In this document: piece after piece, positions 1 through 64,000 of the stretch
How the letters are laid out: every line of letters starts with the position of its first letter
Numbering within the stretch: position 1 is the stretch's first letter
From: Nitrosopumilus sp.
Lineage (GTDB): Archaea; Thermoproteota; Nitrososphaeria; Nitrososphaerales; Nitrosopumilaceae
NCBI GenBank assembly: GCA_965197525.1
Contig: OZ240211.1
Coordinates: forward strand, 1,472,001 to 1,536,000
DNA length: 64,000 nt
Direction of reading: 5' to 3'
Translations under genes and position numbers: made by a program
The notes under the pieces: model-generated
What the model saw: the letters and a program-made list of their open reading frames with translations, nothing else
What the model was told of the DNA's origin: nothing
Database searches by the model: none

Positions 1-507
1 ACTGATTGTGCAGTTACGTATCTCTCATAGTATCCTGCGTGCCCCTTGTCTTTTGTATGTATTAGATCGCCAGTTGATTTCTTGTCGTGCCTGAGTATCT
101 TGTGCATATCTATCGCTATATCTATGCCTTTGTCAGGAATCCACCTGTTTTTGTCCAATACTGCAATCCGAGTTCTAACCGTATCTTCAAGGCATTTCTC
201 AATCTCATTTTTACTCATCTTGGCAAGTATCAGTCTGTTCCATTCGCCCGTGGGATAATGCCTTGTTCCCTTTGGCCTGCAGTGGTCATCACCTACAAAA
301 CGTGTATCGCCTGCCTTTCCACTTAACAGATGCATCATTCAGAGTACCATTCATCACACAGGTAATAAAATGCGTGATATCATATGTGGCGTTGGCAGCC
401 TTGGATATGTGGACACAGGGTTCCACTTGTGTTTGGATCTCAGAAATGGTATCTTGAAATAGGCGTATGTTATTTTTAATATTGCGCTTCAGGTGGTTTG
501 TGTTCAC
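1..507 (-). pseudogene. ISH3/IS4-like transposase, 5' part, frameshifted and running off the window edge
   Basis: ORF 289..507 stops at ..RRYTFCR*; another frame continues open to base 1 as PKGTRHYPTGEW..KGIDIAIDMHKILRHDKK..GYYERYVTAQS, where AIDxH and YERYxTAQ resemble the first catalytic-Asp region of ISH3-type DDE transposases. Confidence 0.6.
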
Positions 508-581
508 TATGCAATATCATTTGAAGCGTCTTATAGCTTTTACGATTTATAGTGTTTAAAACGGGCAAATTTGAGACATTT

Positions 582-698
582 GGGTTAACTGAAATATGAT
601 GACCATGCTTACATTTAAGATACAGGTGGAATCACATCTGATGCGCGAGCCCAAACCGCCTACCTGATGTCAGATTTGGAGTACATTTCGCTTAGCTG
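582..698 (-). repeat. Degenerate copy of a ~110-bp MITE-like element (family A)
   Basis: Reverse complement begins CAGCTAAGCGAAATGTA and ends ATCATATTTCAGTTAAC; aligns end to end with 33146..33255 (about 60% by hand, mostly transitions). Confidence 0.6.
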
Positions 699-805
699 AT
701 TTTTCTTACAAACTCATCTGGCATGAGATATTCTAACGTCAAATGGACTCTGTCATGCAGTTTTTAACTTTGTCTAATAATTTCTCTATTCAAAGTTTTA
801 GTAAT

Positions 806-1195
806 CTATTCTTCTTTATCTTCATCTGATTTACTATCAACAAATTTTGACTGCGCCTTTAAACTAATTGCTAGCTCTCTGAAAATTTCGTTTACGCTGA
901 CATCAACTAAATTTATTGTAGCATTTTCTTTTACAATCTGTTTTTCAAACTTTTCTTTAATTGCAAAAGATACTGAAGACCAATGCAAAACTCCTCTTAA
1001 TTGTTCATCAACAGTTGAATTGGTTACTGGAAAATTCGCTGGCGAAAAAACAACCCCATTTGTCCATTGCATAGTGGGAATTCCTCCACCTGATGATCTT
1101 GTACTAAATGCTATCTGTTTTACCCAATCTTCAAATTTGTATTCAATTACTTCATGAATAATTAATTTTTTCCACGGCTCTATAGAAATTTCCAT
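806..1195 (-). CDS. Hypothetical protein, thaumarchaeal-type (129 aa)
   Basis: ATG-initiated ORF with normal composition, MEISIEPWKKLIIHEVIEY..; no family motif recognised. Confidence 0.8.
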   Translation of the reverse strand: MEISIEPWKKLIIHEVIEYKFEDWVKQIAFSTRSSGGGIPTMQWTNGVVFSPANFPVTNSTVDEQLRGVLHWSSVSFAIKEKFEKQIVKENATINLVDVSVNEIFRELAISLKAQSKFVDSKSDEDKEE

Positions 1196-1272
1196 CTGTT
1201 TTTATTGATGTTATGCCCATTTAACCTTATTTTTTATCCTGATTCCTAAAATTGATTTTTGTATGGTATCAG

Positions 1273-1734
1273 TTACATTGATGATGACTGCCATGCTTGA
1301 TTGAATTTTTTAATAGCCTCTTGGTATGCCTTAATTGAGTCATCACCTGACGTTGCAAGAAATCTCTCCCATTGTTTATTAAATTTCTTTATTGTTTCAA
1401 TGTTGGTCTCTCTGAAAATATTTTCAATCATTACTGTTTGTTGTTTGATATATTGAGGACCAATCTCTTCCCATGTATCTTCCCAGCTTGTACTGACTTT
1501 TTTTAACAACTCTGCATCCGTTTCTAATGCTCTTTGACATGCATCATGATAAGCCATCAAAGTCTCATTGGTGGCTTTTTGCAACTGTGCTAGGGATGTC
1601 TTCCACTCATTTAGTGACGAATTGTATTTTTTCCATATTTTTTCAAACTCTGCGTTTTTTGATGGCGTAGAACTAGTCCGTTTTTTTGGTTTAGATGATT
1701 TCTTTTTATTTGCAGCTTTTTTCTTTTCTACCAT
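1273..1734 (-). CDS. Hypothetical helical protein with Lys-rich N-terminus (153 aa)
   Basis: KKKAANKKKSSKPKKR head followed by amphipathic Trp-spaced helices. Confidence 0.75.
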   Translation of the reverse strand: MVEKKKAANKKKSSKPKKRTSSTPSKNAEFEKIWKKYNSSLNEWKTSLAQLQKATNETLMAYHDACQRALETDAELLKKVSTSWEDTWEEIGPQYIKQQTVMIENIFRETNIETIKKFNKQWERFLATSGDDSIKAYQEAIKKFNQAWQSSSM

Positions 1735-2022
1735 AGATTTCCTTAGCAGTTCTATGTGTTAAATCTTTCAATTTTTTCTTAGTACTGTGAATGGGATTTA
1801 TTCTTTATTTGGTGTATTATTTTCCTTGACCATTTATCAAAAACATTTTTTTTGATATTGGAAACTTTCTTTTTTAATCTGAGTATTTAACCGTAAATGT
1901 TTATCATAATGGCAGCTCTTGATAACCAATACACGGGTTTTCTTATTATTGTTAGAATCAAAAGCAAGTTGTACTATGAGTGATATTCTTCTAAATTATC
2001 AAAAAATCTACCTTTATCATCA

Positions 2023-2169
2023 CATATAGCAATGCGCATAAGTTTCTGCACAGCCAATTTCTGGACATCGTTGTCCCTTGTTCATCACATCTTTGTGTAA
2101 ATCATCAGGTATTATGCCTATGATGGTCCTAAAATATCATGTACAGAAACTTATGCACGTTGCTATATG
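2023..2169. mobile_element. MITE-like element (family B) with 30-bp terminal inverted repeats
   Basis: 2023..2052 and 2140..2169 are inverted repeats at 27/30; TATAGC..GCTATA termini; first 80 bp recur at 60764..60843 (72/80). Confidence 0.7.
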
Positions 2170-2187
2170 ACAAATTACAGTTGGTAT

Positions 2188-2346
2188 TTACAAAAATTCT
2201 GACGCTTTTGAAAAACTGGCGTGATGCTTTACGTCTTTATTTTTAAATATCTTGTAATGTTCTTTACACAAATTCCTCGTTTCCCTAAAACTGATCGTTA
2301 CAGTCTCTACGGCTTTTTGTTTACATTCTGAAATACTGCACTGCAA
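2188..2346 (-). CDS. Small putative Zn-binding protein (52 aa, TTG start), below the ORF-track cutoff
   Basis: MQCSISECKQKAVETVTISFRETRNLCKEHYKIFKNKDVKHHASFSKASEFL; C-x4-C-x18-C-x2-H. Confidence 0.6.
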   Translation of the reverse strand: MQCSISECKQKAVETVTISFRETRNLCKEHYKIFKNKDVKHHASFSKASEFL

Positions 2347-2757
2347 TACTTTTTAATCCTGTACATCTATTAATTAAACTTTAAAATTTCAGTTATACGG
2401 CGTTGTGACTGAATCTATAAACATTGTATCAAAATAATGGGGATATTTCCAAAATCTTAACTGTTATACAACGCCTATGATCATTGATGCCACATTCCCA
2501 TACCATCCTCGACTCTACGATCCCAACATAACTTGTAACGAACCAGTCTCTGAGGACTGGTACATGAGCATACATCAGAGATCATAATCATGTTGTATGA
2601 ATCTAAAATTTAGTAATCCTGAGACGATACACTTTGTTTGCAGTACTGTATTGTATGATTCTATTCATCTCAGATTGTTTTTGGTTTTTATCAATTTCAA
2701 TCACAAAATAATTGCCTTCTGCTAGCTTTTTATGATTGTTGATTATCCTCAAAAATT

Positions 2758-2961
2758 ATGAATGATGATGATGATGATGAGAAAGGTAAACGATTTCTCA
2801 AACTAATAGACGAGCAAAGTACCATTCAATGGAGTATAGTGATCAAACTGTCTTCTTTGATCAACTCTGACTGGAAGTCTGAACCATTACAAGATGAGCT
2901 CAAAGCACTTGTAGATGAACATACAACAATTACTAGAGAGATCAACAGTATTGATGATTAA
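2758..2961 (+). CDS. Small hypothetical protein (67 aa)
   Basis: ATG ORF, acidic GAT-repeat start then helical body; converges on cyoE. Confidence 0.7.
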   Translation: MNDDDDDEKGKRFLKLIDEQSTIQWSIVIKLSSLINSDWKSEPLQDELKALVDEHTTITREINSIDD

Positions 2962-2991
2962 CTATAATGACAATTAACTATAATTATTATC

Positions 2992-3921
2992 TTACAGCGC
3001 AGAGTCTACCATCAATGCAATAAATAGTACTGCCAAATACGGACTAGAAAATTTAAACAAAGTCCATGCGGCTCTCTCCATCGGCTTTACTATTACCCAT
3101 ACTGATAACCCAACCATTAACGCTCCTGAAGCAATTGCAGTCCACAGATACACTGTACCAATTATTGCTTCACCGCTCTGAGTTGTTATAAAGAAAGGCG
3201 CGATTGAAAATAATACCATTACAACCGTAGATACTGCAATAGCTCTAGCTGATGTCTTTTCTGACTGTACTGCAGTTAGCATTGGAACGTTCACTTTGTT
3301 GTAATCTTCTTTGAAATGCAACGTTAACGCCCAAATATGCATTGGGATCCAAATGAACACCAGTCCTGCCATGGCAAGACCCATAGTCCATAAATCTGAC
3401 ATACTAACTGCTACCCATCCTATCATCGGAGGCGAACCGCCGCATAATCCTCCCAAGATTATATTGGTTCTTGAATTTCTTTTTAGCATATACGAATAAA
3501 TGATAATATTATTGACAAGTCCAAATGCAATAAATGTAGTAGCCCACATACCTTGTTCTAGTGTTGTAGTAAATGATATACCAAATGCTAAAACTAGCGA
3601 TAACCCAGCTAACACTAATCCAAAATTTCTTGCCTTAGCTGCAGGATAAATTCTCTTTGATGGTAGAGGCCTACCTTTCGTTCTCTCCATTATGGCATCA
3701 ATATCTCTATCGTGATAATTAGTCAGAGTGTTTGCAGCTGCTGACCCGGCTGCAACTGAGAATAGCATCAAGGCCCATGTCCCAATGGAGATATCAATCC
3801 CGTAAATATTTGATGCAGTTAAAGCAGCACCAAATGCGGTAAAAACTAACAGGTACCAAATTTTTGGTTTTGTTAACTCGTAATATACTGCAACTCTAGA
3901 TTCCGATTTTTGTTTCTGCAA
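2992..3921 (-). CDS. cyoE: Protoheme IX farnesyltransferase (heme O synthase)
   Basis: UbiA-family polytopic membrane protein; DRDIDAIMERTKGRPLP and WIPMHIWAL..DY motifs. Confidence 0.95.
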   Translation of the reverse strand: MQKQKSESRVAVYYELTKPKIWYLLVFTAFGAALTASNIYGIDISIGTWALMLFSVAAGSAAANTLTNYHDRDIDAIMERTKGRPLPSKRIYPAAKARNFGLVLAGLSLVLAFGISFTTTLEQGMWATTFIAFGLVNNIIIYSYMLKRNSRTNIILGGLCGGSPPMIGWVAVSMSDLWTMGLAMAGLVFIWIPMHIWALTLHFKEDYNKVNVPMLTAVQSEKTSARAIAVSTVVMVLFSIAPFFITTQSGEAIIGTVYLWTAIASGALMVGLSVWVIVKPMERAAWTLFKFSSPYLAVLFIALMVDSAL

Positions 3922-3923
3922 TG

Positions 3924-4394
3924 TTATTCCTCATCATCCTTTGTTTGCATATATGGTATTGCTTTCATTCTTGTCTTCATCTCTATAAATGACTCTGAAG
4001 ATTGAATTCCTTCAATCCTGCCAATTCGTTCTGACACTATTTGATGCATCTGGTCTAAAGATCTTGAATACATAGTTACTAGTATGTCAAATCTGCCTGT
4101 AACTTCTGCAATCTCTCTAACACCATCAATCTTGAACAATTCGTCTATGATATGATCACGTTTTTTACTATCCATATTAATTCCCGTAAGTGCCTTGACA
4201 TTATATCCTAATGCCTGGTCATTTACTACTATTGTAAACCGCTCGATTAATTTTCTTTTAACCAGTCTCTTAATTCTTGAGTATACTACTGACGAGTTGA
4301 CATCGATTTTTTCTGATAGACGTGGAACTGAGATAGATGCATCATTTGAAAGCTCTGATAAAATTTGTAAATCTAGTTCATCTACCTTTGTCGT
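3924..4394 (-). CDS. Lrp/AsnC-family transcriptional regulator; full-length frame begins at ACG
   Basis: Frame of track ORF 3924..4175 is open upstream through the HTH (DELDLQILSELSNDASISVPRLSEKIDVNSSVVYSRIKRL) to TAA-ACG at 4397..4392; C-terminal RAM domain with VTGRFDIL. Confidence 0.85.
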   Translation of the reverse strand, partial: TTKVDELDLQILSELSNDASISVPRLSEKIDVNSSVVYSRIKRLVKRKLIERFTIVVNDQALGYNVKALTGINMDSKKRDHIIDELFKIDGVREIAEVTGRFDILVTMYSRSLDQMHQIVSERIGRIEGIQSSESFIEMKTRMKAIPYMQTKDDEE

Positions 4395-4466
4395 TTAAAA
4401 CACCCAAGTCGATCTACATTTTTGGTTCTTATAAAGTTTTTATTGTAAAAATTTCACAAAAATAAT

Positions 4467-5543
4467 CTAAATCTTACCTTTTTTGTATAGCATCTCTGCT
4501 AGTAAGACTGCTCCTTTTGCAGAACCCATTTTTTTATTATGTGAAAATAGCATATATTTGAGACCGTTATCAAATAGCTCTTCTTTCTCTACTCTTCCAA
4601 TAGTCGTAGTCATACCGCCGCCAACTGTTCGTTCCATTCTTGGCTGAGGTCTTGTAGGATCTTCATGAAATGCATAGTATTTTTCAGGTGCTGATGGCAG
4701 TCCTGCTACGGAGATGTCATCATTGTACTGTTCATAGGTATCTTTTGCTTTCTGAGGGTCTATCTCTTTTGCTGTCTCAACGAAGACAGCTTCTGTATGC
4801 CCGTCTAATATTGGAACCCTAGTACATGTACAACTAACTACAACGTCTGCGTCACGTATCTTTCCATCTTGAAGCTTGCCCAAAATCTTCCTTGTCTCAA
4901 GTTTTACCTTGTCCTCTTCTTTTGGAATCCATGGAATGATATTATCTGTAATTCCCATCGCAGACACGCCTGATTTACCACCGCCGGATATTGCTTGCAT
5001 CGATGTCATCAGAACCTTTTTTGCTCCATATTTCTCCACTAGTGGCTTTAATGTAATTACTAACCCTGTTGTAGTACAGTTTGGTAAAGGTGCTACCCAT
5101 CCATTCCAGTTCCTGTTCTTCTTTTGAGTCTCAAGTAGCTCTATCTGTTCATCATTAATTCCAGGAATCAGTATTGGAACATCCTCTTCATATCTATAAG
5201 CTGAACTAGTTGATATTACCGGTAATTTTGCTGCCATCTTTGTCTCTATGTCTCTTGCAGCTACTGATTCTACTGCTGAAAATATCAAGTCTAGTTGAGA
5301 CGTATCTAACTCGTCAATTGATCGTACAGTCATCTCTTTGATATATTCTGGAATCTCACCCTCTACGTCCCATGCTATTATTCCATTTGGATTTTTTATT
5401 GCATCCATGTATCTCTTACCTGCTGAACGCTCGGATGCTGCAATTTGAGTTACTTCAAACCATGGATGGTTATCCAGTGATTGTACAAATTCTTGGCCTA
5501 CAGACCCTGTGACGCCAATTATTGCAACTCTTTTCTTACTCAT
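4467..5543 (-). CDS. asd: Aspartate-semialdehyde dehydrogenase (archaeal type)
   Basis: GVTGSVGQ Rossmann motif, PNCTT catalytic Cys, RVPILDGH, SHNKKMGSAKGA. Confidence 0.95.
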   Translation of the reverse strand: MSKKRVAIIGVTGSVGQEFVQSLDNHPWFEVTQIAASERSAGKRYMDAIKNPNGIIAWDVEGEIPEYIKEMTVRSIDELDTSQLDLIFSAVESVAARDIETKMAAKLPVISTSSAYRYEEDVPILIPGINDEQIELLETQKKNRNWNGWVAPLPNCTTTGLVITLKPLVEKYGAKKVLMTSMQAISGGGKSGVSAMGITDNIIPWIPKEEDKVKLETRKILGKLQDGKIRDADVVVSCTCTRVPILDGHTEAVFVETAKEIDPQKAKDTYEQYNDDISVAGLPSAPEKYYAFHEDPTRPQPRMERTVGGGMTTTIGRVEKEELFDNGLKYMLFSHNKKMGSAKGAVLLAEMLYKKGKI

Positions 5544-5634
5544 ACATGCCGTTAATTATATGCAATTAATAATCGTTTTCTGTGATTCGTGTTTCATCAA
5601 AACATACTAAATTAGCTTTACACTGTTTGGAGCT

Positions 5635-6723
5635 ATGAGAATACAAACAAAATCCTCTATTTCTAGACATGAGCCGGTAGTACATGGTGCGCATATCCCA
5701 TTCAGAACTTCTACTAGTCAGATTCTTGATTTTAGCTCAAACATCAATCCTGCAGGTACGCCATTATCGGTAAAGAGAGCTCTGAAGAAAAATATTGATA
5801 CCATCGAAGACTATCCTGATACTAGTTCATCTACTGTACTCTCAAGCCTTCAAAAATATACTCGATTAAAACATTCAAATTTACTAGTTGGAAACGGCGC
5901 CATTGAAATTATTTACAATTTCTGCTTTGCATTTTTATCCTCACGAACCAAAGTTTTGATTCCTGCTCCTACATTTCAAGAGTATGAGACTGCTGCAAAA
6001 CTAAACGATTGCAAAATTTCATATTTTAAAACCATGAACCTGTCTGAAGATCTTGACTCTCTTATCTTACAAATTCCAAGAAACGGATGCGTGTTTCTTT
6101 GCAATCCTAACAATCCTACGGGAGGACTCTTGTCAAGAGATGATGTACTCTCAATAGTAAATGCTGCAAAAGAATTATCTACACTTGTATTTGTAGATGA
6201 GTGTTTTATTGAACTAGTCCCCAAATCTAACGAATCCGTAATATCTAATGTAACAAAATATGACAACCTTCTAGTTCTACGTTCATTAACAAAAGCATTT
6301 GCATTGCCCGGAATAAGAATCGGATATGCCGCTGCCTCAAAAACTATTATTGAAATTTTACAAAAGATAAAAATTCCATGGAGTGTAAACGTTCTGGCTC
6401 AATACGCTGCAAACACTGCACTTGCAACTGATTCATATCTTGTTAAATCAAACTCTATAATTAAAAGAGAGTCAAACTATCTAAAGGCACAACTATGTAA
6501 GCTAGATGGACTTTACTGTTATGATTCATCTACAAATTTTATTCTAGTAAAAACAAAATACAACTCTACAAAATTACAAAAGAGGCTGCTGCTTGATAGC
6601 AATATCTTGGTTCGAGACTGTAAAAATTTTAGAGGATTAAGCGATCACTATATTCGCATTGCAGTTAAATCTCGCAAAGATAACCTAAAGCTTGTGCATG
6701 CATTGGAGAGTATTATTACATGA
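5635..6723 (+). CDS. cobD: L-threonine-O-3-phosphate decarboxylase (PLP class I/II aminotransferase fold)
   Basis: DFSSNINP, CNPNNPTG, DECF, RSLTKAFALPGIRIGY; first gene of the cob cluster. Confidence 0.85.
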   Translation: MRIQTKSSISRHEPVVHGAHIPFRTSTSQILDFSSNINPAGTPLSVKRALKKNIDTIEDYPDTSSSTVLSSLQKYTRLKHSNLLVGNGAIEIIYNFCFAFLSSRTKVLIPAPTFQEYETAAKLNDCKISYFKTMNLSEDLDSLILQIPRNGCVFLCNPNNPTGGLLSRDDVLSIVNAAKELSTLVFVDECFIELVPKSNESVISNVTKYDNLLVLRSLTKAFALPGIRIGYAAASKTIIEILQKIKIPWSVNVLAQYAANTALATDSYLVKSNSIIKRESNYLKAQLCKLDGLYCYDSSTNFILVKTKYNSTKLQKRLLLDSNILVRDCKNFRGLSDHYIRIAVKSRKDNLKLVHALESIIT

Positions 6724-7559
6724 AATCCCTTATGGTTCAAGGAACATCCTCAGGAGCCGGAAAAACTACCATAGTAGCAGCGCTGTGTCGAATTTTCTCT
6801 GATATGGGATATCGTGTCGCACCATTCAAATCTCAAAATATGTCAAATTTCGCATACGCCACATCAGAGTTTGAAATATCCCGTGCGCAAGCTATCCAAG
6901 CAATTGGTGCGCGATGTACCATCACTCCAGATCTGAACCCCATCCTGCTAAAGCCAATAGGTGACTACAATAGTATTGTGTATCTTAACGGACGGCGTTA
7001 CAAAATCATGCATGCCAAACACTATTACGAAAAATTTGTAAATTCACAAGGGCTACAAATTGCAACAAACTCTTTAAAAAATTTACAAAGTAATTTTGAT
7101 CTTGTAATCTTAGAGGGCGCAGGTTCTCCTGCAGAAATTAATCTACAGCGATTTGATATTGCAAACATGCGGATTGCTAAGAAAGCAGATGCACAAGTAT
7201 TACTGGTATCTGATATTGACAGAGGAGGTTCTTTTGCAAGTCTTGTTGGAACCATGGCATTAATTCAAAACAGACATCAAAAACTTGTAAAAGGTTTTCT
7301 AATTAACAAATTTAGAGGTGATATTGACGTGCTAAAACCGGGATTTCGGAGACTCAGAAATATTACAAAGATTCCTGTTATGGGCACTATTCCTTTTATG
7401 AGGGTAAATCTGCCTGAAGAAGACTCGCTTAATGCTACACCTAGAGACATAGTTTGGAACAGATCAAATATCTTAAAAATCGATAAAGAGTTGGACAGAT
7501 TGGCCCAAACTGTCAAATTAAATATCGATATAAAATCAATAGAGCGACTATTACTATGA
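6720..7559 (+). CDS. cobQ: Cobyric acid synthase, short form with synthetase domain only (279 aa)
   Basis: QGTSSGAGKT P-loop, PFKSQNMS, EGAGSPAEIN, DIDRGG, PEEDSL; 4-nt overlaps with neighbours. Confidence 0.9.
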   Translation: MKSLMVQGTSSGAGKTTIVAALCRIFSDMGYRVAPFKSQNMSNFAYATSEFEISRAQAIQAIGARCTITPDLNPILLKPIGDYNSIVYLNGRRYKIMHAKHYYEKFVNSQGLQIATNSLKNLQSNFDLVILEGAGSPAEINLQRFDIANMRIAKKADAQVLLVSDIDRGGSFASLVGTMALIQNRHQKLVKGFLINKFRGDIDVLKPGFRRLRNITKIPVMGTIPFMRVNLPEEDSLNATPRDIVWNRSNILKIDKELDRLAQTVKLNIDIKSIERLLL

Positions 7560-8545
7560 TTCTAGAATCTTTACTCCTTGTTGCAGGTCTTGCAGTTGTT
7601 TTGGATATTGTATTTGGAGATCCAAAAAACAGGTATCATCTGACTGCTTGGATTGGAACCTTGATTGCAAAATTAACGCCCATTGCAAAGAATCAACAGC
7701 GTCCTACGATGGAAAAACTTGGAGGAGTCTTTATTGTTCTAATTCCTGTGTGTGTGGTAGTTTTATCGCTTTTAGCTCTTGATGTTGCTTTATCCATGCT
7801 TGCCATTAATCATACCTTGTTGCTAATTGTCTCTGTCGTAGTTGGCGGATTATTACTGAAAACGACTATCGCCATCTCTGGCATGGAACGACATGCTAAA
7901 ATGATACTAGAATCGCTTGATGGCGAATCACTTGATGTGGCAAGAACAAAACTATCAATGATAGTAAAGCGGGATACAAAAAATTTAGACCGAAACCACA
8001 TCATCTCAGGCACGTTAGAGAGTATTAGTGAGAATACGGTTGATGGTATTACCGGACCACTATTCTATTATGCTTTATTTGGATTACCAGGTGCGTTTGT
8101 CTATCGGATAGTTAACACTGCTGACTCCATGATTGGATACAAGACTAGTATCTTTAAAAACATCGGATGGTTTGCGGCAACCGCTGACAGTATTTTAAAT
8201 TATATTCCATCCAGACTTACCGGATTAACAATGGTAGTTGCTGCTGTAATTTTGCGAAATAATTGGCGTCAATCATTCAAAGTAATGCAAAGAGATGCTA
8301 AAAAAACATCTAGTCTGAATGCAGGTTATCCAATGGCCGCACTAGCAGGCGCTCTTGAGACAAAATTTGAAAAGATAGATCACTATCAGCTAGGTGACTG
8401 CGATGATGATAATACCGAACTGACTAAACAACATGTGTATTCTGCCATTATGATGATGAAACTTACCACACTACTATTCTTTGGAATGGTAGTTGTTCCG
8501 ATAATCTCTATTATGTCGTTTGCTGGGTGGTGGATTTTTGCTTAG
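7556..8545 (+). CDS. cbiB: Adenosylcobinamide-phosphate synthase
   Basis: ESISENTVDG, YRIVNTADSMIGY, NAGYPMAALAGAL. Confidence 0.92.
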   Translation: MILESLLLVAGLAVVLDIVFGDPKNRYHLTAWIGTLIAKLTPIAKNQQRPTMEKLGGVFIVLIPVCVVVLSLLALDVALSMLAINHTLLLIVSVVVGGLLLKTTIAISGMERHAKMILESLDGESLDVARTKLSMIVKRDTKNLDRNHIISGTLESISENTVDGITGPLFYYALFGLPGAFVYRIVNTADSMIGYKTSIFKNIGWFAATADSILNYIPSRLTGLTMVVAAVILRNNWRQSFKVMQRDAKKTSSLNAGYPMAALAGALETKFEKIDHYQLGDCDDDNTELTKQHVYSAIMMMKLTTLLFFGMVVVPIISIMSFAGWWIFA

Positions 8546-9272
8546 AGAGATCGGTGGCATATTCTCTTTTTTGACGATATTCCCATCACCATCATCGTCT
8601 AATGTCACATTGGAAAATACTGCCAAGTACATGTTTATCTTTCCGGTAGTCGGAATTGTAATAGGGTTACTTGTAGGCTCTCTTGGTTTTGGCTTGTCTT
8701 TGTTTTTAGATCCACTGTTGGTTGCTTTGTTGGTTGCATCAACGATTGCAATCGTTACTGGCATACACCATGCAGATGGATTAGCTGATTTTGCAGACGG
8801 CCTGATGGTCAAAGGTAGTAAAAACAGAAAGATAACTGCCATGAAAGATGTTGCAACCGGCTCTGCCGGTGTCGTTGCAACTGTATTATATCTTGTAGGT
8901 CTGGTAATTACCCTGTCACTTACCACCGGATTTGATCTACTGCAAGCCATTCTGATCAGCGAGATTCTGGCAAAATTCTCAATGGTATTGATGGCGAGTT
9001 TAGGCAGATCAGCCTCACCAGGCTCGAACTCTGCTTTTGTTATGTTTATGAAAGACAGGAGAAAACTTGCAGCGGCATTTATCATTATGATAATTCCTGT
9101 AGCTATTATCGGTGAGACTACCGGATTGCTGATGCTTGGTGTGGCTATAACCATTACCCTGTTCCTCTTGGTTCTATCTACTCGTAGTTTTGGTGGGATA
9201 ACAGGCGATGTACTAGGTGCTACAAACGAACTTGTACGACTGGCGTCTTTGATGGTGTTTGTTTCGATATGA
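8538..9272 (+). CDS. cobS: Adenosylcobinamide-GDP ribazoletransferase (cobalamin synthase)
   Basis: FLTIFP, TGIHHADGLADFADG, GGITGDVLGA; TTG at 8538 preferred to track start 8520. Confidence 0.92.
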   Translation: MLREIGGIFSFLTIFPSPSSSNVTLENTAKYMFIFPVVGIVIGLLVGSLGFGLSLFLDPLLVALLVASTIAIVTGIHHADGLADFADGLMVKGSKNRKITAMKDVATGSAGVVATVLYLVGLVITLSLTTGFDLLQAILISEILAKFSMVLMASLGRSASPGSNSAFVMFMKDRRKLAAAFIIMIIPVAIIGETTGLLMLGVAITITLFLLVLSTRSFGGITGDVLGATNELVRLASLMVFVSI

Positions 9273-9856
9273 TCGGTCTTGTTATGGCAGGTGGTAAGGG
9301 TACTAGAATGCATCTACCTTGCGAAAAATTACTGCTCCGATACAAAAAACCAGTGATTCTCCACGTGGTTGACTCTTTACATGATTCTGACTGTTTTTCA
9401 AACATACTTGCAGTCACCAGCCACAACTCTCCTCAAACAAAAAAATTACTAGAAGAGAATAATATTGAGACCCTCAATACTCCTGGAACTAGTTATACAC
9501 TAGATTTGAATTTCGTTCTTAGAAATTTATCTGACAGTATCTTTGTTGTCTCAGGTGATCTACCATTACTTGACGAAGAGATAATTCAAACGATAGTAAA
9601 ACAATACAACCCCCAAAAGATTTGGACGAGCATTCTTGTTACTAGTAAATTTTTAGCTTCATTGGGATTACAATCTGATTACTCTGTGGATTTTACACAA
9701 CATAGATGCCACTATACTGGAATTTCTTTAATAAATTCACACAAAATTACAGATTTGCAAGATGTACATGAAGATTATGTTATTATTAATGATAAACGAG
9801 TTGCATTTAATCTAAATTCAAAACAGGATTATGATAATTTACTCAACTGTCCCTAA
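9269..9856 (+). CDS. cobY: Adenosylcobinamide-phosphate guanylyltransferase (NTP transferase)
   Basis: MAGGKGTRM, GDLPL, FNLNSKQD; follows cobS. Confidence 0.85.
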   Translation: MIGLVMAGGKGTRMHLPCEKLLLRYKKPVILHVVDSLHDSDCFSNILAVTSHNSPQTKKLLEENNIETLNTPGTSYTLDLNFVLRNLSDSIFVVSGDLPLLDEEIIQTIVKQYNPQKIWTSILVTSKFLASLGLQSDYSVDFTQHRCHYTGISLINSHKITDLQDVHEDYVIINDKRVAFNLNSKQDYDNLLNCP

Positions 9857-10036
9857 CACAGCACCATTCAGTACAGATTTTGAACCTGTTGGTGATGCAA
9901 TCACATTTCCACAAGAGTTGCATGCAACACTAGTAGATGCATGAGAATAAACTACCTGCTGCTCGCCACACTCATTACAGTTAACTTTTTGAAATCTACT
10001 TGATGGTTTTGGAATTTCGATGTGATCCTTTTTCAT
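9839..10036 (-). CDS. rps27e: 30S ribosomal protein S27e
   Basis: PSSRFQKVNCNEC..CNSCG Zn ribbon; paired with L44e. Confidence 0.95.
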   Translation of the reverse strand: MKKDHIEIPKPSSRFQKVNCNECGEQQVVYSHASTSVACNSCGNVIASPTGSKSVLNGAVLGTVE

Positions 10037-10314
10037 ACTGCCACCAACTCAAATTTCTTAATTCTTATACCTGGTTTGTTGTATTTCTTTTTACATACAG
10101 TACATGTCATAATAGGAGTAACTTTCTTTGTAACTTTGGCCGGTTTTGCTAGTTTTGGGAATTTCTGTCCGCCGTACCCTCGTTTGCGCTCTGCATGCCT
10201 ACGTTCACCTCTTGCAGATCCGCGTCTTTTTCCAGCCTTGTAAATGGAGACCTTTTGTTCTGTGTGCGTCTTACATTTTGCACAGTATTTTCTGATCACC
10301 TTTGGAATGTTCAT
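10033..10314 (-). CDS. rpl44e: 50S ribosomal protein L44e
   Basis: MNIPKVIRKYCAKCKTHT..GYGGQKFPK..CTVC. Confidence 0.95.
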   Translation of the reverse strand: MNIPKVIRKYCAKCKTHTEQKVSIYKAGKRRGSARGERRHAERKRGYGGQKFPKLAKPAKVTKKVTPIMTCTVCKKKYNKPGIRIKKFELVAV

Positions 10315-10383
10315 ATCAACAAACCTGTCAAACCCGTAATTTAAGCATTGAATCTATAATAAGTCCAAACTCTAACCAAATTC

Positions 10384-12195
<1,812 letters not shown>

Positions 12196-12250
12196 TCACT
12201 CGACTAAGTAATCTTAAAAAGGGGGGTTTGGCGGATTGAATCTGATCTAA

Positions 12251-13903
12251 ATGGCATCGATTCAACAAGGACCAAATGGGCCTGTACTTGTCCTCAAAGA
12301 GAGCGCGTTACAACAAAAAGGTAAAGATGCTCAACAAAATAACATTGCAGCAGCAAAACTAGTTGCACAACTCGTTAGAAGCAGTCTTGGTCCTAGAGGT
12401 TTAGACAAGATGCTCGTTGATTCCTTGGGCGATGTAACTATTACAAATGATGGCGCTACAATTCTCAAAGAGATTGATGTTCAACATCCTGCAGCCAAGA
12501 TGATGGTTGAAATTTCTAAAACCGTAGACAACGAGGTTGGCGATGGTACTACCTCTTCTGTTATATTTGGCGGTGCTTTGCTAGCTAGAGCAGAAGATCT
12601 TCTCAACAAGGATGTTCACTCTTCAACTATAATTGACGGTTATCAGGCTGCAGCAGACAAAACTCTTGAAATCTATTCTGAATTAGCAAAAAAGATCCAA
12701 CATGACGACCGCGAATCACTATTACAAATCGCTACAACAAGTATGCAATCAAAATTAGTATCTGAGGATAGTGATGCCCTCTCAAAAATTGTTGTTGATG
12801 CTGTTTTAAGCATTGTAGTTAAGAATGGTGATAATTACGTAGTTGATCTAGATAATATCAAAGTAGAGAAAAAATCAGGCGGCTCAATATCTGATACTCA
12901 AATTATTAAAGGAATTGTTCTTGATAAAGAGATTGTTCACAGTGGCATGCCTACAAAGACGGAGAATGCCAAAATTGCATTAATCAACTCTGCATTAGAG
13001 ATTGAAAAGACCGAATTGAGTGCAGAGATTAGAATATCTGACCCAACACAGATGCAGATGTTCCTAGAAGAAGAGAATAGAATGTTAAAGACGATGGTTG
13101 ACAAATTACATGATGTGGGTGCCAATGTCCTGATATGTCAAAAAGGAATTGACGATATCTCTCAGCACTACCTTGCAAAGTATGGTATTATGGCAGTACG
13201 TCGTGTCAAAGAGAGCGATATGACAAAACTTGCAAAGGCTACAGGTGGACGAGTAATAAACAACCTTGATGATCTTACTGAAAATGATCTTGGTCATGCT
13301 GATTTGGCACATCAAAAGAAGGTTGAATCTGACAAGTGGGTTTTCATTGAAGGGTGCAAACATCCGCTATCAGTCACTTTGCTGATTCGTGGTGGTACAC
13401 AGCGACTAATTGATGAAGTTGACCGCTCTATTCATGATTCTTTAATGGTAGTAAAAGACGTTATTGAAACACCTGCAATTGTTGCAGGCGGCGGTGCCCC
13501 AGAAGCATATGTGGCATCTTTGCTCAAAAATTGGGCTGATAGCTTTGATGGAAGAGAGCAGTTGGCAATTAAAAAATATGCTGAAGCATTAGAGACTATA
13601 CCACTTACCATTGCTGAAAATGCCGGAATGGATCCCATTGATACAATGGCTAATCTGCGAGCAAAACAGAACCAAAACCAAAAGTGGACTGGAATTGATG
13701 CTAGAAATATGAAGATTGCAGATATGATGCCACTAGGCGTTATAGAACCAATTACAGTAAAAGAGCAGATAATCAAATCTGCTACAGAGGCTGCATGCAT
13801 GATACTGCGAATTGATGATGTAATTGCAGTATCGGGCGGTCCTGGAGGTGGCGGCGGTCCTGGTGCCGGTGGTATGCCGCCTGGCATGCCTGGAATGGGC
13901 TAG
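12251..13903 (+). CDS. ths: Thermosome (group II chaperonin) subunit, canonical
   Basis: [34 protein letters not shown]-type Gly/Met/Pro tail. Confidence 0.96.
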
Positions 13904-13948
13904 TAGTAGTAGTAGTAGTAGTAATAGTAGTAGTAGTAGTAGTAGTAG
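13901..13948 (+). repeat. (TAG)7-TAA-(TAG)8 microsatellite starting at the ths stop codon
   Basis: Direct reading of 13901..13948. Confidence 0.95.
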
Positions 13949-13998
13949 TATAGTCTGATACTGTACTGGCAGTCTAACTAAACTAATTATCTATCTAG

Positions 13999-14286
13999 GT
14001 AATTGTGTAATTTTTTGACGTGATTTTTAACCTTTAAAAATAATATTTTGATCTTAGGTTATCTGAAACCACGATTACAGTGTTTAATTATGTCCAACGA
14101 CACAGTCGAAGATCACTGGAAGCATAGATATGAAAAATTAGAGCGTCAGATGAAGGAAGAGATGGCCAAGAAGACAAAAAGATAGATAAATTGGAGGAAA
14201 TGGTAAACAGGTTGGAAGGACTGCTTGCCAATGCAGTTAACCAGATAAAGACAATTACACTTGAGATGAGTCGTGCAAAAGAGGCT
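13999..14286 (+). mobile_element. IS66 remnant, left copy (left end plus 5' of transposase)
   Basis: About 94% identical to 23943..24227; encodes MSNDTVEDHWKHRYEKLERQMKEEMAK/DKKIDKLEEMVNRLE coiled coil. Confidence 0.8.
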
Positions 14287-14320
14287 GCCGCTGCTGCGGT
14301 AAATGCAAGAAATATAGTTT

Positions 14321-16009
14321 CTAATAATACTGATGCATCTGCCTCTGCTCTAACCCCTCTTGCTCAAAGTGGTTATGCGACTTGCCTCCGTCATGATGTG
14401 CATGAACTGTTCCGTCAATATGGCAATGTGTGTTATCAATCAAATCCTTGATAAACACATCATCCACGTTTAGCAGCATGTTGACAGTCTCAACTGCAGT
14501 TATCAGGACTTGCTGTTTTACAACTGCGGTCTCCATAATTTGATGGAGCGACATGTCAGACACTTTTCTTGTAGCAGCGTCTATCCCGCACCACTTGACG
14601 TTGCTATTAGACAGCGTTTGGAGTTGTGTAAATGTGTCAATTACATCCATTCCTATATTTTGGGCCAGTGTCAACGGTATCTGCTCAAGGGCGCTTGCAA
14701 ATCTTTGCATTCCGATCTGCTCCTTGCCGGGAACAGACAATGAGTGATCTTTAATCTCTTGCGCAATCAGCCATTCGACAGAGCCTGCACCGCGTACAAC
14801 AAATGGACTTTGAATAAAATTGCGTAGCACATAAAATGCGTTCAAGACATTCCTGTGGAATTCGTCAAGATAGCGCTTAGAGTTTGCCCTTAACAACAAA
14901 GTTACGGATTTTGGATTACTGTCATTGCTGCTCTCAATGAAGACCATGCTGTCACCCCCGACAGTTCTCTGATAGACATTCTTTGCAAGACCTAACTCAG
15001 CATCCGATATTTCATGTATACTCTTGCATGTTTTCGCGGCAGTTGCTTTTTCCAGCCACCACAGATCATTGTACTTTACACGACGCATCGAGATGATGCC
15101 ATGTTTTGCAAGTTTGGTTTGAACATACTCACTTACGCCCTTTCTTGACACCACTACGTTGGCTCCAGAGTCTACGATGCACCCTACTAGCGCAAGCAGG
15201 TCTGTATCCTCTTGGTCAATGAATGAGCCCATCTGGCTGGGGGAGGTAATCTCTATCTGAGATTCGGTCCTTGTCCTCATGGTCTCCAGTGGATCATTTA
15301 GCAGTAAAATTTTGGCATCAATAATGCTTTTGGGCATCGCAGAGCTGTCTATTGTCTTGTCAATGACTATGCCCCTGACTAGTTCGGTGTCAAGAATGCT
15401 ACCAAGCTTTTCCTCAATCTTTATGTCATCCACACTGATCTTTCCGTTCTGCAGATCAGCTACGCTACACACCGCATCAACGATGGTCTCAACGATTTGT
15501 TCAGGATTATCATGCAAGTCAAATATTGCTTTTCCTCCAAGACACGTAACTAGCAGACGCCTCATCATTTCCCTGTCTGTCCGGTTTGCCACCGTCTTAA
15601 TTTTTTCCAATACATTCAGGGCATATTCAAGGCTTTGCTCGTATGACTTTACAATTGCGGCTACAGGAAATTGCATTTTTAACAGCGTCTCGGCTTGGCC
15701 GATCAGACTACCTATCAGGACAGATGCGGATGTCGTGCCATCTCCAACATGGGTGTCAACGATATTTACAGCGTCCACAACAGACTTGCCTGCGGGATGA
15801 AGAACATCTGTCTTTCTTAAAAATGCACCGCCGTGGCCTGTTATCGTCTCTTCCCCAAGTATGTCAATATACATTTTTTCCATGCCGCGCGGCCCCAGAG
15901 ACGTCTTTATGATATCAGTGACAAGTCTTCCTGACATCAGGTTGTATTTTTGTGAGTCCTGCAGTCCAACACGTGAAATATCACCATCGAGAAGATCAGG
16001 ATATTTCAT
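14321..16009 (-). CDS. Divergent group II chaperonin (thermosome-like) with His-rich C-terminal tail
   Basis: Colinear with ths; GPRGMEKM and GDGTTS kept, but TND is TGH and HD is LN; tail HCHIDGTVHAHHDGGKSHNH. Confidence 0.9.
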   Translation of the reverse strand: MKYPDLLDGDISRVGLQDSQKYNLMSGRLVTDIIKTSLGPRGMEKMYIDILGEETITGHGGAFLRKTDVLHPAGKSVVDAVNIVDTHVGDGTTSASVLIGSLIGQAETLLKMQFPVAAIVKSYEQSLEYALNVLEKIKTVANRTDREMMRRLLVTCLGGKAIFDLHDNPEQIVETIVDAVCSVADLQNGKISVDDIKIEEKLGSILDTELVRGIVIDKTIDSSAMPKSIIDAKILLLNDPLETMRTRTESQIEITSPSQMGSFIDQEDTDLLALVGCIVDSGANVVVSRKGVSEYVQTKLAKHGIISMRRVKYNDLWWLEKATAAKTCKSIHEISDAELGLAKNVYQRTVGGDSMVFIESSNDSNPKSVTLLLRANSKRYLDEFHRNVLNAFYVLRNFIQSPFVVRGAGSVEWLIAQEIKDHSLSVPGKEQIGMQRFASALEQIPLTLAQNIGMDVIDTFTQLQTLSNSNVKWCGIDAATRKVSDMSLHQIMETAVVKQQVLITAVETVNMLLNVDDVFIKDLIDNTHCHIDGTVHAHHDGGKSHNHFEQEGLEQRQMHQYY

Positions 16010-16192
16010 TTAACTTTCCAGAGCATATGTAGTATTAAAACATAGCAGCTGTTGGCGTCATCTAAAAAATTATAATTCATGCATAACTAAAAACTTTATA
16101 AAAATTATCTTCATTTTTTCAGGTTGCATACAGGTACAAAATGTATTTGACAAAAAAGACACACAAACAATTTTGTTGGCAGGCAGATGATC

Positions 16193-17782
16193 TCAAAGTT
16201 TGCTGTCACTCGTTATGACATCGTCAGGTCCCGGAGTGTCGGGCGTGCTAGATGCTGTAAGTCCGGAACCGTCATTCTCCTTGAAATGCTTCAGATCCTC
16301 TCCTGTGATTACGTCCTCTTCTGGAGGCACATAATCCCGTATATCGTGTCTTGCCTTTCCTGGGTACTTGTCTTGTGTCACAAGTGCTACAATCACAAAT
16401 AGCGCAATCCCGATGGCAGGTGCTATCATGGCCTCTATTCCCGCCAGCTCCTCAGGCGTGATAAAGAACATAATCAGCCTGACGGCCGAGCCTGTGATAA
16501 GGCACGCCATGGCAGCAGGCATGTTTGCCTTTTTCCAGAACAGGCCAAACGTTAGCGGTCCAAACGCTCCTGCAAGCACAATGTCAAATGCCAGTACAAG
16601 ATAAATTCCAGGGGCCGGTGCAAGATATCCGATGGTTGTCCCAGCTATCATCATCGGCACAAGTACGATACGGGTAACATTGAGCAGTTTGCGATCGCTC
16701 CAGTTTGCCTGCCCCATCCATCGTCGCCGAATTATTCTTTGCGTCAAGTTTCTTGATATGACACTTGATATTGCCAGCAGCCCTCCACTGGCAGTAGACA
16801 TGGACGCGCCGATAACTCCCATCAGTATGGCCGCCCCTATTGCAAACGGTAAGAACTGTGTGGATAGTATAGGAAGCGCCAGCGCCGGATCGGTGTCACC
16901 TGGCAGGAAATAGAATGCCACTATTCCTAACATACTTGTTGGAATTATCGTAAACATTGTCAGCATGCCTCCCATGAATGCTCCTCTTTGGGCAGTCTTG
17001 GGATTTTTGGCAGAGAATACACGTTCCATAAAGTCAAGTGCAATGATATCCCCTAGCCCCAATGCAAGAAGGGCACCCCAGTTGATTAACGCACCGTTTG
17101 CAATATCATACAGTCCTGAAAGATCTAGGAACTCTGGCGGAGCTGCACTGTATATGATGTCCCATGGAACTTCTGAAAAACCGCCAAAGAAGAATAGGAA
17201 TGCGGCCCAAAACGATCCTATGGCAAGATATACCTGAAATAGATTGGTATAAGCTGATGCAAACAGTCCGCCTGCAATTGTGTAGGCAACTATTACACTA
17301 GCTGCAATCGTTATTCCCCAAAAGTAATCTATGCCAAAAACAACCTGTAGGATAAATCCACTGGCAGCCAGATTACCTGCAACAAGAATGAGAAAGCCGA
17401 TGATCAGGAGAATGCTGGAGATTCCTTCAGCGCCGTTGCCGAATCTTCTGAAATAAAAATCAGGTAGCGTAATCATCGACATCTTGTTCAGGGGCTTGGC
17501 ATAAAATATGGCCACTATAAACAGACACACTCCAAGACCTAGTGGAACAACTGCCCCTGCCCAAAATCCAAACTCAAAGACCAGTGCGATATTTCCAAGC
17601 GACGAGTTCCCGTCTACTGCCTGAGCTGCAAGCATTGTTCCCACCATAAATAAAGGCAGACTTTTTCCTGCAACTATCAGTCTCTTGCCGCTATGTCTGA
17701 CTAGCCTGCCTGCAAATACTCCAACTACAAGTGTAATAATTATAAAAGCTGCAACTGCGATACCAAAACCGTCCAGTTCCAT
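16193..17782 (-). CDS. Sodium:solute symporter (SSS) family transporter
   Basis: About 13 hydrophobic segments; YTIAGGLFASAYT, ERVFSAK, AILMGVIGASMSTASG, GLFWKKAN. Confidence 0.9.
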   Translation of the reverse strand: MELDGFGIAVAAFIIITLVVGVFAGRLVRHSGKRLIVAGKSLPLFMVGTMLAAQAVDGNSSLGNIALVFEFGFWAGAVVPLGLGVCLFIVAIFYAKPLNKMSMITLPDFYFRRFGNGAEGISSILLIIGFLILVAGNLAASGFILQVVFGIDYFWGITIAASVIVAYTIAGGLFASAYTNLFQVYLAIGSFWAAFLFFFGGFSEVPWDIIYSAAPPEFLDLSGLYDIANGALINWGALLALGLGDIIALDFMERVFSAKNPKTAQRGAFMGGMLTMFTIIPTSMLGIVAFYFLPGDTDPALALPILSTQFLPFAIGAAILMGVIGASMSTASGGLLAISSVISRNLTQRIIRRRWMGQANWSDRKLLNVTRIVLVPMMIAGTTIGYLAPAPGIYLVLAFDIVLAGAFGPLTFGLFWKKANMPAAMACLITGSAVRLIMFFITPEELAGIEAMIAPAIGIALFVIVALVTQDKYPGKARHDIRDYVPPEEDVITGEDLKHFKENDGSGLTASSTPDTPGPDDVITSDSKL

Positions 17783-18142
17783 AATTATACATGTTGAAAA
17801 AATTATATAAATATGCGATTTTGACTGTAAAATACGTTTTATACTCTAAAAAACAATACGTATAATACATTTTTTGTTAAAATTCATGTAAATTTTACAA
17901 TATAAAGAAATTTGGATAATGGTTACGACAAGTTCAAACGCGGTTTAATGGCAAAAAAAAATAGATGTGTTTTTGAGAAATGTGTAGTATAATGATGATG
18001 CAATAAGAATGCAGTTTACATATAAGAAAACAATTCGGAGAGATAGCGGCAAAAGAAATTACCAAGCTTGTTTAAAAGATAAGACAGCTATGCTCTGCAA
18101 TCCAATTCAAAATTTTATTAGTTTGGCACTGTTAAAAACGGC

Positions 18143-18316
18143 ATGGACAAGCAATACGCTTTTGCAGTCATACTAATCATCATTGGAGTTGGGTTAAGCC
18201 AGTCCGGAACAGGCGATTCTTTTTTTATAGGTCTTGGTGTTGGAACTGTAATAATGGGTTCGTTTTGGGTATTGATCAGAATAATAAAAGAGATCAAAAA
18301 GAAAGAGCAAAAATAA
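18143..18316 (+). CDS. Small two-TM membrane protein (57 aa), not in track
   Basis: MDKQYAFAVILIIIGVGLSQSGTGDSFFIGLGVGTVIMGSFWVLIRIIKEIKKKEQK; positive-inside tail. Confidence 0.6.
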   Translation: MDKQYAFAVILIIIGVGLSQSGTGDSFFIGLGVGTVIMGSFWVLIRIIKEIKKKEQK

Positions 18317-18358
18317 AAACAGATCGTGAAAAAAATATAAACTATAATCTGTGAATTA

Positions 18359-18886
18359 ATGCAAATGCCTGCAAAAGGATATGCCACAATTGGTTTGAAA
18401 CCTGCAATTCTAAAAAAGCTGCACGAAGTGACAGACAAAAGCTATCCTGGAATGTTCCTGCCCAGCACACTAATTATCATGATGAATGAGATCAAGAACG
18501 GGTCATACTCTGTAGAGTTGCACAACATTAGACTGGATTTGTCAGGTCACTACAACACTATAACCATCAGATTGGATGTGCAACAATGGCTAGAAGAAAA
18601 TCACAAGAAGTTGAGTGCAGAGTATGAGGAGAGATACAGGATAAAATCTTTTACAAAATTCGTGAGCTACTTTATTATCAACGCACTTGAGTCAAAGCTT
18701 AACAGTCAAAACCACACCATCAACCTAAAAGAGTCAGACTACGAATGGCTGCAAAAAGAGTACAATAAACACAAGGAAGGCATTACCGACTTTCAAGAGG
18801 TTCCAAGCTTTGACAAGTTTGCGGACATTTACATTAATAATTTGTTTGAGAAGATCAAGGCTGCAAAAAAGATCTTGACGATATAA
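18359..18886 (+). CDS. Hypothetical protein, possibly a tandem ribbon-helix-helix DNA-binding protein
   Basis: Three units TIGLKPAILKKL / TITIRLDVQQWL / TINLKESDYEWL; start may be 18365. Confidence 0.7.
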   Translation: MQMPAKGYATIGLKPAILKKLHEVTDKSYPGMFLPSTLIIMMNEIKNGSYSVELHNIRLDLSGHYNTITIRLDVQQWLEENHKKLSAEYEERYRIKSFTKFVSYFIINALESKLNSQNHTINLKESDYEWLQKEYNKHKEGITDFQEVPSFDKFADIYINNLFEKIKAAKKILTI

Positions 18887-19258
18887 GATGTCTGATTCAG
18901 CTGGTGGTTGCAAAGACGCCAAACACAACAAAGACTGATCCGCCAAAACGCCGCCATTATTTTTTTTTTAAGAAAACCAGGGGATAAGGTACAAAAAGAC
19001 AGATGATAGATGTACAGATAGGCACAAATATCTGAAAATTTGCTAAAAAGACTGCTTGTACGCAGTAGCCAGATATATGAAAACTGTTTTCAGGACATAG
19101 TGATACCCAAACAACAAGTTTTTCAAGCAATGTCAAGTTTCAGGGTCACGTTTGATTAGATCTAAGAAGACATATGACGATTCATAGATACCAAAAATCT
19201 ACATGTGATGTTTGCGGTAACACATAGTTATGACGAGTCAAACTCCAAATAAGAAAAA

Positions 19259-19510
19259 TTAGAGTGGAACCATTGTATCAATCAATCGTGCGTTAGTGAC
19301 TTGTCCATCTTTTTCCTGCATCTCAAGGTCTACCGTATATTTTAGAGAGTTCAGCATGAAATTAACCTGAATGTCCCATGCCTCTCTAGTTCCTTTTTCA
19401 GGTACTGCAAACGTCTCGTTGACTCTAAAGTCACTTACGTCTCCATACAATGCATTGATCACTCTTTTGGATTCTCGATATATGTCGTCATTCGTACTTA
19501 CTTTTTGCAT
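19259..19510 (-). CDS. Small hypothetical protein
   Basis: MQKVSTNDDIYRESKRVINALYG..; second ATG (19510) preferred to track start 19531. Confidence 0.7.
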   Translation of the reverse strand: MQKVSTNDDIYRESKRVINALYGDVSDFRVNETFAVPEKGTREAWDIQVNFMLNSLKYTVDLEMQEKDGQVTNARLIDTMVPL

Positions 19511-19879
19511 GGTTATACTACATATACTCAAATATAAAAATATTATAAGATGGAAGATGACTGAAATTTTTCAGTGTCTCCACATGCAAGAGATCAGATA
19601 TATTAATAACGCCTTTGAGGCTGCGATCAGCCAACACACGGCAGACGGTTTTGAGAGTCTTTTTTTTTGCAGTGCGCAGATATAACCTCACTGAGAACTT
19701 TAATGCCTATGCAAGATAATCTTTAACAGTATGACAAGTTTTATCAAAGATTTTTTTTTTTTGAGATTTGGGACAAGGCAAGATCTGCTTTGCATTGTTG
19801 CCGTCATTTATCTGAGAATGTCCACGGTATGCAGGTGTGTGGACAAAATAAATTGTTTGTATATCTCTTGCAGTAAGAT

Positions 19880-21133
19880 CTATAGGCCGCCAAATTTTTT
19901 TGAAAGCGGCACGCGGTTTATTTTTGCCAATTCTGCCTCAGCCTTATATTTATGATAAAGCGCAGTTTGGTTTTCAGGATCAATTGCAAGGGCCTTGTCA
20001 TACCATTTCAGAGACAGATCGTATTTTTCGAGTCGCAAGAACAGTTTTCCTTTGTAGCTTAGTGCGTATACATAATTTGGGTTAATTGCAAGGGCCTTGT
20101 CGCAGTACTCTAGTGCCTCAGTGTATTTTTTAGAATGCTCCAACAGCCATACCATGCTACACAACGCAGTAATATTTTGAGGCTCGATATCAAGTGCACG
20201 CTGACAATAAAATCTTGCAGCAGCAAAGTGCTTCATCGAAAACAGCGATACACCCTTGCTGTAAAGTGCCCGTGTGTTAGTTGAGTCATACTCTAGAACT
20301 TTATCAAAACATTTCGCGGCTTTTTTGTAAAGTCCCGTCCTGTCCAGAACCAGACCCTTGTTTATCCATGCATCAGTGCATCGAGGGTCAATCTCCAAAG
20401 CCCTGTCATAAAATACAAAGATCTCCTTGTTTGAGAATCCAGCAAAATCAAGTATCCATCCTTTGGCCACAAGCGCCTTTGTATTTTTGTTGTTTATCTC
20501 AAGAGCTTTGGTATAGAATTTTATTGCATCCTTGTGTTTTTTCTGTTTTGTGAGTTTTTGTCCTTGTTCATAGAGTTTATCAGATTGCGCGGAATCCTCT
20601 GCGATGGCACGGTTTAAAAACAATATTGATTCAGAACTCCTATCTAGCTTTCCCAATATCATGCTCTTGTTGTAAAGTGCAGAAGCGTTGTTTGGATTAG
20701 ATGACAAAATCCGTTCGGTTATTTCAAGTGCCTTGTCGTATTGGCCCAACTTGTAAAAGCACAGTCCCATCAATATCAACGAATCAGTGTATGTACAGTC
20801 AATATCAAGCGATCTCTGAAAGCAGCGTATGGCCTTGTCGTACTGTTTCGTCTTTTCAAGCGCAACCCCTTTGGCGTACAAGGTATCTATGCTTTTTGGA
20901 TCAGATGACAAAATGTGATCAAAGCATACTATGGCCTTTTGAAACTTTTCCATTTTATTGAGCGTTATGCCTTTGTGGAGATATGCCGTATGGTTGTCAG
21001 GATCAACGGAGATGGATTTGTCAAACTTTGAGACAGCCTTTTTGTAGTCATTGTAATAGATGGCAGTCAATCCCTGATTCAAGAAATACCACGAGTTCTT
21101 TGAATTTTTTAACAGCATGATTACTTGACGCAA
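19880..21133 (-). CDS. Tetratricopeptide-repeat protein (about 11 TPRs)
   Basis: Repeated ~34-aa units A-x3-KG..Y-x2-A-x3-(F/Y)DKAL-x-I(D/N)P. Confidence 0.92.
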   Translation of the reverse strand: MRQVIMLLKNSKNSWYFLNQGLTAIYYNDYKKAVSKFDKSISVDPDNHTAYLHKGITLNKMEKFQKAIVCFDHILSSDPKSIDTLYAKGVALEKTKQYDKAIRCFQRSLDIDCTYTDSLILMGLCFYKLGQYDKALEITERILSSNPNNASALYNKSMILGKLDRSSESILFLNRAIAEDSAQSDKLYEQGQKLTKQKKHKDAIKFYTKALEINNKNTKALVAKGWILDFAGFSNKEIFVFYDRALEIDPRCTDAWINKGLVLDRTGLYKKAAKCFDKVLEYDSTNTRALYSKGVSLFSMKHFAAARFYCQRALDIEPQNITALCSMVWLLEHSKKYTEALEYCDKALAINPNYVYALSYKGKLFLRLEKYDLSLKWYDKALAIDPENQTALYHKYKAEAELAKINRVPLSKKFGGL

Positions 21134-21535
21134 GTGATATTTTTATCTTTGAATCGTATATTACGGATATGGTCTCGTTCTTGACGGTTTTTACTTGATG
21201 CGGGAAAGATATGCACATGACATAATCTAATTTGAGGACAGGAGGTTGAGAGTATGCACGGTATAGATTTTTCAGACAACAAGAGCTGTCATCTAGGGCG
21301 TTGCAGGTGTTTTTGATCAGATGAAAAATGGTACGCGTTCAGGTTGTCTGAGAAAACTTTGCAGTTTAGGCGGTGTGGCATGCTTTGAGAACATTTCTAG
21401 TCTTCCCAGGCACAGTGCAAACACGTGCAAAAAACGCAATATAGGAAGTATTTTGAAAATTTTGCAGTTTAAATGCAAAACCAAAGCCTACTTGGAAGAA
21501 CGGTCTGTTTTCCAGGCAAAGGTAAAGATACAGCC

Positions 21536-22294
21536 CTAGTTCAATAAAAACAGGTCGGATTTCAGCCCAACTGTAAATATGATGTTTATTCCGACAACCA
21601 GCGTTACACCAGCTATGGCGTATCTGACATACTTGGCGGCAAGATGAATTTTTGGCAGCAATAACATAAATGAGATTCCCAAAACACCACTGGCAAGGGA
21701 CATGCCAACTATGCTGCCAATACCAAACAGGACTAGGAAGTAAACCACAATGTCAAAACTACCCATTGTGGATGCAGCAAGCGCTACAATACTGCCGCTT
21801 CCTGCAAGGCCGTGAATGCAACCTATTATGTATGACTTGTGGCCGTGCTTGTGATCCGTATTGTGCGTGTGGGGATGGGTGTGAGAGATTCCGTTTGGAT
21901 GCTTGTGTGAATGTGTATGTTTTTGCCTTAGAATGCTTTTGTTAGCGGCTGTCATAACCCCCAAAAATATCAGCATAGAACCCACTATAACTTCCGCACT
22001 CAAAAAGAAAGTGTCAGATATACTCAATGAGAGACCTGCAATCAGCAGGCCGATCAATACGATGCTGGATGTATGCCCCATTCCCCACAGCATGCCTTTG
22101 AAGGAAGAGAAGACTGTCAGGATTTTTAGATTCGTTTTTTTCGAGGTACGGTTGTTGTTATCGTTTAGAACCTGTGTAGAGACCGCACTGATATGATCAG
22201 GCTCAAAAGCATGTACCAGTCCGATCACAAGACCTGCAACGAGTATCAAGAAAGGATTGTTTGCTTGTAATATTTCAATCAACACATCAATCAT
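21536..22294 (-). CDS. NiCoT/UreH-like nickel-cobalt transport or urease-accessory membrane protein
   Basis: HAFEPDH (H-x4-DH) signature, WGMGHT, loop with 11 His, HGLAGS. Confidence 0.85.
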   Translation of the reverse strand: MIDVLIEILQANNPFLILVAGLVIGLVHAFEPDHISAVSTQVLNDNNNRTSKKTNLKILTVFSSFKGMLWGMGHTSSIVLIGLLIAGLSLSISDTFFLSAEVIVGSMLIFLGVMTAANKSILRQKHTHSHKHPNGISHTHPHTHNTDHKHGHKSYIIGCIHGLAGSGSIVALAASTMGSFDIVVYFLVLFGIGSIVGMSLASGVLGISFMLLLPKIHLAAKYVRYAIAGVTLVVGINIIFTVGLKSDLFLLN

Positions 22295-22767
22295 TACAAG
22301 GTACCCCCGGACGGCGGTTCTGATTGAATGAAGGGATATTCGTTGATATGGATGGGTGCTGTGACCAAAATTGTCTTGACATGATCGTTGTAATGAGCAT
22401 CAATATTGTTGCCATCACCATCACCATCACCATCATCAGATACAGCACCTGCATCATTTGCAATAATCGTAAAGGTCAGCTCCCTTAGGCTCTCAGGAAC
22501 GCCAATCATGACTTGATGCGGCAACAGAATCTTTGGAATATGGTTTTGGATTTCATCGACTGCCTTGCCTTCATTCAGTGAGAGTATAACATATGCAACA
22601 AACAGTTCCAAGACTTGGTCTACGTTTAGCCTCATATTATTTAGAAGACTGTCTTTGATCTGCTGAACAGATGCTAGAAATATCGATTCATCAGACGCGT
22701 CATAATGAAATACCCTGATAAACGACTCGGTGTCCGGATCTCCTTGTACGGAGACTTTGATCTCCAT
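22294..22767 (-). CDS. Urease gamma-subunit-like protein
   Basis: RLNVDQ..NEGKAVDEI..ILLPHQVMIGVPESL..ILVTAPI follows the UreA pattern; 1-nt stop/start overlaps on both sides. Confidence 0.7.
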   Translation of the reverse strand: MEIKVSVQGDPDTESFIRVFHYDASDESIFLASVQQIKDSLLNNMRLNVDQVLELFVAYVILSLNEGKAVDEIQNHIPKILLPHQVMIGVPESLRELTFTIIANDAGAVSDDGDGDGDGNNIDAHYNDHVKTILVTAPIHINEYPFIQSEPPSGGTL

Positions 22768-23882
22768 TAACTTCTCTCAGGTATTTTAGAGGTCGAATTA
22801 CCAAAACTGTATGTGTTTCCAGTTCCCCGATAATCGTTAGGCCTTACCGGATCTCCTCCATCAAGCCCTCGCTTTGTTAGTGATAATCCAGCTAAAAGCT
22901 CTATAACCAGTCTTTGTCCCAGTCCAGATGTAATGCCTCCATTGTAAGAACTGTTATCGCTTACGTCGTATGCAGGTGAGATCTCTACTAGATCCATTGC
23001 AAATCTGTCAGGATCAAATGACTTTGATAGCAGTCGTATCATTCTAATCCCTTCCCTTGATGTAAGGCCGTTTGGCTCAGGCTCGCCGGTACCTGGTGCA
23101 TAAGCAGGATCAAAAGAGTCGATATCCCAACTAAGGTACACTGCATCAGTCCCGTCATTTGCCCTGTCTGCTATCTCTTTGGCAATGTAATCAATTCCCA
23201 GTTCTTCAACATCAAGCATTGTAAACCATTGAAAGTCTTGATCCGCCATCCATTTGTACAGATCACGGCCAGGCCAGTATCCTCTTGGACCCACTAGAGA
23301 GTAGTTTCTTCCCTTCAGACAGCCCATTTCCATTATTCTTCTGATATGTGCACCATGGTCGTATTTGAAACCTGTCAGGCCTTGGGGGGCACAATCTGCG
23401 TGGGTATCAAAGTGAATCATACCAATGTTCTTGTATTTTTTTGCAAAAGCCCGAACATTTGCATAAGTAATAGAATGATCCCCTCCAAGCATTACAGGAA
23501 TGCCATCTGCCTCTAACACCTCTTTGACCTTCAGGGTCATTCTTTTGTGCGACTCTATAACATCGCCTGGCGAGACTATGACATCACCATAGTCAACTGT
23601 TCTGAAAGTGCCAAACGGATCTGCACCCGTCTCGATATTGAACCTCTCAAATGGTGGGGAGGGCACAGTTGATGCCGCCCTTATTGCCCTTGGACCGTAT
23701 CGCGCACCAGGACGAATGGTTGTGCCAAAATCAAATGGTTCTCCGATAATTGCAACATCAGGTTTTGCCTGTAGTAACTCTTTGTGGTTTTTTATCAATG
23801 GAAGATGCAAAAATGTATTAATTCCTACAAATGGTGCAACATCTGCACCCTGAAAATCCTCACCGTAAAATTCTGCACCCAT
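22767..23882 (-). CDS. Ureohydrolase (agmatinase/guanidino-hydrolase family), substrate unknown
   Basis: RPGARYGP, GGDHS, DTHAD, HG, DIDSFDP, PGTG; all binuclear metal ligands present. Confidence 0.92.
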   Translation of the reverse strand: MGAEFYGEDFQGADVAPFVGINTFLHLPLIKNHKELLQAKPDVAIIGEPFDFGTTIRPGARYGPRAIRAASTVPSPPFERFNIETGADPFGTFRTVDYGDVIVSPGDVIESHKRMTLKVKEVLEADGIPVMLGGDHSITYANVRAFAKKYKNIGMIHFDTHADCAPQGLTGFKYDHGAHIRRIMEMGCLKGRNYSLVGPRGYWPGRDLYKWMADQDFQWFTMLDVEELGIDYIAKEIADRANDGTDAVYLSWDIDSFDPAYAPGTGEPEPNGLTSREGIRMIRLLSKSFDPDRFAMDLVEISPAYDVSDNSSYNGGITSGLGQRLVIELLAGLSLTKRGLDGGDPVRPNDYRGTGNTYSFGNSTSKIPERS

Positions 23883-23942
23883 TTTAACAGAGATTGTAAG
23901 CTCTTTTGATTATTAAGTATTGCATGTAAAATACGCATTTTT

Positions 23943-24560
23943 GTAATTGCATAGTTTTTTGAAGTGATTTTTAACCTTAAATAATATTTTGATCTTAGGT
24001 TATCTGAAACCACGATTACAGTGTTTAATTATGTCCAACGACTCAACCGAAGATCATTGGAAGCATAGATATGAAAAATTAGAGCGTCAGATAAAGGAAG
24101 AGATGGCCAAGAAGACAAAAAGATAGATAAATTGTAGGAAATGGTAAACAAGTTGGAAGGACTGCTTACCAATGCAGTTAACCAGATAAAGACAATTACA
24201 CTTTAGATGAATAGTGCAAAAGAGGCTTCATTCTTGCCCTCATCAACAGGCTCAAAGGAGAGAAATACAAGCATTGCAACAGGATGCTCAAGAGGATCAG
24301 AAGAGAGAAAGGCCACCTGTTTACGTTACTTGAGGTTGAAAGAATGAGTGACATGACAACTCTGTAGAGAGGGAGAGGGGGCATCAGACAGTGCGTCATA
24401 CTGCGCAATAACAGCTATGGGAGCAGGTCCGAAGAATGGGCATCGGCCATAGTAGTGTTGATGAGTGTAAAACAAACCTGCAAGGCAAAGAACAATAATT
24501 TGTTCGATGATGTAATGCGCATGAATTTGTTCAAAACGTGTCAAAAAACTACCTAGTTGC
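23943..24560 (+). mobile_element. Internally deleted IS66 (618 bp) retaining both ends
   Basis: 5' part as the left copy; then frameshifted transposase C-terminus RMLKRIRREKGHLFT..DNSVER..IRQCVILRNNSYGSRSEE..LMSVKQTCK (NNxAERxLR..GxRS..SxxxTC pattern). Confidence 0.88.
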
Positions 24561-24628
24561 CTATCTAGTTATTTCCCTACACTAATATCACTTTCCTGAA
24601 AGCTTAACTATTCTGATCTCATAATTTA

Positions 24629-25516
24629 TTGTTGTTGCACAAAATTGGCATCGATTTAGGTGGTACAAAGACTGAGGCAATCTTGCTTGATGAAGATTTC
24701 CGCGTCATAAAGAGAAAACGCGTTCCCACACCTCAAAACGACTATCAAAAGATTCTTGACTCTATCTCATCGTTAATCTCTGATGTATCAAATGACATTG
24801 ATGAATTCTCATTAGGCATCTGCACCCCTGGTGCAATATCTAAACGCACTGGACTAGTTAAAAATAGTAACACAAGATGTCTTATTGGTAGACCGCTCAA
24901 AGAGGATCTAGAAGAAACACTTGAACGCAAAATATCCATGGAGAATGATGCTAATTGCTTTACGATGGCAGAATCTATACTAGGTGCAGGAACCGGCTTT
25001 GATCTCGTCTTTGGAATCATTCTTGGAACCGGTGTCGGGGGCGGTATCGTAATTGACAAAAAACTTTATTCTGGCAGAACTAACATTGCAGGTGAATGGG
25101 GTCATCATACATTGCACCGTAACGGTAATCCTTGCTACTGTGGAAATACCGGATGTGTGGAAACATATCTTAGTGGTCCCTCTCTTGCACGCAGGTGGAC
25201 TGAATTAACTGGAAGGACTCAAACCATGCCTGAAATCATCTCTTACGTCAATAATAACACTGATAATGCGATTAACAAACAATGGAGAGATGAATTTCTT
25301 ACAAACTTTGGGTATGGTGTTGCAAACGTAATTGATATACTAGATCCTGACATAGTTATTCTGGGTGGCGGTCTCTCAAACATTGATTTTTTATACACAG
25401 ACGGTGTGAAATCAGTTTACAACAAGGTATTCTCAGATTCAATTAATACACCTATACTTCCAAATAAACTAGGTGATTCTGCAGGAGTTTTTGGTGCTTG
25501 CATGCTTGAAGGTTGA
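24629..25516 (+). CDS. ROK-family sugar kinase
   Basis: GIDLGGTK, ENDANC, GTGVGGG, GEWGH, CYCGNTGCVE, GDSAGVFGA. Confidence 0.93.
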   Translation: MLLHKIGIDLGGTKTEAILLDEDFRVIKRKRVPTPQNDYQKILDSISSLISDVSNDIDEFSLGICTPGAISKRTGLVKNSNTRCLIGRPLKEDLEETLERKISMENDANCFTMAESILGAGTGFDLVFGIILGTGVGGGIVIDKKLYSGRTNIAGEWGHHTLHRNGNPCYCGNTGCVETYLSGPSLARRWTELTGRTQTMPEIISYVNNNTDNAINKQWRDEFLTNFGYGVANVIDILDPDIVILGGGLSNIDFLYTDGVKSVYNKVFSDSINTPILPNKLGDSAGVFGACMLEG

Positions 25517-25560
25517 AGAAGATAACTATTGATAATCCTACAATTATGCATAGTCGTTAG

Positions 25561-26016
25561 ATGGATTCAGTTTTTTCTTATGTTCTTTGCAACCTGCCGC
25601 CCAAGTCTTTATTAATACCTAAACTTTTGTCTAGTCAAACATTGAAATACTCTGTAACCGTTCTAATCTTTCTTGGATTTTTCGGCTTTGTTCTCATGAT
25701 TCCACAAGCTGTTGCATCTGAACCCTCACTAACTCTCGAGAACTCAGGTGACGCTTCTCCTGATTCTTGCACGCGTTGGCAGCAGTGGGATTATGGTTAC
25801 TGTGTTGATAAGACAGGTTATTCTTCACATCTTGGTGCTGCACACTTTTTACAAATTATCACAGTTCCATTCATTGGATTTGCTGCAATCTTTGTTGTAT
25901 CTGCCACAACTCCTAGAATGTCAAAAAAGAAGAGAGTTGCAGTCATTGTTCCATGCGTGATTTTTATTCTGTTTAGTCTGTTTGTGATCTTCATTGGAGG
26001 TTTCTGGTTTTTCTAG
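25561..26016 (+). CDS. Hypothetical membrane protein
   Basis: N-terminal hydrophobic segment, Cys pair, two C-terminal TM segments; start uncertain. Confidence 0.65.
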   Translation: MDSVFSYVLCNLPPKSLLIPKLLSSQTLKYSVTVLIFLGFFGFVLMIPQAVASEPSLTLENSGDASPDSCTRWQQWDYGYCVDKTGYSSHLGAAHFLQIITVPFIGFAAIFVVSATTPRMSKKKRVAVIVPCVIFILFSLFVIFIGGFWFF

Positions 26017-26023
26017 GTGGTAA

Positions 26024-26809
26024 ATGGTGAAGTTTACTAAATCTATTGCAATTGTTGCAATACTATATGTTGGAATATATGTTGGCGTGTGGGGGTTTTT
26101 AGAGTTTGATAATGTCAATAATTCTATTGTATCGCTGACCATGTATTCAAACTATGAATTCAATCAGATCATAAATGAAATAGGATCTGAGGAGAATTTG
26201 CATATAATCGAGCTAGACGAGGATATAATTCATGAATATCCGGTTTTACTTGAACTGATAGAACGAAACCTATCTCGGGAAATCCCTGTCAATTCAGATG
26301 GAATGGTAACAGCTACGTATGAGCAGGCAAAACATGAGGTAAAATACATCGTCTCAAAGTTCGTTGATCAGTATGACGGTTCGCTCCCAAGTGATTTCTA
26401 TAGGGAACTAAAAAAAGATAACGGATGGCATTCTATCAAATTAAAGGAACCGTTCTTTTATCATGATGATATTCTATACATGTTTGAGCCTGATATTCTT
26501 GATATCGATAGAGGAGAATCTCAAATAGGTATTCAAAAGATGGGAGACGGTTATGACAATCTTCAAGACAGCCTTGCTGTAGATTTGACTGATAGAGATT
26601 TTGATAATATGCCTCGATTCAAAGAAGCATTTGAGCAAATAGGCCAACATGAGCGAAATGTCCAATCGCAAAAGAAAATGAATGAATCAGAGTTTATAGG
26701 GTACGAACGATGGGCAATTGACGTAGGTCTTGCTGATGAAAGGATTGTTTTTGACTATGGCTTTATTAAATATCAGGACAGGTACTATCACTTGTATTTG
26801 AGGGTATAA
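26024..26809 (+). CDS. Hypothetical membrane-anchored protein with two similar domains
   Basis: Signal anchor; IELDEDIIHEYPVLLELIE and VDLTDRDFDNMPRFKEAFE units, each domain ending in an aromatic FxYxDxxY strand. Confidence 0.75.
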   Translation: MVKFTKSIAIVAILYVGIYVGVWGFLEFDNVNNSIVSLTMYSNYEFNQIINEIGSEENLHIIELDEDIIHEYPVLLELIERNLSREIPVNSDGMVTATYEQAKHEVKYIVSKFVDQYDGSLPSDFYRELKKDNGWHSIKLKEPFFYHDDILYMFEPDILDIDRGESQIGIQKMGDGYDNLQDSLAVDLTDRDFDNMPRFKEAFEQIGQHERNVQSQKKMNESEFIGYERWAIDVGLADERIVFDYGFIKYQDRYYHLYLRV

Positions 26810-27531
26810 TGGAACGCACTCTGGTTTTTATCTTGATTGTCTTGAGCATTACAGCAGCATCATCATCATCTTTTGTTCCAAACGAAGCGTTTGGTTGCTC
26901 TTTGGCCTTTGACGCATCTCCGTTTCTTCCATATACCACATATCTACATGGTGATTGTACTGAAGATATTGGGCATTTGAACTGGACAGGATTAATTATG
27001 ATAATGCTTGCAGTCTCCGCTACAGTCATTGTAATTAAAAAACTGCTAAATCTTTCAAAGAGATTCTATCTGATGATTATTCCTGCGGTGTTTATCTGCA
27101 TATTGTTATATTCTGTTATGATCTATGGAACTGCAGATCTAACAGAGTTCTTTTTGCCACGCGATTATCTTGGAAATTTGAATCACGATTACATCGCACG
27201 TCAGTTAGCACAAAATGATTTCAAAGAGATGTTGACACAACGCAATGTACAGTATCATCCTGATAACATGTTTGTGACGTTTAACCATGACAAATATTCA
27301 AGAGAACAATACCTTAATGGCGAGTTTGAATTCCCATATGACTATTGTGGTATTGTGATACCAAACGATCGCAACGAATACTGGTACTCGGCAGTATACG
27401 ATAACAAGAAAATATTAGAATCTCAAATTTATGAGGAAAATCCCAAGACATGTGACGAACACGATGAGACGTGTTTTTGTCAAGTAACTAATATCGTACA
27501 AGATCGTTTCAAGTTCAGGCCATTAGAATGA
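26809..27531 (+). CDS. Hypothetical exported/membrane protein
   Basis: Signal peptide, AFGCSL..C, two TM segments, Cys-containing C-terminal domain; overlaps neighbours. Confidence 0.75.
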   Translation: MERTLVFILIVLSITAASSSSFVPNEAFGCSLAFDASPFLPYTTYLHGDCTEDIGHLNWTGLIMIMLAVSATVIVIKKLLNLSKRFYLMIIPAVFICILLYSVMIYGTADLTEFFLPRDYLGNLNHDYIARQLAQNDFKEMLTQRNVQYHPDNMFVTFNHDKYSREQYLNGEFEFPYDYCGIVIPNDRNEYWYSAVYDNKKILESQIYEENPKTCDEHDETCFCQVTNIVQDRFKFRPLE

Positions 27532-27992
27532 AGAATAGATCAAAAATAATCATAATTGTACTTTCTTTTATTGGTACAATAGTCCTGTTTGGGATTTCAA
27601 ATAGTTTTACTAGCAGTATGATTCATGATGTTGATAGGTCCAATTCTATCCAAAATTATGATGCGATAGAAGCCACCTGTAATTATTATGCTGATGATGC
27701 TGACCAACAACCAGACGGAGAATGCTTCATTAATGCATTTGATGAATGTAAATCCGCAAGTATCAAACAAATGAGTTTTACTTTTGAAGGTGATCCGATA
27801 TTTTACCATGCTCAAGTCGTAATGTCTGAACCTTGTACCATTAGTTTTACTGTTGATACTTCACAAGACCAATGGGGTGGGTCAAACAAAGGGATTGATC
27901 AAAAAATATGCACTGACATCATCCTCACTAATCATGACATCATTTTGTTGTGTAATGATGATGGTATGGAAAATATCTTTCCACTAGGTTAG
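27528..27992 (+). CDS. Hypothetical exported protein with 6 Cys
   Basis: Signal anchor then CF..AF..C..TxEGDPI..C..DTSQDQWG..C pattern. Confidence 0.75.
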   Translation: MKNRSKIIIIVLSFIGTIVLFGISNSFTSSMIHDVDRSNSIQNYDAIEATCNYYADDADQQPDGECFINAFDECKSASIKQMSFTFEGDPIFYHAQVVMSEPCTISFTVDTSQDQWGGSNKGIDQKICTDIILTNHDIILLCNDDGMENIFPLG

Positions 27993-28154
27993 AAATTTCC
28001 TAAACCTGCTATCAGTAGCTATTGGCAGTGTATGATATCATGTGTGTGAACACACACAAAAAAAAACATACATCAACACCGTCTTCTCACACGCCATCAA
28101 TCTAATTCCTCAGATCTTCTCTCACATCAGTCTCATTAGATGCAAAAACTTTCT

Positions 28155-29678
28155 CTACTGCGGTTCAATTGTAGCAGGCGGCTTACTTGAGATGGCGTAT
28201 GTAACCCATGTAACATCCTCAATCTCGTTTGTTATCCTATTGCTAATTTTTTCTAATAAATCGTGTGGCAGCCTAGTCCAGTCTGCCGTCATTGCATCAA
28301 TAGAGTCAACGACTCTTACCATTACTATATTTCCATATCTGCGCTCATCGCCTACTACTCCCACTGCTCTATCATCACCCACTGCAGCATACGCCTGCCA
28401 TACTCTTTTGTATAATCCTGCTTGCATCAGCTCATCTTCGACAATCCTGCTTGCCACCTTTGAGATCTCTAACTTTTTTGGAGTGATGTCTCCTATCACT
28501 CTTACAGCTAGACCGGGACCCGGAAACGGATGCCTCATAACAAGTTTATCTGGAACCTTGAGAATTTTTGCGATCTCTCTTACCTCATCTTTGTATAGCT
28601 CCTTTAGAGGTTCCAAAACCTTCAAGTCAAGCCAGTCAGGCAGCCCTCCAACATTATGATGCGACTTTATCACAGCAGCAGGTCCCTTCGATACACCGCT
28701 TTCGATAATATCAGGATATAACGTACCTTGAGCCAACCATTTGAAAGAACCGTTATCCTTGGCAAATTTAGTAAACACGTGAACAAACTCCTCCCCCACT
28801 ATTCTTCTCTTCTCTTCAGGATCTGCCACTCCTTTGAGTTTTTCAAGAAACACGTCTGCTGCATCAATTGCTGAGAAATTCATCTTAAAGTTGTCTTTGA
28901 ACATCTCTTGAATTTCTACTTCTTCATTTAATCGTAATAGACCGTTATTTACAAACACACACTTTAACCTATTCCCAATTGCTTTGTGAACAAGCAATGC
29001 AGCTACAGTCGAATCAATTCCTCCGCTCACTCCGCATAAGACGTCTCCTTTTATCTCTGAGATCTTTGCCACGGCGGCATCTATAAAACTCTCCATTGTC
29101 CAATCTTGTTTTGCTTTACACACTTTTAAAACGAAATTCTTGAGAATCTCTGTCCCATGTTCTGTGTGTACCACTTCGGGATGAAATTGAATACCGTAAA
29201 TTGATCTATCTTTTAATGTAATGGCTGCTGCTTTTGCGCTGTTTGTATGCCCTATAATCTCAAATCCTGAAGGGATCTGTTCTGCCTCATCTCCATGACT
29301 CATCCACGTTCTAGTTGATTTCCCAATTCCGTTTAACAGATCACAGTCGTCGTCAATGACTAGTACTGACGAACCGTACTCTTTATTTGCCTTTTTTATT
29401 CTGCCTCCATATCTGTCTACAATTAGTTGATGGCCATAACAAATTCCCAGTAATGGTAAACTCGTCTCAAAAATTCTGCTATCAGGCATTGGCGCATCTG
29501 AACTGTACACACTTGATGGACCGCCAGAGAAGATTATCCCTTTTGGTTTGAGTTTTTCTAATTCCTCTAAACTAATATCAAATGGCACTAGTTCTGCATA
29601 AACAGAAAATTCTCTAATCCTTCTACATATTAGGTGACTGTACTGTGATCCAAAATCTAAAACTATAATCTTATCCAT
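28155..29678 (-). CDS. guaA: GMP synthase (glutamine-hydrolysing)
   Basis: LDFGSQY, GICYG, QFHPE, SGGIDS, IKSHHNVGG, RHPFPGPGL, KPPATIE. Confidence 0.97.
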   Translation of the reverse strand: MDKIIVLDFGSQYSHLICRRIREFSVYAELVPFDISLEELEKLKPKGIIFSGGPSSVYSSDAPMPDSRIFETSLPLLGICYGHQLIVDRYGGRIKKANKEYGSSVLVIDDDCDLLNGIGKSTRTWMSHGDEAEQIPSGFEIIGHTNSAKAAAITLKDRSIYGIQFHPEVVHTEHGTEILKNFVLKVCKAKQDWTMESFIDAAVAKISEIKGDVLCGVSGGIDSTVAALLVHKAIGNRLKCVFVNNGLLRLNEEVEIQEMFKDNFKMNFSAIDAADVFLEKLKGVADPEEKRRIVGEEFVHVFTKFAKDNGSFKWLAQGTLYPDIIESGVSKGPAAVIKSHHNVGGLPDWLDLKVLEPLKELYKDEVREIAKILKVPDKLVMRHPFPGPGLAVRVIGDITPKKLEISKVASRIVEDELMQAGLYKRVWQAYAAVGDDRAVGVVGDERRYGNIVMVRVVDSIDAMTADWTRLPHDLLEKISNRITNEIEDVTWVTYAISSKPPATIEPQ

Positions 29679-29698
29679 GATATACTCTCTCTCACTTG

Positions 29699-30277
29699 CT
29701 ATCTGCTGACATTATCAAGCATCCTTGTCAGGGACCATTCTATCGTTTTTGTTATTTCAGATACCCTGTCTTTTAGTCTATAATTCTTAATTATAATCTC
29801 CTTGATATTTGCCTTGTCATCTTTTTTTATTATACAGTCAATCATCGACTCTTTTTGGATCTTTTGATTCTCTACATCTATGCTATCTTTTTTCCTCATA
29901 TCCCCAATTATTCTATCTAAAAAGAATGTTTTAAGAGGAGGCGTGTTTGCGTTAATGAGAATCTCATCGTCTAAAACTATGACTACTTGTTCTGCTGTAA
30001 CATACTCTCTGGCGATTATCTTTCCATCACTTGCTCTCTTTATTATGGTTGCATTATCTGCTGCAGGTTGTTCCCTGACGGCCTCTGGTTCTTTTGGTAT
30101 CTCTCTTCTTGTTCCTAGTTCTGACGCTTTTGTAAAACTTGAACCTTTTAAGAACAGATCCAAAACTGTGATATTCTGTTCTAACATCTTGATTCCTTCC
30201 TGATGCTTTTCTATCTGTTCAAACAAACTCTCCTTTAAAACCAAGACGTCTTTAATCTGTCCCTCTGATAATCTCAT
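29699..30277 (-). CDS. Hypothetical protein
   Basis: 192-aa ORF with N-terminal coiled coil, co-oriented in the guaA operon. Confidence 0.8.
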   Translation of the reverse strand: MRLSEGQIKDVLVLKESLFEQIEKHQEGIKMLEQNITVLDLFLKGSSFTKASELGTRREIPKEPEAVREQPAADNATIIKRASDGKIIAREYVTAEQVVIVLDDEILINANTPPLKTFFLDRIIGDMRKKDSIDVENQKIQKESMIDCIIKKDDKANIKEIIIKNYRLKDRVSEITKTIEWSLTRMLDNVSR

Positions 30278-30312
30278 GATATTATCAATCCTAGATGGGT
30301 ATTAAATGCATT

Positions 30313-31050
30313 CTAGGTGATCATGGTATCTGTATCTCTGTATGATATTTTTCTGAATCCGTCAATCGGCTTTGACGTGGTGTATAGTTCGGATTTTGTA
30401 TTTAGCGCTAACCATTCTAGCAGCTGCTTGCCTTTTTTCAATTTCATCAGCTTTGTCCTTCTATCTGCTCTATTTGTGTCTGAGAGCCTACCAATACGTT
30501 CCCCAAAGTCCATTCCAAACAGGATAATCCTCTCTGCCTGATAATGACTTGCAAGAAATACTCCTCTATCACCGTCTGTAAACCCTCCAAAGTTCTGAAT
30601 CTTACCAAATGGCGTTGATTGGGTTGTTCCGATACAATTTTTGAAATTTCTGGCAAGTTCCAACTTTTCCATATTGTCTCCGTGTGCATGCACGACAAAT
30701 ACTGTTTTGGTCTTTGATATCTTTTTAAATGTGCCCTCATCCCCATCCAAATCTGTTATGACAATATCTGGAATTACTCCATTAGTAACAAGTGTTTTTA
30801 CTGAACTATCTGCTGCAATCTTTACTGTTCTTTGATATTTTTTTAATTCTGTAATGGCAGTTGACAAGGACGGTCCTGAGCCAATCACTAGAACCGCCTT
30901 TCCTCGAATTAAATTATTTAATTGTGTATCGGCATTAGATTCTTTTATGATTGAATCCAACAGAACAGCTGATTCTCTGTCTTTTTTTTCACTATACTTG
31001 AACTCTTTTAAAATATCTGTATATCTACTCTTCCAACCTCTTACCGTCAT
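30313..31050 (-). CDS. mptE: 6-hydroxymethyl-7,8-dihydropterin pyrophosphokinase
   Basis: IGSGPSL, TDLDG, HAHGDN, GGFTDGDR; divergent from folP. Confidence 0.88.
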   Translation of the reverse strand: MTVRGWKSRYTDILKEFKYSEKKDRESAVLLDSIIKESNADTQLNNLIRGKAVLVIGSGPSLSTAITELKKYQRTVKIAADSSVKTLVTNGVIPDIVITDLDGDEGTFKKISKTKTVFVVHAHGDNMEKLELARNFKNCIGTTQSTPFGKIQNFGGFTDGDRGVFLASHYQAERIILFGMDFGERIGRLSDTNRADRRTKLMKLKKGKQLLEWLALNTKSELYTTSKPIDGFRKISYRDTDTMIT

Positions 31051-31071
31051 ACATTCAAATTATATCAGCCT

Positions 31072-31950
31072 TTGATAAACAGTGTGGTAAAGAAGTTAGG
31101 CAATGTAAGTGTAGGAGGTACGAATCCTGTACGGATTATGGGAATTCTGAATACCAGTCCCGAATCATTTTACAAAAAATCAATAGGCACTACCAAAACC
31201 CGTATGAAAAATATTGCTAAACAGATTGAGGATCAAGGGGCCGATTTTATTGATATTGGAGGAATGTCTACTGCACCTTATCTGTCAACTATGGTATCAG
31301 AAGGCATTGAATCTAAACGAATTCTTGATGCAGTCAAAATAGTTCAAAATTTTACCAATCTTCCAATATCTGTTGATACATGTAGATCCAAAGTCGCACA
31401 CGACGTTTTGGAACAGGGTGTTGAGATTATCAATGATATCTCTGGTCTAAAATACGACAGCAGTATGCCCAAAGTTGTTTCAGGGTTTAATCCGTCTCTG
31501 ATCTTATGTGCGTATAGCTCAAAACTTGTAGTCGGCAGTCCCGTAGCATCTGTAAAAAGACTATTCAAAGAGAGCCTGCAGATCGCAAAAAAATCCGATA
31601 TCTCTTTGGACAGTATTGTATTGGATCCTGCCATTGGGTTCTTTAGAAAGACCGGCCGCGGTCCATTTTTTACAAAGATTGCCTCTGACTGGGTAAGGCG
31701 TGATCTCTCTATAATCAAAAACTTGGATTCTATCAAGGGATCTAACCCCATACTGGTATCTGCTTCAAACAAATCATTCTTGGGCAAAATCCTCAAACGA
31801 GAAGACAATCCTATTGAGCGTGTATTTGGTTCTGTTGCAGCAGAGGCAATCTCTGTTATTTACGGTGCTGATATTATACGCACCCACAACGTGCAAGCTA
31901 CAAAAGACGCTGCAACTGTGGCATCGTCTCTTTTTGGTAAGATCAAGTAA
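31072..31950 (+). CDS. folP: Dihydropteroate synthase
   Basis: MGILNTSPESF, DIGGMST, INDISG, DPAIGF, SNKSF, RTHNV. Confidence 0.93.
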   Translation: MINSVVKKLGNVSVGGTNPVRIMGILNTSPESFYKKSIGTTKTRMKNIAKQIEDQGADFIDIGGMSTAPYLSTMVSEGIESKRILDAVKIVQNFTNLPISVDTCRSKVAHDVLEQGVEIINDISGLKYDSSMPKVVSGFNPSLILCAYSSKLVVGSPVASVKRLFKESLQIAKKSDISLDSIVLDPAIGFFRKTGRGPFFTKIASDWVRRDLSIIKNLDSIKGSNPILVSASNKSFLGKILKREDNPIERVFGSVAAEAISVIYGADIIRTHNVQATKDAATVASSLFGKIK

Positions 31951-32349
31951 GAGGATTATTATACATACATCATCATGTAATTACCGTGATGATATCTTGG
32001 AACAAAACATCAAGTCAATATTCATACACATGTACGAAGGGATAACCTTCTCACAAAAGTAGATTATGCTAGGGTTTCTAGTCAGTGGAACAATGGACAA
32101 GATCGAATTATGTCTTGCTTTCTATATTGTTAAATAGCCTATTGGTAATACAGTGATATTGGGATTCGTACGTTATAAACCTAGTAGAATATGCAAAATG
32201 AACATGAATATTTGTTGTCATGAATCAATCATTTACAGAGATGTGTTTGAGTTGATATCTAACTGGAATAATAAGATGACTATCTCCTTGGATGATCTTG
32301 GTTTTGTTACATACAAAAAACCGCCTGTGTTTTTGGTAGATGCTGATAA

Positions 32350-33096
32350 ATGAATCGCTGTAATGATCCTACATGTCCGTTAAATAGGCAAGCGGTTCCT
32401 CATACAAATCATGAATTGATTGAGAGCAAACCGGTGACAAATCCATGTGACGATCCTAGATGTGGCTTGAACCGGATAGGATTGCGGCACAATGTACATG
32501 ACCACATGGATATTGATGGTGAGCCAAAACAAGAACAGTTAGGCGACGAAGACACTGTGCAAGACGGTTACAACGATAATGGTAATGGCGGTGGCGATGA
32601 TGACGATCTAGGCTATAATGATAACGGTGGCGATGATGACGATATCGGTTATGCCGATCTGCTCGACAGATTAGGCAGGCATACCCACAGCGGCAACAGG
32701 CTGTATGAGGAGCAGGTAATCTCAGAGGAGACAAAGCAAGCAAGGCAGAAGATAGAGCAGGAGGCTCGAGAGGAGATCAAGAAACAAGCAAAAAATAAAA
32801 GTAATTCTCAAGACAAAATATCTGCTAAATCGAGCATACCATCACGCTCAAATGATGATCTTGTAGTTCCCTCTATTAATCAAATTTTGCACACTGCTGA
32901 CCCTTACAAGATATTTAACGTAACCCAAGACGTGACGTGTGCTCAAATAAAAGCCAGATTCAAAAAACTAAGCAAGAGCTACAATGCTTCACGCGGGAGT
33001 GCAAATAGGACTCGCAAAGAGCAACGACTACTGACTCAGGCACAGAGCAAGATAAACCTCGCATATGATTTTTTGAGCAAGAGGCACTGTAGTTAA
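32350..33096 (+). CDS. J-domain-like protein without HPD, with two N-terminal Cys/His repeats
   Basis: DPYKIFNV..IKARFKKLSKSYNAS..KINLAYDFL; CNDPTCPLNR..H and CDDPRCGLNR..H; GGDDDD tandem duplication. Confidence 0.75.
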   Translation: MNRCNDPTCPLNRQAVPHTNHELIESKPVTNPCDDPRCGLNRIGLRHNVHDHMDIDGEPKQEQLGDEDTVQDGYNDNGNGGGDDDDLGYNDNGGDDDDIGYADLLDRLGRHTHSGNRLYEEQVISEETKQARQKIEQEAREEIKKQAKNKSNSQDKISAKSSIPSRSNDDLVVPSINQILHTADPYKIFNVTQDVTCAQIKARFKKLSKSYNASRGSANRTRKEQRLLTQAQSKINLAYDFLSKRHCS

Positions 33097-33144
33097 ACGG
33101 CAGATTGGTAATTGATTCAGATGTCGTTGTTCTACCTTTTCTCT

Positions 33145-33256
33145 GCAGTTAAGCGAAATGTATCCCACTGATGGATCAGAGAAGTGATTGGGGCTTACAT
33201 ACCAGACATGAATCCAGTTGGGCCTCAAACGCCCGCATCACATTTCGCTTAACTGC
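33145..33256. mobile_element. 112-bp MITE-like element (family A) with perfect 17-bp terminal inverted repeats
   Basis: GCAGTTAAGCGAAATGT (33145..33161) and ACATTTCGCTTAACTGC (33240..33256); no TSD seen. Confidence 0.75.
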
Positions 33257-33367
33257 TAATACACAATATGTATAAAAGTACATTATTGGGTGCTCTACCT
33301 AACCGATTATCTTAGACAATGCCAAAATCTTAAAAGATGTGTTTGTCTAATTTGTATAGGGAATCTG

Positions 33368-33916
33368 ATGGATGTTTACGAAGTAATTGAATCAATTTTA
33401 GATGCTAACGGAGGAGAAATTAAAGGAAGAACTACAATTCAAAAATTGGTTTATCTCGCACAGAATACAATCCCGCAATTAGAAATTCCCTCATACAAAC
33501 CACACTACTACGGACCATTCAGTTCTGAACTAGGAATTGCTTTAGAAAAACTAGTTTCATATTCATTTGTGACGGAAACTAAGATTCCTGGAACAATGTA
33601 TGAAGGATACATCTACAGACTTACCACGGATGGTCAGAAAGTAATCGATCGGATCAAAAATGAAACGAAAGAAGAATATGAAAAGATTAAAGAACTGGTA
33701 GATACTTGCAAAGTGTTCTGTGGATTAAAGACCACTCCACTTTCATTTGCATCAAAGATCTTTTACATGTTGTATGCACATAAAGAAAATCATGAGAAAC
33801 TGACAATCAAAGAAGCAATAAACAATGCAAAAGAGTTAGGCTGGAATGTCTCCTCAGATAATGTAGAACAAGGTGCGAAACTTTTGGAAAAACTAAAACT
33901 TGTCAAAATCTCCTAA
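33368..33916 (+). CDS. YwgA-like winged-helix protein
   Basis: GRTTIQKLVYL..HYYGPFSSEL..Y.YRLTTDG; ATG 33368 preferred to track start 33290. Confidence 0.75.
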   Translation: MDVYEVIESILDANGGEIKGRTTIQKLVYLAQNTIPQLEIPSYKPHYYGPFSSELGIALEKLVSYSFVTETKIPGTMYEGYIYRLTTDGQKVIDRIKNETKEEYEKIKELVDTCKVFCGLKTTPLSFASKIFYMLYAHKENHEKLTIKEAINNAKELGWNVSSDNVEQGAKLLEKLKLVKIS

Positions 33917-33998
33917 AAACTGTTTTAGATTCAAATCAATACGCGATCCTCTTTATGGTTTTGTTGATTTATCAGAAACCGAGCTTAGATTAATCGAC
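33900..33998 (+). pseudogene. 5' stub of an HD-domain dNTP triphosphohydrolase-like gene (YwfO/SAMHD1 type)
   Basis: KSIRDPLYGFVDLSETELRLID breaks off before the expected xFQRLR; followed at once by GGTTCTGTGAAATT. Confidence 0.75.
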
Positions 33999-34162
33999 GG
34001 TTCTGTGAAATTATTGGCATCTACCTACTTTTCGTTGATTGGTCTGTTGGGTTATCGAGAGCTGAACACGGCAAAACAAGTGGATAACTATAATTCATAA
34101 TGAAAGTATGGTAACTCAAAATAATATGCGGCACTGATATATTTTACCTGAAACGTAATAGA

Positions 34163-34236
34163 TTAGGTCGCCCAGAACGTATCTGACAGTTTTTCGAACC
34201 AGTTTGGCCCCCTCTTATCCCACGTGAACAGGCATG
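34163..34236. repeat. Direct repeat, copy 1 (74 bp)
   Basis: About 86% identical to 35834..35906; identical 24-bp core TCTGACAGTTTTTCGAACCAGTTT. Confidence 0.85.
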
Positions 34237-34426
34237 GTAGAATACAAAGTATGAATACCCCCCTGTCATCCATATTTCATGTTTTTCGGTACCGCATGGA
34301 ACAACGGTTCTCACAAAACGGTGGTGTATGACGACGGGGAATTAAACTAAATCCACGGGATCGTGATAGATACTTTGAAAAGGCAAACGCATTATTGAGG
34401 TTTGAAGGTAAAACAGGTGCATTATT

Positions 34427-35391
34427 TTATGCATATAAAAAAAGTTTATCATACAGTTCTTCTATCGCCTTTGGCGCATTATTCCTTAATGTGCATGTTG
34501 CTTTTTTCTTTACAACAGAATCTGCGTTTCCCACCGCATAGCTAGAATCACTAATCTCGAACATTGGTATATCTAAATCACTGTCCCGACTGTTATAATT
34601 TCATGATCACTACTACCCAAGCTTAATTCTTCTTCACTAGTAACGTATTCTATGGCGACTCCTTTGTTTACATTTTTTTTACTAATGTGATAGGTATTCT
34701 TACTTGTATGGATTTCTACTTGTGATTTTGAATCTCTAATAGCTTTGTTCAATCGTGTTCTAGTTAACGAATTCTTAATTATCACGTATTCTGTCTTTCT
34801 ACTTTGTTGATTGGGGTCTAATTTGTACGAGATGTTTTTGGCTGATAAATGCTTGATTAGCCTATCTGGTTCTATTCTGTCTCCAAACCTTTCATTAGGT
34901 AGAGAAGAGTTTATTATGATTCCGCCATTTTCTGCAATTCCGTATGGGGACGTTTTATACATCCTGATCAGTTTTTTTACATCTTGTGAGGCTCGACCTG
35001 TACAAAAATACACTGAACAATTTTGTTCCAGAAACTTTGCAAACATTCCTTTAACATTTCTATTAAGTGTGGTAATCCCTTTATGCGTTAACGTACTATC
35101 TATGTCAAAAAAGATGTGTTTGATCTTGGCTTTGGTTGTTTGACCCATCCTTCCAGATTTAAATGGATAAAATGAAAATGAACGTATGGTTTGAATATCT
35201 AATAGTTTTTTGTTTACACTTAAGATCTTGTCTTTTTCGTTATCGTAAAGCGGATCTTTAGTTTTTAGCCACAGCATGTCAGGTTGATCTAATTTTTTAA
35301 TTTCGGAGAATATCTTAATGCCTTTTAATTTTGAAATAGTTTTTGCGATCCCGTCAGGTTTACAGAAAATATGTATTATCATTTTTATCAA
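34427..35391 (-). pseudogene. Cof-type HAD phosphatase with N-terminal extra domain, frameshifted at about 34586
   Basis: FFDIDSTLT, CTGR, KGVAI; one extra G restores VGDSDLDIPMF..AVGNA to a stop at 34427. Confidence 0.8.
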
Positions 35392-35399
35392 AAATAAAA

Positions 35400-35777
35400 T
35401 TAGATGGCTTCTAAATAAACACTCACATCTTTAACTCTGGAGTTTTTGTTAGAGTTTGTTTGAAGTGAACGTAACGCACTTACGAATGAATCTCTTTTAT
35501 GAGGATCTATTTTTGCAATTCCTGACACACAAAAATTAGTGTCACCCATGATTTGTGTGATTGTATCTGCTTCTTTGACTTCGTTGAAATTGGCTACCAA
35601 TGCATCTTTCAGTTTTGCACACATACTTTCATGTTTTGCATTCCCACATTGCAATAAAATATGTGCATTAACCAATTGGCTCTCTCCTTTCATTCGTCGC
35701 ACACTACTTGTACGTTCTTTTTTTACAAAAGTATTACTAATTTGTTCTTTTTTGGTATTTTGTATTCTAGAATTCAC
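35400..35777 (-). CDS. Hypothetical protein, possibly an AsnC/RAM-like ferredoxin-fold domain
   Basis: AHILLQC..LKDAL..EVKEADTI..G.TNFCV..VKDVSVYL pattern. Confidence 0.6.
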   Translation of the reverse strand: MNSRIQNTKKEQISNTFVKKERTSSVRRMKGESQLVNAHILLQCGNAKHESMCAKLKDALVANFNEVKEADTITQIMGDTNFCVSGIAKIDPHKRDSFVSALRSLQTNSNKNSRVKDVSVYLEAI

Positions 35778-35833
35778 AACATTTGGAAATTTGTAGATGC
35801 ATAAATATCTTAAGAACGGTGGAAGGTAGTAGG

Positions 35834-35906
35834 TTAGGTCGCCAGAACGCTTCTGACAGTTTTTCGAACCAGTTTAGCCTCATCTTGTCCTACGTGAGTA
35901 GGCATG
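35834..35906. repeat. Direct repeat, copy 2 (73 bp), inside short coiled-coil ORF 35834..36037(-)
   Basis: See copy 1; both copies read MPxHVG..AKLVRKTVR on the minus strand. Confidence 0.85.
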
Positions 35907-36151
35907 TTATCATCATCCAATATACGTGCTTGTTCCTCGATCACCGAATCTTTTTTCTTGTTATCTGCCATCATCTTGACCAATTCGTCCCGCAGTATTT
36001 TGATATCTGGATTTGACCATGAAATGGCTTTATGCAATAGAATTTAGCTTAATATGGTCGAAGAAAGTTAATTTTGTGCTTAACCTAACCTGCTACAACC
36101 CTCTAACACAAAGGCTTATAATCGATATTTGGCTTTCTTAACAAGGTTTCA

Positions 36152-37585
36152 TTGGAATTTAAAGAAGGATTAACTTTTGACGACGTATTACTAGTACCGA
36201 AATACTCTGATATTACAAGTAGAAGCCAAACTAACATTGCAACAAAACTATCTCGAAATATATCGATTAACATCCCTTTTGTGAGTGCAAACATGGATAC
36301 TGTGACCGAGTCTGTAATGGCAGGAGCTATGGCTCGTGCAGGGGGTATAGGAATTATTCATAGGTTTTTGACAATTCAGGAGCAGACAAACGAAATTCTA
36401 AAGGTAAAACGTTCTGGTAGCATAATGATTGAAAACCCTTATTCTATATCACCTAACAAAAATGTAGAAGACGCTCTTGCTTATGCGTTAGATAAGGACG
36501 TTTCAGGTCTTTTAGTTGTTGACTCTGACTCTAAAAAACTAATAGGCATTATAACTAACCGAGATCTGTTATTTGCTGATCTGAACAGTACAGTTGCAGA
36601 TGTCATGACTCGAGACGTTGTTACTGCAAAATCAGGCGTTACCTTGGATGAGGCAAAGGATCTCTTACACAAGCATCGCATTGAAAAGTTGCCTATTGTT
36701 AATGATTCAGGAATTGTTACAGGATTAATCACAAGCAAGGATATCACTAACAATGATGATTTCCCAAATGCATCCAAAGATAAGAAGGGTAGGCCACTAG
36801 TTGGTGCTGCTGTTGGTGTTAAAGGTGACTTTTTAGAGAGAAGTGAATCTCTTTTGAATGCAGGCACTGATGTTCTGGTTGTAGATATTGCTCACGGGCA
36901 TAGTGAAAATGCATTGAGCACAATACGTAATATCAAAAAAGCATTTCCTGATTGTGAACTGATTGCAGGAAATATCGCAACAGCTCAAGGCGCAAAGGAT
37001 TTGATCACAGCAGGTGTTGATGCAATCAAGATAGGTGTAGGTTCAGGTTCTATCTGTATTACTAGAGTGATTACCGGCTCTGGTGTACCACAATTAACTG
37101 CTGTGATGGATTGTGCACATATTGCAAATGACCATGGAATTCCTGTAATTTCTGATGGCGGAACCCGTACATCAGGAGACGCAACCAAAGCACTGGCATC
37201 TGGCGCCTCCTCAGTAATGATAGGCAGTATGCTTGGAGGAACTGATGAATCTCCAGGTACAGTACTGACTAAAAACGGAAAACGATTCAAAGTGTATCGT
37301 GGTATGGCATCATTGGCAGCATCAATAGGCAGGAAATCTAAAGAAACGGGCTCTATATCACTTGACGATGATCTTAATGATTATGTTGCAGAAGGTGTCG
37401 AGGCAATGGTTCCTTACAAGGGAACCGTAACTGATATACTCAAACAACTTACAGGCGGATTACGCTCAGGTCTAAGCTATTGCGGTGCTCACACGATACC
37501 TCAAATGCAAACAAATGCAGAGTTTATCAAAATGTCTAGAGCCGGCTTTGCAGAAAGTCAACCTCATGATGTATCTCTAATGTAG
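36152..37585 (+). CDS. guaB: Inosine-5'-monophosphate dehydrogenase with CBS pair
   Basis: LTFDDVLLVP, SANMDTVT, GSGSICITR, DGG, YRGMAS, EGVE. Confidence 0.97.
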   Translation: MEFKEGLTFDDVLLVPKYSDITSRSQTNIATKLSRNISINIPFVSANMDTVTESVMAGAMARAGGIGIIHRFLTIQEQTNEILKVKRSGSIMIENPYSISPNKNVEDALAYALDKDVSGLLVVDSDSKKLIGIITNRDLLFADLNSTVADVMTRDVVTAKSGVTLDEAKDLLHKHRIEKLPIVNDSGIVTGLITSKDITNNDDFPNASKDKKGRPLVGAAVGVKGDFLERSESLLNAGTDVLVVDIAHGHSENALSTIRNIKKAFPDCELIAGNIATAQGAKDLITAGVDAIKIGVGSGSICITRVITGSGVPQLTAVMDCAHIANDHGIPVISDGGTRTSGDATKALASGASSVMIGSMLGGTDESPGTVLTKNGKRFKVYRGMASLAASIGRKSKETGSISLDDDLNDYVAEGVEAMVPYKGTVTDILKQLTGGLRSGLSYCGAHTIPQMQTNAEFIKMSRAGFAESQPHDVSLM

Positions 37586-37623
37586 ATAATTTTTTAAGCA
37601 GTATCTGATGATATTATTCTGGC

Positions 37624-38097
37624 ATGCTTTCTAAAAGAACTGTAATTGGATTAATAGTCGGTATTCTAATAATTGGAATCGGTGCAGCCTCTTTAATACA
37701 ACATATTGGCCTAATTACCATTAATGAGACTAATACACTAGACCGGGGAGGCTCTGAGTTTTATGTTATTCCTGCACCGGATCAAACTCCACAACATATG
37801 GTAATATCAGGTGACGCATTTGATATCAAACTCACAAGTCCCAATGACGGTTTTCAAATAGAAAATAGAACCTCCTACAACAACGGCAAACAGTCTTTTG
37901 ATTGGGTGCATGACGGGGATGGTGAATCAACAATTCAAATACAGAATACTGGCAGTTCCGAGTTGACAATAACTGGAGTATTCATTAGAAGTTCTGATCC
38001 TATCTGGTTTACCTATGATTTGATGGTGATAATATCTGGAATAGTAATCATTGGGTTTAGCATGGGATTTACTCTCAGAAAACCTAAAGGATTTTAG
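37624..38097 (+). CDS. Hypothetical membrane protein (N- and C-terminal TM segments)
   Basis: 157 aa, beta-rich middle domain between two anchors. Confidence 0.8.
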   Translation: MLSKRTVIGLIVGILIIGIGAASLIQHIGLITINETNTLDRGGSEFYVIPAPDQTPQHMVISGDAFDIKLTSPNDGFQIENRTSYNNGKQSFDWVHDGDGESTIQIQNTGSSELTITGVFIRSSDPIWFTYDLMVIISGIVIIGFSMGFTLRKPKGF

Positions 38098-38108
38098 CCG
38101 GTTTTCTT

Positions 38109-38924
38109 TTATCTTGATTTTGCACTTGGATAAGAGCCCAACACTTTCATAAACAATGCATCGCGTTTTATTTCTTTTAACATACCTGCAATTTTGGGAT
38201 CATCTTTGTGTCCTTCAAAATCTACGTAAAAGTTATACTCCCATGTATTGCTTTTAGTTGGTCTTGACTCAATTTTAGTCAGATTGACATTATTTACATG
38301 AAAATTCTTTATAACTCTGTATAATGCCCCTGGCTCATGTTTTATTGAAAATATTACCGATGTTTTGTCATTTTCTGTTTGGGCACTCTGCGTCTTTGCC
38401 ATTATTAGGAATCTTGTATGGTTGTTCTTGTCATTTGCAATATCCTCTACAATAATTGGCATCTGGTTTATCTCAGCTGCTCTTTTACTTGCGATACTAG
38501 CACAATTTGTTTTATTTAGATCTTTGACCATCTTTACACTTCCTGCCGTATCGTATACAGGTATTGGTTTCATACCATATTTTTCAATAAATTGTTTACA
38601 TTGACCCAAAGCTTGTGGATGTGAGTATACCGTATCTATTTCAGATATCTTGCCCTCTCCAATTAAACAATGCTCGACTTTATAATATATTTCACCTATT
38701 GCGTAAAGAGAGGTTGAATACAGCAAGTCGTAACTCTCTCCTACACTTCCTTCCAACGAATTCTCTACTGGAAGAATTGCGTATTGCACCTTGTCAGTTG
38801 ACGCATATTCTAGTATTTCTGCAAATGTCGCAAGTGGAACGGTTTCAATCTTTTCGTTAAAAAACGATTCTGCCGCTGCTTCACTGTATGCTCCCCGTTC
38901 GCCTGGGAACGAAACTAGAGTCAT
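38109..38924 (-). CDS. pheA: Prephenate dehydratase
   Basis: GAYSE, PVENSLEGSV, SHPQAL, NHTRF, ACT domain with LTKIESRP. Confidence 0.96.
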   Translation of the reverse strand: MTLVSFPGERGAYSEAAAESFFNEKIETVPLATFAEILEYASTDKVQYAILPVENSLEGSVGESYDLLYSTSLYAIGEIYYKVEHCLIGEGKISEIDTVYSHPQALGQCKQFIEKYGMKPIPVYDTAGSVKMVKDLNKTNCASIASKRAAEINQMPIIVEDIANDKNNHTRFLIMAKTQSAQTENDKTSVIFSIKHEPGALYRVIKNFHVNNVNLTKIESRPTKSNTWEYNFYVDFEGHKDDPKIAGMLKEIKRDALFMKVLGSYPSAKSR

Positions 38925-38926
38925 CT

Positions 38927-39478
38927 TTACTCACTCAAATTCACAAAATCAGTATTTCCAAAGTTTGCAGAGAGTTTTCTTTCGTCAATCCACGCACACT
39001 CTGTACATTTTATAGCATCACGCATGGGAATAACTTTGCCTCCACACTTTCGACATTTTGTAAATAAAATTCCTAAGTTTGGCTCACTTATCGTTGCATG
39101 AATTGTTCCGTTAAGATGATTGACAATTTTTAGTGTGACTATGTCATTGACTAGTGCCACGTTTCGAATTCTTAAATTCCGTGTTGCACATACGCATTCT
39201 ACTTTGGATGTCGTTGCCTTTCCATTGATGTAGTCAATTGATACTGCGATCATCGATGACAGTACTGCTGCAACCGTTCCAATTATAACATCCCCGACTT
39301 TTGGAATTGATAACAGTTTTGGATGTCTTATATTGGCAGTTCGTAATATTTTATCAATATCTGGTATTCCCACTGTTGCCGCTCTGACCATATTTCCGTC
39401 ATCAAATGTGTTATGTCCTGCCTCATATTCTTCAATAGATGCTATCTTTTCTCCCGGGAATGTTATGCTATCTGGCAT
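38927..39478 (-). CDS. csl4: Exosome complex RNA-binding protein Csl4
   Basis: FPGEKIASIEEY, PKVGDVIIG (S1 domain), C-terminal CRKCG..CTEC..ERK Zn ribbon; ATG 39478 preferred. Confidence 0.92.
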   Translation of the reverse strand: MPDSITFPGEKIASIEEYEAGHNTFDDGNMVRAATVGIPDIDKILRTANIRHPKLLSIPKVGDVIIGTVAAVLSSMIAVSIDYINGKATTSKVECVCATRNLRIRNVALVNDIVTLKIVNHLNGTIHATISEPNLGILFTKCRKCGGKVIPMRDAIKCTECAWIDERKLSANFGNTDFVNLSE

Positions 39479-39569
39479 GTTGTAAACTCGGTTTCTGTGA
39501 TTATAATTGTTTGTGGTCTTTCTTCTAAATTCTGGTAAATCATATATCACTAGACATCAGAAAAAAATT

Positions 39570-40655
39570 ATGAAGGCTCTGGTGTATGATGATTACGCAG
39601 TTGACGATGACTATGCTAAAATCTTAAAGATACGGGACATTCCTATTCCTGAACCAAAGCCAAATGAAGTTGTTTTTAGAGTAGAGGTTGCAGCACTCAA
39701 CTATGACGATATATGGGGCATGCGAGGTAAGCCTTTAGCTGTTCCGCTACCGCATATCTCTGGTACTGATGCAGCAGGACAAGTCACTGCAGTTGGCAGT
39801 AACGTCAATAATATCAAAATTGGTGACAGGGTTGTCTCCCATGGAAATATGTCTTGTCGAGTTTGTAAATACTGCACTAGCGGGCAAGAGTACAACTGCA
39901 GGAAACGTCGTATCTGGGGTTTTGAGACAGGTCCGCTTTGGGGCGGCTATTGTGAATTTACCCATCTTCCGGAAGTTAATGTTGTAAAAATTCCTTCAGG
40001 GGTTTCATATGATCAAGCAGCTGCTGCATCAATGACTTTGCTGACCTCTTGGCATATGCTAGTTGGTAGGGCAAAAATTCAACCCGGAGACATTGTTTTG
40101 GTTATGGGCGGCAGTTCAGGTGTTGGTACATATGGAATTCAGATTGCAAAACTCTTTGGATGCACCGTCATTGCCACTGCTAGTCCTGACAAGTTGCAAA
40201 GATTGTTGGACTTGGGAGCTGATTTTGCAGTGGATCATCGACAGGATGATTGGCACAACACAGTCAAATCAATTGCAAAGAAAATAGCAAAACCGCTTGG
40301 AGATGTACCTGGCGTTGATGTGATTTTTGAACATATTGGCGGTACTCACTGGAACAAGGAACTAACCTTGCTGAACTATGGAGGAACAATTGTAACTACT
40401 GGTGCTACTACTGGGTATAATGCGCCAACTGATCTACGCCATATCTTCTTTAAAGGGATTAACATTTTGGGTTCTACTCAAGGGACGCGGGCTGAACTAG
40501 AACAGGGTCTCTATTGGATGTCCCAAGGTAAAATAAAATCAGTAATTGATTCTGTTTATTCATTGGAGGAGGCAGTTGCAGCTCACACAAAAATGCTCAA
40601 TGGCAAAGGATTGTTTGGTAAAATTTTGATAAAACTACATTCCACATACAGTTAG
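39570..40655 (+). CDS. Zn-dependent medium-chain dehydrogenase/reductase (quinone oxidoreductase-like)
   Basis: MKALVY, structural Zn CRVCKYC..C, GGSSGVG; catalytic Zn ligands replaced (ALNYDD, SGTD); ATG 39570 preferred. Confidence 0.9.
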   Translation: MKALVYDDYAVDDDYAKILKIRDIPIPEPKPNEVVFRVEVAALNYDDIWGMRGKPLAVPLPHISGTDAAGQVTAVGSNVNNIKIGDRVVSHGNMSCRVCKYCTSGQEYNCRKRRIWGFETGPLWGGYCEFTHLPEVNVVKIPSGVSYDQAAAASMTLLTSWHMLVGRAKIQPGDIVLVMGGSSGVGTYGIQIAKLFGCTVIATASPDKLQRLLDLGADFAVDHRQDDWHNTVKSIAKKIAKPLGDVPGVDVIFEHIGGTHWNKELTLLNYGGTIVTTGATTGYNAPTDLRHIFFKGINILGSTQGTRAELEQGLYWMSQGKIKSVIDSVYSLEEAVAAHTKMLNGKGLFGKILIKLHSTYS

Positions 40656-40756
40656 CTCAGAAGTAACTGGAATATCGGATGATTGTATGCAAGTATTATG
40701 AAGATTGTCACGAGCGGCACAAGTCACTAAAATATTTAGCAATTATTTTAAAATAG

Positions 40757-40788
40757 AGATTATGGGTAATCTAGATTATGCATAATCT
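40757..40788. promoter_or_regulatory. Tandem pair of 16-bp dyads AGATTA-N4-TAATCT
   Basis: AGATTATGGGTAATCT + AGATTATGCATAATCT, 5 bp before the first CRISPR repeat; function not shown. Confidence 0.45.
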
Positions 40789-40793
40789 ATTAT

Positions 40794-43700
40794 GTTTTAA
40801 TCTTTGTTGTATTAGAATTTCCTTTGAACTGCCTTGTGGTATACGCAGAGTGTGAGGGTATATTGGTTTCAATCTTTGTTGTATTAGAATTTCCTTTGAA
40901 CTATGCCCACTATCCAAAATCGATCCCCCCCCCCTGTTAGTTTCAATCTTTGTTGTATTAGAATTTCCTTTGAACCTAGAAGCAACTAATCCAGTCGCTT
41001 GACCTGCACCGTTTCAATCTTTGTTGTATTAGAATTTCCTTTGAACAAATGTGGGTAGGTATTGAATACCCATCATCATTTAGTTTCAATCTTTGTTGTA
41101 TTAGAATTTCCTTTGAACCAAATGTCAATACTCAAAGACGCTTTAACTAAGTCGTTTCAATCTTTGTTGTATTAGAATTTCCTTTGAACCGATCCCTCAA
41201 TCTTGGAATAGACTACTTTCAAGAGTTTCAATCTTTGTTGTATTAGAATTTCCTTTGAACATAGTGTAAAGGCAGAGAGGGATTATGTTGGCACGTTTCA
41301 ATCTTTGTTGTATTAGAATTTCCTTTGAACGCGTTATTGGGGTATGGTCCTCATCCAAATGCTAGTTTCAATCTTTGTTGTATTAGAATTTCCTTTGAAC
41401 TTGTTTTTTTTATCAAATTGTAAAAAAAAGCAATATGTTTCAATCTTTGTTGTATTAGAATTTCCTTTGAACTAACTTGCACTAGTGAATCTTCCCAGAT
41501 AACATCGTTTCAATCTTTGTTGTATTAGAATTTCCTTTGAACTGTCAGATGATCTACTGTTTGTATTTGTTCTGTTGCGTTTCAATCTTTGTTGTATTAG
41601 AATTTCCTTTGAACTTCAAAGCCACCTTCGATTCCAGCTGCTGCCAAAGGTTTCAATCTTTGTTGTATTAGAATTTCCTTTGAACTCATCACCTCTAATA
41701 CTTTCAAATATATCATTACGTTTCAATCTTTGTTGTATTAGAATTTCCTTTGAACCTTATTGCATCCATCCGTGAAATATCGTCAAACAGGTTTCAATCT
41801 TTGTTGTATTAGAATTTCCTTTGAACGGAGATAAAATATTTCATCAGCCGGAGGGATATGGGTTTCAATCTTTGTTGTATTAGAATTTCCTTTGAACTTA
41901 CCCAGATGGTGATTGATTATATGCCAAGAGAGTTTCAATCTTTGTTGTATTAGAATTTCCTTTGAACATTCTGCTTATGTTGATATCGATGACGATGCAA
42001 TGTTTCAATCTTTGTTGTATTAGAATTTCCTTTGAACTTGATGTAAAAAATTCTTATCTTCTGACCATTTGGAGTTTCAATCTTTGTTGTATTAGAATTT
42101 CCTTTGAACTGATCTGCCATAACGGCCCCGGTACCATAGGCAACGTTTCAATCTTTGTTGTATTAGAATTTCCTTTGAACATATGTTGATTGTTGCATTA
42201 GATCGAAACTATTGGTTTCAATCTTTGTTGTATTAGAATTTCCTTTGAACTTGTAAATTCTATATCCTCAATATAATCCAATGTCAGTTTCAATCTTTGT
42301 TGTATTAGAATTTCCTTTGAACTCTATACCTGAAGATACTGATTGTCCTACACCATGTTTCAATCTTTGTTGTATTAGAATTTCCTTTGAACCGCTTTTT
42401 TCTATTTTTATCATGTCTCTTGTTAAACGTTTCAATCTTTGTTGTATTAGAATTTCCTTTGAACTTCAGTGAGGGATCTGCTTGTGTCTTTGTCTATGGC
42501 AGTTTCAATCTTTGTTGTATTAGAATTTCCTTTGAACTGTCCACTTCCTGTTTAGTGTCAAAATCTTGTGAGTTTCAATCTTTGTTGTATTAGAATTTCC
42601 TTTGAACCTGGTTTTTTCATGGAATCACTGCTAGTTATCAAGTTTCAATCTTTGTTGTATTAGAATTTCCTTTGAACCATCATTATTTTTTATAGAGCCT
42701 TTTGGTTTTATGTTTCAATCTTTGTTGTATTAGAATTTCCTTTGAACTAAGCATTAACGCCAATCAACCCGGGCAGGTCTGGGTTTCAATCTTTGTTGTA
42801 TTAGAATTTCCTTTGAACTAATGCACAACAAGGCAAACCTGTCAGGGTCTGCTGGTTTCAATCTTTGTTGTATTAGAATTTCCTTTGAACCATCTAATAA
42901 TCCCTTATCTCTAGCTATCCAATAGTTTCAATCTTTGTTGTATTAGAATTTCCTTTGAACCCGTTGTTAGGAAATTGGAACCGCCTGCGATTGTGGTTTC
43001 AATCTTTGTTGTATTAGAATTTCCTTTGAACGCTGTGTTGATGGTGGTACTTGGATTCTCGAGGGTGTTTCAATCTTTGTTGTATTAGAATTTCCTTTGA
43101 ACAAAGGGTAATTGAAAGAAAACACATAACCCCTATTAAGTTTCAATCTTTGTTGTATTAGAATTTCCTTTGAACCATCCTATCAGTAACCCTATTTAGC
43201 CACAATTGGAGTTTCAATCTTTGTTGTATTAGAATTTCCTTTGAACTACTGCCATGTTCAGTATTATAGCCCAATTCGAGGTTTCAATCTTTGTTGTATT
43301 AGAATTTCCTTTGAACGCTATACTGTCCTGAACATTATGGCAGTCATGCTAAGTTTCAATCTTTGTTGTATTAGAATTTCCTTTGAACTATTTGGTGGTA
43401 CTTGATGGTGATTATGAAGATGAGTTTCAATCTTTGTTGTATTAGAATTTCCTTTGAACTGACCCACCAACACCAGTTTCTACAATAATAGAGTGTTTCA
43501 ATCTTTGTTGTATTAGAATTTCCTTTGAACCCAACTGGTAACCTGTTTGGCCCGGTGTACCGCCGTTTCAATCTTTGTTGTATTAGAATTTCCTTTGAAC
43601 CAACTTGCTATTCATTTTTGTGAATCCGTTTTCGTTGTTTCAATCTTTGTTGTATTAGAATTTCCTTTGAACTAACTGCTTTTCTTCTGTTGTTTTTGTA

Positions 43701-46700
43701 CAATAGATGTTTCAATCTTTGTTGTATTAGAATTTCCTTTGAACTTTGGGGCGATATAATCAATCTTGGAACACTTGGTAGTTTCAATCTTTGTTGTATT
43801 AGAATTTCCTTTGAACAGGCCACTCAGCCATGTATGTACGACGGTATTCTGGTTTCAATCTTTGTTGTATTAGAATTTCCTTTGAACCCATTTTTTGACC
43901 CCCCTACTCAGTGTGGGCATAGTTTCAATCTTTGTTGTATTAGAATTTCCTTTGAACTGTGATAGTGGAATCAGACAGTGTTTGGATTACTGGTTTCAAT
44001 CTTTGTTGTATTAGAATTTCCTTTGAACCCATTACCCAATCGACCTGTTGGTTTTATCACTAGTTTCAATCTTTGTTGTATTAGAATTTCCTTTGAACCG
44101 TGGCGGTTCTCGTGGTGGATTCTCTCAAGGAGGGTTTCAATCTTTGTTGTATTAGAATTTCCTTTGAACTTTTTTTTTCTGTTCAGGGGATCGGCTGATT
44201 GATCCGTTTCAATCTTTGTTGTATTAGAATTTCCTTTGAACTTTGACAGTTTCGGGTGTATGTTTCCCTTTATGTTCAGTTTCAATCTTTGTTGTATTAG
44301 AATTTCCTTTGAACTTGTAGCAGATGATACTAAGTCTATATTGTTTCAGGGGTTTCAATCTTTGTTGTATTAGAATTTCCTTTGAACGTTTACAATCATA
44401 TTACCAAACAGATGATTTTTCAGGTTTCAATCTTTGTTGTATTAGAATTTCCTTTGAACTTCTTTAGGTAATAATTTGTCATGTGCTTTAACAGTTTCAA
44501 TCTTTGTTGTATTAGAATTTCCTTTGAACTTATGAGACCCAAGTTTAATAGAGGATGTGTGACGGTTTCAATCTTTGTTGTATTAGAATTTCCTTTGAAC
44601 TTCAGAGAGGCGGCGATCGCTACAATCCGATCAGCGTTTCAATCTTTGTTGTATTAGAATTTCCTTTGAACTCGAGTATAATTTCAGAACTGGTTTTAGA
44701 GTAACCGGTTTCAATCTTTGTTGTATTAGAATTTCCTTTGAACTATGGCCAATTGCCCCCCCTTTCTGGAGGAGATCGTTTCAATCTTTGTTGTATTAGA
44801 ATTTCCTTTGAACCTTTATCGTCAATGATTCCATGCAGCTCTTTGGGGTTTCAATCTTTGTTGTATTAGAATTTCCTTTGAACTTTAAGCGCGCGGACAA
44901 TAGTTGCTGTCACTAATGTTTCAATCTTTGTTGTATTAGAATTTCCTTTGAACTAACATACCTCAACGAGATCACAACTTGCAAAACGAGTTTCAATCTT
45001 TGTTGTATTAGAATTTCCTTTGAACGACCGATACAGTAAAGGACACAGTGGAACACGCATGTTTCAATCTTTGTTGTATTAGAATTTCCTTTGAACCTGG
45101 TTACTGTCTCCTGATCTTGAATCAGTACGAAGTTTCAATCTTTGTTGTATTAGAATTTCCTTTGAACTGTGGCATTCTCATGGAATAGATCAGACATTGA
45201 ATGTTTCAATCTTTGTTGTATTAGAATTTCCTTTGAACTATAGACCCACACCTGATAAGACTCTATCACAACAGTTTCAATCTTTGTTGTATTAGAATTT
45301 CCTTTGAACATCTGTCCACTAGTGGAACCTAAGATGGTCACAAGTTTCAATCTTTGTTGTATTAGAATTTCCTTTGAACAGTTCTATCCTCGTGGGTCAG
45401 CACGTTGTTCTTGTGTTTCAATCTTTGTTGTATTAGAATTTCCTTTGAACTTCCATTTATGCCAAACTGTACTAATTTCTCGCCGTTTCAATCTTTGTTG
45501 TATTAGAATTTCCTTTGAACTTGCCTCATATTGTTGGATTGCCTCAGTAGGTGTGTTTCAATCTTTGTTGTATTAGAATTTCCTTTGAACGTGCCTATGC
45601 AGTTTAACGAGGTGCTAATTATTGGGTTTCAATCTTTGTTGTATTAGAATTTCCTTTGAACTAATTATAACCAAGTAATATCGTACGATCTTTAAGTTTC
45701 AATCTTTGTTGTATTAGAATTTCCTTTGAACTTTACCATCTTTTTGAGGCGGCTCCACTTTGGAGGGTTTCAATCTTTGTTGTATTAGAATTTCCTTTGA
45801 ACATTGTATCAAGATTTTGATACGTATGAATACAATAGTTTCAATCTTTGTTGTATTAGAATTTCCTTTGAACCCGGCGGCAATTTTTGGAGCGGGACGC
45901 GTGATGTAGTTTCAATCTTTGTTGTATTAGAATTTCCTTTGAACTATTTACTCGGAACACACCACAGAAGCAGGTCACAGTTTCAATCTTTGTTGTATTA
46001 GAATTTCCTTTGAACCATCGCCAAGCTAAATTGGAAGGTGATCACTCTCAGTTTCAATCTTTGTTGTATTAGAATTTCCTTTGAACAGCATTGGACAGCA
46101 GAGGCGCCCCACCTACAAGAGTTTCAATCTTTGTTGTATTAGAATTTCCTTTGAACTTTCATCCGTCACTTCCTCATGATATAATTGCTTGTTTCAATCT
46201 TTGTTGTATTAGAATTTCCTTTGAACCCCCTCTCATTCATCTCTTTGACTGCCTGGTTACCGGTTTCAATCTTTGTTGTATTAGAATTTCCTTTGAACTT
46301 TCTCAGCAGCACCTGGGCTATCCAAATACCAAGTTTCAATCTTTGTTGTATTAGAATTTCCTTTGAACAATGTGTCGCGCCTTCTGTCGTGAATGGATTT
46401 GTGTTTCAATCTTTGTTGTATTAGAATTTCCTTTGAACTGAGACCATGTATCACTGTATAATGACAATGCCACAATCGTTTCAATCTTTGTTGTATTAGA
46501 ATTTCCTTTGAACTTATTTGGCTTTCCGCCTATCCTAGTCGTTGGCAGTTTCAATCTTTGTTGTATTAGAATTTCCTTTGAACCTTGCTCATCTGCTCAC
46601 TCAATGGGAGGAGGTGAGTTTCAATCTTTGTTGTATTAGAATTTCCTTTGAACAAACCGATCTGGTTTTTACATCATATACAACATTGAGTTTCAATCTT

Positions 46701-49700
46701 TGTTGTATTAGAATTTCCTTTGAACCTTGGACATGTTGGCAGAACTTGACATCATTAAGAGTTTCAATCTTTGTTGTATTAGAATTTCCTTTGAACTAGC
46801 GCGGCCTCGGTTCCTAGCGCTGCCCTCCAGGTGTTTCAATCTTTGTTGTATTAGAATTTCCTTTGAACTGTAAAGCGTAGACGTCAAGCCAGCCCCAAAA
46901 AAGGGTTTCAATCTTTGTTGTATTAGAATTTCCTTTGAACAATTCTAGCGGATCGATTTTTTTCACGATTCTTTTTTGTTTCAATCTTTGTTGTATTAGA
47001 ATTTCCTTTGAACTTCTTCGGCTCTATCTATGTCGTTATTCTCATAGGTGTTTCAATCTTTGTTGTATTAGAATTTCCTTTGAACGACCAAGTACTGAGT
47101 CATCAGGGATAGGATCATAGTTTCAATCTTTGTTGTATTAGAATTTCCTTTGAACTTTGGGGCTGCCAAAAGAGTTGCACGGAGTAATTGAGTTTCAATC
47201 TTTGTTGTATTAGAATTTCCTTTGAACCAAGGGTATCGGCACAATTCTAGAAGAATACATGGGTTTCAATCTTTGTTGTATTAGAATTTCCTTTGAACTA
47301 AAATTGAATGGAGCCGGGTTTCACTTTCAGAGGGTTTCAATCTTTGTTGTATTAGAATTTCCTTTGAACACTGGTACCTCCGAGGGTGTATAATGTCAGT
47401 AAAGTTTCAATCTTTGTTGTATTAGAATTTCCTTTGAACCCTGTAAATTTGTGTTTGGCGTTGTGCTCGATTATGTTTCAATCTTTGTTGTATTAGAATT
47501 TCCTTTGAACCCTTTTTCTAACTGGGTCGATACCCTGTTTAGGGAGTTTCAATCTTTGTTGTATTAGAATTTCCTTTGAACCTTCATTGTCGAGTACGGC
47601 ACTCAGTCCCTTTGGGTTTCAATCTTTGTTGTATTAGAATTTCCTTTGAACTTATCTGTGGTTTCGCCGCCGGTTCCGTTGCCGTCGGTTTCAATCTTTG
47701 TTGTATTAGAATTTCCTTTGAACGTACTGCAGCATCTAACTCTCCTTGATGCTGTGCAAGGTTTCAATCTTTGTTGTATTAGAATTTCCTTTGAACTTTG
47801 GGAGCGATTTTGCAGTCGTCCACTAATCCAATCGTTTCAATCTTTGTTGTATTAGAATTTCCTTTGAACCCCCTCCGTAGTTTCTGACTCCAAACCTTTT
47901 ACCTCGTTTCAATCTTTGTTGTATTAGAATTTCCTTTGAACAGTGGTCAATATGGGGGAGTGCTCCAAGTGGGGCGGTTTCAATCTTTGTTGTATTAGAA
48001 TTTCCTTTGAACTACACCTGTCGGTACATTTGATGTCAGGACGGTATGTTTCAATCTTTGTTGTATTAGAATTTCCTTTGAACTAGGCGATTTCCTCCGA
48101 GACACAAACGTACTACAGTTTCAATCTTTGTTGTATTAGAATTTCCTTTGAACTGTAGGATTCGGGGATCTTGTTACCTCTTTGCCATGTTTCAATCTTT
48201 GTTGTATTAGAATTTCCTTTGAACTAGGTTATCTTATCTTGTTGTTGGGTTCTGTTACTAGTTTCAATCTTTGTTGTATTAGAATTTCCTTTGAACTATC
48301 CTTTAGTCAATTCTGCGTACTTTGCAGGATCGTTTCAATCTTTGTTGTATTAGAATTTCCTTTGAACTGTCTTTATCGTACTGGGTACATTTTGGGTTGA
48401 TAGTTTCAATCTTTGTTGTATTAGAATTTCCTTTGAACGGTAATAGGTTATTGTGGGCTTTGGTATAGTGATCGGTTTCAATCTTTGTTGTATTAGAATT
48501 TCCTTTGAACTTGATGGCCCTCCTGCTAATCCCTCTTCCTCTGCAGTTTCAATCTTTGTTGTATTAGAATTTCCTTTGAACTCTCAAACCTTTCAACGGT
48601 GAATCGATCGGATCTTAGTTTCAATCTTTGTTGTATTAGAATTTCCTTTGAACTGTCATAGTTGTGAGTTTGAATTACAGTATGTCAGTTTCAATCTTTG
48701 TTGTATTAGAATTTCCTTTGAACATAATATATTAGCTCGTACATCATCGAAGAACGTTAGTTTCAATCTTTGTTGTATTAGAATTTCCTTTGAACTATAC
48801 AACAATCAGGGATGCCATATTTGACAACGGGTTTCAATCTTTGTTGTATTAGAATTTCCTTTGAACTCGGTCCATTCAATAGCAGAGTTGTCAGCCATTA
48901 AGTTTCAATCTTTGTTGTATTAGAATTTCCTTTGAACTGTGTATGTGTCCTGAATGTGTGCAGGAGGAGTGTTTCAATCTTTGTTGTATTAGAATTTCCT
49001 TTGAACTGACACAAATATATCAAAGCACTGCTTTTCAAGGGTTTCAATCTTTGTTGTATTAGAATTTCCTTTGAACAAAACCAAACTGGTAATCTTTGGA
49101 CTTGAATATAGTTTCAATCTTTGTTGTATTAGAATTTCCTTTGAACTTTTGGTATCCTAGCCTACGGTGAGGGGCTTTTCCCGTTTCAATCTTTGTTGTA
49201 TTAGAATTTCCTTTGAACGTATTGCCACACAGCCAACAAGTATGTTTCACAGGTTTCAATCTTTGTTGTATTAGAATTTCCTTTGAACAGGTTAGGGTCG
49301 AGTAGAATCTGTTCAACAGCCATGTTTCAATCTTTGTTGTATTAGAATTTCCTTTGAACCGGTTTCGGTAGTGCAAAAAAGCAAGAAGACGCTCTGTTTC
49401 AATCTTTGTTGTATTAGAATTTCCTTTGAACTTTATTGTTGTATCTTGCATATGTGTCTGACATGGTTTCAATCTTTGTTGTATTAGAATTTCCTTTGAA
49501 CTCAATGAAAAAAAGGCAACAACAGCAAATAAAAACAGTTTCAATCTTTGTTGTATTAGAATTTCCTTTGAACTATTGGACTGCGATCCGTTTTAGTGTT
49601 ATCCGGTAGTTTCAATCTTTGTTGTATTAGAATTTCCTTTGAACCTAATAAAGGTTTGTTGTGGGATATCATCTAAGAGGTTTCAATCTTTGTTGTATTA

Positions 49701-51989
49701 GAATTTCCTTTGAACTATACTAGACGTGCAGATATTGGCGCCGATATTGCGTTTCAATCTTTGTTGTATTAGAATTTCCTTTGAACATCTGCCTATTGAT
49801 GCATGGATGGGTGCTTTGGATGTTTCAATCTTTGTTGTATTAGAATTTCCTTTGAACTGCAGCTGGTGGAGGTAGTGCTGCATATGCTGGGTGTTTCAAT
49901 CTTTGTTGTATTAGAATTTCCTTTGAACTGATGATGACACGACTCGTATCGCAAGTATCTTAGTTTCAATCTTTGTTGTATTAGAATTTCCTTTGAACTT
50001 GCGTATATCAGCCAGGGCAAACGCCATAAGGAGTTTCAATCTTTGTTGTATTAGAATTTCCTTTGAACGTTCTTTTTCGTTGTCTGCTCGTCTCCAAATT
50101 TTGTTTCAATCTTTGTTGTATTAGAATTTCCTTTGAACTCCCAAATCCAAATGCAGGAGCACCGGCAGCGCCTGGTTTCAATCTTTGTTGTATTAGAATT
50201 TCCTTTGAACTCAAAAACATGGAAGGTAATGCCGGAAGTATGGTAAGTTTCAATCTTTGTTGTATTAGAATTTCCTTTGAACAGATTTTGCATCGCCGAG
50301 CGCTCTCAATGTTGAAGGTTTCAATCTTTGTTGTATTAGAATTTCCTTTGAACCGTAAACGCTCACCACTCCAACCTTTTTTTTTGCGTTTCAATCTTTG
50401 TTGTATTAGAATTTCCTTTGAACCAGGGGTAGGGCTGGGTATTTAGGGCCTGGGAACGTTTCAATCTTTGTTGTATTAGAATTTCCTTTGAACTAAAATT
50501 TGCCTTGCAATAGTCGTCAATATTCTTGGTTTCAATCTTTGTTGTATTAGAATTTCCTTTGAACCTACGGCCACATAGCGCATGGGCAGAACTAGAAATG
50601 TTTCAATCTTTGTTGTATTAGAATTTCCTTTGAACGCTGCTACGGCTCCTATCCTTTGACCGGCCTCCAGTTTCAATCTTTGTTGTATTAGAATTTCCTT
50701 TGAACTTGGTTTAGTTTGCCGACAGATACACATATCAGGAGTTTCAATCTTTGTTGTATTAGAATTTCCTTTGAACCGCATTATCTCGAAACAAAGAGTC
50801 GACCCAGCTAGGTTTCAATCTTTGTTGTATTAGAATTTCCTTTGAACTGAGAACTGGCTGATTAGTTTGCCTGGCTGCAAGAGTGTTTCAATCTTTGTTG
50901 TATTAGAATTTCCTTTGAACCTGATCCTTGCTTGGGTGGTGTTCCCGTGATTAGTCGTTTCAATCTTTGTTGTATTAGAATTTCCTTTGAACTGTCTCTT
51001 TTCTCTTCGGCTGTACCGGTTGTTGGAGTTTCAATCTTTGTTGTATTAGAATTTCCTTTGAACATTTATACTTCTACCCATACTGGATATGACATGTGTT
51101 TCAATCTTTGTTGTATTAGAATTTCCTTTGAACAGAGTTCGGGGGAACCGATAAGCGTGATTATCGGTGCGTTTCAATCTTTGTTGTATTAGAATTTCCT
51201 TTGAACCGTACACCACGCCACCAATGTTTGATGGACACAGAGGTTTCAATCTTTGTTGTATTAGAATTTCCTTTGAACTAGCCTCGAATGGTCAGACCTA
51301 ACCACAAACTCGTGTTTCAATCTTTGTTGTATTAGAATTTCCTTTGAACCGTATGATCTTGGCCAAAGACCCGGGGTCTGGTGGGTTTCAATCTTTGTTG
51401 TATTAGAATTTCCTTTGAACCGCCGCTAGATATTTCGTTGTAAACCGATCATCATTGTTTCAATCTTTGTTGTATTAGAATTTCCTTTGAACTTTTTTCT
51501 GATATGCCATTTGCCAATACCTTGGGTTTCAATCTTTGTTGTATTAGAATTTCCTTTGAACATGAATTGATCAGAGCCATGCCATTGTGGTAATCTGGTT
51601 TCAATCTTTGTTGTATTAGAATTTCCTTTGAACCTACTGGCGAGAATGCATTTCATCTACGAATTATGTTTCAATCTTTGTTGTATTAGAATTTCCTTTG
51701 AACATACTGGTTTGAGGATGTATTCAAAAGGGAGATCAAGTTTCAATCTTTGTTGTATTAGAATTTCCTTTGAACTATGCTGCTTTCTATTTCACTATGC
51801 GCCTTTTCTGTTTCAATCTTTGTTGTATTAGAATTTCCTTTGAACGACTCCCCCCTCACCATATTTTTAATGAGATCCAATTGTTTCAATCTTTGTTGTA
51901 TTAGAATTTCCTTTGAACTTGAACCCTGCCAACTTTACTGCTTCTCTGCCGTAGTTTCAATCTTTGTTGTATTAGAATTTCCTTTGAAC
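40794..51989 (-). CRISPR. CRISPR array: 158 repeats of 36 bp, 157 spacers (mean about 35 bp)
   Basis: Plus-strand repeat GTTTCAATCTTTGTTGTATTAGAATTTCCTTTGAAC counted by hand; minus strand ends ATTGAAAC (typical 8-nt handle); the only variant repeat noticed (GTTTTAATC) is at 40794, marking the trailer. Confidence 0.98.
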
Positions 51990-52068
51990 AGTCCATTTTT
52001 TACCTGATTTATCTTATTTGAAGTGCTTTTTGGCACCTATTATAAATTTGAATGCCAAGATCTAATAA
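51990..52068 (-). promoter_or_regulatory. CRISPR leader (79 bp) with TATA-like box
   Basis: AT-rich, between the cas4 stop and the last repeat; TTTATAA on the minus strand at 52046..52040. Confidence 0.7.
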
Positions 52069-52659
52069 TTATTGATCCGTATTTAAAGAACCGACATCAC
52101 ATATCTTTCTATAACAACAATCAGGACATCTACCATCATATGTAGATTCAGGCATAATCCCATCATTAATGATTCTCTTTGTATCCTCTAACATACAAAG
52201 CGCATATTCTTTTAGATTCTGATCTACATCAACTGTAATTTGTACCCTCTTGCCATCTTTTGTAAATATTACAAGAGCATAGATCACAGGTTTCTGAAAA
52301 TACTCTTCAAGTAAAATAGATAGTAAACCAATCTGGACTCTTAAAGTATCATGAATACTATTTGAATTTGTGTATTTGCGCTCTACAAGTACTAGACCTT
52401 CATTCGTTACAATCACATGATCAAATACTCCTACAAAATCATGTTTTTTCGAATAAATTTTTTGAGATGAAATTTTAGTACCCTCAAGTTGTGTGGGAAT
52501 AAATTTCTTGTTTGTATTCTCTGATACTTTGTGATGAACTCTCCCTTTCATCACTGTTCCTCTTTTTTGTTCATACTGTTCAAGCCCCATAACTTTTTCA
52601 TAATACGTAAATTTAGGACAAAATACATGTTCTACGACGTTTGTAACTGATAGTACCAT
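52069..52659 (-). CDS. cas4: CRISPR-associated exonuclease Cas4
   Basis: FCPK, GVFD..LVERK RecB motif, C-terminal CPDCCYRKIC Fe-S cysteines. Confidence 0.93.
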   Translation of the reverse strand: MVLSVTNVVEHVFCPKFTYYEKVMGLEQYEQKRGTVMKGRVHHKVSENTNKKFIPTQLEGTKISSQKIYSKKHDFVGVFDHVIVTNEGLVLVERKYTNSNSIHDTLRVQIGLLSILLEEYFQKPVIYALVIFTKDGKRVQITVDVDQNLKEYALCMLEDTKRIINDGIMPESTYDGRCPDCCYRKICDVGSLNTDQ

Positions 52660-52971
52660 CTAAAACACCATAGAGTTAGTTTTACCTTCCACATATGCAA
52701 AGTCAAATCTTTTTCCCACTGTCAAAGTATTTTTATAACATTTACTACAATTCATTATAAGATAAAATGAGTCATCATCTTCATTTAGTACAGATTTTAT
52801 TGTTTCTATAAGATCTCTCTTTTGTTGTAATACAAGACCGCCACAAAATACACTTTTTTGAATCCGTACCATTCCTACATCTTTTAAGATTTCAACAACA
52901 GCATCACGTCGTCCATCTTCTATAATATCATATATGGCATAGTAAATTATTTTATCTGTTATTTTTTTCAC
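52660..52971 (-). CDS. cas2: CRISPR-associated endonuclease Cas2
   Basis: YAIYDIIED..RIQKSVF..DDSFY. Confidence 0.95.
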   Translation of the reverse strand: MKKITDKIIYYAIYDIIEDGRRDAVVEILKDVGMVRIQKSVFCGGLVLQQKRDLIETIKSVLNEDDDSFYLIMNCSKCYKNTLTVGKRFDFAYVEGKTNSMVF

Positions 52972-53938
52972 CTTGTTTATCTATATCTAATAACTTTTGA
53001 GCAATATATCTACATTGTAACCATGTTTGTTTTTCAATGGTTGTTTGACATTTATTTTTATATGTATTGATTAATTCAACTCGTGCTTGTTTTGATAGTA
53101 TTATACCTCTAGAAGCATCTTTAGTATATTCAAACCATTCATCTTTAACAATTTTTCGACTAAATAGGTATACAAGTGCCTTGTCAATTATCGACCTACA
53201 TGGCTCTATTAGATCAAATACTAATGTTGGTTTTGCATATGCATCTTTGTGATAAAACCCTGCAGTGGGATCAAGACCAGATAATATAACTATCTTCTCT
53301 ATTCCTTGATATGTTATTCCATACATATAGTTTAAACATACGTTAAATGGATCAAGTCCAGGATTTTGCGATCTTCGCTTGAATTGCCATTTTGTTGGTA
53401 GACATAACGCAATCATTTCAAAATATTTTGCCGCACAACTTCCCTCAAACCCTAAAAATTTTTGTCCAAACTCTTTGTTAAATTTTATTTTCTGAACTTC
53501 ATTCATAGTCATATTGATACTAGATATTGCATTTGTAATAGATTGTGTTAAAGGATTAGATTCTCTATTTTGTTTTAATTCTATTAAGAATTTCTTTTGT
53601 CTCTTAAGCTTTTCAACTAGTAGATCTCTAGTAATTTGAAAAGCAAATAATGTATCATGATTTAGATACTGCTGTCTTCGTATCTGCGTCTGTCTGCCCG
53701 GTTTACTTGACCACATACGAGCAACAGGTTTGCCGGTCCACGATGCTATAACCATTTGTATTTGTCTTTCAATACATAGTCTAATAGCAGCAGTACTTAT
53801 CATTGCGTTTGAAGTAATAATCACTGCTTCAACTTTTTCAGCATCTACTTCTACAGCTTTTTGATCCGGAATATTTACTATAAATCGTTCACGTTTTCTA
53901 CGCAAACTTGCACCATGTGTTGTAATTTCAACTATCAA
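52952..53938 (-). CDS. cas1: CRISPR-associated endonuclease Cas1
   Basis: LGFEGSCAAKYF, FNVCLNYMYG, GFYH, LVFDLIEPCR; TTG 53938 preferred to track start 53974. Confidence 0.95.
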   Translation of the reverse strand: MIVEITTHGASLRRKRERFIVNIPDQKAVEVDAEKVEAVIITSNAMISTAAIRLCIERQIQMVIASWTGKPVARMWSSKPGRQTQIRRQQYLNHDTLFAFQITRDLLVEKLKRQKKFLIELKQNRESNPLTQSITNAISSINMTMNEVQKIKFNKEFGQKFLGFEGSCAAKYFEMIALCLPTKWQFKRRSQNPGLDPFNVCLNYMYGITYQGIEKIVILSGLDPTAGFYHKDAYAKPTLVFDLIEPCRSIIDKALVYLFSRKIVKDEWFEYTKDASRGIILSKQARVELINTYKNKCQTTIEKQTWLQCRYIAQKLLDIDKQGEKNNR

Positions 53939-54584
53939 TTTTTCTCTCCAACATTCCAAAACCTTTTGATACACTTTTACCTATTCCTACATATTCTGGA
54001 AGAGATAGATTAGTTACAAAACTAGCATAAAAGCCTGAAAAACTATGTTTATGTGCAATTATTGGTACTTGTCTAAACTGGTTGATTTTCACATAGAGAT
54101 CGTAATCTATGGTACAATCAAGACCTCTCATCATACTGAGAAGATTGCCTGTTAATATCTTCTCTAACATGTTTATATGAAATCGTTTATCAAGTGTATT
54201 ATACTTTCTGTAATTATCTGTATTTAACGCAATCCAAGGAGTAGCAAAATTATATTCAGTGATATCTTGTGTTATTGTATGAGTTTTACGTGAGAAGATA
54301 ATATTATTAACAGATAATTCAGCGTTCTTTAAATATATATTTTCTAAATCTGACAGTTTCTCTTGTACAACGTCAGCAAATTGTTCAATACCTAATACAA
54401 ATAATTTGTTTTTTATTCTTTTGTACTGTATAAGTGGATATCTGTATGGCTTGTCATCATGGTGATGAAATTCGGTCTCTTGTGCAAATTTATGACCTAC
54501 ATATGATCTTAGTTGCGTTGCAGACAATACCAAATCTGTATTAACTGCAATATCACAATAACAAACTGTTATTTGCTTATCCAT
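53928..54584 (-). CDS. cas6: CRISPR-associated endoribonuclease Cas6 (Cas6b-like)
   Basis: YRYPLIQYK, TPWIALN..NY, C-terminal GIGKSVSKGFG loop. Confidence 0.93.
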   Translation of the reverse strand: MDKQITVCYCDIAVNTDLVLSATQLRSYVGHKFAQETEFHHHDDKPYRYPLIQYKRIKNKLFVLGIEQFADVVQEKLSDLENIYLKNAELSVNNIIFSRKTHTITQDITEYNFATPWIALNTDNYRKYNTLDKRFHINMLEKILTGNLLSMMRGLDCTIDYDLYVKINQFRQVPIIAHKHSFSGFYASFVTNLSLPEYVGIGKSVSKGFGMLERKIDS

Positions 54585-54933
54585 TTATCTAATCCCATGC
54601 ACTGTCATAAAACTCTTTTAATTTATCTTTTTTTAATAAAAATAAAGTACGTGTTCACGTAGTTTGAGAAAATTTTCTGTTACAAGCACAAGTTTGGCAT
54701 ATTTTGAGAACATTCCTTATTTTTTATGTACGACGTGAACACATACCAAATAGACTAGATGTAGATTCAATATCATATTCGGTCAGTTTGTACAAGTATT
54801 AAGACATTATATTTGTCTCATTATATAATATTTTGTTCGTAGATATGTTTGATGATAATTTTACATCAAATCATAATGTTTTCAAACCCACCATCATCAG
54901 AAATTGATCTTGTTCTCAATCTGGCCTCTCACT
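54585..54933. promoter_or_regulatory. Divergent cas promoter region with two inverted repeats
   Basis: GTGTTCACGT (54651..54660) / ACGTGAACAC (54734..54743); TTATATA at 54821..54827; TTTGATG-N9-CATCAAA at 54848..54870. Confidence 0.55.
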
Positions 54934-56688
54934 ATGGCAGTCTATATAACATATTTATACAAGATATCAAATACTGATCCATTGCTTGCTAATGAACTTT
55001 ACCAGTTAAACAAATATTCCAATAGAAATAATCCCAAAAGACAACTAGCAATAAAAAAAATCTTCTGTGAAAACAATCAGATTCTAGTAGACAAAAAAAC
55101 CTTGGAAGATTACGGCTCAGTCGTTACTAAAAAAACAAAGTACCTACAGGAGTGTCTCCAAATGCCTTTGAATACTATTAACGCTGAAAAACTTAATCTG
55201 CCAGATTTTAGAACTGGTAGTGCATCATCAAATCCATACATCGAGGTTTATGGCGAATTAAAAACGAATAGCACAGCAGAAACAAAGATTACACTTTCAG
55301 TAGGGAAAAAAGATAGTAACGAAGAAAAGAACAACTATATCGAATATGTTTTAGATTTAACAAATGGAGAAATTACAAAAGCATCCAATGGTAAAATAAT
55401 CCTAAAACTAGATAGAGAAAAATATTTTGCAGGATCAGAAACATTGTTTTCCAAATATGTTGCTACAGGATTAATCAATGAAAACAGCAATTTGAATGCT
55501 AAAAAATATGATGAAATAATCCAAAAATTCTTAAAATTTACAAAAGAAAAAGAAATAAAAATAGAAAAGAGTGGAAGTGTACCATTTCGAATTTATATTT
55601 TGCCTACTATATTGGAAATAAAATACAAATCTGTCCAAAAAGAAGAATCAGGAGATAGATTTACAGATTATTTTGGAAACAAGGTAACAAAATATGCATC
55701 AACACCTACTAAACTGACCAAGTTTCTAACATTTGATGATCCAGCATTTACCATCAACTGTACAAAAAAAGAAAAGTTTTACCAAAATTTGGGAATAGGT
55801 GATACAACCAAAGAAAAGGTGTATATCGATGCGGCCAAAATATTTAGTATCAGTGGTTTAGAGTGGACTTTTGTAAATATAACGAATCCAGATTATGAAT
55901 TTGAGGATACAAAAAAAGGAATACTGACGCAACTATATAAGAATTACCAAAAACTAGCACAAGATAGTGGTACTACAACCAATGCATATATGAAAATAAT
56001 ATGTGTTAAAAAAAATAATGCCAAACAGGAAATAATAATTGATGAAAATTTGACAATGGATAAGATGAAAAAACTATTTTCAAATATACAAGTCGTACCA
56101 CCACCATTATGTCTTGAAATATTGATTGATAATCCGTCTCAAAATACAACAATCTGGGACACATATCTTTATGTTGTAAAACATTTTCTTGCAGGAAACA
56201 ATGTGCCAAAAAATTATCTATTGTCATATTTCCATAAAATTTTAAAACAAAAAAGATATGAGTGGTTAAAACTCAAATCACAAAATGACCAAAATGAATT
56301 CTTTACAAAAACAGATTTTTGTTTAGAACATTTATTTAATCAAGAAATAAACGACAACTACATGGATAAAAATGAAGAATTTGCAGAAAAAGTTGGCAAA
56401 ATAGTGAAATTGTATATAGAGTTTAAACAAAAAAATAAAGAAAATGATAATTCACTATCAGATATTTTGGCATATGCAAAATACGATCGAGAGAAATTAC
56501 GCTTTGTCATATCACGAATAGGTCGTGGCATACAGTTGTCTAAAATTGATAATAATCTGAAAGAAGATGTTACACAAAAAATCAGACATATTCAACCCAA
56601 TGAAGAGATTGACGACACGGTTGCATCAAAGGATTACTCTTACTTTTTTTTCAAAGGCTATTATAGTAATACGGAGAGAACAGCATGA
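54934..56688 (+). CDS. cas8b: Type I-B large subunit Cas8b (Csh1/TM1802-like)
   Basis: First gene of the cas7-cas5-cas3 operon; C-terminal helical bundle ending YFFFKGYY; ATG 54934 preferred to TTG 54904. Confidence 0.8.
   Translation: MAVYITYLYKISNTDPLLANELYQLNKYSNRNNPKRQLAIKKIFCENNQILVDKKTLEDYGSVVTKKTKYLQECLQMPLNTINAEKLNLPDFRTGSASSNPYIEVYGELKTNSTAETKITLSVGKKDSNEEKNNYIEYVLDLTNGEITKASNGKIILKLDREKYFAGSETLFSKYVATGLINENSNLNAKKYDEIIQKFLKFTKEKEIKIEKSGSVPFRIYILPTILEIKYKSVQKEESGDRFTDYFGNKVTKYASTPTKLTKFLTFDDPAFTINCTKKEKFYQNLGIGDTTKEKVYIDAAKIFSISGLEWTFVNITNPDYEFEDTKKGILTQLYKNYQKLAQDSGTTTNAYMKIICVKKNNAKQEIIIDENLTMDKMKKLFSNIQVVPPPLCLEILIDNPSQNTTIWDTYLYVVKHFLAGNNVPKNYLLSYFHKILKQKRYEWLKLKSQNDQNEFFTKTDFCLEHLFNQEINDNYMDKNEEFAEKVGKIVKLYIEFKQKNKENDNSLSDILAYAKYDREKLRFVISRIGRGIQLSKIDNNLKEDVTQKIRHIQPNEEIDDTVASKDYSYFFFKGYYSNTERTA
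56362..56688 (+). CDS. cas11: Putative nested Cas11 small subunit (in-frame internal start in cas8b)
   Basis: In-frame ATG after a hydrophilic linker gives 108 aa MDKNEEFAEKVGKIV..YFFFKGYY; internal cas11 starts are established for I-B/I-C/I-D. Confidence 0.5.
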   Translation: MDKNEEFAEKVGKIVKLYIEFKQKNKENDNSLSDILAYAKYDREKLRFVISRIGRGIQLSKIDNNLKEDVTQKIRHIQPNEEIDDTVASKDYSYFFFKGYYSNTERTA

Positions 56689-57611
56689 CAATGGAAATTT
56701 TATTCTATTATGAATCAATGCAAAACCCAAATGGTGATCCAGGATTTGAGAATCAACCACGATTAATGCCAGATGATACTATAATGGTAACAGATGTAAG
56801 AATCAAAAGAACAATGCGAGATTATGCCAGAGATGTGAAAAACGAAGTGTTATTTGTCGATTATGATGAAGATGGTAATGCAATTACGGCCGATGGAAAA
56901 GCTAAGGAAATTGTAGGTTCCCTCGACGGAGATGTAATCAAAGGCCTGCTAGAAAAAACATTTGATGTGCCTCTTTTTGGAGCCCTTGTTCCAATAAGAG
57001 GAAGTCAAGGTGTAGAGGGACGATCAGAAAAACTAACAGGACCATTACAATTTGGAATCTCTAGAAGTGTAAATAAAGTGCAGATTGTCAATCCTTCAAT
57101 AGTAGGCAGGTTTGTTGGTAAAGAAAAAACTGGAAAGCAGTTTTCAACGTTTGGGAAATTTTATTCTGTAGAATATGCACTAATAAAAGTACAAGGTGCC
57201 ATAAATCCCAGAAATCTTACAAAATATTCAAAAGATAAAACAATCATGCAGAAATTCAATGAAAAAGTGGATATGGTTAGTGAATGTTTATGGGAAGGAA
57301 CAAACCATTTAATCACAAGATCCAAGTATCCTCAACGCAGTATCTTATACATTGATGTCGATTACAAAGACAAAATATACAATGATTTGCCAGGATTAGT
57401 TAACGAGAGCAAGCAGTTAAAAGAAGATATGGTAAAGAGCCTAGGCAATTCACCTTTTGATTTCTCAGAATTGATCGCAGTTATGACAAAAAGAAAATCA
57501 GAAATTAATAAGATCAGAATTCGTGGCTCTGAAGAAATTGACAATGACATTTTAAAATTGAAATCAGACCTCAAAAAGAACGGAATTAAAGTAGAGATTC
57601 TTTCAGATTGA
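56685..57611 (+). CDS. cas7: Type I-B backbone subunit Cas7 (Csh2)
   Basis: NPNGDP..NQPR..VTDVRIKRTMRDY, DVPLFGA, GPLQF. Confidence 0.95.
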   Translation: MTMEILFYYESMQNPNGDPGFENQPRLMPDDTIMVTDVRIKRTMRDYARDVKNEVLFVDYDEDGNAITADGKAKEIVGSLDGDVIKGLLEKTFDVPLFGALVPIRGSQGVEGRSEKLTGPLQFGISRSVNKVQIVNPSIVGRFVGKEKTGKQFSTFGKFYSVEYALIKVQGAINPRNLTKYSKDKTIMQKFNEKVDMVSECLWEGTNHLITRSKYPQRSILYIDVDYKDKIYNDLPGLVNESKQLKEDMVKSLGNSPFDFSELIAVMTKRKSEINKIRIRGSEEIDNDILKLKSDLKKNGIKVEILSD

Positions 57612-58342
57612 TATCAATTTCGTTTAAAATATCAGGTTCGTTTGCTGCATTTAGAGATCCATCAGTAACATCAAACCAAACCTCATATTATATTCCTTCA
57701 AAAAGTGCGGTTGTAGGAATGTTGGGTGCAATGATTGGAATCAAACGTTCAAACAATCTGGGAGAAATATATAGCGAGGAATATCAACAATTCTTCAAAA
57801 ACATAAAAATTGGATTGCAGTTTGAATCAGAGCCTAAAAAAGTGATGTTTTTTACCAATCATCGGTCATTGAAGGAGGCAAAAACGAAACCATTCAAAAA
57901 AGAATTGCTTGAGAATCCAGTATATACAGTATATGTTTGGACGAATGATGATCTCAGACAAAAACTCTCAAATGCGCTACAAAAACACGAGTTTGTATAT
58001 TCGCCGTATTTTGGACATGCTTACTGTCAAACAGAGGTTTCTAATTTTAAACAACATGATACCCAAGAAGTTGATCCCATAGATCAAAAAACCAAATGTG
58101 TTATATTGGATGAAACAGAAACATATGATAGAGATTTTAAGTTGAAATTGGAAAAAATTACTGACGGATCTGTAATTATTGAGAGACATATACATCATTT
58201 TTTTAAAAATGGAACATTAGATGGACGTGTACTAAAACATTGGATCCCCACCATGAATTCAGAGTTCGAAATTATAAAATATTCCTCAAGCAATCTATCA
58301 AAATTTTACAAAATGGGTAATTATGTCGTCTGTGCATATTAA
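57608..58342 (+). CDS. cas5: Type I-B Cas5
   Basis: SGSFAAFRDP..SYYIPSKSAVVGMLGA, PYFGHAYC. Confidence 0.93.
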   Translation: MISISFKISGSFAAFRDPSVTSNQTSYYIPSKSAVVGMLGAMIGIKRSNNLGEIYSEEYQQFFKNIKIGLQFESEPKKVMFFTNHRSLKEAKTKPFKKELLENPVYTVYVWTNDDLRQKLSNALQKHEFVYSPYFGHAYCQTEVSNFKQHDTQEVDPIDQKTKCVILDETETYDRDFKLKLEKITDGSVIIERHIHHFFKNGTLDGRVLKHWIPTMNSEFEIIKYSSSNLSKFYKMGNYVVCAY

Positions 58343-60557
58343 AGAATTTTTATCCCATCCTATAGGTAACAGTGGAAAGCATTATTCTCTAATGAATCAC
58401 CTTTTGGAAGTGGGAAAAACATCCAAAAAACTTTTCTCTGAAACAAAATTTAATGATACATCCATAGCATTTTATTCTGGATTGTTGCACGACATTGGAA
58501 AATTAAATCAAATATATCAAGATATATTCCATGAACCAAAAAAAGGAGATAGAGACAGGGTACAAAATAATGCATTAAAAACATATGAACAAAAACATTC
58601 AGTATTTTCTGCATGGGCTGCTGACAAATTATTGGCAAAAAGTGATTTGAAAGATGATACAATTAATAAGATTTTGGTATTGATTTATGGGCATCATACA
58701 AAGTTAAAATATAGTTTGGGACGACCGGTTCAAAACAAGAACTTTGTAGCGTCACAAAACTCAATCAAAATAGCATTACCAAAATTTCAATCAGAAACAT
58801 CTAAAATTCCAGAATTGGCAAAACTGAATTGGGATTCGTGTTTGAGGCGATTCCCACGAACGATAGAGTTTGACGTAAACCTAGAATCAAATAAATTTCC
58901 AGACGACTATCTAGAAATGTCCTGTGCATTTTCATGCCTTCTTCAGGCAGATAGAGGTAGTTTCTCAGAATGGTCAATACCTGATTTTGATTTGAAAATA
59001 AGTACAGACGGATTAGTAAAACCTGACTCAGATTTAAGTAAATTACGAACAAATTTTCAAGAACATGTGATGAAGAATATCAATCCTGATGAACCGATCA
59101 CTGTAATCAATGCACCTACAGGAATTGGTAAAACTAAGGTGTTTTTGGATATGATGGATGAATATGCTAAAGATAAAAATATCAAACGCGTCTTTTATTT
59201 TTCACCTTTACTTGCACTAACAGCAGATTTTGAAAAGAAGATAGCGGAATTGATTTCAAACGAAGAATACGAAAATGTTTTAGTGTATAATCACTTGTTT
59301 TCAGGATCATTAGAAGACAGGTGTAAGGATGATGATTCTAAATACTCCAACAGATGGGTATTTGAGAATGAATCATTTAATAAAAAATTTATCGTTACAA
59401 CTACACAAAGACTTTTGATGACAATTTATGGTAACAGTGTATCTGACAAAATGAAGATGGCATCATTCATAAATTCAGTATTGATAATTGATGAAATTCA
59501 AACAATACCAAAATCAATTATATCAAACCTAAAAAAGATTTTCAGAAAAATGAATGAGTGTATGGGAACAAAATTCTTGCTAGTGAGTGCAACAATCCCG
59601 CATGAGATTCGAGATATTAAACAAATTGGACCGCCAAAAGATGATTTAAGTGAGTATTTAACGAAAACAAAAAAACAAATTTCAATAGTTGAACGACTTG
59701 ATATTCAAAAAATTCCAATAGAAAAAACGTTAGTCATGGCAAATACCAGAAAAAAAGCAATAAACCTGTATTCTAAGATCAAGCAAGTATATCAGAATGC
59801 TAAAATCATGTATATTTCCACAGGAATTAGAAAAAAAGATAGACAAGACATATTGGAAAAACTAGTAGATGATTCAGATTATATTCTAGTATCTACACAG
59901 GTAGTTGAAGCTGGAGTAGATATTAGTTTTTCACATGTATATAGAGAAGAAGCACCTATGGACAACATTGTTCAGGTTATGGGAAGATTGAACAGAGAAG
60001 CTGAAAATAATGATGCAGAATTAACTATATACAAAACTGATGGTAATCCCATCCCATATAGTCCATTAGAGTTCGAAGTTACACAGGAAAAGATTAGAGA
60101 CAAAACAGATTCTGTACAAATCTACGATATTTTAGACGAATACTATTCTGAGATCTCGGCCAGAAATGCACGTAATGTGGACGATACAGAGAAATTGGAA
60201 AGACATATGACAAGAATGGATTTTGAGGAAGTATGGAAATTTGTCAAAAATAAGGTCTTTCAAGAAAATGATCGCGATACCGTGTTCGTTCCAAATTGTA
60301 AAGAATGGGACGACGTCAAAAAAGGATTATTGGATGGATTAAATTCCAACAAACTAAAACACAATTTCAAAAGATTTGGGAATCTGACGGCGTCACTTCC
60401 AAAACTACCAAAAGAGGAAAGATTAAGATTATTTGATGAAGAGTTGATAGATAAGAATATCTTGTTACCAAAAAAAGAACATTTGCAAACAGTTTACGAT
60501 GAAAAGATGGGATTAGACAAATGGTTACAAGAAGACGAATCAAATGACAATCTTTAA
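58323..60557 (+). CDS. cas3: Cas3 helicase-nuclease (fused HD plus SF2 helicase)
   Basis: HL..LLHDIGK, GHH, QAD, APTGIGKT, DEIQ, SAT, STQVVEAGVD, QVMGRLNR. Confidence 0.96.
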   Translation: MSSVHIKEFLSHPIGNSGKHYSLMNHLLEVGKTSKKLFSETKFNDTSIAFYSGLLHDIGKLNQIYQDIFHEPKKGDRDRVQNNALKTYEQKHSVFSAWAADKLLAKSDLKDDTINKILVLIYGHHTKLKYSLGRPVQNKNFVASQNSIKIALPKFQSETSKIPELAKLNWDSCLRRFPRTIEFDVNLESNKFPDDYLEMSCAFSCLLQADRGSFSEWSIPDFDLKISTDGLVKPDSDLSKLRTNFQEHVMKNINPDEPITVINAPTGIGKTKVFLDMMDEYAKDKNIKRVFYFSPLLALTADFEKKIAELISNEEYENVLVYNHLFSGSLEDRCKDDDSKYSNRWVFENESFNKKFIVTTTQRLLMTIYGNSVSDKMKMASFINSVLIIDEIQTIPKSIISNLKKIFRKMNECMGTKFLLVSATIPHEIRDIKQIGPPKDDLSEYLTKTKKQISIVERLDIQKIPIEKTLVMANTRKKAINLYSKIKQVYQNAKIMYISTGIRKKDRQDILEKLVDDSDYILVSTQVVEAGVDISFSHVYREEAPMDNIVQVMGRLNREAENNDAELTIYKTDGNPIPYSPLEFEVTQEKIRDKTDSVQIYDILDEYYSEISARNARNVDDTEKLERHMTRMDFEEVWKFVKNKVFQENDRDTVFVPNCKEWDDVKKGLLDGLNSNKLKHNFKRFGNLTASLPKLPKEERLRLFDEELIDKNILLPKKEHLQTVYDEKMGLDKWLQEDESNDNL

Positions 60558-60763
60558 CTTTTTTTGTAACTGTATAGTTTTGTATTGTCCTGAAAATAGT
60601 TCACCCCTCACATCTGGCTCATAGCCTAGGTGGGCGTGTTCCATGACTGCTTTTTTCAGCGGCATGGCATTCCATGTAAAATCTATGAAAAATGCAGTCA
60701 ACTTGTCCATTACTGGAAACAGTGGTGTGTGGGTCCGCAGTGGAAATATTCTACTATAGAGAT

Positions 60764-60843
60764 TATAGCAACGCGCACAAGTTTCTGTACAGCCAATTTC
60801 TGGGCATCGTCGTCCCTTTACCATCACATCTTTGTGTAAATCA
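60764..60843. mobile_element. Solo end of a family B element
   Basis: 72/80 identical to 2025..2104; begins TATAGC; no partner end seen nearby. Confidence 0.7.
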
Positions 60844-60973
60844 CCGTCTGCTGCATTCCGAACAGCATCTGTATACCTTTAACGTATTTTTTTCACACAG
60901 ATTTGTAAAATAGTTTGGATCTGAATTGATTGTTAGCGGTCTGAGATATCGGCACGTCTACTCTTTGATACAC

Positions 60974-61969
60974 TTACAACCAATGCGGAATTTCAAGATA
61001 CTCACCAACACTCTCTTTTCGTAAAATTTTGAGGAGGGCATTTGCCTGTGGAGTAGATAGGACCGGTTTGTCAAATTGATTATCTGTAGAAATTCGCGGA
61101 CATGCCACCTGAATAAAGGCATCAATTCCTCTAAGATTCTGTAATCGCTCATTTGTGATGTCAGTTAGTGCAAATAGCTGGACGTCTTTTCCTTCCTTCT
61201 CCAACTCTTTTTTCATCTTTAATGCAAAGATTTTTGAGAGCTGTCCCTCTTTTAGTCCAATGATCACTCCAAATGATTGTGCGTCAGCAGCTTTGTATAC
61301 TGCAAGCGTTGCCTTTTTTTTTAATTTCTGTGCAAACTCTGTGACTTCCCTTACTTCATTAAAGTATGGATCTAAAACAAATGTTGGTAGATTAGTTGAT
61401 AATGCAATACCTGCCGCATGAAAGTTACTCTGTCCAAGAAACACGTAGGCGTCAACTGTTTTTTTTAACTCTGTTGCGGGATAAAATTCACAACCAAACA
61501 CTTGACCGTCATTTAACTGCCCCTTCCCTTTTCCAATTCTAACATCAATCCCATTTACCGTCAAAATTTTTTTTACTTTATCAATCTGGTGTAAATGTTG
61601 GCTGTCGGTAACTAGTGACACTGTTTTGCCTTTCAAATCCTTTGCACACTTTTCTGCAACATCATCAAATGACACATTATCAAAAGCATCAATCAAAACC
61701 ATATTTTTCTCTAATGACTCTGTGTTTATTGTATGGCCAATATTAAACTGAATCTCTGCTCCTAATACTTTTGAACCGTTTGTATTCAAGTCACAAGTTC
61801 CCCAGGTTGTATCTGCTAGAACATAAGCTGGAATTTTATATTTTTTTGATATCTTTACTGCCATATCTTGAACTTGAGGCAACATACCATCAGGACCATT
61901 TAGCGAAACTGAAGCCGGATCCTTTGATTCTATCTCTTTGAATATTCTCTCTTCGTCTATTACTATCAA
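60974..61969 (-). CDS. dph2: Diphthamide biosynthesis radical-SAM enzyme Dph2
   Basis: WGTCD, GQVFGCEF, GLKEGQ, QVACPRIS. Confidence 0.94.
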   Translation of the reverse strand: MIVIDEERIFKEIESKDPASVSLNGPDGMLPQVQDMAVKISKKYKIPAYVLADTTWGTCDLNTNGSKVLGAEIQFNIGHTINTESLEKNMVLIDAFDNVSFDDVAEKCAKDLKGKTVSLVTDSQHLHQIDKVKKILTVNGIDVRIGKGKGQLNDGQVFGCEFYPATELKKTVDAYVFLGQSNFHAAGIALSTNLPTFVLDPYFNEVREVTEFAQKLKKKATLAVYKAADAQSFGVIIGLKEGQLSKIFALKMKKELEKEGKDVQLFALTDITNERLQNLRGIDAFIQVACPRISTDNQFDKPVLSTPQANALLKILRKESVGEYLEIPHWL

Positions 61970-62026
61970 TTCATATTAGAACGTAAAATTATTAATTTAA
62001 ATCAATTGAAATTATACAACAACTAA

Positions 62027-63397
62027 ATGACTGAGGTTTTGCATCCGGCCATGCAAGAAGATAAGGAAGAAGAAACTGTTCTTCACATTGGTTTTGATGA
62101 TACTGATTCGCCCAAGGGCATGTGTACTACATTCCTTGCCTACAAGATTGTTGACTGTCTTTACAAACAAAAAGACGACGTTGAATTCCTTGATCTTCCA
62201 AGATTAATTAGGTTCAATCCTAATATTCCATGGAAGACTAGAGGGAACGGGGCAGTCTCTCTTAAACTAAAGACTCGTACCCCCTCAAAAATCAAAAATC
62301 AAGTCACACGTCTTGTATCTAAATACTCTGATACTGCAAATGGCGCAAACCCTGGATTAGTATTCTTTGAGGGTGATACTATCCCATACGAATTCACTGA
62401 ATTTAGTAACTTGGCTTTATGGCAATTAATCAATAGACGACACGCCAAACAGTTTGCCAAAAAAAACAATCTTGAAATTTATTATAAAGGGAATGGTCAA
62501 GGATTGGTAGGTTCCATTGGTGCAATAGGGTACCACTTTGATGATCATACATTTGAGCTTTTAAGTTATCGTAAAAGACGGAGATTTGGCAGCAAGAGAC
62601 AGCTTGTAACTCAGAGTGTCAAAATTATGCAAGAAAAAACCCTACCTAATACATTTAACAGTTTTGATACAAAAAAAGGACGAGTTTTAATCACTCCTCA
62701 CGGACCTGATCCTGTTTTTTATGGCATTCGTGGCGAAGATATAGATTCACTACTTTATGCTAGCACAATTTTGAAGAGTAATGAAAAATTAGACGGTCAC
62801 ATGGTGTTCAAATCCAATCAGGGTACAGGCGATCATTTAAAAAATGAGTTAAATGCTGATAATATGAAACCGTTTGCATCTGGAAAGATTTCTGGAGTTG
62901 TCTCTAATACACCACATATCATCAAGGGGGGTCACGTCTTTTTTAAGATCATGTCGCATGATCATGAATTCTGGTGTGCAGTCTACAAACCCACTGGAAT
63001 CTCAACTGTTGCTTTACATTTAATTCAAGGCGATCGCATATCCGTAGGCGGTGGAATCAGGCGAGCTACAAAAAACTTTCCTAGGATCATAAATATCGAA
63101 TATCTTGACGTCCTCTGTCTTGAAGCCAATCACTCCACGTCAAATCCTTTTTGTAAACGTTGTAACAAAAAAATGAAATCCAAAGGTCGTACCCAGGGAT
63201 TTCAATGCATTCGTTGCAAGAGCACATCATCCCAGAAGATTACCATAAATATCCCAAGAGAGATCAAAGAACAACTCTATCTTCCAGAGATGTCGGCCCA
63301 CAGGCACCTGACTAGACCTCTACAGAGAATCGGGGTTTGCAACAAACCTGTAAAATTTGATAGTTCCATCTCTTGGTTTTGTGTTTATGAAGATTAA
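62027..63397 (+). CDS. tiaS: tRNA(Ile2)-agmatinylcytidine synthase
   Basis: IGFDDTDS..GMCTT, LIRFNPNIPWKTRGNGA, HGPDPVFYGIRG, SNQGTGDH, C-terminal Zn ribbon; start may be 62051. Confidence 0.94.
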   Translation: MTEVLHPAMQEDKEEETVLHIGFDDTDSPKGMCTTFLAYKIVDCLYKQKDDVEFLDLPRLIRFNPNIPWKTRGNGAVSLKLKTRTPSKIKNQVTRLVSKYSDTANGANPGLVFFEGDTIPYEFTEFSNLALWQLINRRHAKQFAKKNNLEIYYKGNGQGLVGSIGAIGYHFDDHTFELLSYRKRRRFGSKRQLVTQSVKIMQEKTLPNTFNSFDTKKGRVLITPHGPDPVFYGIRGEDIDSLLYASTILKSNEKLDGHMVFKSNQGTGDHLKNELNADNMKPFASGKISGVVSNTPHIIKGGHVFFKIMSHDHEFWCAVYKPTGISTVALHLIQGDRISVGGGIRRATKNFPRIINIEYLDVLCLEANHSTSNPFCKRCNKKMKSKGRTQGFQCIRCKSTSSQKITINIPREIKEQLYLPEMSAHRHLTRPLQRIGVCNKPVKFDSSISWFCVYED

Positions 63398-63398
63398 G

Positions 63399-63488
63399 TA
63401 GCGGGGAGTAGATTTGAACTACTGATTTGCGGGTTATGAGCCCGCCGGGATGACTTTGCCCTAAATAGTCTGACTTCCCCACCCCGCT
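63399..63488 (-). tRNA. Initiator tRNA-Met(CAT) with a 15-nt D-loop intron
   Basis: AGCGGGG/CCCCGCT acceptor stem with A1-U72, GGG/CCC anticodon stem, CTCATAA loop, TTCAAAT T-loop; removing 63455..63469 gives a regular 75-nt cloverleaf. Confidence 0.92.
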
Positions 63489-63569
63489 GAAGATAAATAA
63501 AGTTCAGCCGTATATACTCTTTATCAAATTTTTGAAGGTAATTATAGTATTCACGCAGATCCTCTTTTT

Positions 63570-64000
63570 ATGGATAAGAGAATTCAGGTTGCAGTTGTTG
63601 TAGTTGCAGTCGTGTTTGCAGCACTAGTCTTGTCATCACCTGATGATCCCATTCCAATACCAAAACCCTACCCTGACTCTGAAAATGATTTCGTAAATAT
63701 TGTAGCTGAAAATTTAGACAAGCCTCGTGCTATTGCAATCTCTGATGATAGAATATTTGTCACAGAAAAAGACGGATTCATTAGAGTAATACATAATGGT
63801 ACCATGCTTGAATCCCCACTAGCCGTCTTGCGTCCTGCAAACGTCTTTGATGGCGGGTTGTTGGGCATTACACTGCATCCGGATTTCTCCACCAATCACA
63901 TTTTGTATGTATTTTTAACTTATAATGAGGATGGTACATTGTGGAATAAGATCTTGAAGATAACTGAATCTGAAAACAAACTACAAAGTGCAGAGACTAT
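63570..64000 (+). CDS. PQQ-dependent glucose/sorbosone dehydrogenase-family protein (partial, runs off the window)
   Basis: Signal anchor, VAENLDKPRAIA, VTEKDG, GGLLGITLHPDF..YVFLTY. Confidence 0.88.
   Translation, partial: MDKRIQVAVVVVAVVFAALVLSSPDDPIPIPKPYPDSENDFVNIVAENLDKPRAIAISDDRIFVTEKDGFIRVIHNGTMLESPLAVLRPANVFDGGLLGITLHPDFSTNHILYVFLTYNEDGTLWNKILKITESENKLQSAET

Follow-up and report, generated by a model that had tools for sequence, protein, structure and literature searches.

In the chromosome of a Nitrosopumilus species, an ammonia-oxidizing archaeon, a 9.6-kb block of conserved genes is located between two genes that are normally adjacent, and it is bounded by two dead IS66-family remnants as well as a perfect 8-bp target duplication, the whole unit spanning 10.56 kb. 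We regard this as an evident, though unexceptional, case of native genes having been moved by an IS. The unit lies within the 64,000-nt stretch of DNA that was analyzed (the window), where its features and neighboring genes are arranged as follows.

12251-13903, + strand: ths1, canonical thermosome subunit, left neighbor of the insertion (PF00118 at 2.9e-191)
13991-13998, no strand: left copy of the 8-bp target-site duplication, CTATCTAG
13999-14316, + strand: IS66-family copy 1, a ~318-bp 5' fragment with IRL (13999-14022), 5' UTR and frameshifted N-terminal coiled-coil codons, without IRR (from alignment with L107:3910-4178)
14321-16009, - strand: ths3, divergent third thermosome paralogue, first cargo gene (PF00118 at 9.6e-126)
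16193-17782, - strand: sodium:solute symporter (SSF) family transporter (PF00474 at 7e-27)
18359-18886, + strand: conserved 175-aa protein, no Pfam family
19259-19531, - strand: small conserved ORF of about 90 aa, no Pfam family, with equivalently located homologues in relatives
19880-21133, - strand: TPR-repeat protein (PF00515 at 7.5e-68)
21536-22294, - strand: NicO-like Ni/Co permease (PF03824 at 1.1e-6)
22294-22767, - strand: urease-gamma-like (UreA-like) small protein (PF00547 at 0.0016, below the Pfam cut-off)
22767-23882, - strand: agmatinase/arginase-family ureohydrolase, last cargo gene (PF00491 at 4.2e-80)
23935-23942, no strand: inner flank of copy 2, GCATTTTT, differing from the outer flank; native agmatinase-upstream DNA extends up to here
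23943-24560, + strand: IS66-family copy 2, a 618-bp internal-deletion derivative with both inverted repeats kept
24561-24568, no strand: right copy of the 8-bp target-site duplication, CTATCTAG
24629-25516, + strand: ROK-family kinase/regulator gene, right neighbor of the insertion (PF00480 at 1.4e-73)

Among 10/10 genomes of the same genus (9/9 complete genomes plus the closest relative, G112), ths1 is directly followed by the ROK gene, and the 10.6 kb is thus an insertion in the present genome. The cargo without IS66 ends, which the preliminary description had suggested looking for between these two genes, occurs in none of the ten, as nothing at all lies between them. The placement of the duplication likewise stands as first described: CTATCTAG is found immediately 5' of GTAATTGTGTAATTTTTTGAC, the IRL of copy 1, and immediately 3' of ...GTCAAAAAACTACCTAGTTGC, the IRR of copy 2, whereas the inner flank of copy 2 is GCATTTTT. 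Both a single target duplication around the whole unit and the adjacency of the flanking genes in relatives are characteristic of composite transposons. The nucleotide-exact empty site, a 27-mer (CTAATTATCTATCTAGTTATTTCCCTA), was absent from the genome contigs and metagenome contigs searched. An independent 67-kb ENA contig exhibits the same order of ROK, IS remnant and agmatinase, and the arrangement is thus not a misassembly. In an exact-protein search for near-identical strains, agmatinase and the 261-aa neighbor both led to this one contig; ths1 returned no record.

Judged by its sequence characters, the element is a member of the IS66 family, since a PF03050 transposase, GTAA inverted repeats and an 8-bp target duplication are all present. 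A related fragment in the same genome (L001:1215-2285) carries PF03050 (1.1e-36, 127 bits), as do the full-length relatives P0001-P0013, and the 3' part of copy 2 is 68% identical to residues 353-457 of the transposase P0002 (1e-34). The IRLs begin with GTAATTG... at 13999 and 23943, and the IRR at 24560 reads GCAACTAG... in reverse complement, its tip having mutated T>C to give GCAA instead of GTAA. The full-length reference IS, L107, is 1470 bp long with a single 457-aa ORF and GTAAC...GTTAC ends, and its termini (GTAACTG.../...CAGTTAC) are complementary at 19/24 positions. Related 1641-bp copies in two other Nitrosopumilus genomes (G146 and G002) are flanked by 8-bp duplications in 3/4 cases (CTTTAATC, AAAAAACA and AAATTTTT), so that both the IS66 ends and the 8-bp habit, previously asserted from general knowledge of the family, have been borne out. 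Unlike classical three-ORF IS66, the reference IS has no tnpA or tnpB accessory ORFs; its single-ORF architecture places it in the ISBst12-like group, with the subgroup named after ISfinder. It resembles that group in its DDE_Tnp_IS66 domain, GTAA-initial inverted repeats and 8-bp duplication, and the full-length relatives are similarly about 1.5-1.6 kb with one 457-487-aa ORF encoding an N-terminal coiled coil and zinc-finger region. Unlike other ISBst12-like elements, it persists only as relics in the present genome, and its lineage is archaeal (Nitrosopumilus) and of rare occurrence within the genus (8/151 genomes).

Copy 1 can be aligned with L107:3910-4178 and with the transposase P0007 through ...AKEAAAAAVNARNI, and it ends 3-4 nt from the ths3 stop codon; similarity to the ths3 flank of the closest relative begins at 14320. 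Copy 2 consists of the IRL and 288 bp fused to the last 333 bp of the element (transposase C-terminus and IRR) and contains several stop codons. The two copies lie in direct orientation and have only 288 bp in common (13999-14286 vs 23943-24227) at 93.75% identity, yet they share the derived GTAAT tip and an A5 frameshift, which identifies them as sister copies. A common breakpoint at nt 288, by which the truncation of copy 1 and the deletion in copy 2 would be a single event, was considered and rejected, because copy 1 continues for ~30 nt, to 14316, in the full-length IS alignment. IS relics in the genome amount to pieces of 318 bp, 618 bp, 187 bp and about 1.05 kb plus a short C-terminal piece. 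No intact IS66 transposase was found in the genome, only N-terminally truncated or fragmentary genes, and both remnants are indeed dead.

We favor, at roughly even confidence, a route in which the whole unit was moved by a transposase supplied in trans and acting upon the outer IRL and IRR. The native 9.6-kb block (ths3, SSF, two small ORFs, TPR, NicO-like, UreA-like and agmatinase-family genes) would have been bracketed by two sister IS66 copies of the single-ORF type, and the trans-supplied transposase would have used the sole matched end pair, the left-copy IRL and the right-copy IRR, to carry the 10.56-kb unit into the 50-150-bp ths1-ROK spacer with duplication of the 8 bp CTATCTAG. The left copy may have lost its IRR before the move, in which case the next IRR downstream would have had to serve, and the unit would be of the IRR-skipping or composite type. 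The block would have become immobile later, as the copies decayed and all intact transposase genes were lost. This route is favored by the exact 8-bp repeat at the outer IRL and IRR only, the flanks of copy 2 itself being mismatched. Furthermore, the genome was found to contain neither a second copy of the block nor a leftover IS66 3' portion of the copies' lineage, and the latter result counts for transposition, since a donor site left behind by recombination would be expected to contain an IS remnant. Against it, no intact transposase source remains in the genome, and the frameshift common to both copies implies that neither could have supplied the enzyme. We infer a single transposition event carrying the cargo, and likewise the sequence in which truncation and movement took place. 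That the unit is mobile as a whole is deduced from this one event, as no second insertion was detected in the present genome or among junctions in the 151 genus genomes. The 28-mer of the IS-ths3 junction was absent from JGI metagenome contigs, and a donor site with the block between two IS copies was encountered in none of the genomes or metagenomes searched. To our knowledge, the chemistry of IS66 transposition is not established; if it is copy-out-paste-in, the genome must once have contained the block twice and have lost one copy afterwards. As regards the term composite transposon, applied originally, two sister copies do bracket the cargo, but the right one is an internal-deletion derivative and the left one, a 5' fragment without an IRR, departs from the canonical two-IS structure.

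The same final structure can also be obtained from a target duplication made by a lone IS, with later entry of the cargo through homologous recombination. Such a sequence of events, which we consider realistic, if somewhat improbable, would begin in the ths1-ROK spacer, where insertion of a single IS66 copy (the 618-bp derivative, perhaps) created the CTATCTAG duplication. The block, with a second IS66 copy near the agmatinase promoter (flank GCATTTTT), would have been excised as a circle and later integrated by a single crossover within the left 288 bp common to the copies, the outcome being a look-alike of an IS26 translocatable unit or pseudo-compound transposon made by host recombination. 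The unequal flanks of copy 2 (GCATTTTT / CTATCTAG) are a classic mark of IS-IS recombination, the direct-repeat copies share exactly the region that a crossover needs, and a circle ending at IS nt ~318 and the ths3 stop would generate the truncated copy 1 without an extra deletion. Excision would also account for the single-copy state of the block, and its several relocations within the family without visible IS66 ends show that non-transposase routes exist. However, an IS66 remnant (nt ~319 to the IRR, or a whole copy) should then be present at the donor site, and none of the genome's other fragments matches this expectation. There is a 187-bp miniature and an old C-terminal relic, and the fragment at 2174706-2175784, tried as the missing 3' half of copy 1, was rejected because its start is at nt ~418 rather than ~319 and its sub-lineage is a different one (79% vs 94% identity). 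This scenario further requires illegitimate or IS-IS excision and then re-capture of a non-replicating circle, and a lone IS at the site was seen in 0/151 genus genomes. Transposition as a unit and recombination of an IS-bearing circle were both named in the preliminary description; its reading is supported in all elements that could be tested, and both routes remain live.

Regardless of route, the cargo is by sequence comparison the organism's own genes rather than foreign DNA, with only its position changed. A view of it as an acquired accessory module has to be abandoned in favor of a native, genus-conserved block that was relocated. The block is conserved in >25 Nitrosopumilaceae genomes and is single-copy in the present one; ths3 orthologues are 54-87% identical across the Nitrosopumilaceae, the agmatinase-family protein has 93-95% aa identity to other species, and homologues of the ~90-aa ORF keep their position (L025 6876-7208, L070 and L093). 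Sampled lines of the cargo had also been described as richer in GC than the flanks. The GC content of the cargo does slightly exceed that of the flanks (41.8% vs 38.3%; genome 39.6%), but an equal or higher value is reached by 19% of 9.6-kb windows of the genome, and the GC-rich genes ths3 and SSF exceed their surroundings in relatives too, so the difference is a property of the genes themselves and does not count as evidence. None of the hallmarks of a genomic island (absence in close relatives, atypical composition, discordant phylogeny) was observed.

Horizontal acquisition of an IS66 composite transposon from another organism, replacing or supplementing native genes, is therefore very improbable. 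It could draw upon the slightly raised GC content, the rarity of the IS in the genus and a decayed NicO-like pseudogene (genome 2061505-2062294), which adjoins a gene flanking the block in many relatives and may have been left by a resident copy of earlier date. However, G112 is the nearest relative for cargo and flanks alike, with aa identities that are similar or higher in the cargo (agmatinase 99.5%, SSF 95%, ths3 87%) than in the flanks (ths1 93%, ROK 80%), and a tree of the block itself pairs the window with G112 as sisters (100% support), nested inside Nitrosopumilus. The two also have in common a derived inversion of the agmatinase operon, which is older than the IS event; no IS remnants were found at the inversion breakpoint (21134-21535) or in the other cargo spacers. 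Moreover, the branch of the NicO pseudogene precedes the split of the window from G112, which makes the pseudogene much more ancient than the IS copies' divergence of 6%.

It is still less credible that the two 8-mers agree by coincidence, or owe their agreement to the IS end sequence, within a structure built by unrelated rearrangements. The right flank of copy 2 does contain a 12-mer, CTATCTAGTTAT, that resembles the family IRR tip CTATCTAGTTAC; this tip (...CTATCTAGTTAC) closes the IRR of the genome's related fragment and agrees with the right flank at 11/12 positions. The window also contains more copies of the 8-mer than expected (5 vs 1.1). However, the flank upstream of the left CTATCTAG has no further IRR similarity (6/18 positions), an 8/8 match at both exact IS boundaries has a chance of ~2e-5 (base composition, 0.26^8), 8 bp is the duplication length measured for the related IS group, and the other three copies in the window (20640, 55408 and 58907) have unrelated contexts. 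Genome-wide, CTATCTAG occurs 58 times on both strands of 2.21 Mb.

The unit shares features with several known systems. Like Tn5, Tn9 and Tn10, it has cargo between two copies of one IS, outer ends serving as transposon ends and one duplication; compared with these, its copies are direct repeats, its left element is a 5' fragment lacking an inner end, neither copy encodes a transposase, and its cargo is native and of housekeeping type rather than accessory or resistance genes, with a single insertion known. The missing IRR of the left copy fits IRR skipping as in ISEcp1/IS1380 units, in which an IRL and a downstream IRR mobilize adjacent chromosomal genes with a single duplication. Unlike those units, the downstream end is a genuine second-copy IRR and not a surrogate, the IS family is different and the transposase would have acted in trans. 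IS26 employs both copy-in and targeted conservative modes (PMC8477213). Its translocatable units and pseudo-compound transposons are similar in having an IS-cargo-IS order, the duplication of a resident IS on the outside and cargo that enters beside or through an existing IS, although they are catalyzed by Tnp26 (IS6 family). We know of no Tnp26-like route for IS66, so host homologous recombination would be needed here.

Ammonia-oxidizing archaea have small, IS-poor genomes. The IS-like elements reported from them are for the most part units of one or two genes (PMC6563490). No description of IS66 composite elements in Thaumarchaeota was found in the literature searched. The present locus offers a clean, datable case of IS-mediated relocation of conserved chromosomal genes in such an organism. 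It also illustrates that a perfect target duplication around "cargo" need not mean foreign DNA, as the cargo here is the organism's own third thermosome gene together with a putative Ni-dependent ureohydrolase operon.

In other species, the block occupies different chromosomal sites; it is inherited vertically, and what varies is where it lies rather than whether it is there. A tentative possibility, somewhat on the unlikely side, is that the ths3-SSF-TPR-NicO-UreA-like-agmatinase block forms a single-copy "core" module of the Nitrosopumilaceae that relocates time and again, its internal order kept across at least a dozen chromosomal sites and, in at least three lineages, lying between genes that are adjacent elsewhere; the window would then be the sole case with a molecular footprint of the move (IS66 ends and target duplication). 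The shifting position makes the block a tractable system for gene clusters that stay together while moving. An integrase was sought in the extra 1.3 kb beside the block in G112, and the candidate, a 252-aa ORF without a Pfam family or a homologue in the other loci, was rejected. The block of G112 is located at tRNA-Ser(GCU), a candidate donor site whose locus is uninterrupted in the present genome (genome 1,010,060) and in four other species.

The 8-bp duplication that the preliminary description placed outside the outer IS ends is present as claimed. CTATCTAG occupies 13991-13998, abutting the left end GTAATTGTGTAATTTTTTGACGTG of copy 1, and recurs at 24561-24568, abutting the right end ...CGTGTCAAAAAACTACCTAGTTGC of copy 2, whereas the bases preceding the inner left end of copy 2, GTAATTGCATAGTTTTTTGAAGTG, which begins at 23943, are different (GCATTTTT). 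Together, the outer left inverted repeat (IRL), the outer right inverted repeat (IRR) and the single 8-bp duplication show that both ends were once the ends of one IS66 insertion event. The structure is best read as an IS-bounded transposition unit of the IS66 family, either composite or IRR-skipping, within a closed Nitrosopumilus genome of 2.21 Mb and 39.6% GC, of which the window covers 1472001-1536000. Its parts, and the other IS66 relics of this genome, are as follows.

Components of the unit (window coordinates) and IS66 relics elsewhere (genome coordinates)
13999-14316: copy 1, IS66-family remnant
14320-23942: cargo, comprising the following genes
ths3, a divergent thermosome paralogue (38-40% identity to the genome's two other thermosome genes)
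SSF symporter
175-aa protein and a small conserved ORF
TPR protein
operon of a NicO-like permease, a urease-gamma-like (UreA-like) protein and an agmatinase-family hydrolase
23943-24560: copy 2, 618 bp, an internal-deletion derivative with nt 1-288 fused to the last 333 nt of the reference
genome 86390-86576 (L002): 187-bp miniature IS derivative, IRL plus 144 bp joined to the last 36 bp with IRR
genome 2174706-2175784: 3' IS66 fragment of ~1.05 kb, 357-aa open frame, Pfam DDE_Tnp_IS66 at 1.1e-36
genome 1443396-1443707: older C-terminal transposase relic

Protein searches recovered full-length transposases of 457-471 aa from metagenomes, and copies 1 and 2 were measured against a complete 1470-bp reference element with one ORF and the ends GTAACTGTGTAGTTTTTTGAAGTG / CGTGTCAAAAAACTACCTAGTTAC (contig L107). 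When tested, the copies belong to the single-ORF group of IS66. The 8-bp duplication habit of this family is displayed by three of four copies of a related element, 1641 bp long, from two other Nitrosopumilus genomes (CTTTAATC, AAAAAACA and AAATTTTT). One of these genomes, G146, has several near-identical IS66-family copies with 8-bp duplications, and an apparently intact copy (487-aa ORF) lies inside the block itself, where it separates the 175-aa ORF from the SSF gene (L080:6730-8190). As a separate observation, the 12-mer CTATCTAGTTAT right of copy 2 (24549-24572) equals the IRR tip of the IS family itself, CTATCTAGTTAC in the genome fragment (2174706-2174720), at 11 of 12 positions. This could reflect either an IS preference for IR-like targets or chance; in the related IS, the other three duplications bear no likeness to the IRR tip.

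The left-end segments of the two copies (13999-14286 and 23943-24227) align over 288 bp at 93.75% identity. Both carry a GTAAT tip, where other copies have GTAAC, as well as a run of A5 (14175-14185 and 24116-24126), where the intact frame KKTKKIDKLEE, as in transposase P0007, needs A6. Judging from this common tip and one-base loss, copies 1 and 2 are sister copies; the A5 run represents an inactivating frameshift common to both or, alternatively, a slippage site. Copy 1 continues ~30 nt past the homology, via ...AKEAAAAAVNARNI, to end at ~14316. As the DNA 3' of ths3 in the closest relative, G112, matches the window only up to 14320, copy 1 is fused to the cargo at most 3-4 nt from the ths3 stop codon (14321-14323). 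At the opposite end of the cargo, only 60 bp of native DNA is left upstream of the agmatinase gene. The 3' part of copy 2 translates as a transposase C-terminus, stop codons included. Both transposases had been called dead, and indeed each remnant has stops or deletions and the genome holds IS66 relics only, with no intact element or transposase gene. These defects, together with a mutated IRR tip (GCAA), mark the unit as now immobile. Among the other relics, the 187-bp miniature has no target duplication and looks like a MITE relic, and beside the truncated end of the 3' fragment (2175784) there is a small ORF pair that is HicB/HicA-like in translation (genome 2175769-2176289; L001:2270-2793).

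The cargo had been proposed to arrive as one unit, by composite transposition or circle recombination. The outer ends are those of a single insertion, and the two routes, either of which gives the present structure, carry different weights. In the first, to which we give about an even chance, a transposase acting in trans would have used the left copy's IRL together with the right copy's IRR, thereby moving the whole unit; since the left copy lacks an IRR, the next one had to serve. This requires a transposase source that is no longer present and, had the chemistry been replicative, a donor copy that was subsequently lost. In the second, which we regard as possible but rather doubtful, the duplication stems from a lone IS, with which a circle bearing the block and an IS copy subsequently recombined. 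Under such a route an IS remnant should remain where the block was donated, and the genome's other relics do not fit; one of them starts at the wrong point and comes from another sub-lineage (79% vs 94% identity).

By either route, the cargo is native and not foreign DNA, moved to a new place, as several lines of evidence argue. Firstly, over 25 Nitrosopumilaceae genomes have the block with its order almost unchanged, at identities of 91-95% for agmatinase, 74-80% for SSF and 54-72% for ths3. Secondly, for the flanks, and equally for all cargo genes (agmatinase 99.5%, SSF 95%, ths3 87%, TPR 86%), G112 is the nearest relative, and a tree of ths3, SSF and agmatinase unites the window and G112 as sisters within Nitrosopumilus with 100% support. 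Thirdly, these two genomes differ from more than 20 other species (L025-L095) in carrying the agmatinase-UreA-like-NicO operon (21536-23882) inverted with respect to the TPR gene. This shared derived inversion predates the IS event; its breakpoint spacer (21134-21535) contains no repeat or IS relic. Lastly, the preliminary description had sampled cargo lines as GC-richer than the flanks; the cargo as a whole is at 41.8% vs 39.6% for the genome, but this is no foreign mark, being within the SD of 3.7 points among same-size windows, and its GC-rich genes are also GC-rich in relatives. Acquisition from a foreign source is accordingly very improbable. Coincidence of the 8-bp match is equally improbable, the chance of 8/8 identity at two fixed boundaries being ~2e-5 at this base composition; the three remaining occurrences of CTATCTAG in the window have unrelated contexts.

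Comparison with relatives identifies the 10.6-kb stretch as an insertion. The adenine deaminase-ths1-ROK neighbourhood is invariant among the genomes examined, being contiguous in nine of the same genus (most closed) with a ths1-ROK spacer of ~40-50 bp. In G112, a MAG, ths1 (93% aa identity) and ROK (80%) lie side by side on a single contig with 72 bp between them. Cargo between these genes without IS66 ends, which would have told against the proposal, is therefore seen in none of these ten. Neither junction recurs in any of 151 genus genomes, only eight of which contain the IS. No base-exact empty site turned up when two public collections were scanned for exact patterns, the spacers being too diverged for one. 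An independent 67-kb ENA contig has the order ROK-IS remnant-agmatinase-...-SSF, as in the window, which argues against misassembly. Minus the insertion, the window's spacer is ~155 bp vs 45-72 bp in relatives. A (TAG)n microsatellite of ~17 units runs from the ths1 stop codon onward (13901-13951) and is absent from the ths1-ROK spacers of all relatives.

In relatives, the block lies elsewhere. In G112 (L024:4652-6060 and L123; contigs C32 and C58), it is placed directly 3' of tRNA-Ser(GCU), between this tRNA and a gene, along with 1.3 kb and 0.5 kb of additional DNA; the same tRNA and gene are directly adjacent and uninterrupted here (genome 1009975-1010060) and in four other species. A 252-aa orphan ORF and a 137-bp repeat accompany the G112 block, and its far junction, ..GTTCCCCCATCCA followed by TTAAAAC, is loosely similar to the 3' end of the tRNA. 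The block of the nearest outgroups adjoins a homologue of genome gene 2062626-2063609, which flanks it in many relatives. Every cargo gene is single-copy here, except that beside this gene lies a frameshifted NicO-like pseudogene (genome 2061505-2062294; L128:2502-3294; 69% nt identity to the cargo NicO), which may mark an older residence. Its position as sister to window plus G112 in the NicO tree (support 91) means that it split off before those two diverged, so it was not the donor of the IS66 event. Overall, the block occupies many chromosomal contexts in Nitrosopumilaceae (L045, L070, L080, L093, L048, L049), its neighbours changing at least 17 times over 24 genomes when mapped on its own tree, and the genes on either side of it in L045, G002/G146 and G018 are adjacent to each other in the window's genome.

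In a survey of the mobile elements of thaumarchaea, IS-like transposons figure as units of one or two genes, and IS66 composites go unmentioned (PMC6563490); a 2026 survey of archaeal IS lists IS66 without IS-bounded units of this kind (PMC13343696). Two qualities are out of the routine: the cargo consists of housekeeping-type genes in a conserved, single-copy block, and the same block is found at different sites in different species. Elsewhere in the window, a very large CRISPR array extends from 40766 to about 52000, with ~157 repeats of the unit GTTTCAATCTTTGTTGTATTAGAATTTCCTTTGAAC at a period of 70-72 bp.

What the first reader, a model, noticed from the sequence alone, without database searches (positions are those of the whole stretch)
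14321..16009. Predicted hydrolysis-dead group II chaperonin with a His/Cys-rich tail
Compared with the canonical ths 400 bp away, the P-loop GDGTT is kept, but both Asp residues that activate the attacking water (GroEL D52/D398; Mm-Cpn D60/D386) are replaced: TND>TGH and SIHD>NVLN (seen). The usual GGM tail, which faces the chamber, is replaced by 8 His plus 1 Cys. Inference: a subunit that binds but does not hydrolyse ATP, may co-assemble with the housekeeping thermosome, and presents metal inside the cage to fold or load the co-mobilised metallo-ureohydrolase. I know of no described system of this kind.
Basis: partly seen in the sequence, partly recalled or inferred. Interest (0 to 1): 0.9.

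Follow-up and report, generated by a model that had tools for sequence, protein, structure and literature searches.

The report
His-tailed thermosome paralogue in ureohydrolase cluster
This gene encodes a special extra copy of the archaeal protein-folding cage, found only in some ammonia-oxidising archaea, that has swapped its usual tail for an almost invariant histidine motif, has lost both ATP-splitting residues in this lineage, and always travels with a nickel-transporter/ureohydrolase gene cluster, so it probably helps load metal into that enzyme rather than fold proteins in general.

Summary
GDGTT is kept, H59 replaces Mm-cpn D60, N390 replaces D386, and the 43-residue tail holds 8 His and 1 Cys.

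It is not decay: dN/dS is 0.10-0.15. The His-tailed proteins form one clade (SH-aLRT 100).

The clade-defining feature is the tail, HxHxDGxxHxH...HxH...G..QR..H..Y, invariant down to 41% identity. Loss of the aspartates is not universal. Basal members keep both, two lineages lost one each independently, and only the main Nitrosopumilaceae subclade has His+Asn (122 of 123).

The gene is accessory (49 of 121 family genomes). It co-occurs with one arginase-family ureohydrolase (48 of 49), usually within 13 kb, alongside a urease-gamma-like protein, an SSF transporter, a likely RHH regulator and usually a NicO-type transporter and a TPR protein. These genomes are nearly all urease-positive. Urease-positive genomes without the hydrolase lack the chaperonin.

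Here the cluster is a 10.56-kb insertion, so its place beside the canonical ths is accidental.

Best reading: a metal-handling (probably Ni) chaperonin serving the ureohydrolase. Metal binding, ATPase loss and client are all inferred.

One paper noted the gene in passing. This scan has flagged the family before on other genomes.

The parts
14321..16009 (-). His-tailed thermosome paralogue (CpnHis, P0001, 562 aa)
   Evidence: Intact ORF. Cpn60_TCP1 match 1-486/490 at 420.8 bits. AlphaFold model pLDDT 85.8, pTM 0.81, three domains plus lid helix 257-281. dN/dS 0.10-0.15.
14324..14452 (-). C-terminal tail, residues 520-562, with the invariant motif HxHxDGxxHxH...HxH...G..QR..H..Y
   Evidence: 8 His and 1 Cys. 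Invariant across 20 homologues down to 41% overall identity: H528 H530 D532 G533 H536 H538 H545 H547 G552 Q555 R556 H559 Y562. pLDDT below 50 in the metal-free model.
15833..15835 (-). Codon of H59, at the position of Mm-cpn D60 / GroEL D52
   Evidence: Alignments. His in 122 of 123 His-tailed homologues and Asp in 111 of 133 other group II representatives.
14840..14842 (-). Codon of N390, at the position of Mm-cpn D386 / GroEL D398
   Evidence: Alignments. Asn in 122 of 123 His-tailed homologues. Asp in 94 and Asn in 21 of 133 others.
15731..15745 (-). Retained phosphate-binding loop GDGTT (residues 89-93)
   Evidence: The Asp of GDGT is invariant in all 123 clade members, and the nucleotide-sensing-loop Lys is also invariant.
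16193..17782 (-). SSF-family sodium:solute symporter, immediately upstream and co-oriented
   Evidence: Pfam SSF. Clustered with CpnHis in L005, L006, L010, L011, L013-L016, L018, L021, L022, L025. Only close copy in the genome. Nearest solved relative is the choline transporter CHT1.
18359..18886 (+). Conserved 175-aa cluster protein, probable tandem ribbon-helix-helix regulator
   Evidence: 49-98% identical orthologues in nine related clusters. Model pLDDT 81 with two beta-alpha-alpha units. Only weak fold matches to tandem-RHH proteins TraY, VirC2 and AvtR, E >= 0.027.
19880..21118 (-). 412-aa TPR protein
   Evidence: Pfam TPR_1 and related families. Orthologues in related clusters, with short TPR proteins in the basal and f3 clusters.
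21536..22294 (-). NicO-type (Ni/Co) transporter with an (HX)n loop
   Evidence: Pfam NicO, 28.7 bits, above its cut-off. His-rich loop seen in the translation. Within 3 kb of the hydrolase, or next to CpnHis, in about 44 of 53 hydrolase-bearing family genomes.
22294..22767 (-). Urease-gamma-like 157-aa protein; its start overlaps the stop of the hydrolase gene
   Evidence: Urease_gamma E 0.0016 here and 1.2e-7 for the L005 counterpart. Always next to the hydrolase.
22767..23882 (-). Arginase-family ureohydrolase (P0275, 371 aa), the likely client or beneficiary
   Evidence: Pfam Arginase 269.6 bits. One of three family members in the genome. Best solved relatives: guanidinobutyrase 3nio, 7esr/7oi1 'Probable agmatinase 2', and metformin hydrolase. 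74-95% identical across three families. dN/dS 0.006-0.023.
13991..24568 (.). 10,562-bp inserted element (13999-24560) carrying the whole cluster, with 8-bp direct duplication CTATCTAG (13991-13998 and 24561-24568)
   Evidence: Imperfect terminal inverted repeats and a ~288-bp direct repeat (13999-14286 and 23943-24227). The same ends occur in L022. Empty sites, with ths and ROK genes 26-60 bp apart, in five same-genus complete genomes.

Best explanation
The gene encodes a functional, accessory paralogue of the thermosome that arose by duplication within ammonia-oxidising archaea. It has been recruited to a ureohydrolase gene cluster.

It keeps the full three-domain, lidded group II fold and the nucleotide-binding motifs. 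Its cavity-facing C-terminal tail has been replaced by a strictly conserved seven-histidine motif.

Proposed mechanism (inferred):
1. The subunits form a chaperonin ring, either alone or mixed with housekeeping subunits.
2. The 8-16 tails at the ring equator bind a divalent metal, most likely Ni(II), supplied by the co-encoded NicO-type transporter.
3. The cage holds the newly made arginase-family hydrolase, and possibly urease, while the binuclear site is metallated.

In the main Nitrosopumilaceae subclade, including this window, both water-activating Asp residues are replaced by His and Asn. ATP is therefore probably bound but hydrolysed slowly or not at all. The protein would then act as a holdase/metallochaperone, or as a low-activity subunit of a mixed ring.

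The cluster as a whole probably imports a small guanidino-type cation and releases urea or ammonia for energy metabolism.
For: Shown:
- Intact, high-confidence group II fold with lid.
- Purifying selection, dN/dS 0.10-0.15.
- One clade with a long stem, placed next to the canonical AOA thermosomes.
- The tail motif is invariant across the clade and better conserved than the body: 84% against 54% mean column identity.
- GDGT Asp and the sensing-loop Lys are invariant, while D60>H and D386>N are fixed in 122 of 123.
- Family sample: 48 of 49 chaperonin-bearing genomes carry the same hydrolase. 35 of these 48 have both genes on one contig, 1.3-23.5 kb apart, and 34 are within 12.8 kb.
- Class sample: 37 of 37 chaperonin-bearing genomes carry the hydrolase, and a 38th chaperonin copy is cut by a contig end.
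- Gene order is shuffled, yet the genes stay clustered in two families.
- The NicO-type transporter is adjacent in about 44 of 53 hydrolase-bearing genomes.
- 47 of 49 chaperonin-bearing genomes are urease-positive. The 14 urease-positive genomes without the hydrolase also lack the chaperonin.
- In this genome the whole cluster moved as one 10.56-kb unit.

From established knowledge:
- Mm-cpn D386A binds ATP but cannot hydrolyse it (PMC5019054).
- Group II termini point into the cavity.
- His-rich chaperonin tails bind metal in GroEL1 (PMC10170517, 10.1101/766162) and HspA (PMC3856676).
- The nearest solved relatives of the hydrolase include metformin hydrolase and 7esr/7oi1. From my own recall, both of these are Ni-dependent enzymes; this was not checked here.
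Against: No metal binding, ATPase rate, oligomer state or client has been measured.

The tail could bind Zn, Cu or Co rather than Ni.

Basal clade members in the same cluster keep both catalytic Asp, so ATPase loss is not required for the function.

Asn at the D386 column occurs in 21 of 133 other group II representatives, so Asn may not abolish activity. The perfectly coupled His+Asn change could be a remodelled active site rather than a dead one.

Two genomes of a third family carry the hydrolase/NicO/UreA-like/SSF/TPR cluster with no His-tailed chaperonin found. The hydrolase can therefore exist without it.

In many Nitrosopumilaceae the urease operon lies between the chaperonin and the hydrolase, so urease is an alternative client.

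The genome also has UreE-like and UreG genes.
Confidence: 0.5

Rival explanations
1. The client is urease, not the arginase-family enzyme. The His-tailed chaperonin would be a nickel donor or stabiliser for urease assembly. This would parallel H. pylori HspA and the Hsp60 homologue reported in urease loci of other AOA.
For: 47 of 49 chaperonin-bearing genomes are urease-positive. In many, for example G013/L015, G008, G032, G005, G115 and G107, ureC lies within a few kb, often between the chaperonin and the hydrolase. Urease is an established Ni enzyme. Abby et al. 2018 (PMC5797428) report an Hsp60 homologue in AOA urease loci. Zhong et al. 2020 (PMC7265257) saw the extra thermosome near urease genes.
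Against: 14 urease-positive genomes in the sample, at least five of them single-contig, lack the chaperonin, and they also lack the hydrolase.

In the second family the chaperonin sits with the hydrolase cluster about 2 Mb from urease. Urease there has its own, different Hsp60: 519 aa, both Asp kept, no His tail, on a separate long branch.

In this genome the cluster moved without urease, which lies about 1 Mb away.
Confidence: 0.2
2. It is a metal buffer or store with no specific client. The ring would simply display about 130 histidines to sequester Ni, Cu or Zn and protect the cell, as proposed for mycobacterial GroEL1 and copper.
For: The tail is (HX)n-like and includes Cys in the main subclade. 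GroEL1 is a precedent (10.1101/766162, PMC10170517). Loss of the ATPase residues fits a non-folding role.
Against: A general buffer would not be expected to track one hydrolase gene in 48 of 49 genomes and stay within about 13 kb through rearrangements. AOA depend on copper universally, yet the gene is patchy, in 49 of 121 genomes. The apical lid and substrate-binding body remain under purifying selection.
Confidence: 0.15
3. It is a remodelled but active ATPase. His59 would take over as general base and Asn390 would position the water, so the protein would still be a cycling foldase with a specialised client range.
For: The two changes are perfectly coupled, His+Asn in 122 of 123. The rest of the nucleotide pocket (GDGT Asp, sensing-loop Lys, LGPRG) stays invariant. 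Asn at the D386 column is fairly common in other group II homologues, 21 of 133.
Against: Mm-cpn D386A blocks hydrolysis while ATP still binds (PMC5019054). The equivalent GroEL mutations abolish most hydrolysis (from my own knowledge). Other lineages of the clade lost one or the other Asp in different ways (D>N, D>S), which looks like relaxed constraint rather than redesign.
Confidence: 0.25
4. It is a stress (high-pressure, cold or heat) isoform of the thermosome with no link to nitrogen or metal metabolism, as suggested for the hadal MAG.
For: Zhong et al. 2020 (PMC7265257) proposed a pressure-adaptation role. HSP20, Usp and CDC48 genes lie near some clusters.
Against: The gene occurs in 18 of 27 genera of the family and in a second family with 1.7-3.4 Mb genomes. 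It always accompanies the hydrolase cluster. A stress isoform would not be expected to lose its catalytic residues.
Confidence: 0.04

Closest known systems
Canonical archaeal thermosome / Mm-cpn (group II chaperonin, Pfam PF00118)
   Same: Full-length homology and the three-domain fold with a built-in helical lid. GDGTT loop and sensing-loop Lys are present. It lies next to the canonical AOA thermosomes in the tree.
   Different: Both water-activating Asp residues are replaced (H59, N390). GGG has become GAG. The Gly/Met tail is replaced by an invariant His motif. The gene is accessory and cluster-bound rather than core. It scores below the TIGR02339 cut-off, 450 against 671.
Mycobacterial GroEL1 (Cpn60.1) with a His-rich C-terminus (PMC10170517; bioRxiv 10.1101/766162)
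   Same: A non-essential chaperonin paralogue whose GGM tail is replaced by a His-rich, metal-binding tail facing the cavity. A role in metal handling rather than bulk folding has been proposed.
   Different: GroEL1 is a group I chaperonin and its tail binds Cu. This protein is group II, has an ordered, invariant motif rather than a His run, has lost its catalytic Asp residues, and is tied to one enzyme cluster.
Helicobacter pylori HspA (GroES with a His/Cys-rich C-terminal domain) (PMC3856676, PMC8779794)
   Same: A chaperonin-system protein with a His/Cys tail that handles nickel for Ni enzymes such as urease.
   Different: HspA is the co-chaperonin lid of a group I system and is essential. 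Here the tail sits on the cage subunit of a group II system that has no GroES.
Hsp60 homologue in urease loci of Nitrosocaldus and Nitrososphaerales (Abby et al. 2018, PMC5797428)
   Same: A divergent thermosome-family paralogue of AOA sitting in the locus of a metal-dependent nitrogen-releasing hydrolase.
   Different: It is a different paralogue: 519 aa, keeps both Asp and GGG, has no His tail, and sits on a separate very long branch. That paper reported its urease-locus Hsp60 as not found in Nitrosopumilales. The His-tailed paralogue described here is a different protein that is common there.
Low-ATPase subunits of eukaryotic CCT/TRiC
   Same: Paralogous group II subunits that contribute little ATP hydrolysis to a mixed ring. 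From my own knowledge, catalytic-Asp mutations in these subunits are tolerated.
   Different: All CCT subunits keep the Asp residues naturally. Whether this protein enters mixed rings is unknown.
Extra thermosome of hadal MAG MTA1 (Zhong et al. 2020, PMC7265257)
   Same: Probably the same gene family. [quoted passage not shown]
   Different: The passages I read present it as a pressure adaptation and do not mention the tail, the catalytic residues or the ureohydrolase link. I did not compare the sequences directly.

Membership tests
Group II chaperonin (thermosome/CCT) | Full-length Cpn60_TCP1 homology above the curated cut-off | tested here: met
   PF00118 at 420.8 bits against a cut-off of 34.3, positions 1-486/490. 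NF041082 thermosome_alpha at 465.5 against a cut-off of 450.
Group II chaperonin (thermosome/CCT) | Score above the archaeal thermosome subfamily cut-off (TIGR02339) | tested here: not met
   450.2 bits against a cut-off of 671.1. The canonical neighbour scores 738.4.
Group II chaperonin (thermosome/CCT) | Built-in helical-protrusion lid in the apical domain | tested here: met
   Ungapped alignment through the lid region of Mm-cpn. The model shows a long helix at 257-281 after a protruding loop.
Group II chaperonin (thermosome/CCT) | Nucleotide-binding motifs (LGPRG, GDGTT, sensing-loop Lys) | tested here: met
Group II chaperonin (thermosome/CCT) | Catalytic Asp pair (Mm-cpn D60 and D386) | tested here: not met
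   H59 and N390, fixed in 122 of 123 clade members sampled. Basal clade members keep one or both.
Group II chaperonin (thermosome/CCT) | Double-ring 8- or 9-mer assembly and ATP-driven folding cycle | not testable with these tools
   Needs native MS or cryo-EM and ATPase/refolding assays.
His-rich nickel metallochaperones (functional class: UreE, HypB, SlyD, HspA tails) | His-rich segment that binds Ni(II) | tested here: inconclusive
   Seven invariant His plus Asp in a fixed pattern. Binding was not measured.
His-rich nickel metallochaperones (functional class: UreE, HypB, SlyD, HspA tails) | Genomic linkage to a Ni transporter and a Ni enzyme | tested here: met
   A NicO-type transporter is adjacent in about 44 of 53 hydrolase-bearing genomes. 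The distribution is nested within urease-positive genomes. Ni use by the hydrolase itself is not shown.
Urease-locus Hsp60 homologue of AOA (Abby et al. 2018) | Same orthologous group | tested here: not met
   The urease-adjacent paralogue of G229/G239 (P0278) falls on a separate branch, keeps both Asp residues and lacks the tail.

The most novel reading that the evidence does not exclude
A group II chaperonin has been converted into a cage-type nickel insertase. It would bind ATP, barely hydrolyse it, and present a ring of invariant His motifs inside the chamber. It would be needed for full activity of a so far unrecognised Ni-dependent guanidino-compound hydrolase. Together with urease, that enzyme would give a large fraction of marine and soil ammonia-oxidising archaea access to a new organic nitrogen and energy source, and the whole cluster can move as a unit.
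Probability: 0.3. Interest if true: 0.85.

Novelty: new variant of a known kind. Interest (0 to 1): 0.7.

Why it matters
Group II chaperonins are regarded as general ATP-driven foldases. I found no description of a natural, conserved lineage that replaced both catalytic aspartates and acquired a fixed metal-binding tail. Such a lineage would show that the cage can be turned into a client-specific metallochaperone, as already suspected for group I (GroEL1, HspA).

The gene also marks a conserved, mobile cluster in about 40% of sampled Nitrosopumilaceae and in part of a second family. That cluster is built around an extraordinarily constrained arginase-family enzyme (dN/dS about 0.01), with its own transporter and a Ni/Co-type permease, and it is nested in urease-positive genomes.

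Ammonia-oxidising archaea drive nitrification in oceans and soils. A recent survey found no known guanidine-degradation genes in them (PMC11410670). This cluster is a concrete candidate for an overlooked organic-nitrogen pathway. It offers simple tests: co-expression, metal analysis and a substrate screen.

Tried and rejected
- Complex prediction of the TPR protein (A2) with the chaperonin tail (A3) gave no verdict (score 0.01). It says nothing either way. The idea that the conserved C-terminal H-x-Y-Y is a TPR docking site remains untested.
- The search for RNA sequencing runs listed no RNA holder, so there is no information on expression.
- I considered that the genome might lack UreE, which would make the tail a UreE substitute. 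This is rejected: a UreE_N match and UreG are present at 257-259 kb of the genome, although UreE_C was not found.
- I considered that adjacency to the canonical ths indicates a functional pair or tandem duplication. This is rejected: the cluster is an insertion, and in five same-genus genomes ths abuts the ROK gene directly. Other genomes have the paralogue far from both canonical copies.
- I considered identity with the urease-locus Hsp60 of Abby et al. This is rejected.
- I considered pseudogene decay. This is rejected.
- The Foldseek search with the 175-aa protein gave only weak matches, best E 0.027.
- The careful ML tree did not finish in the time allowed, so the quick IQ-TREE result was used. 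One unrelated CDC48 row was included by mistake and served only as a long outgroup.
- Literature searches for a described His-tailed thermosome or for this ureohydrolase cluster in AOA found nothing beyond PMC7265257 and PMC5797428.
Full report
**1. Observation**

The ORF at 14321-16009(-) is intact and encodes 562 aa. It matches Pfam Cpn60_TCP1 over the whole profile at 420.8 bits. The canonical thermosome at 12251-13903(+) scores 636.9 bits. The two proteins are 38% identical.

The genome, a single 2.21-Mb contig, has three family members: two canonical (637 and 628 bits) and this one.

- ITNDGAT has become ITGHGGA.
- DRSIHDSL has become HRNVLNAF.
- GDGTT is kept.
- GGG has become GAG.
- The last 43 residues hold 8 His and 1 Cys, where both canonical copies have a Gly/Met tail.

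The HMMER alignment to Mm-cpn chains places H59 on residue 60 and N390 on residue 386. An AlphaFold model built on a 37-row alignment is confident (pLDDT 85.8, pTM 0.81). It shows all three domains and the lid helix. The tail (523-562) is below pLDDT 50.

**2. A real, selected gene family**

The word-index search returned 120 homologues at 63-97% identity, all 549-569 aa. The exhaustive representative search found only two further 50%-clusters that align through the tail, at 55% and 47% identity. Below these the hits drop to ordinary thermosomes at 38% or less.

In a quick ML tree all 24 His-tailed rows form one clade (SH-aLRT 100, stem 0.59), placed next to the canonical AOA thermosomes. Against the two closest relatives, dN/dS is 0.15 and 0.10.

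The tail is a defined motif, not low complexity. Thirteen positions are invariant across 20 sequences down to 41% overall identity: H528 H530 D532 G533 H536 H538 H545 H547 G552 Q555 R556 H559 Y562. Mean column identity is 84% in the tail alignment and 54% in the full-length alignment A1.

**3. The catalytic losses are subclade-specific**

Of 123 His-tailed sequences from the searches, 122 have His+Asn. All 123 keep the GDGT Asp and the sensing-loop Lys. Deeper members fetched from genomes differ:

| Member | D60 position | D386 position |
|---|---|---|
| P0126/L005 | Asp kept | Asp kept |
| L012 | Asp kept | Asp kept |
| L014 | Asn | Asp kept |
| L010/L011 | Asp kept | Ser |
| Main Nitrosopumilaceae subclade | His | Asn |

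The tail is therefore the family's constant, and constraint on hydrolysis has been relaxed several times.

Among 133 other group II representatives, the D386 column is Asn in 21 and the D60 column is not Asp in 22. The His+Asn pair is seen only in this clade.

'Hydrolysis-dead' rests on the published Mm-cpn D386A phenotype, which binds ATP but cannot hydrolyse it (PMC5019054). It remains an inference for Asn and His.

**4. Genomic context**

On the same strand, upstream of the chaperonin, lie:
- an SSF transporter (16193-17782);
- a TPR protein (19880-21118);
- a NicO-type transporter (21536-22294);
- a urease-gamma-like protein (22294-22767);
- an arginase-family hydrolase (22767-23882).

A 175-aa protein lies on the other strand (18359-18886).

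The same set is clustered, in varying order, in loci from two families. The set comprises the hydrolase, the UreA-like protein, SSF, the 175-aa protein and the chaperonin, usually with TPR and NicO.

Counts in a sample of 121 genomes of the family:

| Category | Genomes |
|---|---|
| Chaperonin present | 49 |
| Hydrolase orthologue present (79-94% identical) | 53 |
| Both present | 48 |
| Chaperonin only | 1 (a 60%-complete genome) |
| Hydrolase only | 5 (fragmented drafts) |

Of the 48 genomes with both, 35 have them on one contig, 1.3-23.5 kb apart, and 34 are within 12.8 kb. These tallies are my own.

In a class-wide sample of 201 genomes, all 37 chaperonin-bearing genomes carry the hydrolase. 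A 38th chaperonin copy was cut by a contig end.

The NicO-type gene lies within 3 kb of the hydrolase, or beside the chaperonin, in about 44 of 53 hydrolase-bearing genomes.

**5. Relation to urease**

ureC is present in 66 of the 121 genomes. It is found in 47 of the 49 chaperonin-bearing genomes; the two exceptions are 76% and 85% complete. The 14 urease-positive genomes without the hydrolase also lack the chaperonin.

In many genomes ureC lies inside or beside the cluster. In this genome it is about 1 Mb away.

In the second family (genomes of 1.7-3.4 Mb) the chaperonin sits with the hydrolase cluster. Urease, about 2 Mb away, has a different Hsp60 paralogue with both Asp kept and no His tail. 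This is the one described by Abby et al. 2018.

The chaperonin therefore tracks the hydrolase more closely than urease. The whole module is nested in ureolytic genomes, which fits a path from guanidino compound to urea to ammonia.

Two genomes of a third family have the hydrolase/NicO/UreA-like/SSF/TPR cluster but no His-tailed chaperonin was found. The chaperonin is thus a helper added to a pre-existing cluster, not an absolute requirement.

**6. Mobility**

The cluster lies in a 10,562-bp element (13999-24560). The element has imperfect terminal inverted repeats, a ~288-bp direct repeat near each end and an 8-bp duplication, CTATCTAG. A 10.8-kb contig from another sample carries the same element with the same ends. 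An 87%-identical copy has the same gene order in another context, without those ends.

In five complete genomes of the same genus, the ths 3' end and the ROK gene are 26-60 bp apart. Here they are 10.7 kb apart.

'Co-mobilised' is thus supported. The proximity to the canonical ths is an accident.

**7. What the enzyme side suggests**

The hydrolase is one of three arginase-family genes in the genome. It is extremely constrained (dN/dS 0.006-0.023). It is most similar to guanidinobutyrase, to 7esr/7oi1 ('Probable agmatinase 2'), to guanidinopropionase and to metformin hydrolase. From my own recall, 7esr/7oi1 is the Ni-dependent guanidine hydrolase of Synechocystis and metformin hydrolase is also Ni-dependent; neither point was checked here.

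The SSF transporter is the only close copy in the genome. Its nearest solved relative is the choline transporter CHT1, a carrier of a small organic cation.

A survey of nitrifiers reported no known guanidine-degradation genes in AOA (PMC11410670).

**8. Mechanism and rivals**

The best-supported reading is a ring-forming chaperonin whose cavity-facing tails bind metal, probably Ni, and which assists metallation or assembly of the cluster's hydrolase. In this subclade it would have little or no ATP turnover.

The steps shown are homology, fold, selection, motif invariance, co-occurrence, synteny and mobility. The steps inferred are metal binding, which metal, ATPase loss, oligomer state and client.

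The rivals are urease as client, a client-less metal buffer, a remodelled but active ATPase, and a stress isoform. They are weighed in the Rival explanations section.

**9. Prior knowledge**

Zhong et al. [quoted passage not shown]

His-rich chaperonin tails are known in group I.

This scan has flagged the same family on other genomes. One follow-up called it a urease-linked His-tailed paralogue.

- The chaperonin tracks the arginase-family cluster more tightly than urease.
- The Asp losses were independent and subclade-specific, while the tail is invariant.
- The cluster exists without the chaperonin in a third family.
- Empty sites in relatives show that the cluster was inserted as a unit.

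Noticed in passing
window 13991-24568: A 10,562-bp element with imperfect terminal inverted repeats, ~288-bp direct repeats and an 8-bp duplication CTATCTAG. I saw no transposase among the ORFs annotated in it. Five same-genus genomes show the empty site, with ths directly beside the ROK gene. A third partial copy of the end repeat lies at G000:C1:86390-86534.
   Followed up: yes
window 22767-23882 (-): The arginase-family hydrolase is 74-95% identical across three archaeal families, with dN/dS 0.006-0.023. It is far more constrained than its neighbours. It is not one of the two shorter family members elsewhere in the genome. Its substrate is unknown.
   Followed up: partly
window 22294-22767 (-): A urease-gamma-like 157-aa protein with an acidic DDGDGDGDG insert. 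Its start overlaps the stop of the hydrolase gene. It evolves fast (dN/dS 0.24-0.30) and is always next to the hydrolase. It may be a subunit or a metal hand-off partner.
   Followed up: partly
window 16193-17782 (-): The SSF transporter has no close paralogue in the genome. Its nearest solved relative is the high-affinity choline transporter CHT1, which hints at a small organic cation as substrate.
   Followed up: partly
window 18359-18886 (+): A conserved 175-aa protein of the cluster. The model shows two beta-alpha-alpha units, which suggests a tandem ribbon-helix-helix. It is probably the cluster's regulator. Fold matches are weak.
   Followed up: partly
L019:8298-9857 (G229) and L020 (G239): A second specialised thermosome paralogue lies directly beside ureC in the second family. 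It is 519 aa, keeps the catalytic Asp residues, has no His tail and sits on a very long branch. AOA therefore have two separate enzyme-linked chaperonin paralogues.
   Followed up: partly
L023 (G242:C16) and L024 (G255:C10): A third family carries the SSF-TPR-hydrolase-NicO-UreA-like cluster, but no His-tailed chaperonin was found in either genome.
   Followed up: partly
G000:C1:2061502-2062106 (outside the window): Two adjacent fragments, 60-75% identical to the NicO-type transporter, with an in-frame TAG. This is possibly the remnant of an older copy of the cluster. The NicO-type genes of G068 and G116 also carry an in-frame TAA.
   Followed up: no
P0228, P0127, P0128; G071:C2:725268-726977: P0228 is an unrelated group II chaperonin with an acidic His-rich tail and both Asp kept. 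P0127 and P0128 are about 1050 aa with two chaperonin-like stretches. In G071 the His-tailed gene lies in an 1122-aa open frame, so a fusion is possible.
   Followed up: no
window 10384-12195 (+): An adenine-deaminase homologue with a run of about 15 Glu residues inserted between its two domains.
   Followed up: no

Follow-up and report, generated by a model that had tools for sequence, protein, structure and literature searches.

Ammonia-oxidizing archaea (AOA) are thought to use ammonia, urea and, rarely, cyanate, and to our knowledge guanidine use has been demonstrated for comammox bacteria only. UreH, a member of the NicO superfamily, sits in the urease gene cluster of Bacillus TB-90. Among solved structures, the arginase-family ureohydrolase described here (UH) best matches a guanidinobutyrase and two guanidine hydrolases (E = 3e-50 to 3e-47), namely Pseudomonas GbuA (PDB 3NIO), Synechocystis GdmH (7OI1/7ESR) and the Nitrospira inopinata guanidinase (9FEK). 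All of these enzymes yield urea, and urease is needed to release the nitrogen in full. Residues reported to be important in guanidine hydrolysis are T97, H214, W305 and E336 in the Synechocystis enzyme, equivalent to T105, H222, W313 and E344 in that of N. inopinata (PMC11410670). By the phylogenetic definition used by Palatinszky et al., no guanidine-degradation genes were found in AOA (PMC11410670). Parts of the module analyzed here are already in the literature (PMC5797428, PMC7265257, PMC11131427), and SSS genes at AOA urease loci have been called urea transporters (PMC5797428, PMC11131427). An extra group II chaperonin has likewise been described at urease loci, as the “Hsp60 homolog” (arCOG01257) of Nitrosocaldus and Nitrososphaerales, reported by Abby et al. 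(2018) to be missing from Nitrosopumilales (PMC5797428), and as the extra thermosome of the hadal MAG MTA1 (Zhong et al. 2020, PMC7265257).

We analyzed a stretch of 64,000 nucleotides from Nitrosopumilus sp. (contig OZ240211.1; hereafter the window), in which an earlier note had singled out five co-oriented minus-strand genes inside one transposon and had read them as a candidate new guanidino-scavenging system with a metal-maturation arm of its own. Coordinates and profile matches agree on all five genes, which lie between positions 14321 and 23882 (Table 1). The UH, urease-gamma-like (UreA-like) and NicO-like genes are coupled via two TAATG stop/start overlaps. Three further genes of the block were not on the earlier list: a co-oriented TPR gene, a plus-strand gene for a 175-aa protein and a minus-strand gene for an 83-aa protein. 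The TPR gene occupies the same place in most Nitrosopumilaceae loci, and a short TPR gene is present in the family f3 locus. The 175-aa protein is kept beside the symporter gene in Nitrosopumilaceae and in the Nitrososphaeraceae-like family f14, and was not detected in family f3. It had no Pfam match; its model (pLDDT 82) contains a beta-alpha-alpha pattern twice, with weak fold matches to TraY, DndE and AvtR. Orthologs of the 83-aa protein, also without a Pfam match, share 40–86% identity and lie inside the module in all three AOA families.

Table 1 Features of the IS66-ended block, in window coordinates
Feature	Position	Strand	Basis or remark
Target-site duplication, left copy, CTATCTAG	13991-13998	.	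identical to 24561-24568
Solo IS66-type left end: terminal inverted repeat (start GTAATTG) and small IS ORF start	13999-14286	+	
Third thermosome (group II chaperonin) paralog, His-rich C-terminal tail	14321-16009	-	PF00118 421 bits
Module-specific SSS symporter SSS2	16193-17782	-	PF00474
175-aa conserved protein, candidate local regulator	18359-18886	+	tandem ribbon-helix-helix-like fold (model)
83-aa conserved protein	19259-19510	-	orthologs in module
TPR-repeat protein	19880-21133	-	TPR_1 E = 7.5e-68
NicO/UreH-like six-helix metal permease, His-rich loop	21536-22294	-	PF03824 28.7 bits
Urease-gamma paralog (UreA-like), acidic DG-rich insert	22294-22767	-	UreA alignment and model fold
Arginase-family ureohydrolase UH, urease-linked clade, signature GTGEPEPNG	22767-23882	-	PF00491 270 bits
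IS66-family element, internally deleted: left end and right end, without transposase	23943-24560	+	
Target-site duplication, right copy, CTATCTAG	24561-24568	.	read directly

The block is bounded as a single insertion of 10,562 bp, with IS66-type ends at 13999 and 24560 and the 8-bp duplication CTATCTAG on either side. The left end (13999-14286) is a direct repeat of 23943-24227, with 94–96% identity, and it carries a terminal repeat whose partner is the right end at 24537-24560. In the 23943-24560 element, the left 285 bp constitute this direct repeat, and the right 316 bp show a 79% match to the end of a truncated IS66 DDE transposase ORF, a remnant at L113:3712-4587 elsewhere in this genome. 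The insertion is flanked by the canonical thermosome gene (12251-13903, PF00118 637 bits) and a ROK kinase gene, and in five congeneric complete genomes these two genes are only 35–47 bp apart, representing the empty site. These data bear out the placement of the genes inside one transposon and support mobility of the module in this genome. The imperfect GTAA-starting inverted repeats, the 8-bp duplication and the IS66 DDE remnant in the genome resemble those of IS66 composite or cargo transposons. In contrast to such elements, no transposase gene of its own was found within 13999-24560, and the order is left end, cargo, left end plus right end. Alternatively, this structure could have arisen from a circular intermediate that recombined into a resident deleted IS.

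UH scored 269.6 bits against PF00491 (cut-off 22). The metal ligands H136, D159, H161, D163, D253 and D255 (in GGDHS, DxHxD and DxD) are invariant in 14 orthologs, and identity across AOA is 73–99%. Assignment to the agmatinase SpeB was rejected, as UH fell below the cut-offs of TIGR01230 (154.5 vs 174.3 bits) and NF002564 (204.6 vs 302 bits). The same genome encodes two further arginase-family paralogs. By these sequence criteria, UH looks like an active enzyme distinct from the housekeeping agmatinase. Its binuclear metal ligands are identical to those of GbuA, GdmH and the N. inopinata guanidinase, although identity to these enzymes is low (165–175 bits). Of the four GdmH-critical residues, UH retains three (equivalents of T97, H214 and E336), while the W305 position is occupied by an invariant Glu, E267; UH thus lacks the full residue set of GdmH-type guanidine hydrolases. 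Among the matched near relatives, a Glu at this position (GTGEPEP) is found in this clade only. Unlike GbuA, GdmH and the N. inopinata guanidinase, UH carries a conserved C-terminal extension of ~40 residues. In further contrast to those systems, the transporter partnered with UH is of the SSS symporter type, not ABC or APC, and the module contains no riboswitch and no HypA/HypB-like partner.

The symporter, SSS2, shares only 22–23% identity with two other SSS genes, which adjoin ureC and ureD both in this genome and in UH-negative genomes. SSS2 was therefore rejected as an ortholog of the urease-cluster (DUR3-like) urea symporter, given this low identity and the persistence of the urease-adjacent genes in SSS2-less genomes. 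Urea could nonetheless be its cargo.

Urease proper is encoded elsewhere in the genome, and a co-occurrence survey of 151 Nitrosopumilaceae genomes linked the module to it. Among these, 80 carry ureC. UH is present in 61, of which 60 have ureC, the exception being an 85%-complete assembly (G096); SSS2 occurs in 60, essentially the same set. The His-tailed thermosome was found in 58 genomes and strong family matches to the UreA-like protein in 55, and in both cases G096 is again the only carrier without urease. Conversely, 20 ureC-positive genomes lack UH, SSS2 and the chaperonin altogether, whereas none of the three was found in any ureC-negative Nitrosopumilaceae genome other than that assembly. 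These co-occurrence counts, whose significance is overstated because related genomes are non-independent, indicate that the module needs urease while urease does not need the module. As the AOA module genes are physically linked, their mutual co-occurrence may reflect linkage rather than common function.

With almost unchanged gene order, the set recurs in about 60 of the 151 Nitrosopumilaceae genomes and in two other AOA families without IS ends. The block adjoins ureCBA and ureEFGD in several Nitrosopumilus relatives. In family f3, UH, (UreA-like), NicO and ureABCEFGD form a single co-directional cluster, and in an Aquificaceae MAG, ureA is directly followed by UH within the urease cluster. 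Synteny and co-occurrence across AOA support the coherence that the earlier note had seen in these genes and show them to be co-inherited as one module. Its novelty and its transposon-borne nature did not hold: the genes form an ancient block of the AOA urease island, often adjoining or fused to the urease operon.

A sister UH with 49% identity and the same GTGEPEP signature is found in Halobacteria. In a survey of 121 Halobacteriales genomes, it occurs in seven, all among the 29 with ureC (a chance of ~2e-5, if genomes were independent), and the genes are often far apart. In 42 of 51 haloarchaeal loci, the sister UH has an SSS2 homolog (30–40%) within ~3 kb, and besides it only a PhoU/MazE-type regulator is conserved there. 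The NicO-like, UreA-like and chaperonin genes are all three absent from these haloarchaeal modules. No second-product enzyme is conserved next to the UH–SSS2 pair.

The three accessory proteins were compared with their nearest known counterparts. The thermosome paralog scored 420.8 bits against PF00118 and keeps the GDGTT nucleotide loop. Its C-terminal tail contains eight His and one Cys, with ~90% conservation of the tail THCHIDGTVHAHHDGGKSHNH...HQYY across 55 orthologs. In the Nitrosopumilaceae copies, the catalytic Asp pair (TNDG, xHD) is replaced by T-x-HGG and VLN, and the paralog is probably hydrolysis-impaired, judging from these substitutions. Nitrososphaeraceae-type copies have a His-motif tail as well and keep one or the other catalytic Asp. 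In contrast to the report that the chaperonin is missing, we found it in 58 of 151 Nitrosopumilaceae genomes, and it follows UH plus SSS2 rather than urease alone, unlike the urease-locus Hsp60 homolog. No mention of the conserved His tail, or of the loss of both catalytic Asp residues in Nitrosopumilaceae, was found in PMC5797428 or PMC7265257.

The NicO-like permease matches PF03824 marginally (28.7 bits, cut-off 27.7). It shares with the NicO superfamily (NiCoT, UreH, RcnA) a length of ~250 aa, an H-x4-D-H motif in the first helix (HAFEPDH, residues 28-34) and a central His-rich loop, HTHSHKHPNGISHTHPHTHNTDHKHGH. Besides its marginal score, it differs in that its architecture is compatible with the importer UreH and the exporter RcnA alike, and in that homologs are found in urease-negative genomes too. 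Its gene lies directly downstream of the UH or UreA-like gene in most loci and, as for UreH, is associated with a urease gene cluster. The UreA-like protein scored below the PF00547 cut-off (19.2 vs 23.9 bits), although its relatives carry PF00547; it aligns with the genome's own UreA through shared motifs, and all 18 of the 18 best Foldseek matches of its AlphaFold model are urease gamma or the fused-urease equivalent (TM 0.74-0.79 to target). Despite this common fold, identity to the genome's own UreA is only ~23%; the UreA-like protein is extended by an N-terminal beta hairpin, and the copy in this genome also carries an acidic insert. The UreA-like gene lies after UH, not before ureB, and is dispensable in several lineages.

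Based on these findings, we propose that the SSS2–UH pair is the functional core of the module. SSS2 would import a guanidino compound, which UH would split into urea plus an ordinary metabolite, be it an amine, an amino acid or ammonia. From the urea, urease would then produce ammonia, serving both energy and nitrogen supply. AOA would have complemented this core with the NicO/UreH-like permease, the urease-gamma paralog, the TPR protein, a putative ribbon-helix-helix regulator and the His-tailed thermosome, which may serve metal supply and folding of urease (nickel) or UH, or of the two together. In the genome studied here, the block was separated from the urease genes and inserted between the canonical thermosome and ROK kinase genes as an IS66-ended unit. 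We consider it fairly probable that the pair feeds guanidino-derived urea to urease in this way and that the block constitutes the accessory half of the AOA urea-utilization island. An importer with a urea-releasing ureohydrolase had been suggested before; that part fits the urease-only occurrence in two archaeal phyla and the distinctness of SSS2 from the urease-adjacent symporter. The identities of the genes, their operon coupling and synteny, the co-occurrence and the insertion are observed; the transport substrate, the metal and the accessory roles we infer. Urea is the presumed product of UH on the basis of family chemistry and urease dependence. Alternatively, the substrate of UH could be endogenous, for example agmatine, and urease would then only recycle the nitrogen.

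A less likely reading is that the whole block serves urease only. SSS2 would import urea, the NicO-like permease would bring nickel, and the chaperonin and UreA paralog would fold, assemble or load urease, leaving UH as a side activity, for example an agmatinase making or buffering internal urea. All parts co-occur with urease and often adjoin it, urease is an established nickel enzyme, and in family f3 the NicO-like gene is located between UH and ureA. Consistent with this reading, the urease-locus chaperonin has been interpreted as a urease stabilizer (PMC5797428), and the locus SSS genes and agmatinase as urea transporters and a regulator of urea level, respectively (PMC11131427). However, the 20 urease-positive genomes without SSS2, UH and chaperonin keep their own urease-adjacent SSS and ureDEFG, and Halobacteria pair UH with SSS2 only, without nickel or chaperonin genes. 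Moreover, UH is conserved to a degree comparable to UreC, which would be odd for a side activity, and polyamine synthesis could be covered by the two other arginase-family paralogs.

The maturation arm proposed in the earlier note makes UH a nickel enzyme like GdmH, with the NicO-like, UreA-like and chaperonin proteins as a route replacing HypA/HypB-type chaperones. This version is compatible with the pathway that we favor, and both can hold. The subfamily of UH includes the nickel enzymes GdmH, N. inopinata guanidinase and metformin hydrolase (PMC11410670, PMC11399263). No HypA was found in the whole genome, the genes for UH and the UreA-like and NicO-like proteins are translationally coupled, and the chaperonin tracks UH (57 genomes in common) and is absent from the 20 urease-positive, UH-negative genomes. 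In family f3, the only one without the His-tailed chaperonin, UH itself carries a His-rich C-terminal extension that is conserved across four genera, a pattern that hints at a link between the hydrolase and metal. The f3 pattern represents one evolutionary event, and the likeness of the f3 UH tail to the chaperonin tail barely exceeds composition (shuffle p 0.015-0.19). Against this version, the UH ligands are the canonical His/Asp set, which binds Mn too, so the metal is not readable from sequence. A dedicated trio is also not borne out by distribution: none of the three accessory genes accompanies the haloarchaeal sister UH, seven UH-positive genomes lack the UreA-like gene, and the NicO-like gene is missing in two genera that have UH and occurs in 19 genomes without urease. 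The nickel enzyme urease, on the same island, accounts for all three genes equally well. We regard a maturation route for a nickel UH as doubtful.

More specifically, but speculatively, UH–SSS2 may be an archaeal urease-coupled system that takes up and hydrolyzes free guanidine or one of its small alkyl derivatives, with ammonia or methylamine released alongside urea, the AOA version being nickel-dependent. The NicO-like permease would supply the nickel, and the ATPase-impaired His-tailed thermosome would act as a metallochaperonin, a job that the His tail on UH itself would do in family f3. The lack of a conserved second-product enzyme, the three GdmH-critical residues and the invariant pocket Glu fit this guanidine reading, to which we give a low probability. 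That chance assembled functionally unrelated genes as transposon cargo, as IS66 ends and a target-site duplication around the block might suggest, is refuted by the ordered recurrence of the set in about 60 of 151 genomes and two more AOA families without IS ends, and its probability is negligible.

If the guanidine reading is true, archaeal nitrifiers would use guanidine-type compounds directly as substrates, and haloarchaea would draw nitrogen from them. With its His tail and apparently impaired hydrolysis, the thermosome paralog is a candidate metal-handling chaperonin of a new type. The locus offers a concrete enzyme, transporter and strain contrast for testing, and genetically tractable haloarchaea with the same pair provide an easy test bed. 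About three in four of the sampled urease-positive Nitrosopumilaceae have the UH–SSS2 pair, as do soil lineages, which points to an additional organic-nitrogen substrate for archaeal nitrification, and use of guanidino compounds would broaden the known diet of AOA.

The window comes from a complete Nitrosopumilus genome of 2.21 Mb, in which the module genes occupy 13,991-24,568. The five genes recognized in the earlier note were confirmed as real, and three others (the 175-aa, 83-aa and TPR genes) are also part of the module. Two TAATG overlaps connect the genes for the arginase-family ureohydrolase (UH), the urease-gamma-like (UreA-like) protein and the NicO-like permease in an operon.

Positions of the features discussed; bare coordinates are window positions, and L numbers are loci from the window's own genome or from relatives' genomes
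Feature	Position	Strand	Remark
Divergent, His-tailed thermosome paralog	14321-16009	minus	
SSS symporter SSS2	16193-17782	minus	
175-aa gene	18359-18886	plus	
83-aa gene	19259-19510	minus	
TPR gene	19880-21133	minus	
NicO-like permease	21536-22294	minus	operon with UH and UreA-like genes
UreA-like protein	22294-22767	minus	three-gene operon
UH	22767-23882	minus	three-gene operon
Inverted operon segment	21400-23940		UH/UreA-like/NicO
IS66-type element	13999-24560		10,562 bp
Direct repeat, first copy	13999-14286		288 bp
Direct repeat, second copy	23943-24227		extends to 24560
(TAG)n/(TAGTAA) microsatellite	13901-13952		~17 units
CRISPR array	40900-51950		36-nt repeat, period ~71
Truncated IS66-family DDE transposase	L113:3712-4587		genome 2174712-2175587; PF03050, E = 1e-36
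Second NicO-like copy	L111:5505-6294		genome 2061505-2062294
SSS gene with universal-stress-protein domain	L123:13712-16234		own genome 260537-262783
His-extended UH orthologs, family f3	L105:5893-7146; L106:9521-10786; L109:70-1323; L110:2963-4216		
Aquificaceae urease cluster with UH relative	L168:9198-15100		

The two copies of the direct repeat are 94-96% identical, and the final 316 bp of the extended second copy match at 79% the end of an IS66-family DDE transposase that lies, truncated, at another place in the genome. The outer ends of the element are imperfect inverted repeats, bordered on both sides by the 8-bp word CTATCTAG. The ROK kinase gene lies 35-47 bp from the canonical thermosome gene in five complete congeneric genomes; in the window, 10.6 kb separates the two. 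The IS66-type ends, the CTATCTAG duplication and the adjacency of the flanking genes in the five congeners bear out the earlier claim of a transposon, and the reading that no transposon is present was discarded. No transposase lies within the element, and DNA similarity revealed no intact IS66 copy in the genome. The architecture (a left end, the cargo, a second left end and a right end, in that order) fits either in-trans transposition of the whole unit or a circular intermediate recombining into a resident deleted IS. A second NicO-like copy at 2.06 Mb, split over three frames, interrupted by a stop and 62-77% identical to the window's copy, adjoins the deoxyhypusine synthase gene, which is a module neighbour in several relatives and in one other family; this frameshifted copy is probably a relic of the module's earlier site. 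A microsatellite starts at the canonical thermosome gene's stop codon; the congeners lack such a run at the equivalent place.

Elsewhere in the window lies a very large CRISPR array with ~150 copies of the repeat GTTTCAATCTTTGTTGTATTAGAATTTCCTTTGAAC. The array accounts for the strong AT skew and for an 11-kb stretch in which long ORFs are missing. Probable cas genes occupy 52-60.5 kb.

The module genes occur in nearly the same order in 80 Nitrosopumilaceae loci (UH identity 84-99%), and two other families within the order also have UH orthologs (73-82% identity). Thus, the cargo was not newly assembled, and the proposal of a new mobile system is not supported. The UH operon is usually divergent from the remaining module genes, including the TPR and SSS genes; in the window's genome and one close relative (L001), compared with loci L002-L080, it is inverted, so that all genes are co-oriented. 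In close relatives the module adjoins ureCBA and ureEFGD. A Nitrososphaeraceae-like family carries orf175, SSS, UH, UreA-like, His-tailed thermosome and orf90 genes, with ureABC adjoining in one locus, and family f3, another family of ammonia-oxidising archaea (AOA), has a single co-directional cluster of UH, (UreA-like), NicO and ureA-B-C-E-F-G-D. In the window's genome this urea island is dispersed, with ureEFGD at 257-260 kb, ureCBA at 425-428 kb and the module at 1.49 Mb.

The association with urease was surveyed across 151 Nitrosopumilaceae genomes with a completeness of 85% or more, where the counts are descriptive only because related genomes are non-independent and the genes are linked: ureC was found in 80 genomes (plus one weak match), UH orthologs (at least 78% identity) in 61, SSS2 in 60, the His-tailed thermosome in 58 and strong matches to the UreA-like protein in 55. 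UH shares 59 genomes with SSS2 and 57 with the chaperonin, and the disagreements among the three fall in fragmented assemblies. All but one of the 61 UH-bearing genomes have ureC, the exception being an 85%-complete assembly of 300 contigs (G096); apart from this incomplete genome, none of these genes was found in ureC-negative members of the 151. Since carriers are ureC-positive while 20 ureC-positive genomes lack all of these module genes, the module needs urease and urease does not need the module, a one-way dependence that is the pattern expected for a pathway ending in urea. The NicO-like gene is tied less tightly to urease than the other module genes, being present in 75 of the 151 genomes, 19 of them urease-negative, and absent from two UH-positive genera. 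The 84-99% identity across the 80 loci had at first suggested that UH is a core gene passed on vertically; this idea was discarded, as UH is accessory and linked to urease.

Searching 1.84 billion cluster representatives with UH returned a single full-length sister cluster, which is 49% identical and shares the GTGEPEP signature and the C-terminal extension; the remaining full-length clusters were at most 43% identical. The sister UH has its home in Halobacteria (51 loci, many genera), where an SSS2 homolog (30-40% identity) lies ~3 kb away in 42 of the 51 loci and the sole other conserved gene near the pair encodes a PhoU/MazE-type regulator. Urease lies within 10 kb in about nine of these loci. 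Of 121 Halobacteriales genomes, 29 have ureC; the sister UH is present in seven, all of them among the 29, frequently with the two genes on separate contigs or megabases apart. A bacterial instance of the UH-urease linkage is an Aquificaceae MAG in which a UH relative (54% identity to the window's UH) directly follows ureA inside a urease cluster, with ureG and ureD downstream. Other near relatives lie in a putrescine-type catabolic cluster (one) or on contigs too short for context (two), and none bears on UH's clade. We found no literature on a haloarchaeal urease-linked ureohydrolase.

All six metal ligands of UH are invariant. Among solved structures, UH comes closest to guanidinobutyrase (3NIO) and to two nickel-dependent guanidine hydrolases, one from Synechocystis and one from Nitrospira inopinata. 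UH retains three of the four residues named important for guanidine hydrolysis, but at the fourth, where guanidine hydrolases have Trp, it has an invariant Glu. Among the 150 nearest cluster representatives this position could be read in 81, of which 66 have Thr; Glu appeared among the 81 only in fragments of UH's clade, and also in the haloarchaeal sister (P0127). UH scores below the agmatinase cut-offs. Two further arginase-family genes in the window's genome agree with the two to three speB copies reported in AOA (PMC10753782), and SSS2 has been noted in association with an agmatinase in one soil clade (PMC11131427). The literature yielded no paper testing a UH-type enzyme and none on an archaeal guanidine hydrolase.

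SSS2 was also considered as the known AOA urea symporter. This identity was discarded, as two other SSS genes adjoin ureC and ureD. In three urease-positive, module-free genomes an SSS gene of 600-840 aa adjoins ureC, and one of the three has a second SSS gene beside ureD, with a universal-stress-protein domain fused at its C-terminus. The urease loci of the window's genome contain both, which are 57% identical to one another and 22-23% identical to SSS2. A survey for UT-family urea transporters gave zero matches, with the controls equally unmatched.

The UreA-like protein is a true urease-gamma homolog, and it is dispensable in several lineages. In the chaperonin, conservation of the C-terminal tail is far above that of the remainder of the protein; the motif THCHIDGTVHAHHDGGKxHNH...HHYY is found in 52 Nitrosopumilaceae copies, and three Nitrososphaeraceae-type copies show the same His pattern. 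The Nitrosopumilaceae His-tailed thermosome has lost both water-activating Asp residues for ATP hydrolysis and retains GDGTT; it may function only within mixed rings with the two canonical subunits. An Hsp60 homolog at the urease locus has been described in Nitrosocaldus and Nitrososphaerales and reported as lacking in Nitrosopumilales (PMC5797428), and an extra thermosome close to a "unique" symporter and urease was later noted in one hadal MAG (PMC7265257). In family f3, thermosome alignments end at residue 519-520 with no match entering the His tail, and no His-tailed thermosome was shown. UH itself carries a conserved His-rich C-terminal extension there in four genera, spanning ~50 residues and including 9-11 His in a run (LHxHxD..G.T..HSHxHGHHGHxH). 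This single event in f3 hints at a link between histidine-rich metal handling and UH. Homology of the two tails was kept as a hint only, the local alignment being only marginally above composition (shuffle p 0.015-0.19). The 175-aa protein, modeled as a tandem ribbon-helix-helix, may be a local regulator; atlas and fold searches with it gave weak ribbon-helix-helix leads only.

The haloarchaeal modules contain no NicO-like, UreA-like or extra chaperonin genes, and the dedicated maturation arm suggested earlier is not supported. The AOA-specific accessory genes may serve UH, urease or both. The one-way dependence on urease and the UH-SSS2 pairing repeated in Halobacteria uphold the proposed guanidino pathway in outline only. 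We propose that SSS2 would import a guanidino compound, from which UH would split urea, and that urease would complete the breakdown; this sequence is the most economical explanation of the module.

Follow-up and report, generated by a model that had tools for sequence, protein, structure and literature searches.

Three genes on the minus strand of the 64-kb window (the whole stretch of DNA that was analysed) follow one another closely: a ureohydrolase gene with a 371-aa product of the arginase fold (22767–23882), a gene for a 157-aa urease-gamma-like protein, here called UreA-like (22294–22767), and a gene for a predicted 252-aa Ni/Co transporter of the NicO superfamily (21536–22294). An earlier note on this DNA had described a single, coupled three-gene operon, and this is borne out by the overlapping open reading frames; both junctions read TAATG, with stop and start codons sharing the one base claimed at 22767 and at 22294. 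The TATA-like box that the note placed about 30 nt 5′ of the first ATG was also found, as CTTAATAA at 23917–23910 on the minus strand, 28–35 nt upstream of the ATG at 23882, and its position is kept across AOA (ammonia-oxidizing archaea) in 17 aligned upstream regions from two families. The junction between the hydrolase and UreA-like genes is −4, −1 or 0 nt in 48 of 54 related loci; with both junction spacing and TATA position conserved in relatives, the arrangement exceeds chance. The one-base overlap between the UreA-like and NicO genes is peculiar to this genome, the relatives having a gap of about 15–110 nt.

Just 5′ of the TATA box lies an operator-like element, CGTATTTTACA (23925–23935, minus strand), a GTA-N3-TAC palindrome that is kept upstream of the hydrolase gene across AOA. 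The element is shared with the promoter of the SSS-family transporter gene described below, upstream of which an identical 11-mer is present at 17826–17836 on the same strand; in same-genus relatives the corresponding position upstream of the SSS gene has CGTACTATAC. There are four copies of the 11-mer in the genome against 2.4 expected, the remaining two being intragenic, and this number alone is not significant; it is the position of the element and its conservation in relatives that give it weight. No Rfam riboswitch, guanidine riboswitches included, was found across the whole window.

The operon sits within a larger gene cluster that is conserved in AOA and in relatives belongs to a urease island. 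On the minus strand this cluster contains the SSS-family transporter gene (16193–17782; 529 aa, PF00474), whose product is a candidate importer of the hydrolase substrate and which is syntenic with the hydrolase gene in both AOA and haloarchaea; a thermosome paralogue (14321–16009; PF00118) with a His-rich C-terminal tail (…HCHIDGTVHAHHDGGKSHNH…), syntenic with the hydrolase gene in AOA loci; a gene for a 90-aa protein lacking a family match (19259–19531), syntenic in most AOA loci; and a gene for a 417-aa protein matching TPR families (19880–21133), usually within the cluster and syntenic in most loci at 25–66% identity. On the plus strand, a gene at 18359–18886 encodes a 175-aa protein with no Pfam or NCBIfam match that travels with the cluster, its homologues (43–65% identity) lying beside the SSS gene in many AOA loci. 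Direct repeats of 288 nt (94% identity) flank the eight-gene cluster, which in this genome is 1.07 Mb away from ureABC; both facts would suit an incidental cargo of a mobile element, assembled without functional coupling. The repeats were not found in the loci of relatives, and elsewhere in the genome there is just one more copy, a partial one. Against such a cargo, synteny of these genes extends over two AOA families and dozens of genera, and the junctions and promoter elements are conserved; we regard it as extremely improbable.

The cluster lies 0.03–8 kb from ureABC in 12 of the 12 relatives whose loci were fetched. Among sampled genomes of the window's family, ureC is present in 71 of the 72 that carry the hydrolase, compared with 32 of 151 that do not, and hydrolase and urease are again found together on a plasmid of Natronorubrum and in an Aquificaceae MAG. 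Membership of the urease island did not feature in the earlier note.

The hydrolase belongs to the arginase/ureohydrolase superfamily, scoring 269.6 bits with PF00491 (cut-off 22, E 4e-80). Residue roles were assigned by alignment to 3NIO, 7ESR and 9FEK; the metal ligands, all of which had been claimed to be kept, are six of six invariant in 44 homologues (H136, D159, H161, D163, D253 and D255), as are the catalytic H176 and the guanidinium-binding E300. The unusual segments to which attention had been drawn, DHGAH (D175-H176-G177-A178), GTGEPEPNG (G264–G272) and the GPRGYWP loop, are likewise present and invariant across these 44; in the form GTGEPEP[NG]G the second occurs in every AOA, haloarchaeal and Aquificaceae homologue, and the C-terminal tail is conserved and AOA-specific. 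A scan of GTDB genomes for the motif PGTGEPEPGG also returned five bacterial loci (in Acidobacteriota, Actinomycetota, Burkholderiales, Pseudomonas and Streptomyces), which we rejected as chance DNA matches with no homologous protein. In relatives the hydrolase is 79–95% identical where the UreA-like protein is 31–66% identical. Because UreC is about equally conserved in the same loci (75–76%, against 78–81% for the hydrolase), there is no need to invoke recent transfer of the hydrolase among AOA, and strong constraint suffices.

Phylogenetically, the hydrolases with this Glu-type motif (from AOA, haloarchaea and the one Aquificaceae MAG) form a monophyletic clade with 99% SH-aLRT support, marked by GTGEPEP and set apart from SpeB, GbuA-like and GdmH-like enzymes. 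Close homologues are named 'agmatinase' in public annotation, and an SSS-linked gene has been called agmatinase (SpeB) in print (PMC11131427), as would be expected if the enzyme were a housekeeping agmatinase of polyamine synthesis. It falls, though, below both NCBIfam agmatinase cut-offs (154.5 against 174.3 for TIGR01230 and 204.6 against 302 for PRK02190), a substrate-pocket Thr is replaced by Glu, and the tree places it outside both E. coli SpeB and two further archaeal-agmatinase-like (3PZL-like) paralogues encoded elsewhere in the genome, which sit on long branches that leave the deep order unsure. Moreover, just 118 of the 401 genomes sampled from the class have the module, and nearly all of these are urease-positive, a distribution that does not fit a housekeeping role. 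The earlier view that this is not a SpeB agmatinase is therefore sustained, and we consider a SpeB assignment very unlikely. The hydrolase is likely to be a urea-releasing enzyme that feeds urease.

The best sequence matches in the PDB are a guanidinobutyrase and two Ni-dependent guanidine hydrolases (165–175 bits), with agmatinases at 98–124 bits; by sequence the guanidinobutyrase, generally regarded as an Mn enzyme, scores as well as GdmH. The top Foldseek matches of the AF2 model, which was used for fold ranking only (mean pLDDT 75, active-site loops below 50), are the N. inopinata guanidinase, GdmH and metformin hydrolase. Thr97 and Trp305 are reported to confer guanidine specificity in GdmH (PMC11410670). 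The first is kept as T55, and T54-T55, aligned to 'GTT' of GdmH, is invariant; the position of the pocket-closing Trp305/Trp313 is taken by E267, invariant in AOA, haloarchaea and the Aquificaceae MAG. Because Trp305 is not conserved, the hydrolase fails the GdmH specificity test and may take another substrate. It also lies outside the W-signature GdmH clade (15 sequences, 100% support), the references for which were chosen by motif alone, the characterised enzymes not being among them.

The same question can be approached through the transporters. The SSS protein of the cluster is 39–42% identical to SSS proteins encoded beside W-type GdmH-like genes of Spirulina, an Actinomycetota MAG and a Mycobacterium MAG, three lineages in which the arrangement is gdmH-hypA-hypB-SSS or gdmH/SSS, and only 23% identical to the SSS protein encoded beside ureC in its own genome. 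In the Aquificaceae MAG, a NitT/TauT ABC system resembling the guanidine importer GimABC lies behind the hydrolase homologue, and its binding protein is 34–39% identical to those beside GdmH-like genes. The W/W/D/aromatic/D positions published as guanidine-binding in GimABC (PMC12704784) are kept in this protein when lined up by a rough numbering offset. These transporter comparisons draw on the one Aquificaceae MAG and five bacterial loci. We conclude that the enzyme probably acts on guanidine or on a very small guanidino compound; that guanidine itself is the substrate we put at slightly short of an even chance.

The transporter of the operon had been described as a NiCoT with 11 His residues. 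The 11-His cytoplasmic loop is confirmed, and a loop of 11–13 His is found in 32 of 32 orthologues from related loci; the HAFEPDH sequence in TM1 is kept in 31 of these 32 and conforms to HX4DH, which we take to be the NiCoT signature. The assignment itself did not hold, classical NiCoTs such as HoxN and NixA being 8-TM proteins whereas a crude hydropathy scan finds about six hydrophobic segments in the 252 residues here. Eight TM segments are part of the definition of a NiCoT (PMC2667541). The protein passes PF03824 marginally (28.7 bits, cut-off 27.7) and is better described as a UreH/RcnA-like member of the NicO superfamily, with which it shares about six TM segments, a TM1 motif of the H-x4-D-H type, a central loop rich in His and a location next to Ni enzymes (for UreH, see PMC2667541), although it falls far below the NCBIfam model for RcnA (15.3 against 195 bits).

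The NicO gene lies directly 3′ of the UreA-like and hydrolase genes in about 26 of 30 loci. It is mostly non-adjacent in Nitrososphaeraceae and absent from haloarchaeal loci; homologues also occur in urease-negative genomes, and a NicO homologue follows one bacterial GdmH-like gene. In two genomes it is 3.5–4 kb from ureC, one with no hydrolase (G108) and the other with no UreA-like gene (G161). The earlier argument from this coupling to nickel in the hydrolase is confounded, because in relatives the operon abuts ureABC, itself encoding a Ni enzyme, and a Ni permease could serve urease instead. A C-terminal tail of 11–12 His is carried by the hydrolase itself in two loci with no UreA-like gene found (L089, a Nitrosomirales MAG, and L093). 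We lean slightly towards a Ni-dependent hydrolase.

The identification of the middle gene as UreA-like is well founded, the fold being a genuine urease-gamma-like one by Foldseek: the 17 top PDB matches of its AF2 model (pLDDT 85) are all urease gamma chains or domains (probability 0.99–1.00), with TM of 0.74–0.79 to stand-alone gamma chains when normalised by target length. It shares with urease gamma the L-[KR]-[IL]-N-x-x-E and VM-x-GVPE motifs and a C-terminal P-I, but differs in sequence, at 26% identity to the UreA of its own genome, in its extra N-terminal beta-hairpin, and in scoring below the cut-offs of both Pfam (PF00547, 19.2 against 23.9 bits) and the NCBIfam urease gamma models (20.8–20.9 against 82–123 bits). 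An acidic DGDGDG insertion is present in this lineage, and no His or Cys is conserved. Whereas UreA is encoded with ureB and ureC, this fast-evolving protein is always encoded directly behind the ureohydrolase, usually with overlapping genes, and never with ureB or ureC, and genomes that bear it have a separate true ureA. No UreA-like gene was found in G008, G100, L089, L093, the haloarchaea or most of the related sister family, and the protein is dispensable in some lineages. Complex prediction for the hydrolase and UreA-like protein gave a score of 0.00, which speaks neither for nor against binding, and we see the chances that the two bind each other as evenly balanced.

We propose, with about equal belief and doubt as to the whole, that this is the core operon of a urea-utilisation island conserved in AOA, built around a hydrolase of guanidine or a very small guanidino compound. 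The substrate would be brought in by the co-regulated SSS transporter (16193–17782) and split by a binuclear-metal, Glu-type ureohydrolase to urea and ammonium or an amine; urease would then split the urea to ammonia, to be oxidised for energy. The NicO-type protein would supply Ni, or perhaps Co, to the island, and the hydrolase would probably be a Ni enzyme, as GdmH is. The UreA-derived protein, its synthesis tied to that of the hydrolase by the overlapping stop and start codons, would be a non-catalytic partner, serving as a structural subunit, a maturation adaptor or a link to urease.

The same genes can be accommodated if the hydrolase is instead Mn-dependent and feeds urease from a larger guanidino compound (agmatine, guanidino acids, taurocyamine or methylated guanidines), with NicO, the chaperonin and the UreA-like protein all serving urease maturation. 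The match to guanidinobutyrase, the single best in the PDB, and the missing pocket-closing Trp of GdmH are consistent with this, as are the ureABC genes within the island in relatives, the NicO gene beside ureC without a hydrolase in G108, the descent of the small protein from UreA, and a published reading in which a chaperonin encoded in AOA urease loci stabilises urease (PMC5797428). Yet among five urease-positive genomes of the same genus, the thermosome paralogue is present in both of the two with the hydrolase and in none of the three without it, the UreA-like gene keeps company with the hydrolase and not with ureB or ureC, the hydrolases of L089 and L093 themselves end in a His-rich tail, and relatives of the module's transporters lie beside GdmH-like genes rather than genes for guanidino-acid enzymes. 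We think this Mn-dependent alternative unlikely, if still to be reckoned with.

AOA are among the most abundant nitrifiers of soils and oceans, with ammonia and urea as recognised substrates and cyanate as a further one in a single strain. Conversion of guanidine or a similar compound to urea and then ammonia would be a nitrogen and energy source so far uncredited to them, and the module is a concrete candidate for a guanidine pathway in AOA. If this is so, about one-third of AOA species, and half of the sampled soil Nitrososphaeraceae, could use guanidine for both energy and nitrogen. This would contradict a 2024 report in Nature in which comammox Nitrospira grows on guanidine and no guanidine-degradation genes were reported in AOA (PMC11410670), the absence of which is repeated in a 2025 survey of AOA MAGs (PMC12625717). 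More speculatively, AOA may have a second, independently specialised type of Ni-dependent guanidine hydrolase in which Glu replaces the Trp of GdmH; with similar reserve, its maturation or stability might depend on a subunit derived from urease gamma and on a dedicated group II chaperonin with a His tail, which would take the place of HypA/HypB, and the enzyme, no less tentatively, could be fed by an SSS guanidine symporter that is now annotated as a urea transporter. Three questions follow from the module: by what route a Ni (or Mn) ureohydrolase matures when HypA/HypB are lacking, what function a stand-alone UreA paralogue has, and whether the "SSS-type urea transporter" in the urease loci of AOA has been mis-assigned.

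Of the known systems, the closest are GdmH (Synechocystis Sll1077, 7ESR/7OI1) and the N. inopinata guanidinase (9FEK), which share with the hydrolase the arginase fold in its longer form (about 370–390 aa), identical metal ligands, and equivalents of Thr97, His222 and Glu344, and which are its top structural and near-top sequence matches. The module logic is also similar, combining a hydrolase, an importer from the same two families (SSS and GimABC-like), Ni supply and urease. The hydrolase differs in its identity of only about 32–37%, its separate clade and the change from Trp305/Trp313 to E267; the AOA module has neither HypA/HypB chaperones nor a guanidine riboswitch, and in their stead there are the UreA-like protein, the His-tailed thermosome paralogue and the NicO transporter. 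The guanidinobutyrase GbuA and guanidinopropionase GpuA of Pseudomonas aeruginosa (3NIO, 3NIP), of which the guanidinobutyrase is the best single sequence match at 174.7 bits, resemble the hydrolase in releasing urea from a guanidino compound, but they are short forms of about 319 aa in a separate clade, with GTGTPEIGG in place of GTGEPEPNG and, in the loci seen, with neither urease nor Ni-transporter genes as neighbours. They are generally regarded as Mn enzymes. The metformin and dimethylguanidine hydrolases MefH/DmgH (8SNF, 8RYI) are less similar to the hydrolase (about 117–122 bits); they are Ni-dependent ureohydrolases encoded with Ni chaperones, a HupE Ni uptake transporter and urea metabolism genes (PMC11399263), and they are active only with a second, non-catalytic protein, which in their case is a degenerate ureohydrolase paralogue whereas the AOA operon has the UreA-like protein.

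The window comes from a 2.21-Mb single-contig genome that encodes an archaeal AmoA, and its source is therefore an ammonia-oxidising archaeon (AOA). On the reverse strand, genes for a ureohydrolase (22767-23882, 371 aa), a UreA-like small protein (22294-22767, 157 aa) and a NicO transporter (21536-22294, 252 aa) follow one another with TAATG at both junctions, stop and start codons sharing a single base at 22767 and at 22294 as an earlier note on this DNA had described. The TATA-like element that it placed about 30 nt before the first ATG is CTTAATAA (23917-23910, reverse strand), 28-35 nt upstream of the hydrolase ATG at 23882, and the hydrolase motifs and all other sequence features that it quoted are present in the window. 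The coupled three-gene arrangement is real and conserved.

The hydrolase matches PF00491 (E 4e-80) and scores below both agmatinase NCBIfam cut-offs (154.5 versus 174.3, and 204.6 versus 302). As claimed earlier it retains all metal ligands, since H136, D159, H161, D163, D253 and D255 are invariant in an alignment of 44 homologues, as are catalytic H176 and E300. The closest solved structures are P. aeruginosa guanidinobutyrase (174.7 bits), the Ni-dependent guanidine hydrolase GdmH of Synechocystis (169.9) and N. inopinata guanidinase (164.6), with agmatinase structures at 98-124 bits; for an AF2 model of moderate quality (pLDDT 75) the top structural matches are, by small margins, N. inopinata guanidinase, GdmH and metformin hydrolase. 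The nearest relative of the genome's two other arginase-family genes is, for both, the archaeal agmatinase 3PZL. GTGEPEPNG and YDHGAH occur in all AOA homologues and GTGEPEPGG in haloarchaeal homologues (~50% identity) and one from an Aquificaceae MAG; no further true members of this Glu-type clade turned up when GTDB species genomes were scanned for the motif. From 56 sequences we inferred a maximum-likelihood tree that includes E. coli SpeB, the two paralogues, and GdmH-like and GbuA-like reference sets; these sets consist of orthologues picked by motif (PGTGWPEPGG and WAPGTGTPEIGG, respectively) in place of the characterised enzymes. In this tree the Glu-type sequences form a monophyletic clade (99% SH-aLRT) apart from SpeB, the paralogues and both reference sets, and its weakly supported sister (81%) is an uncharacterised GTGTPEPGG group. 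The expectation that the enzyme would not group inside SpeB thus agrees with both the agmatinase scores and the tree.

The description of the middle gene as UreA-like is upheld by structure comparison. The Urease_gamma profile matches weakly (19.2 bits, cut-off 23.9), and the best 17 PDB matches of the AF2 model (pLDDT 85) are all urease gamma subunits, with TM 0.74-0.79 against stand-alone gamma chains; UreA motifs are present too, identity to the genome's true UreA is 26%, and public sources label the homologues 'urease subunit gamma'. No His or Cys is conserved, so the small protein itself is unlikely to bind metal. Of 401 genomes sampled from the class, 108 gave a hit to the small gene (a few being weak matches to true ureA), and it lies directly behind the hydrolase in 30 of 30 loci, with NicO next in about 26 of those; at 48 of the 54 loci compared its junction with the hydrolase measures -4, -1 or 0 nt, and this tight coupling argues for the UreA-like protein as a physical partner of the hydrolase. 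In two sampled genomes (G008 and G100) NicO directly follows the hydrolase, and the small gene was likewise not found in haloarchaea or in loci L089 (a Nitrosomirales MAG) and L093 (a related MAG), so it is accessory and not essential. One sister family has the hydrolase close upstream of true ureABC, which suggests that the small gene arose through ureA duplication.

The third gene, previously called a NiCoT, is indeed coupled by a one-base overlap, but its product has about six hydrophobic segments where classical NiCoTs have eight (PMC2667541). With a marginal pass against PF03824, a conserved HAFEPDH motif and 11-13 His in the central loop of all 32 orthologues taken from related loci, it is better described as a UreH/RcnA-like member of the NicO superfamily, its direction and metal being putative. 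A degraded second NicO copy lies outside the window (genome C1:2061502-2062291) in three fragments (60-75% identity) that carry a frame break as well as an in-frame TAG.

A thermosome paralogue (14321-16009, reverse), a 529-aa SSS transporter (16193-17782, reverse) and a TPR protein travel with the operon genes, and conserved proteins of 175 aa (18359-18886, forward) and 90 aa (19259-19531, reverse), which have no Pfam or NCBIfam family, are syntenic with it in different AOA families. In AOA urease loci, Abby et al. 2018 described a homologue of Hsp60 together with an 'SSS-type urea transporter', and stated that the former is absent from Nitrosopumilales (PMC5797428); contrary to this, the homologue, the thermosome paralogue, is present in the window's family. 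Another paper mentions a gene named 'agmatinase (SpeB)' in a cluster with the SSS gene (PMC11131427), and our literature search found no published description of the Glu-type clade, the UreA-like partner or the NicO coupling.

Where larger flanks were fetched the cluster lies 0.03-8 kb from ureABC (12 of 12 relatives); in the present genome the urease is 1.07 Mb away. Among 223 other sampled genomes of the family, tallied by hand, ureC is present in 71 of the 72 with the hydrolase, the exception being a 91%-complete MAG, and in 32 of the 151 lacking it (absent from 119); within the genus the figures are 19 of 20 versus 19 of 63. Because these genomes are related and not independent, we treat the co-occurrence as a pattern and not as a statistical test. 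The tallies take in unpublished genomes G282 and G364 (for NicO also G422), without which counts shift by one or two and the conclusions are the same. Outside the AOA, a Natronorubrum plasmid has the hydrolase 2 kb from ureABC, and the Aquificaceae MAG (L075:5198-11826) has the order ureA, Glu-type hydrolase, an ABC importer resembling the guanidine importer GimABC, a 121-aa unknown, ureG and ureD, with ureC on that contig too at a distance of a few kb; here, then, a ureohydrolase gene sits inside a bacterial urease operon.

In the present genome a TnpB/Cas12f-like gene (PF07282, RuvC; C1:428071-429309, L129:12071-13309, forward) adjoins ureA of the displaced ureABC-SSS operon, and ureF and ureG lie elsewhere (about 258 kb), so that the urease genes are spread over at least three sites. 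Direct repeats of ~288 nt (94% identity; 13999-14286 and 23943-24227) flank the whole eight-gene cluster from thermosome paralogue to hydrolase, with a partial third copy (about 146 nt, 87%) at genome position 86.4 kb; they were not found in the relatives' loci. The genes flanking the cluster (canonical thermosome, ROK kinase) are adjacent in relative L120, and the cluster may therefore have been inserted or rearranged here. Rfam gives a single match in the window, to part of a tRNA (63407-63463, reverse; 34.2 bits, model positions 8-63).

We put nickel dependence of the hydrolase at slightly better than even. In its favour are the translational coupling of NicO and the 417-aa hydrolases of L089:5893-7146 and L093:5998-7251, which have NicO downstream and a C-terminal extension with 11-12 His (…HSHSHGHHGHNH…). 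The thermosome paralogue, whose tail is His-rich (…HCHIDGTVHAHHDGGKSHNHFEQE…) where that of the canonical copy (12251-13903) is Gly/Met-rich, follows the hydrolase and not the urease, being present only in the two hydrolase-positive of five same-genus urease-positive genomes tested. A NicO homologue also stands behind one bacterial GdmH-like gene, and the operons of GdmH, MefH and DmgH, with Ni chaperones and a Ni importer, offer a precedent (PMC11399263). Against it, urease neighbours the operon in relatives, and the distance between NicO and ureC is 3.5-4 kb both in G108, which lacks the hydrolase, and in G161, which lacks the UreA-like gene (of these two, the hydrolase was scored in G108); NicO homologues occur in urease-negative genomes, and an adjacent NicO is mostly missing from Nitrososphaeraceae and haloarchaeal loci.

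Guanidine-degradation genes have been reported as absent from AOA (PMC11410670, PMC12625717), but three independent lines of genomic context suggest guanidine or a very similar compound as the substrate. The first is the NitT/TauT ABC system that follows the Aquificaceae hydrolase, whose binding protein is 34-39% identical to those beside W-type GdmH-like genes (50 of 120 loci) and retains 51 of the 78 most conserved columns of these proteins; among them W32, W35, D107, W180 and D205 align, by a rough numbering offset, with W59, W62, D135, F205 and D233, the guanidine contacts of GimA, experimentally shown to be a guanidine importer (PMC12704784). The second is the 529-aa SSS protein, which is 39-42% identical to SSS transporters beside GdmH-like genes but shares only 23% identity with the 676-aa SSS protein encoded next to ureC in this genome; the GdmH-associated proteins match only the 529-aa gene within this genome, and the haloarchaeal hydrolase is accompanied by an SSS gene of 34-39% identity and by a regulator of AbrB/PhoU type. 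In Spirulina subsalsa CS-330 (L218:2723-7345) a gdmH-like gene with the W signature, GST, hypA, hypB and SSS lie on one strand, the SSS gene occupying the place of GimABC in Synechocystis, which suggests a hitherto undescribed SSS-type guanidine importer in bacteria; gdmH-like/SSS pairs also occur in an Actinomycetota MAG and a Mycobacterium MAG. The third is an operator-like element shared by the hydrolase and SSS promoters: CGTATTTTACA, a palindrome of the form GTA-N3-TAC, lies immediately before the TATA box of each, and a GTA-N3-TAC element is conserved before the hydrolase across two AOA families and before the SSS gene in same-genus relatives.

The guanidine specificity of GdmH has been ascribed to Thr97 and Trp305 (PMC11410670). 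The hydrolase retains the former as T55 but has the invariant E267 at the position of the latter, and is thus GdmH-like, yet no member of the GdmH family; we infer that a carboxylate placed opposite the third guanidinium nitrogen could stand in for the cation-pi contact of the Trp.
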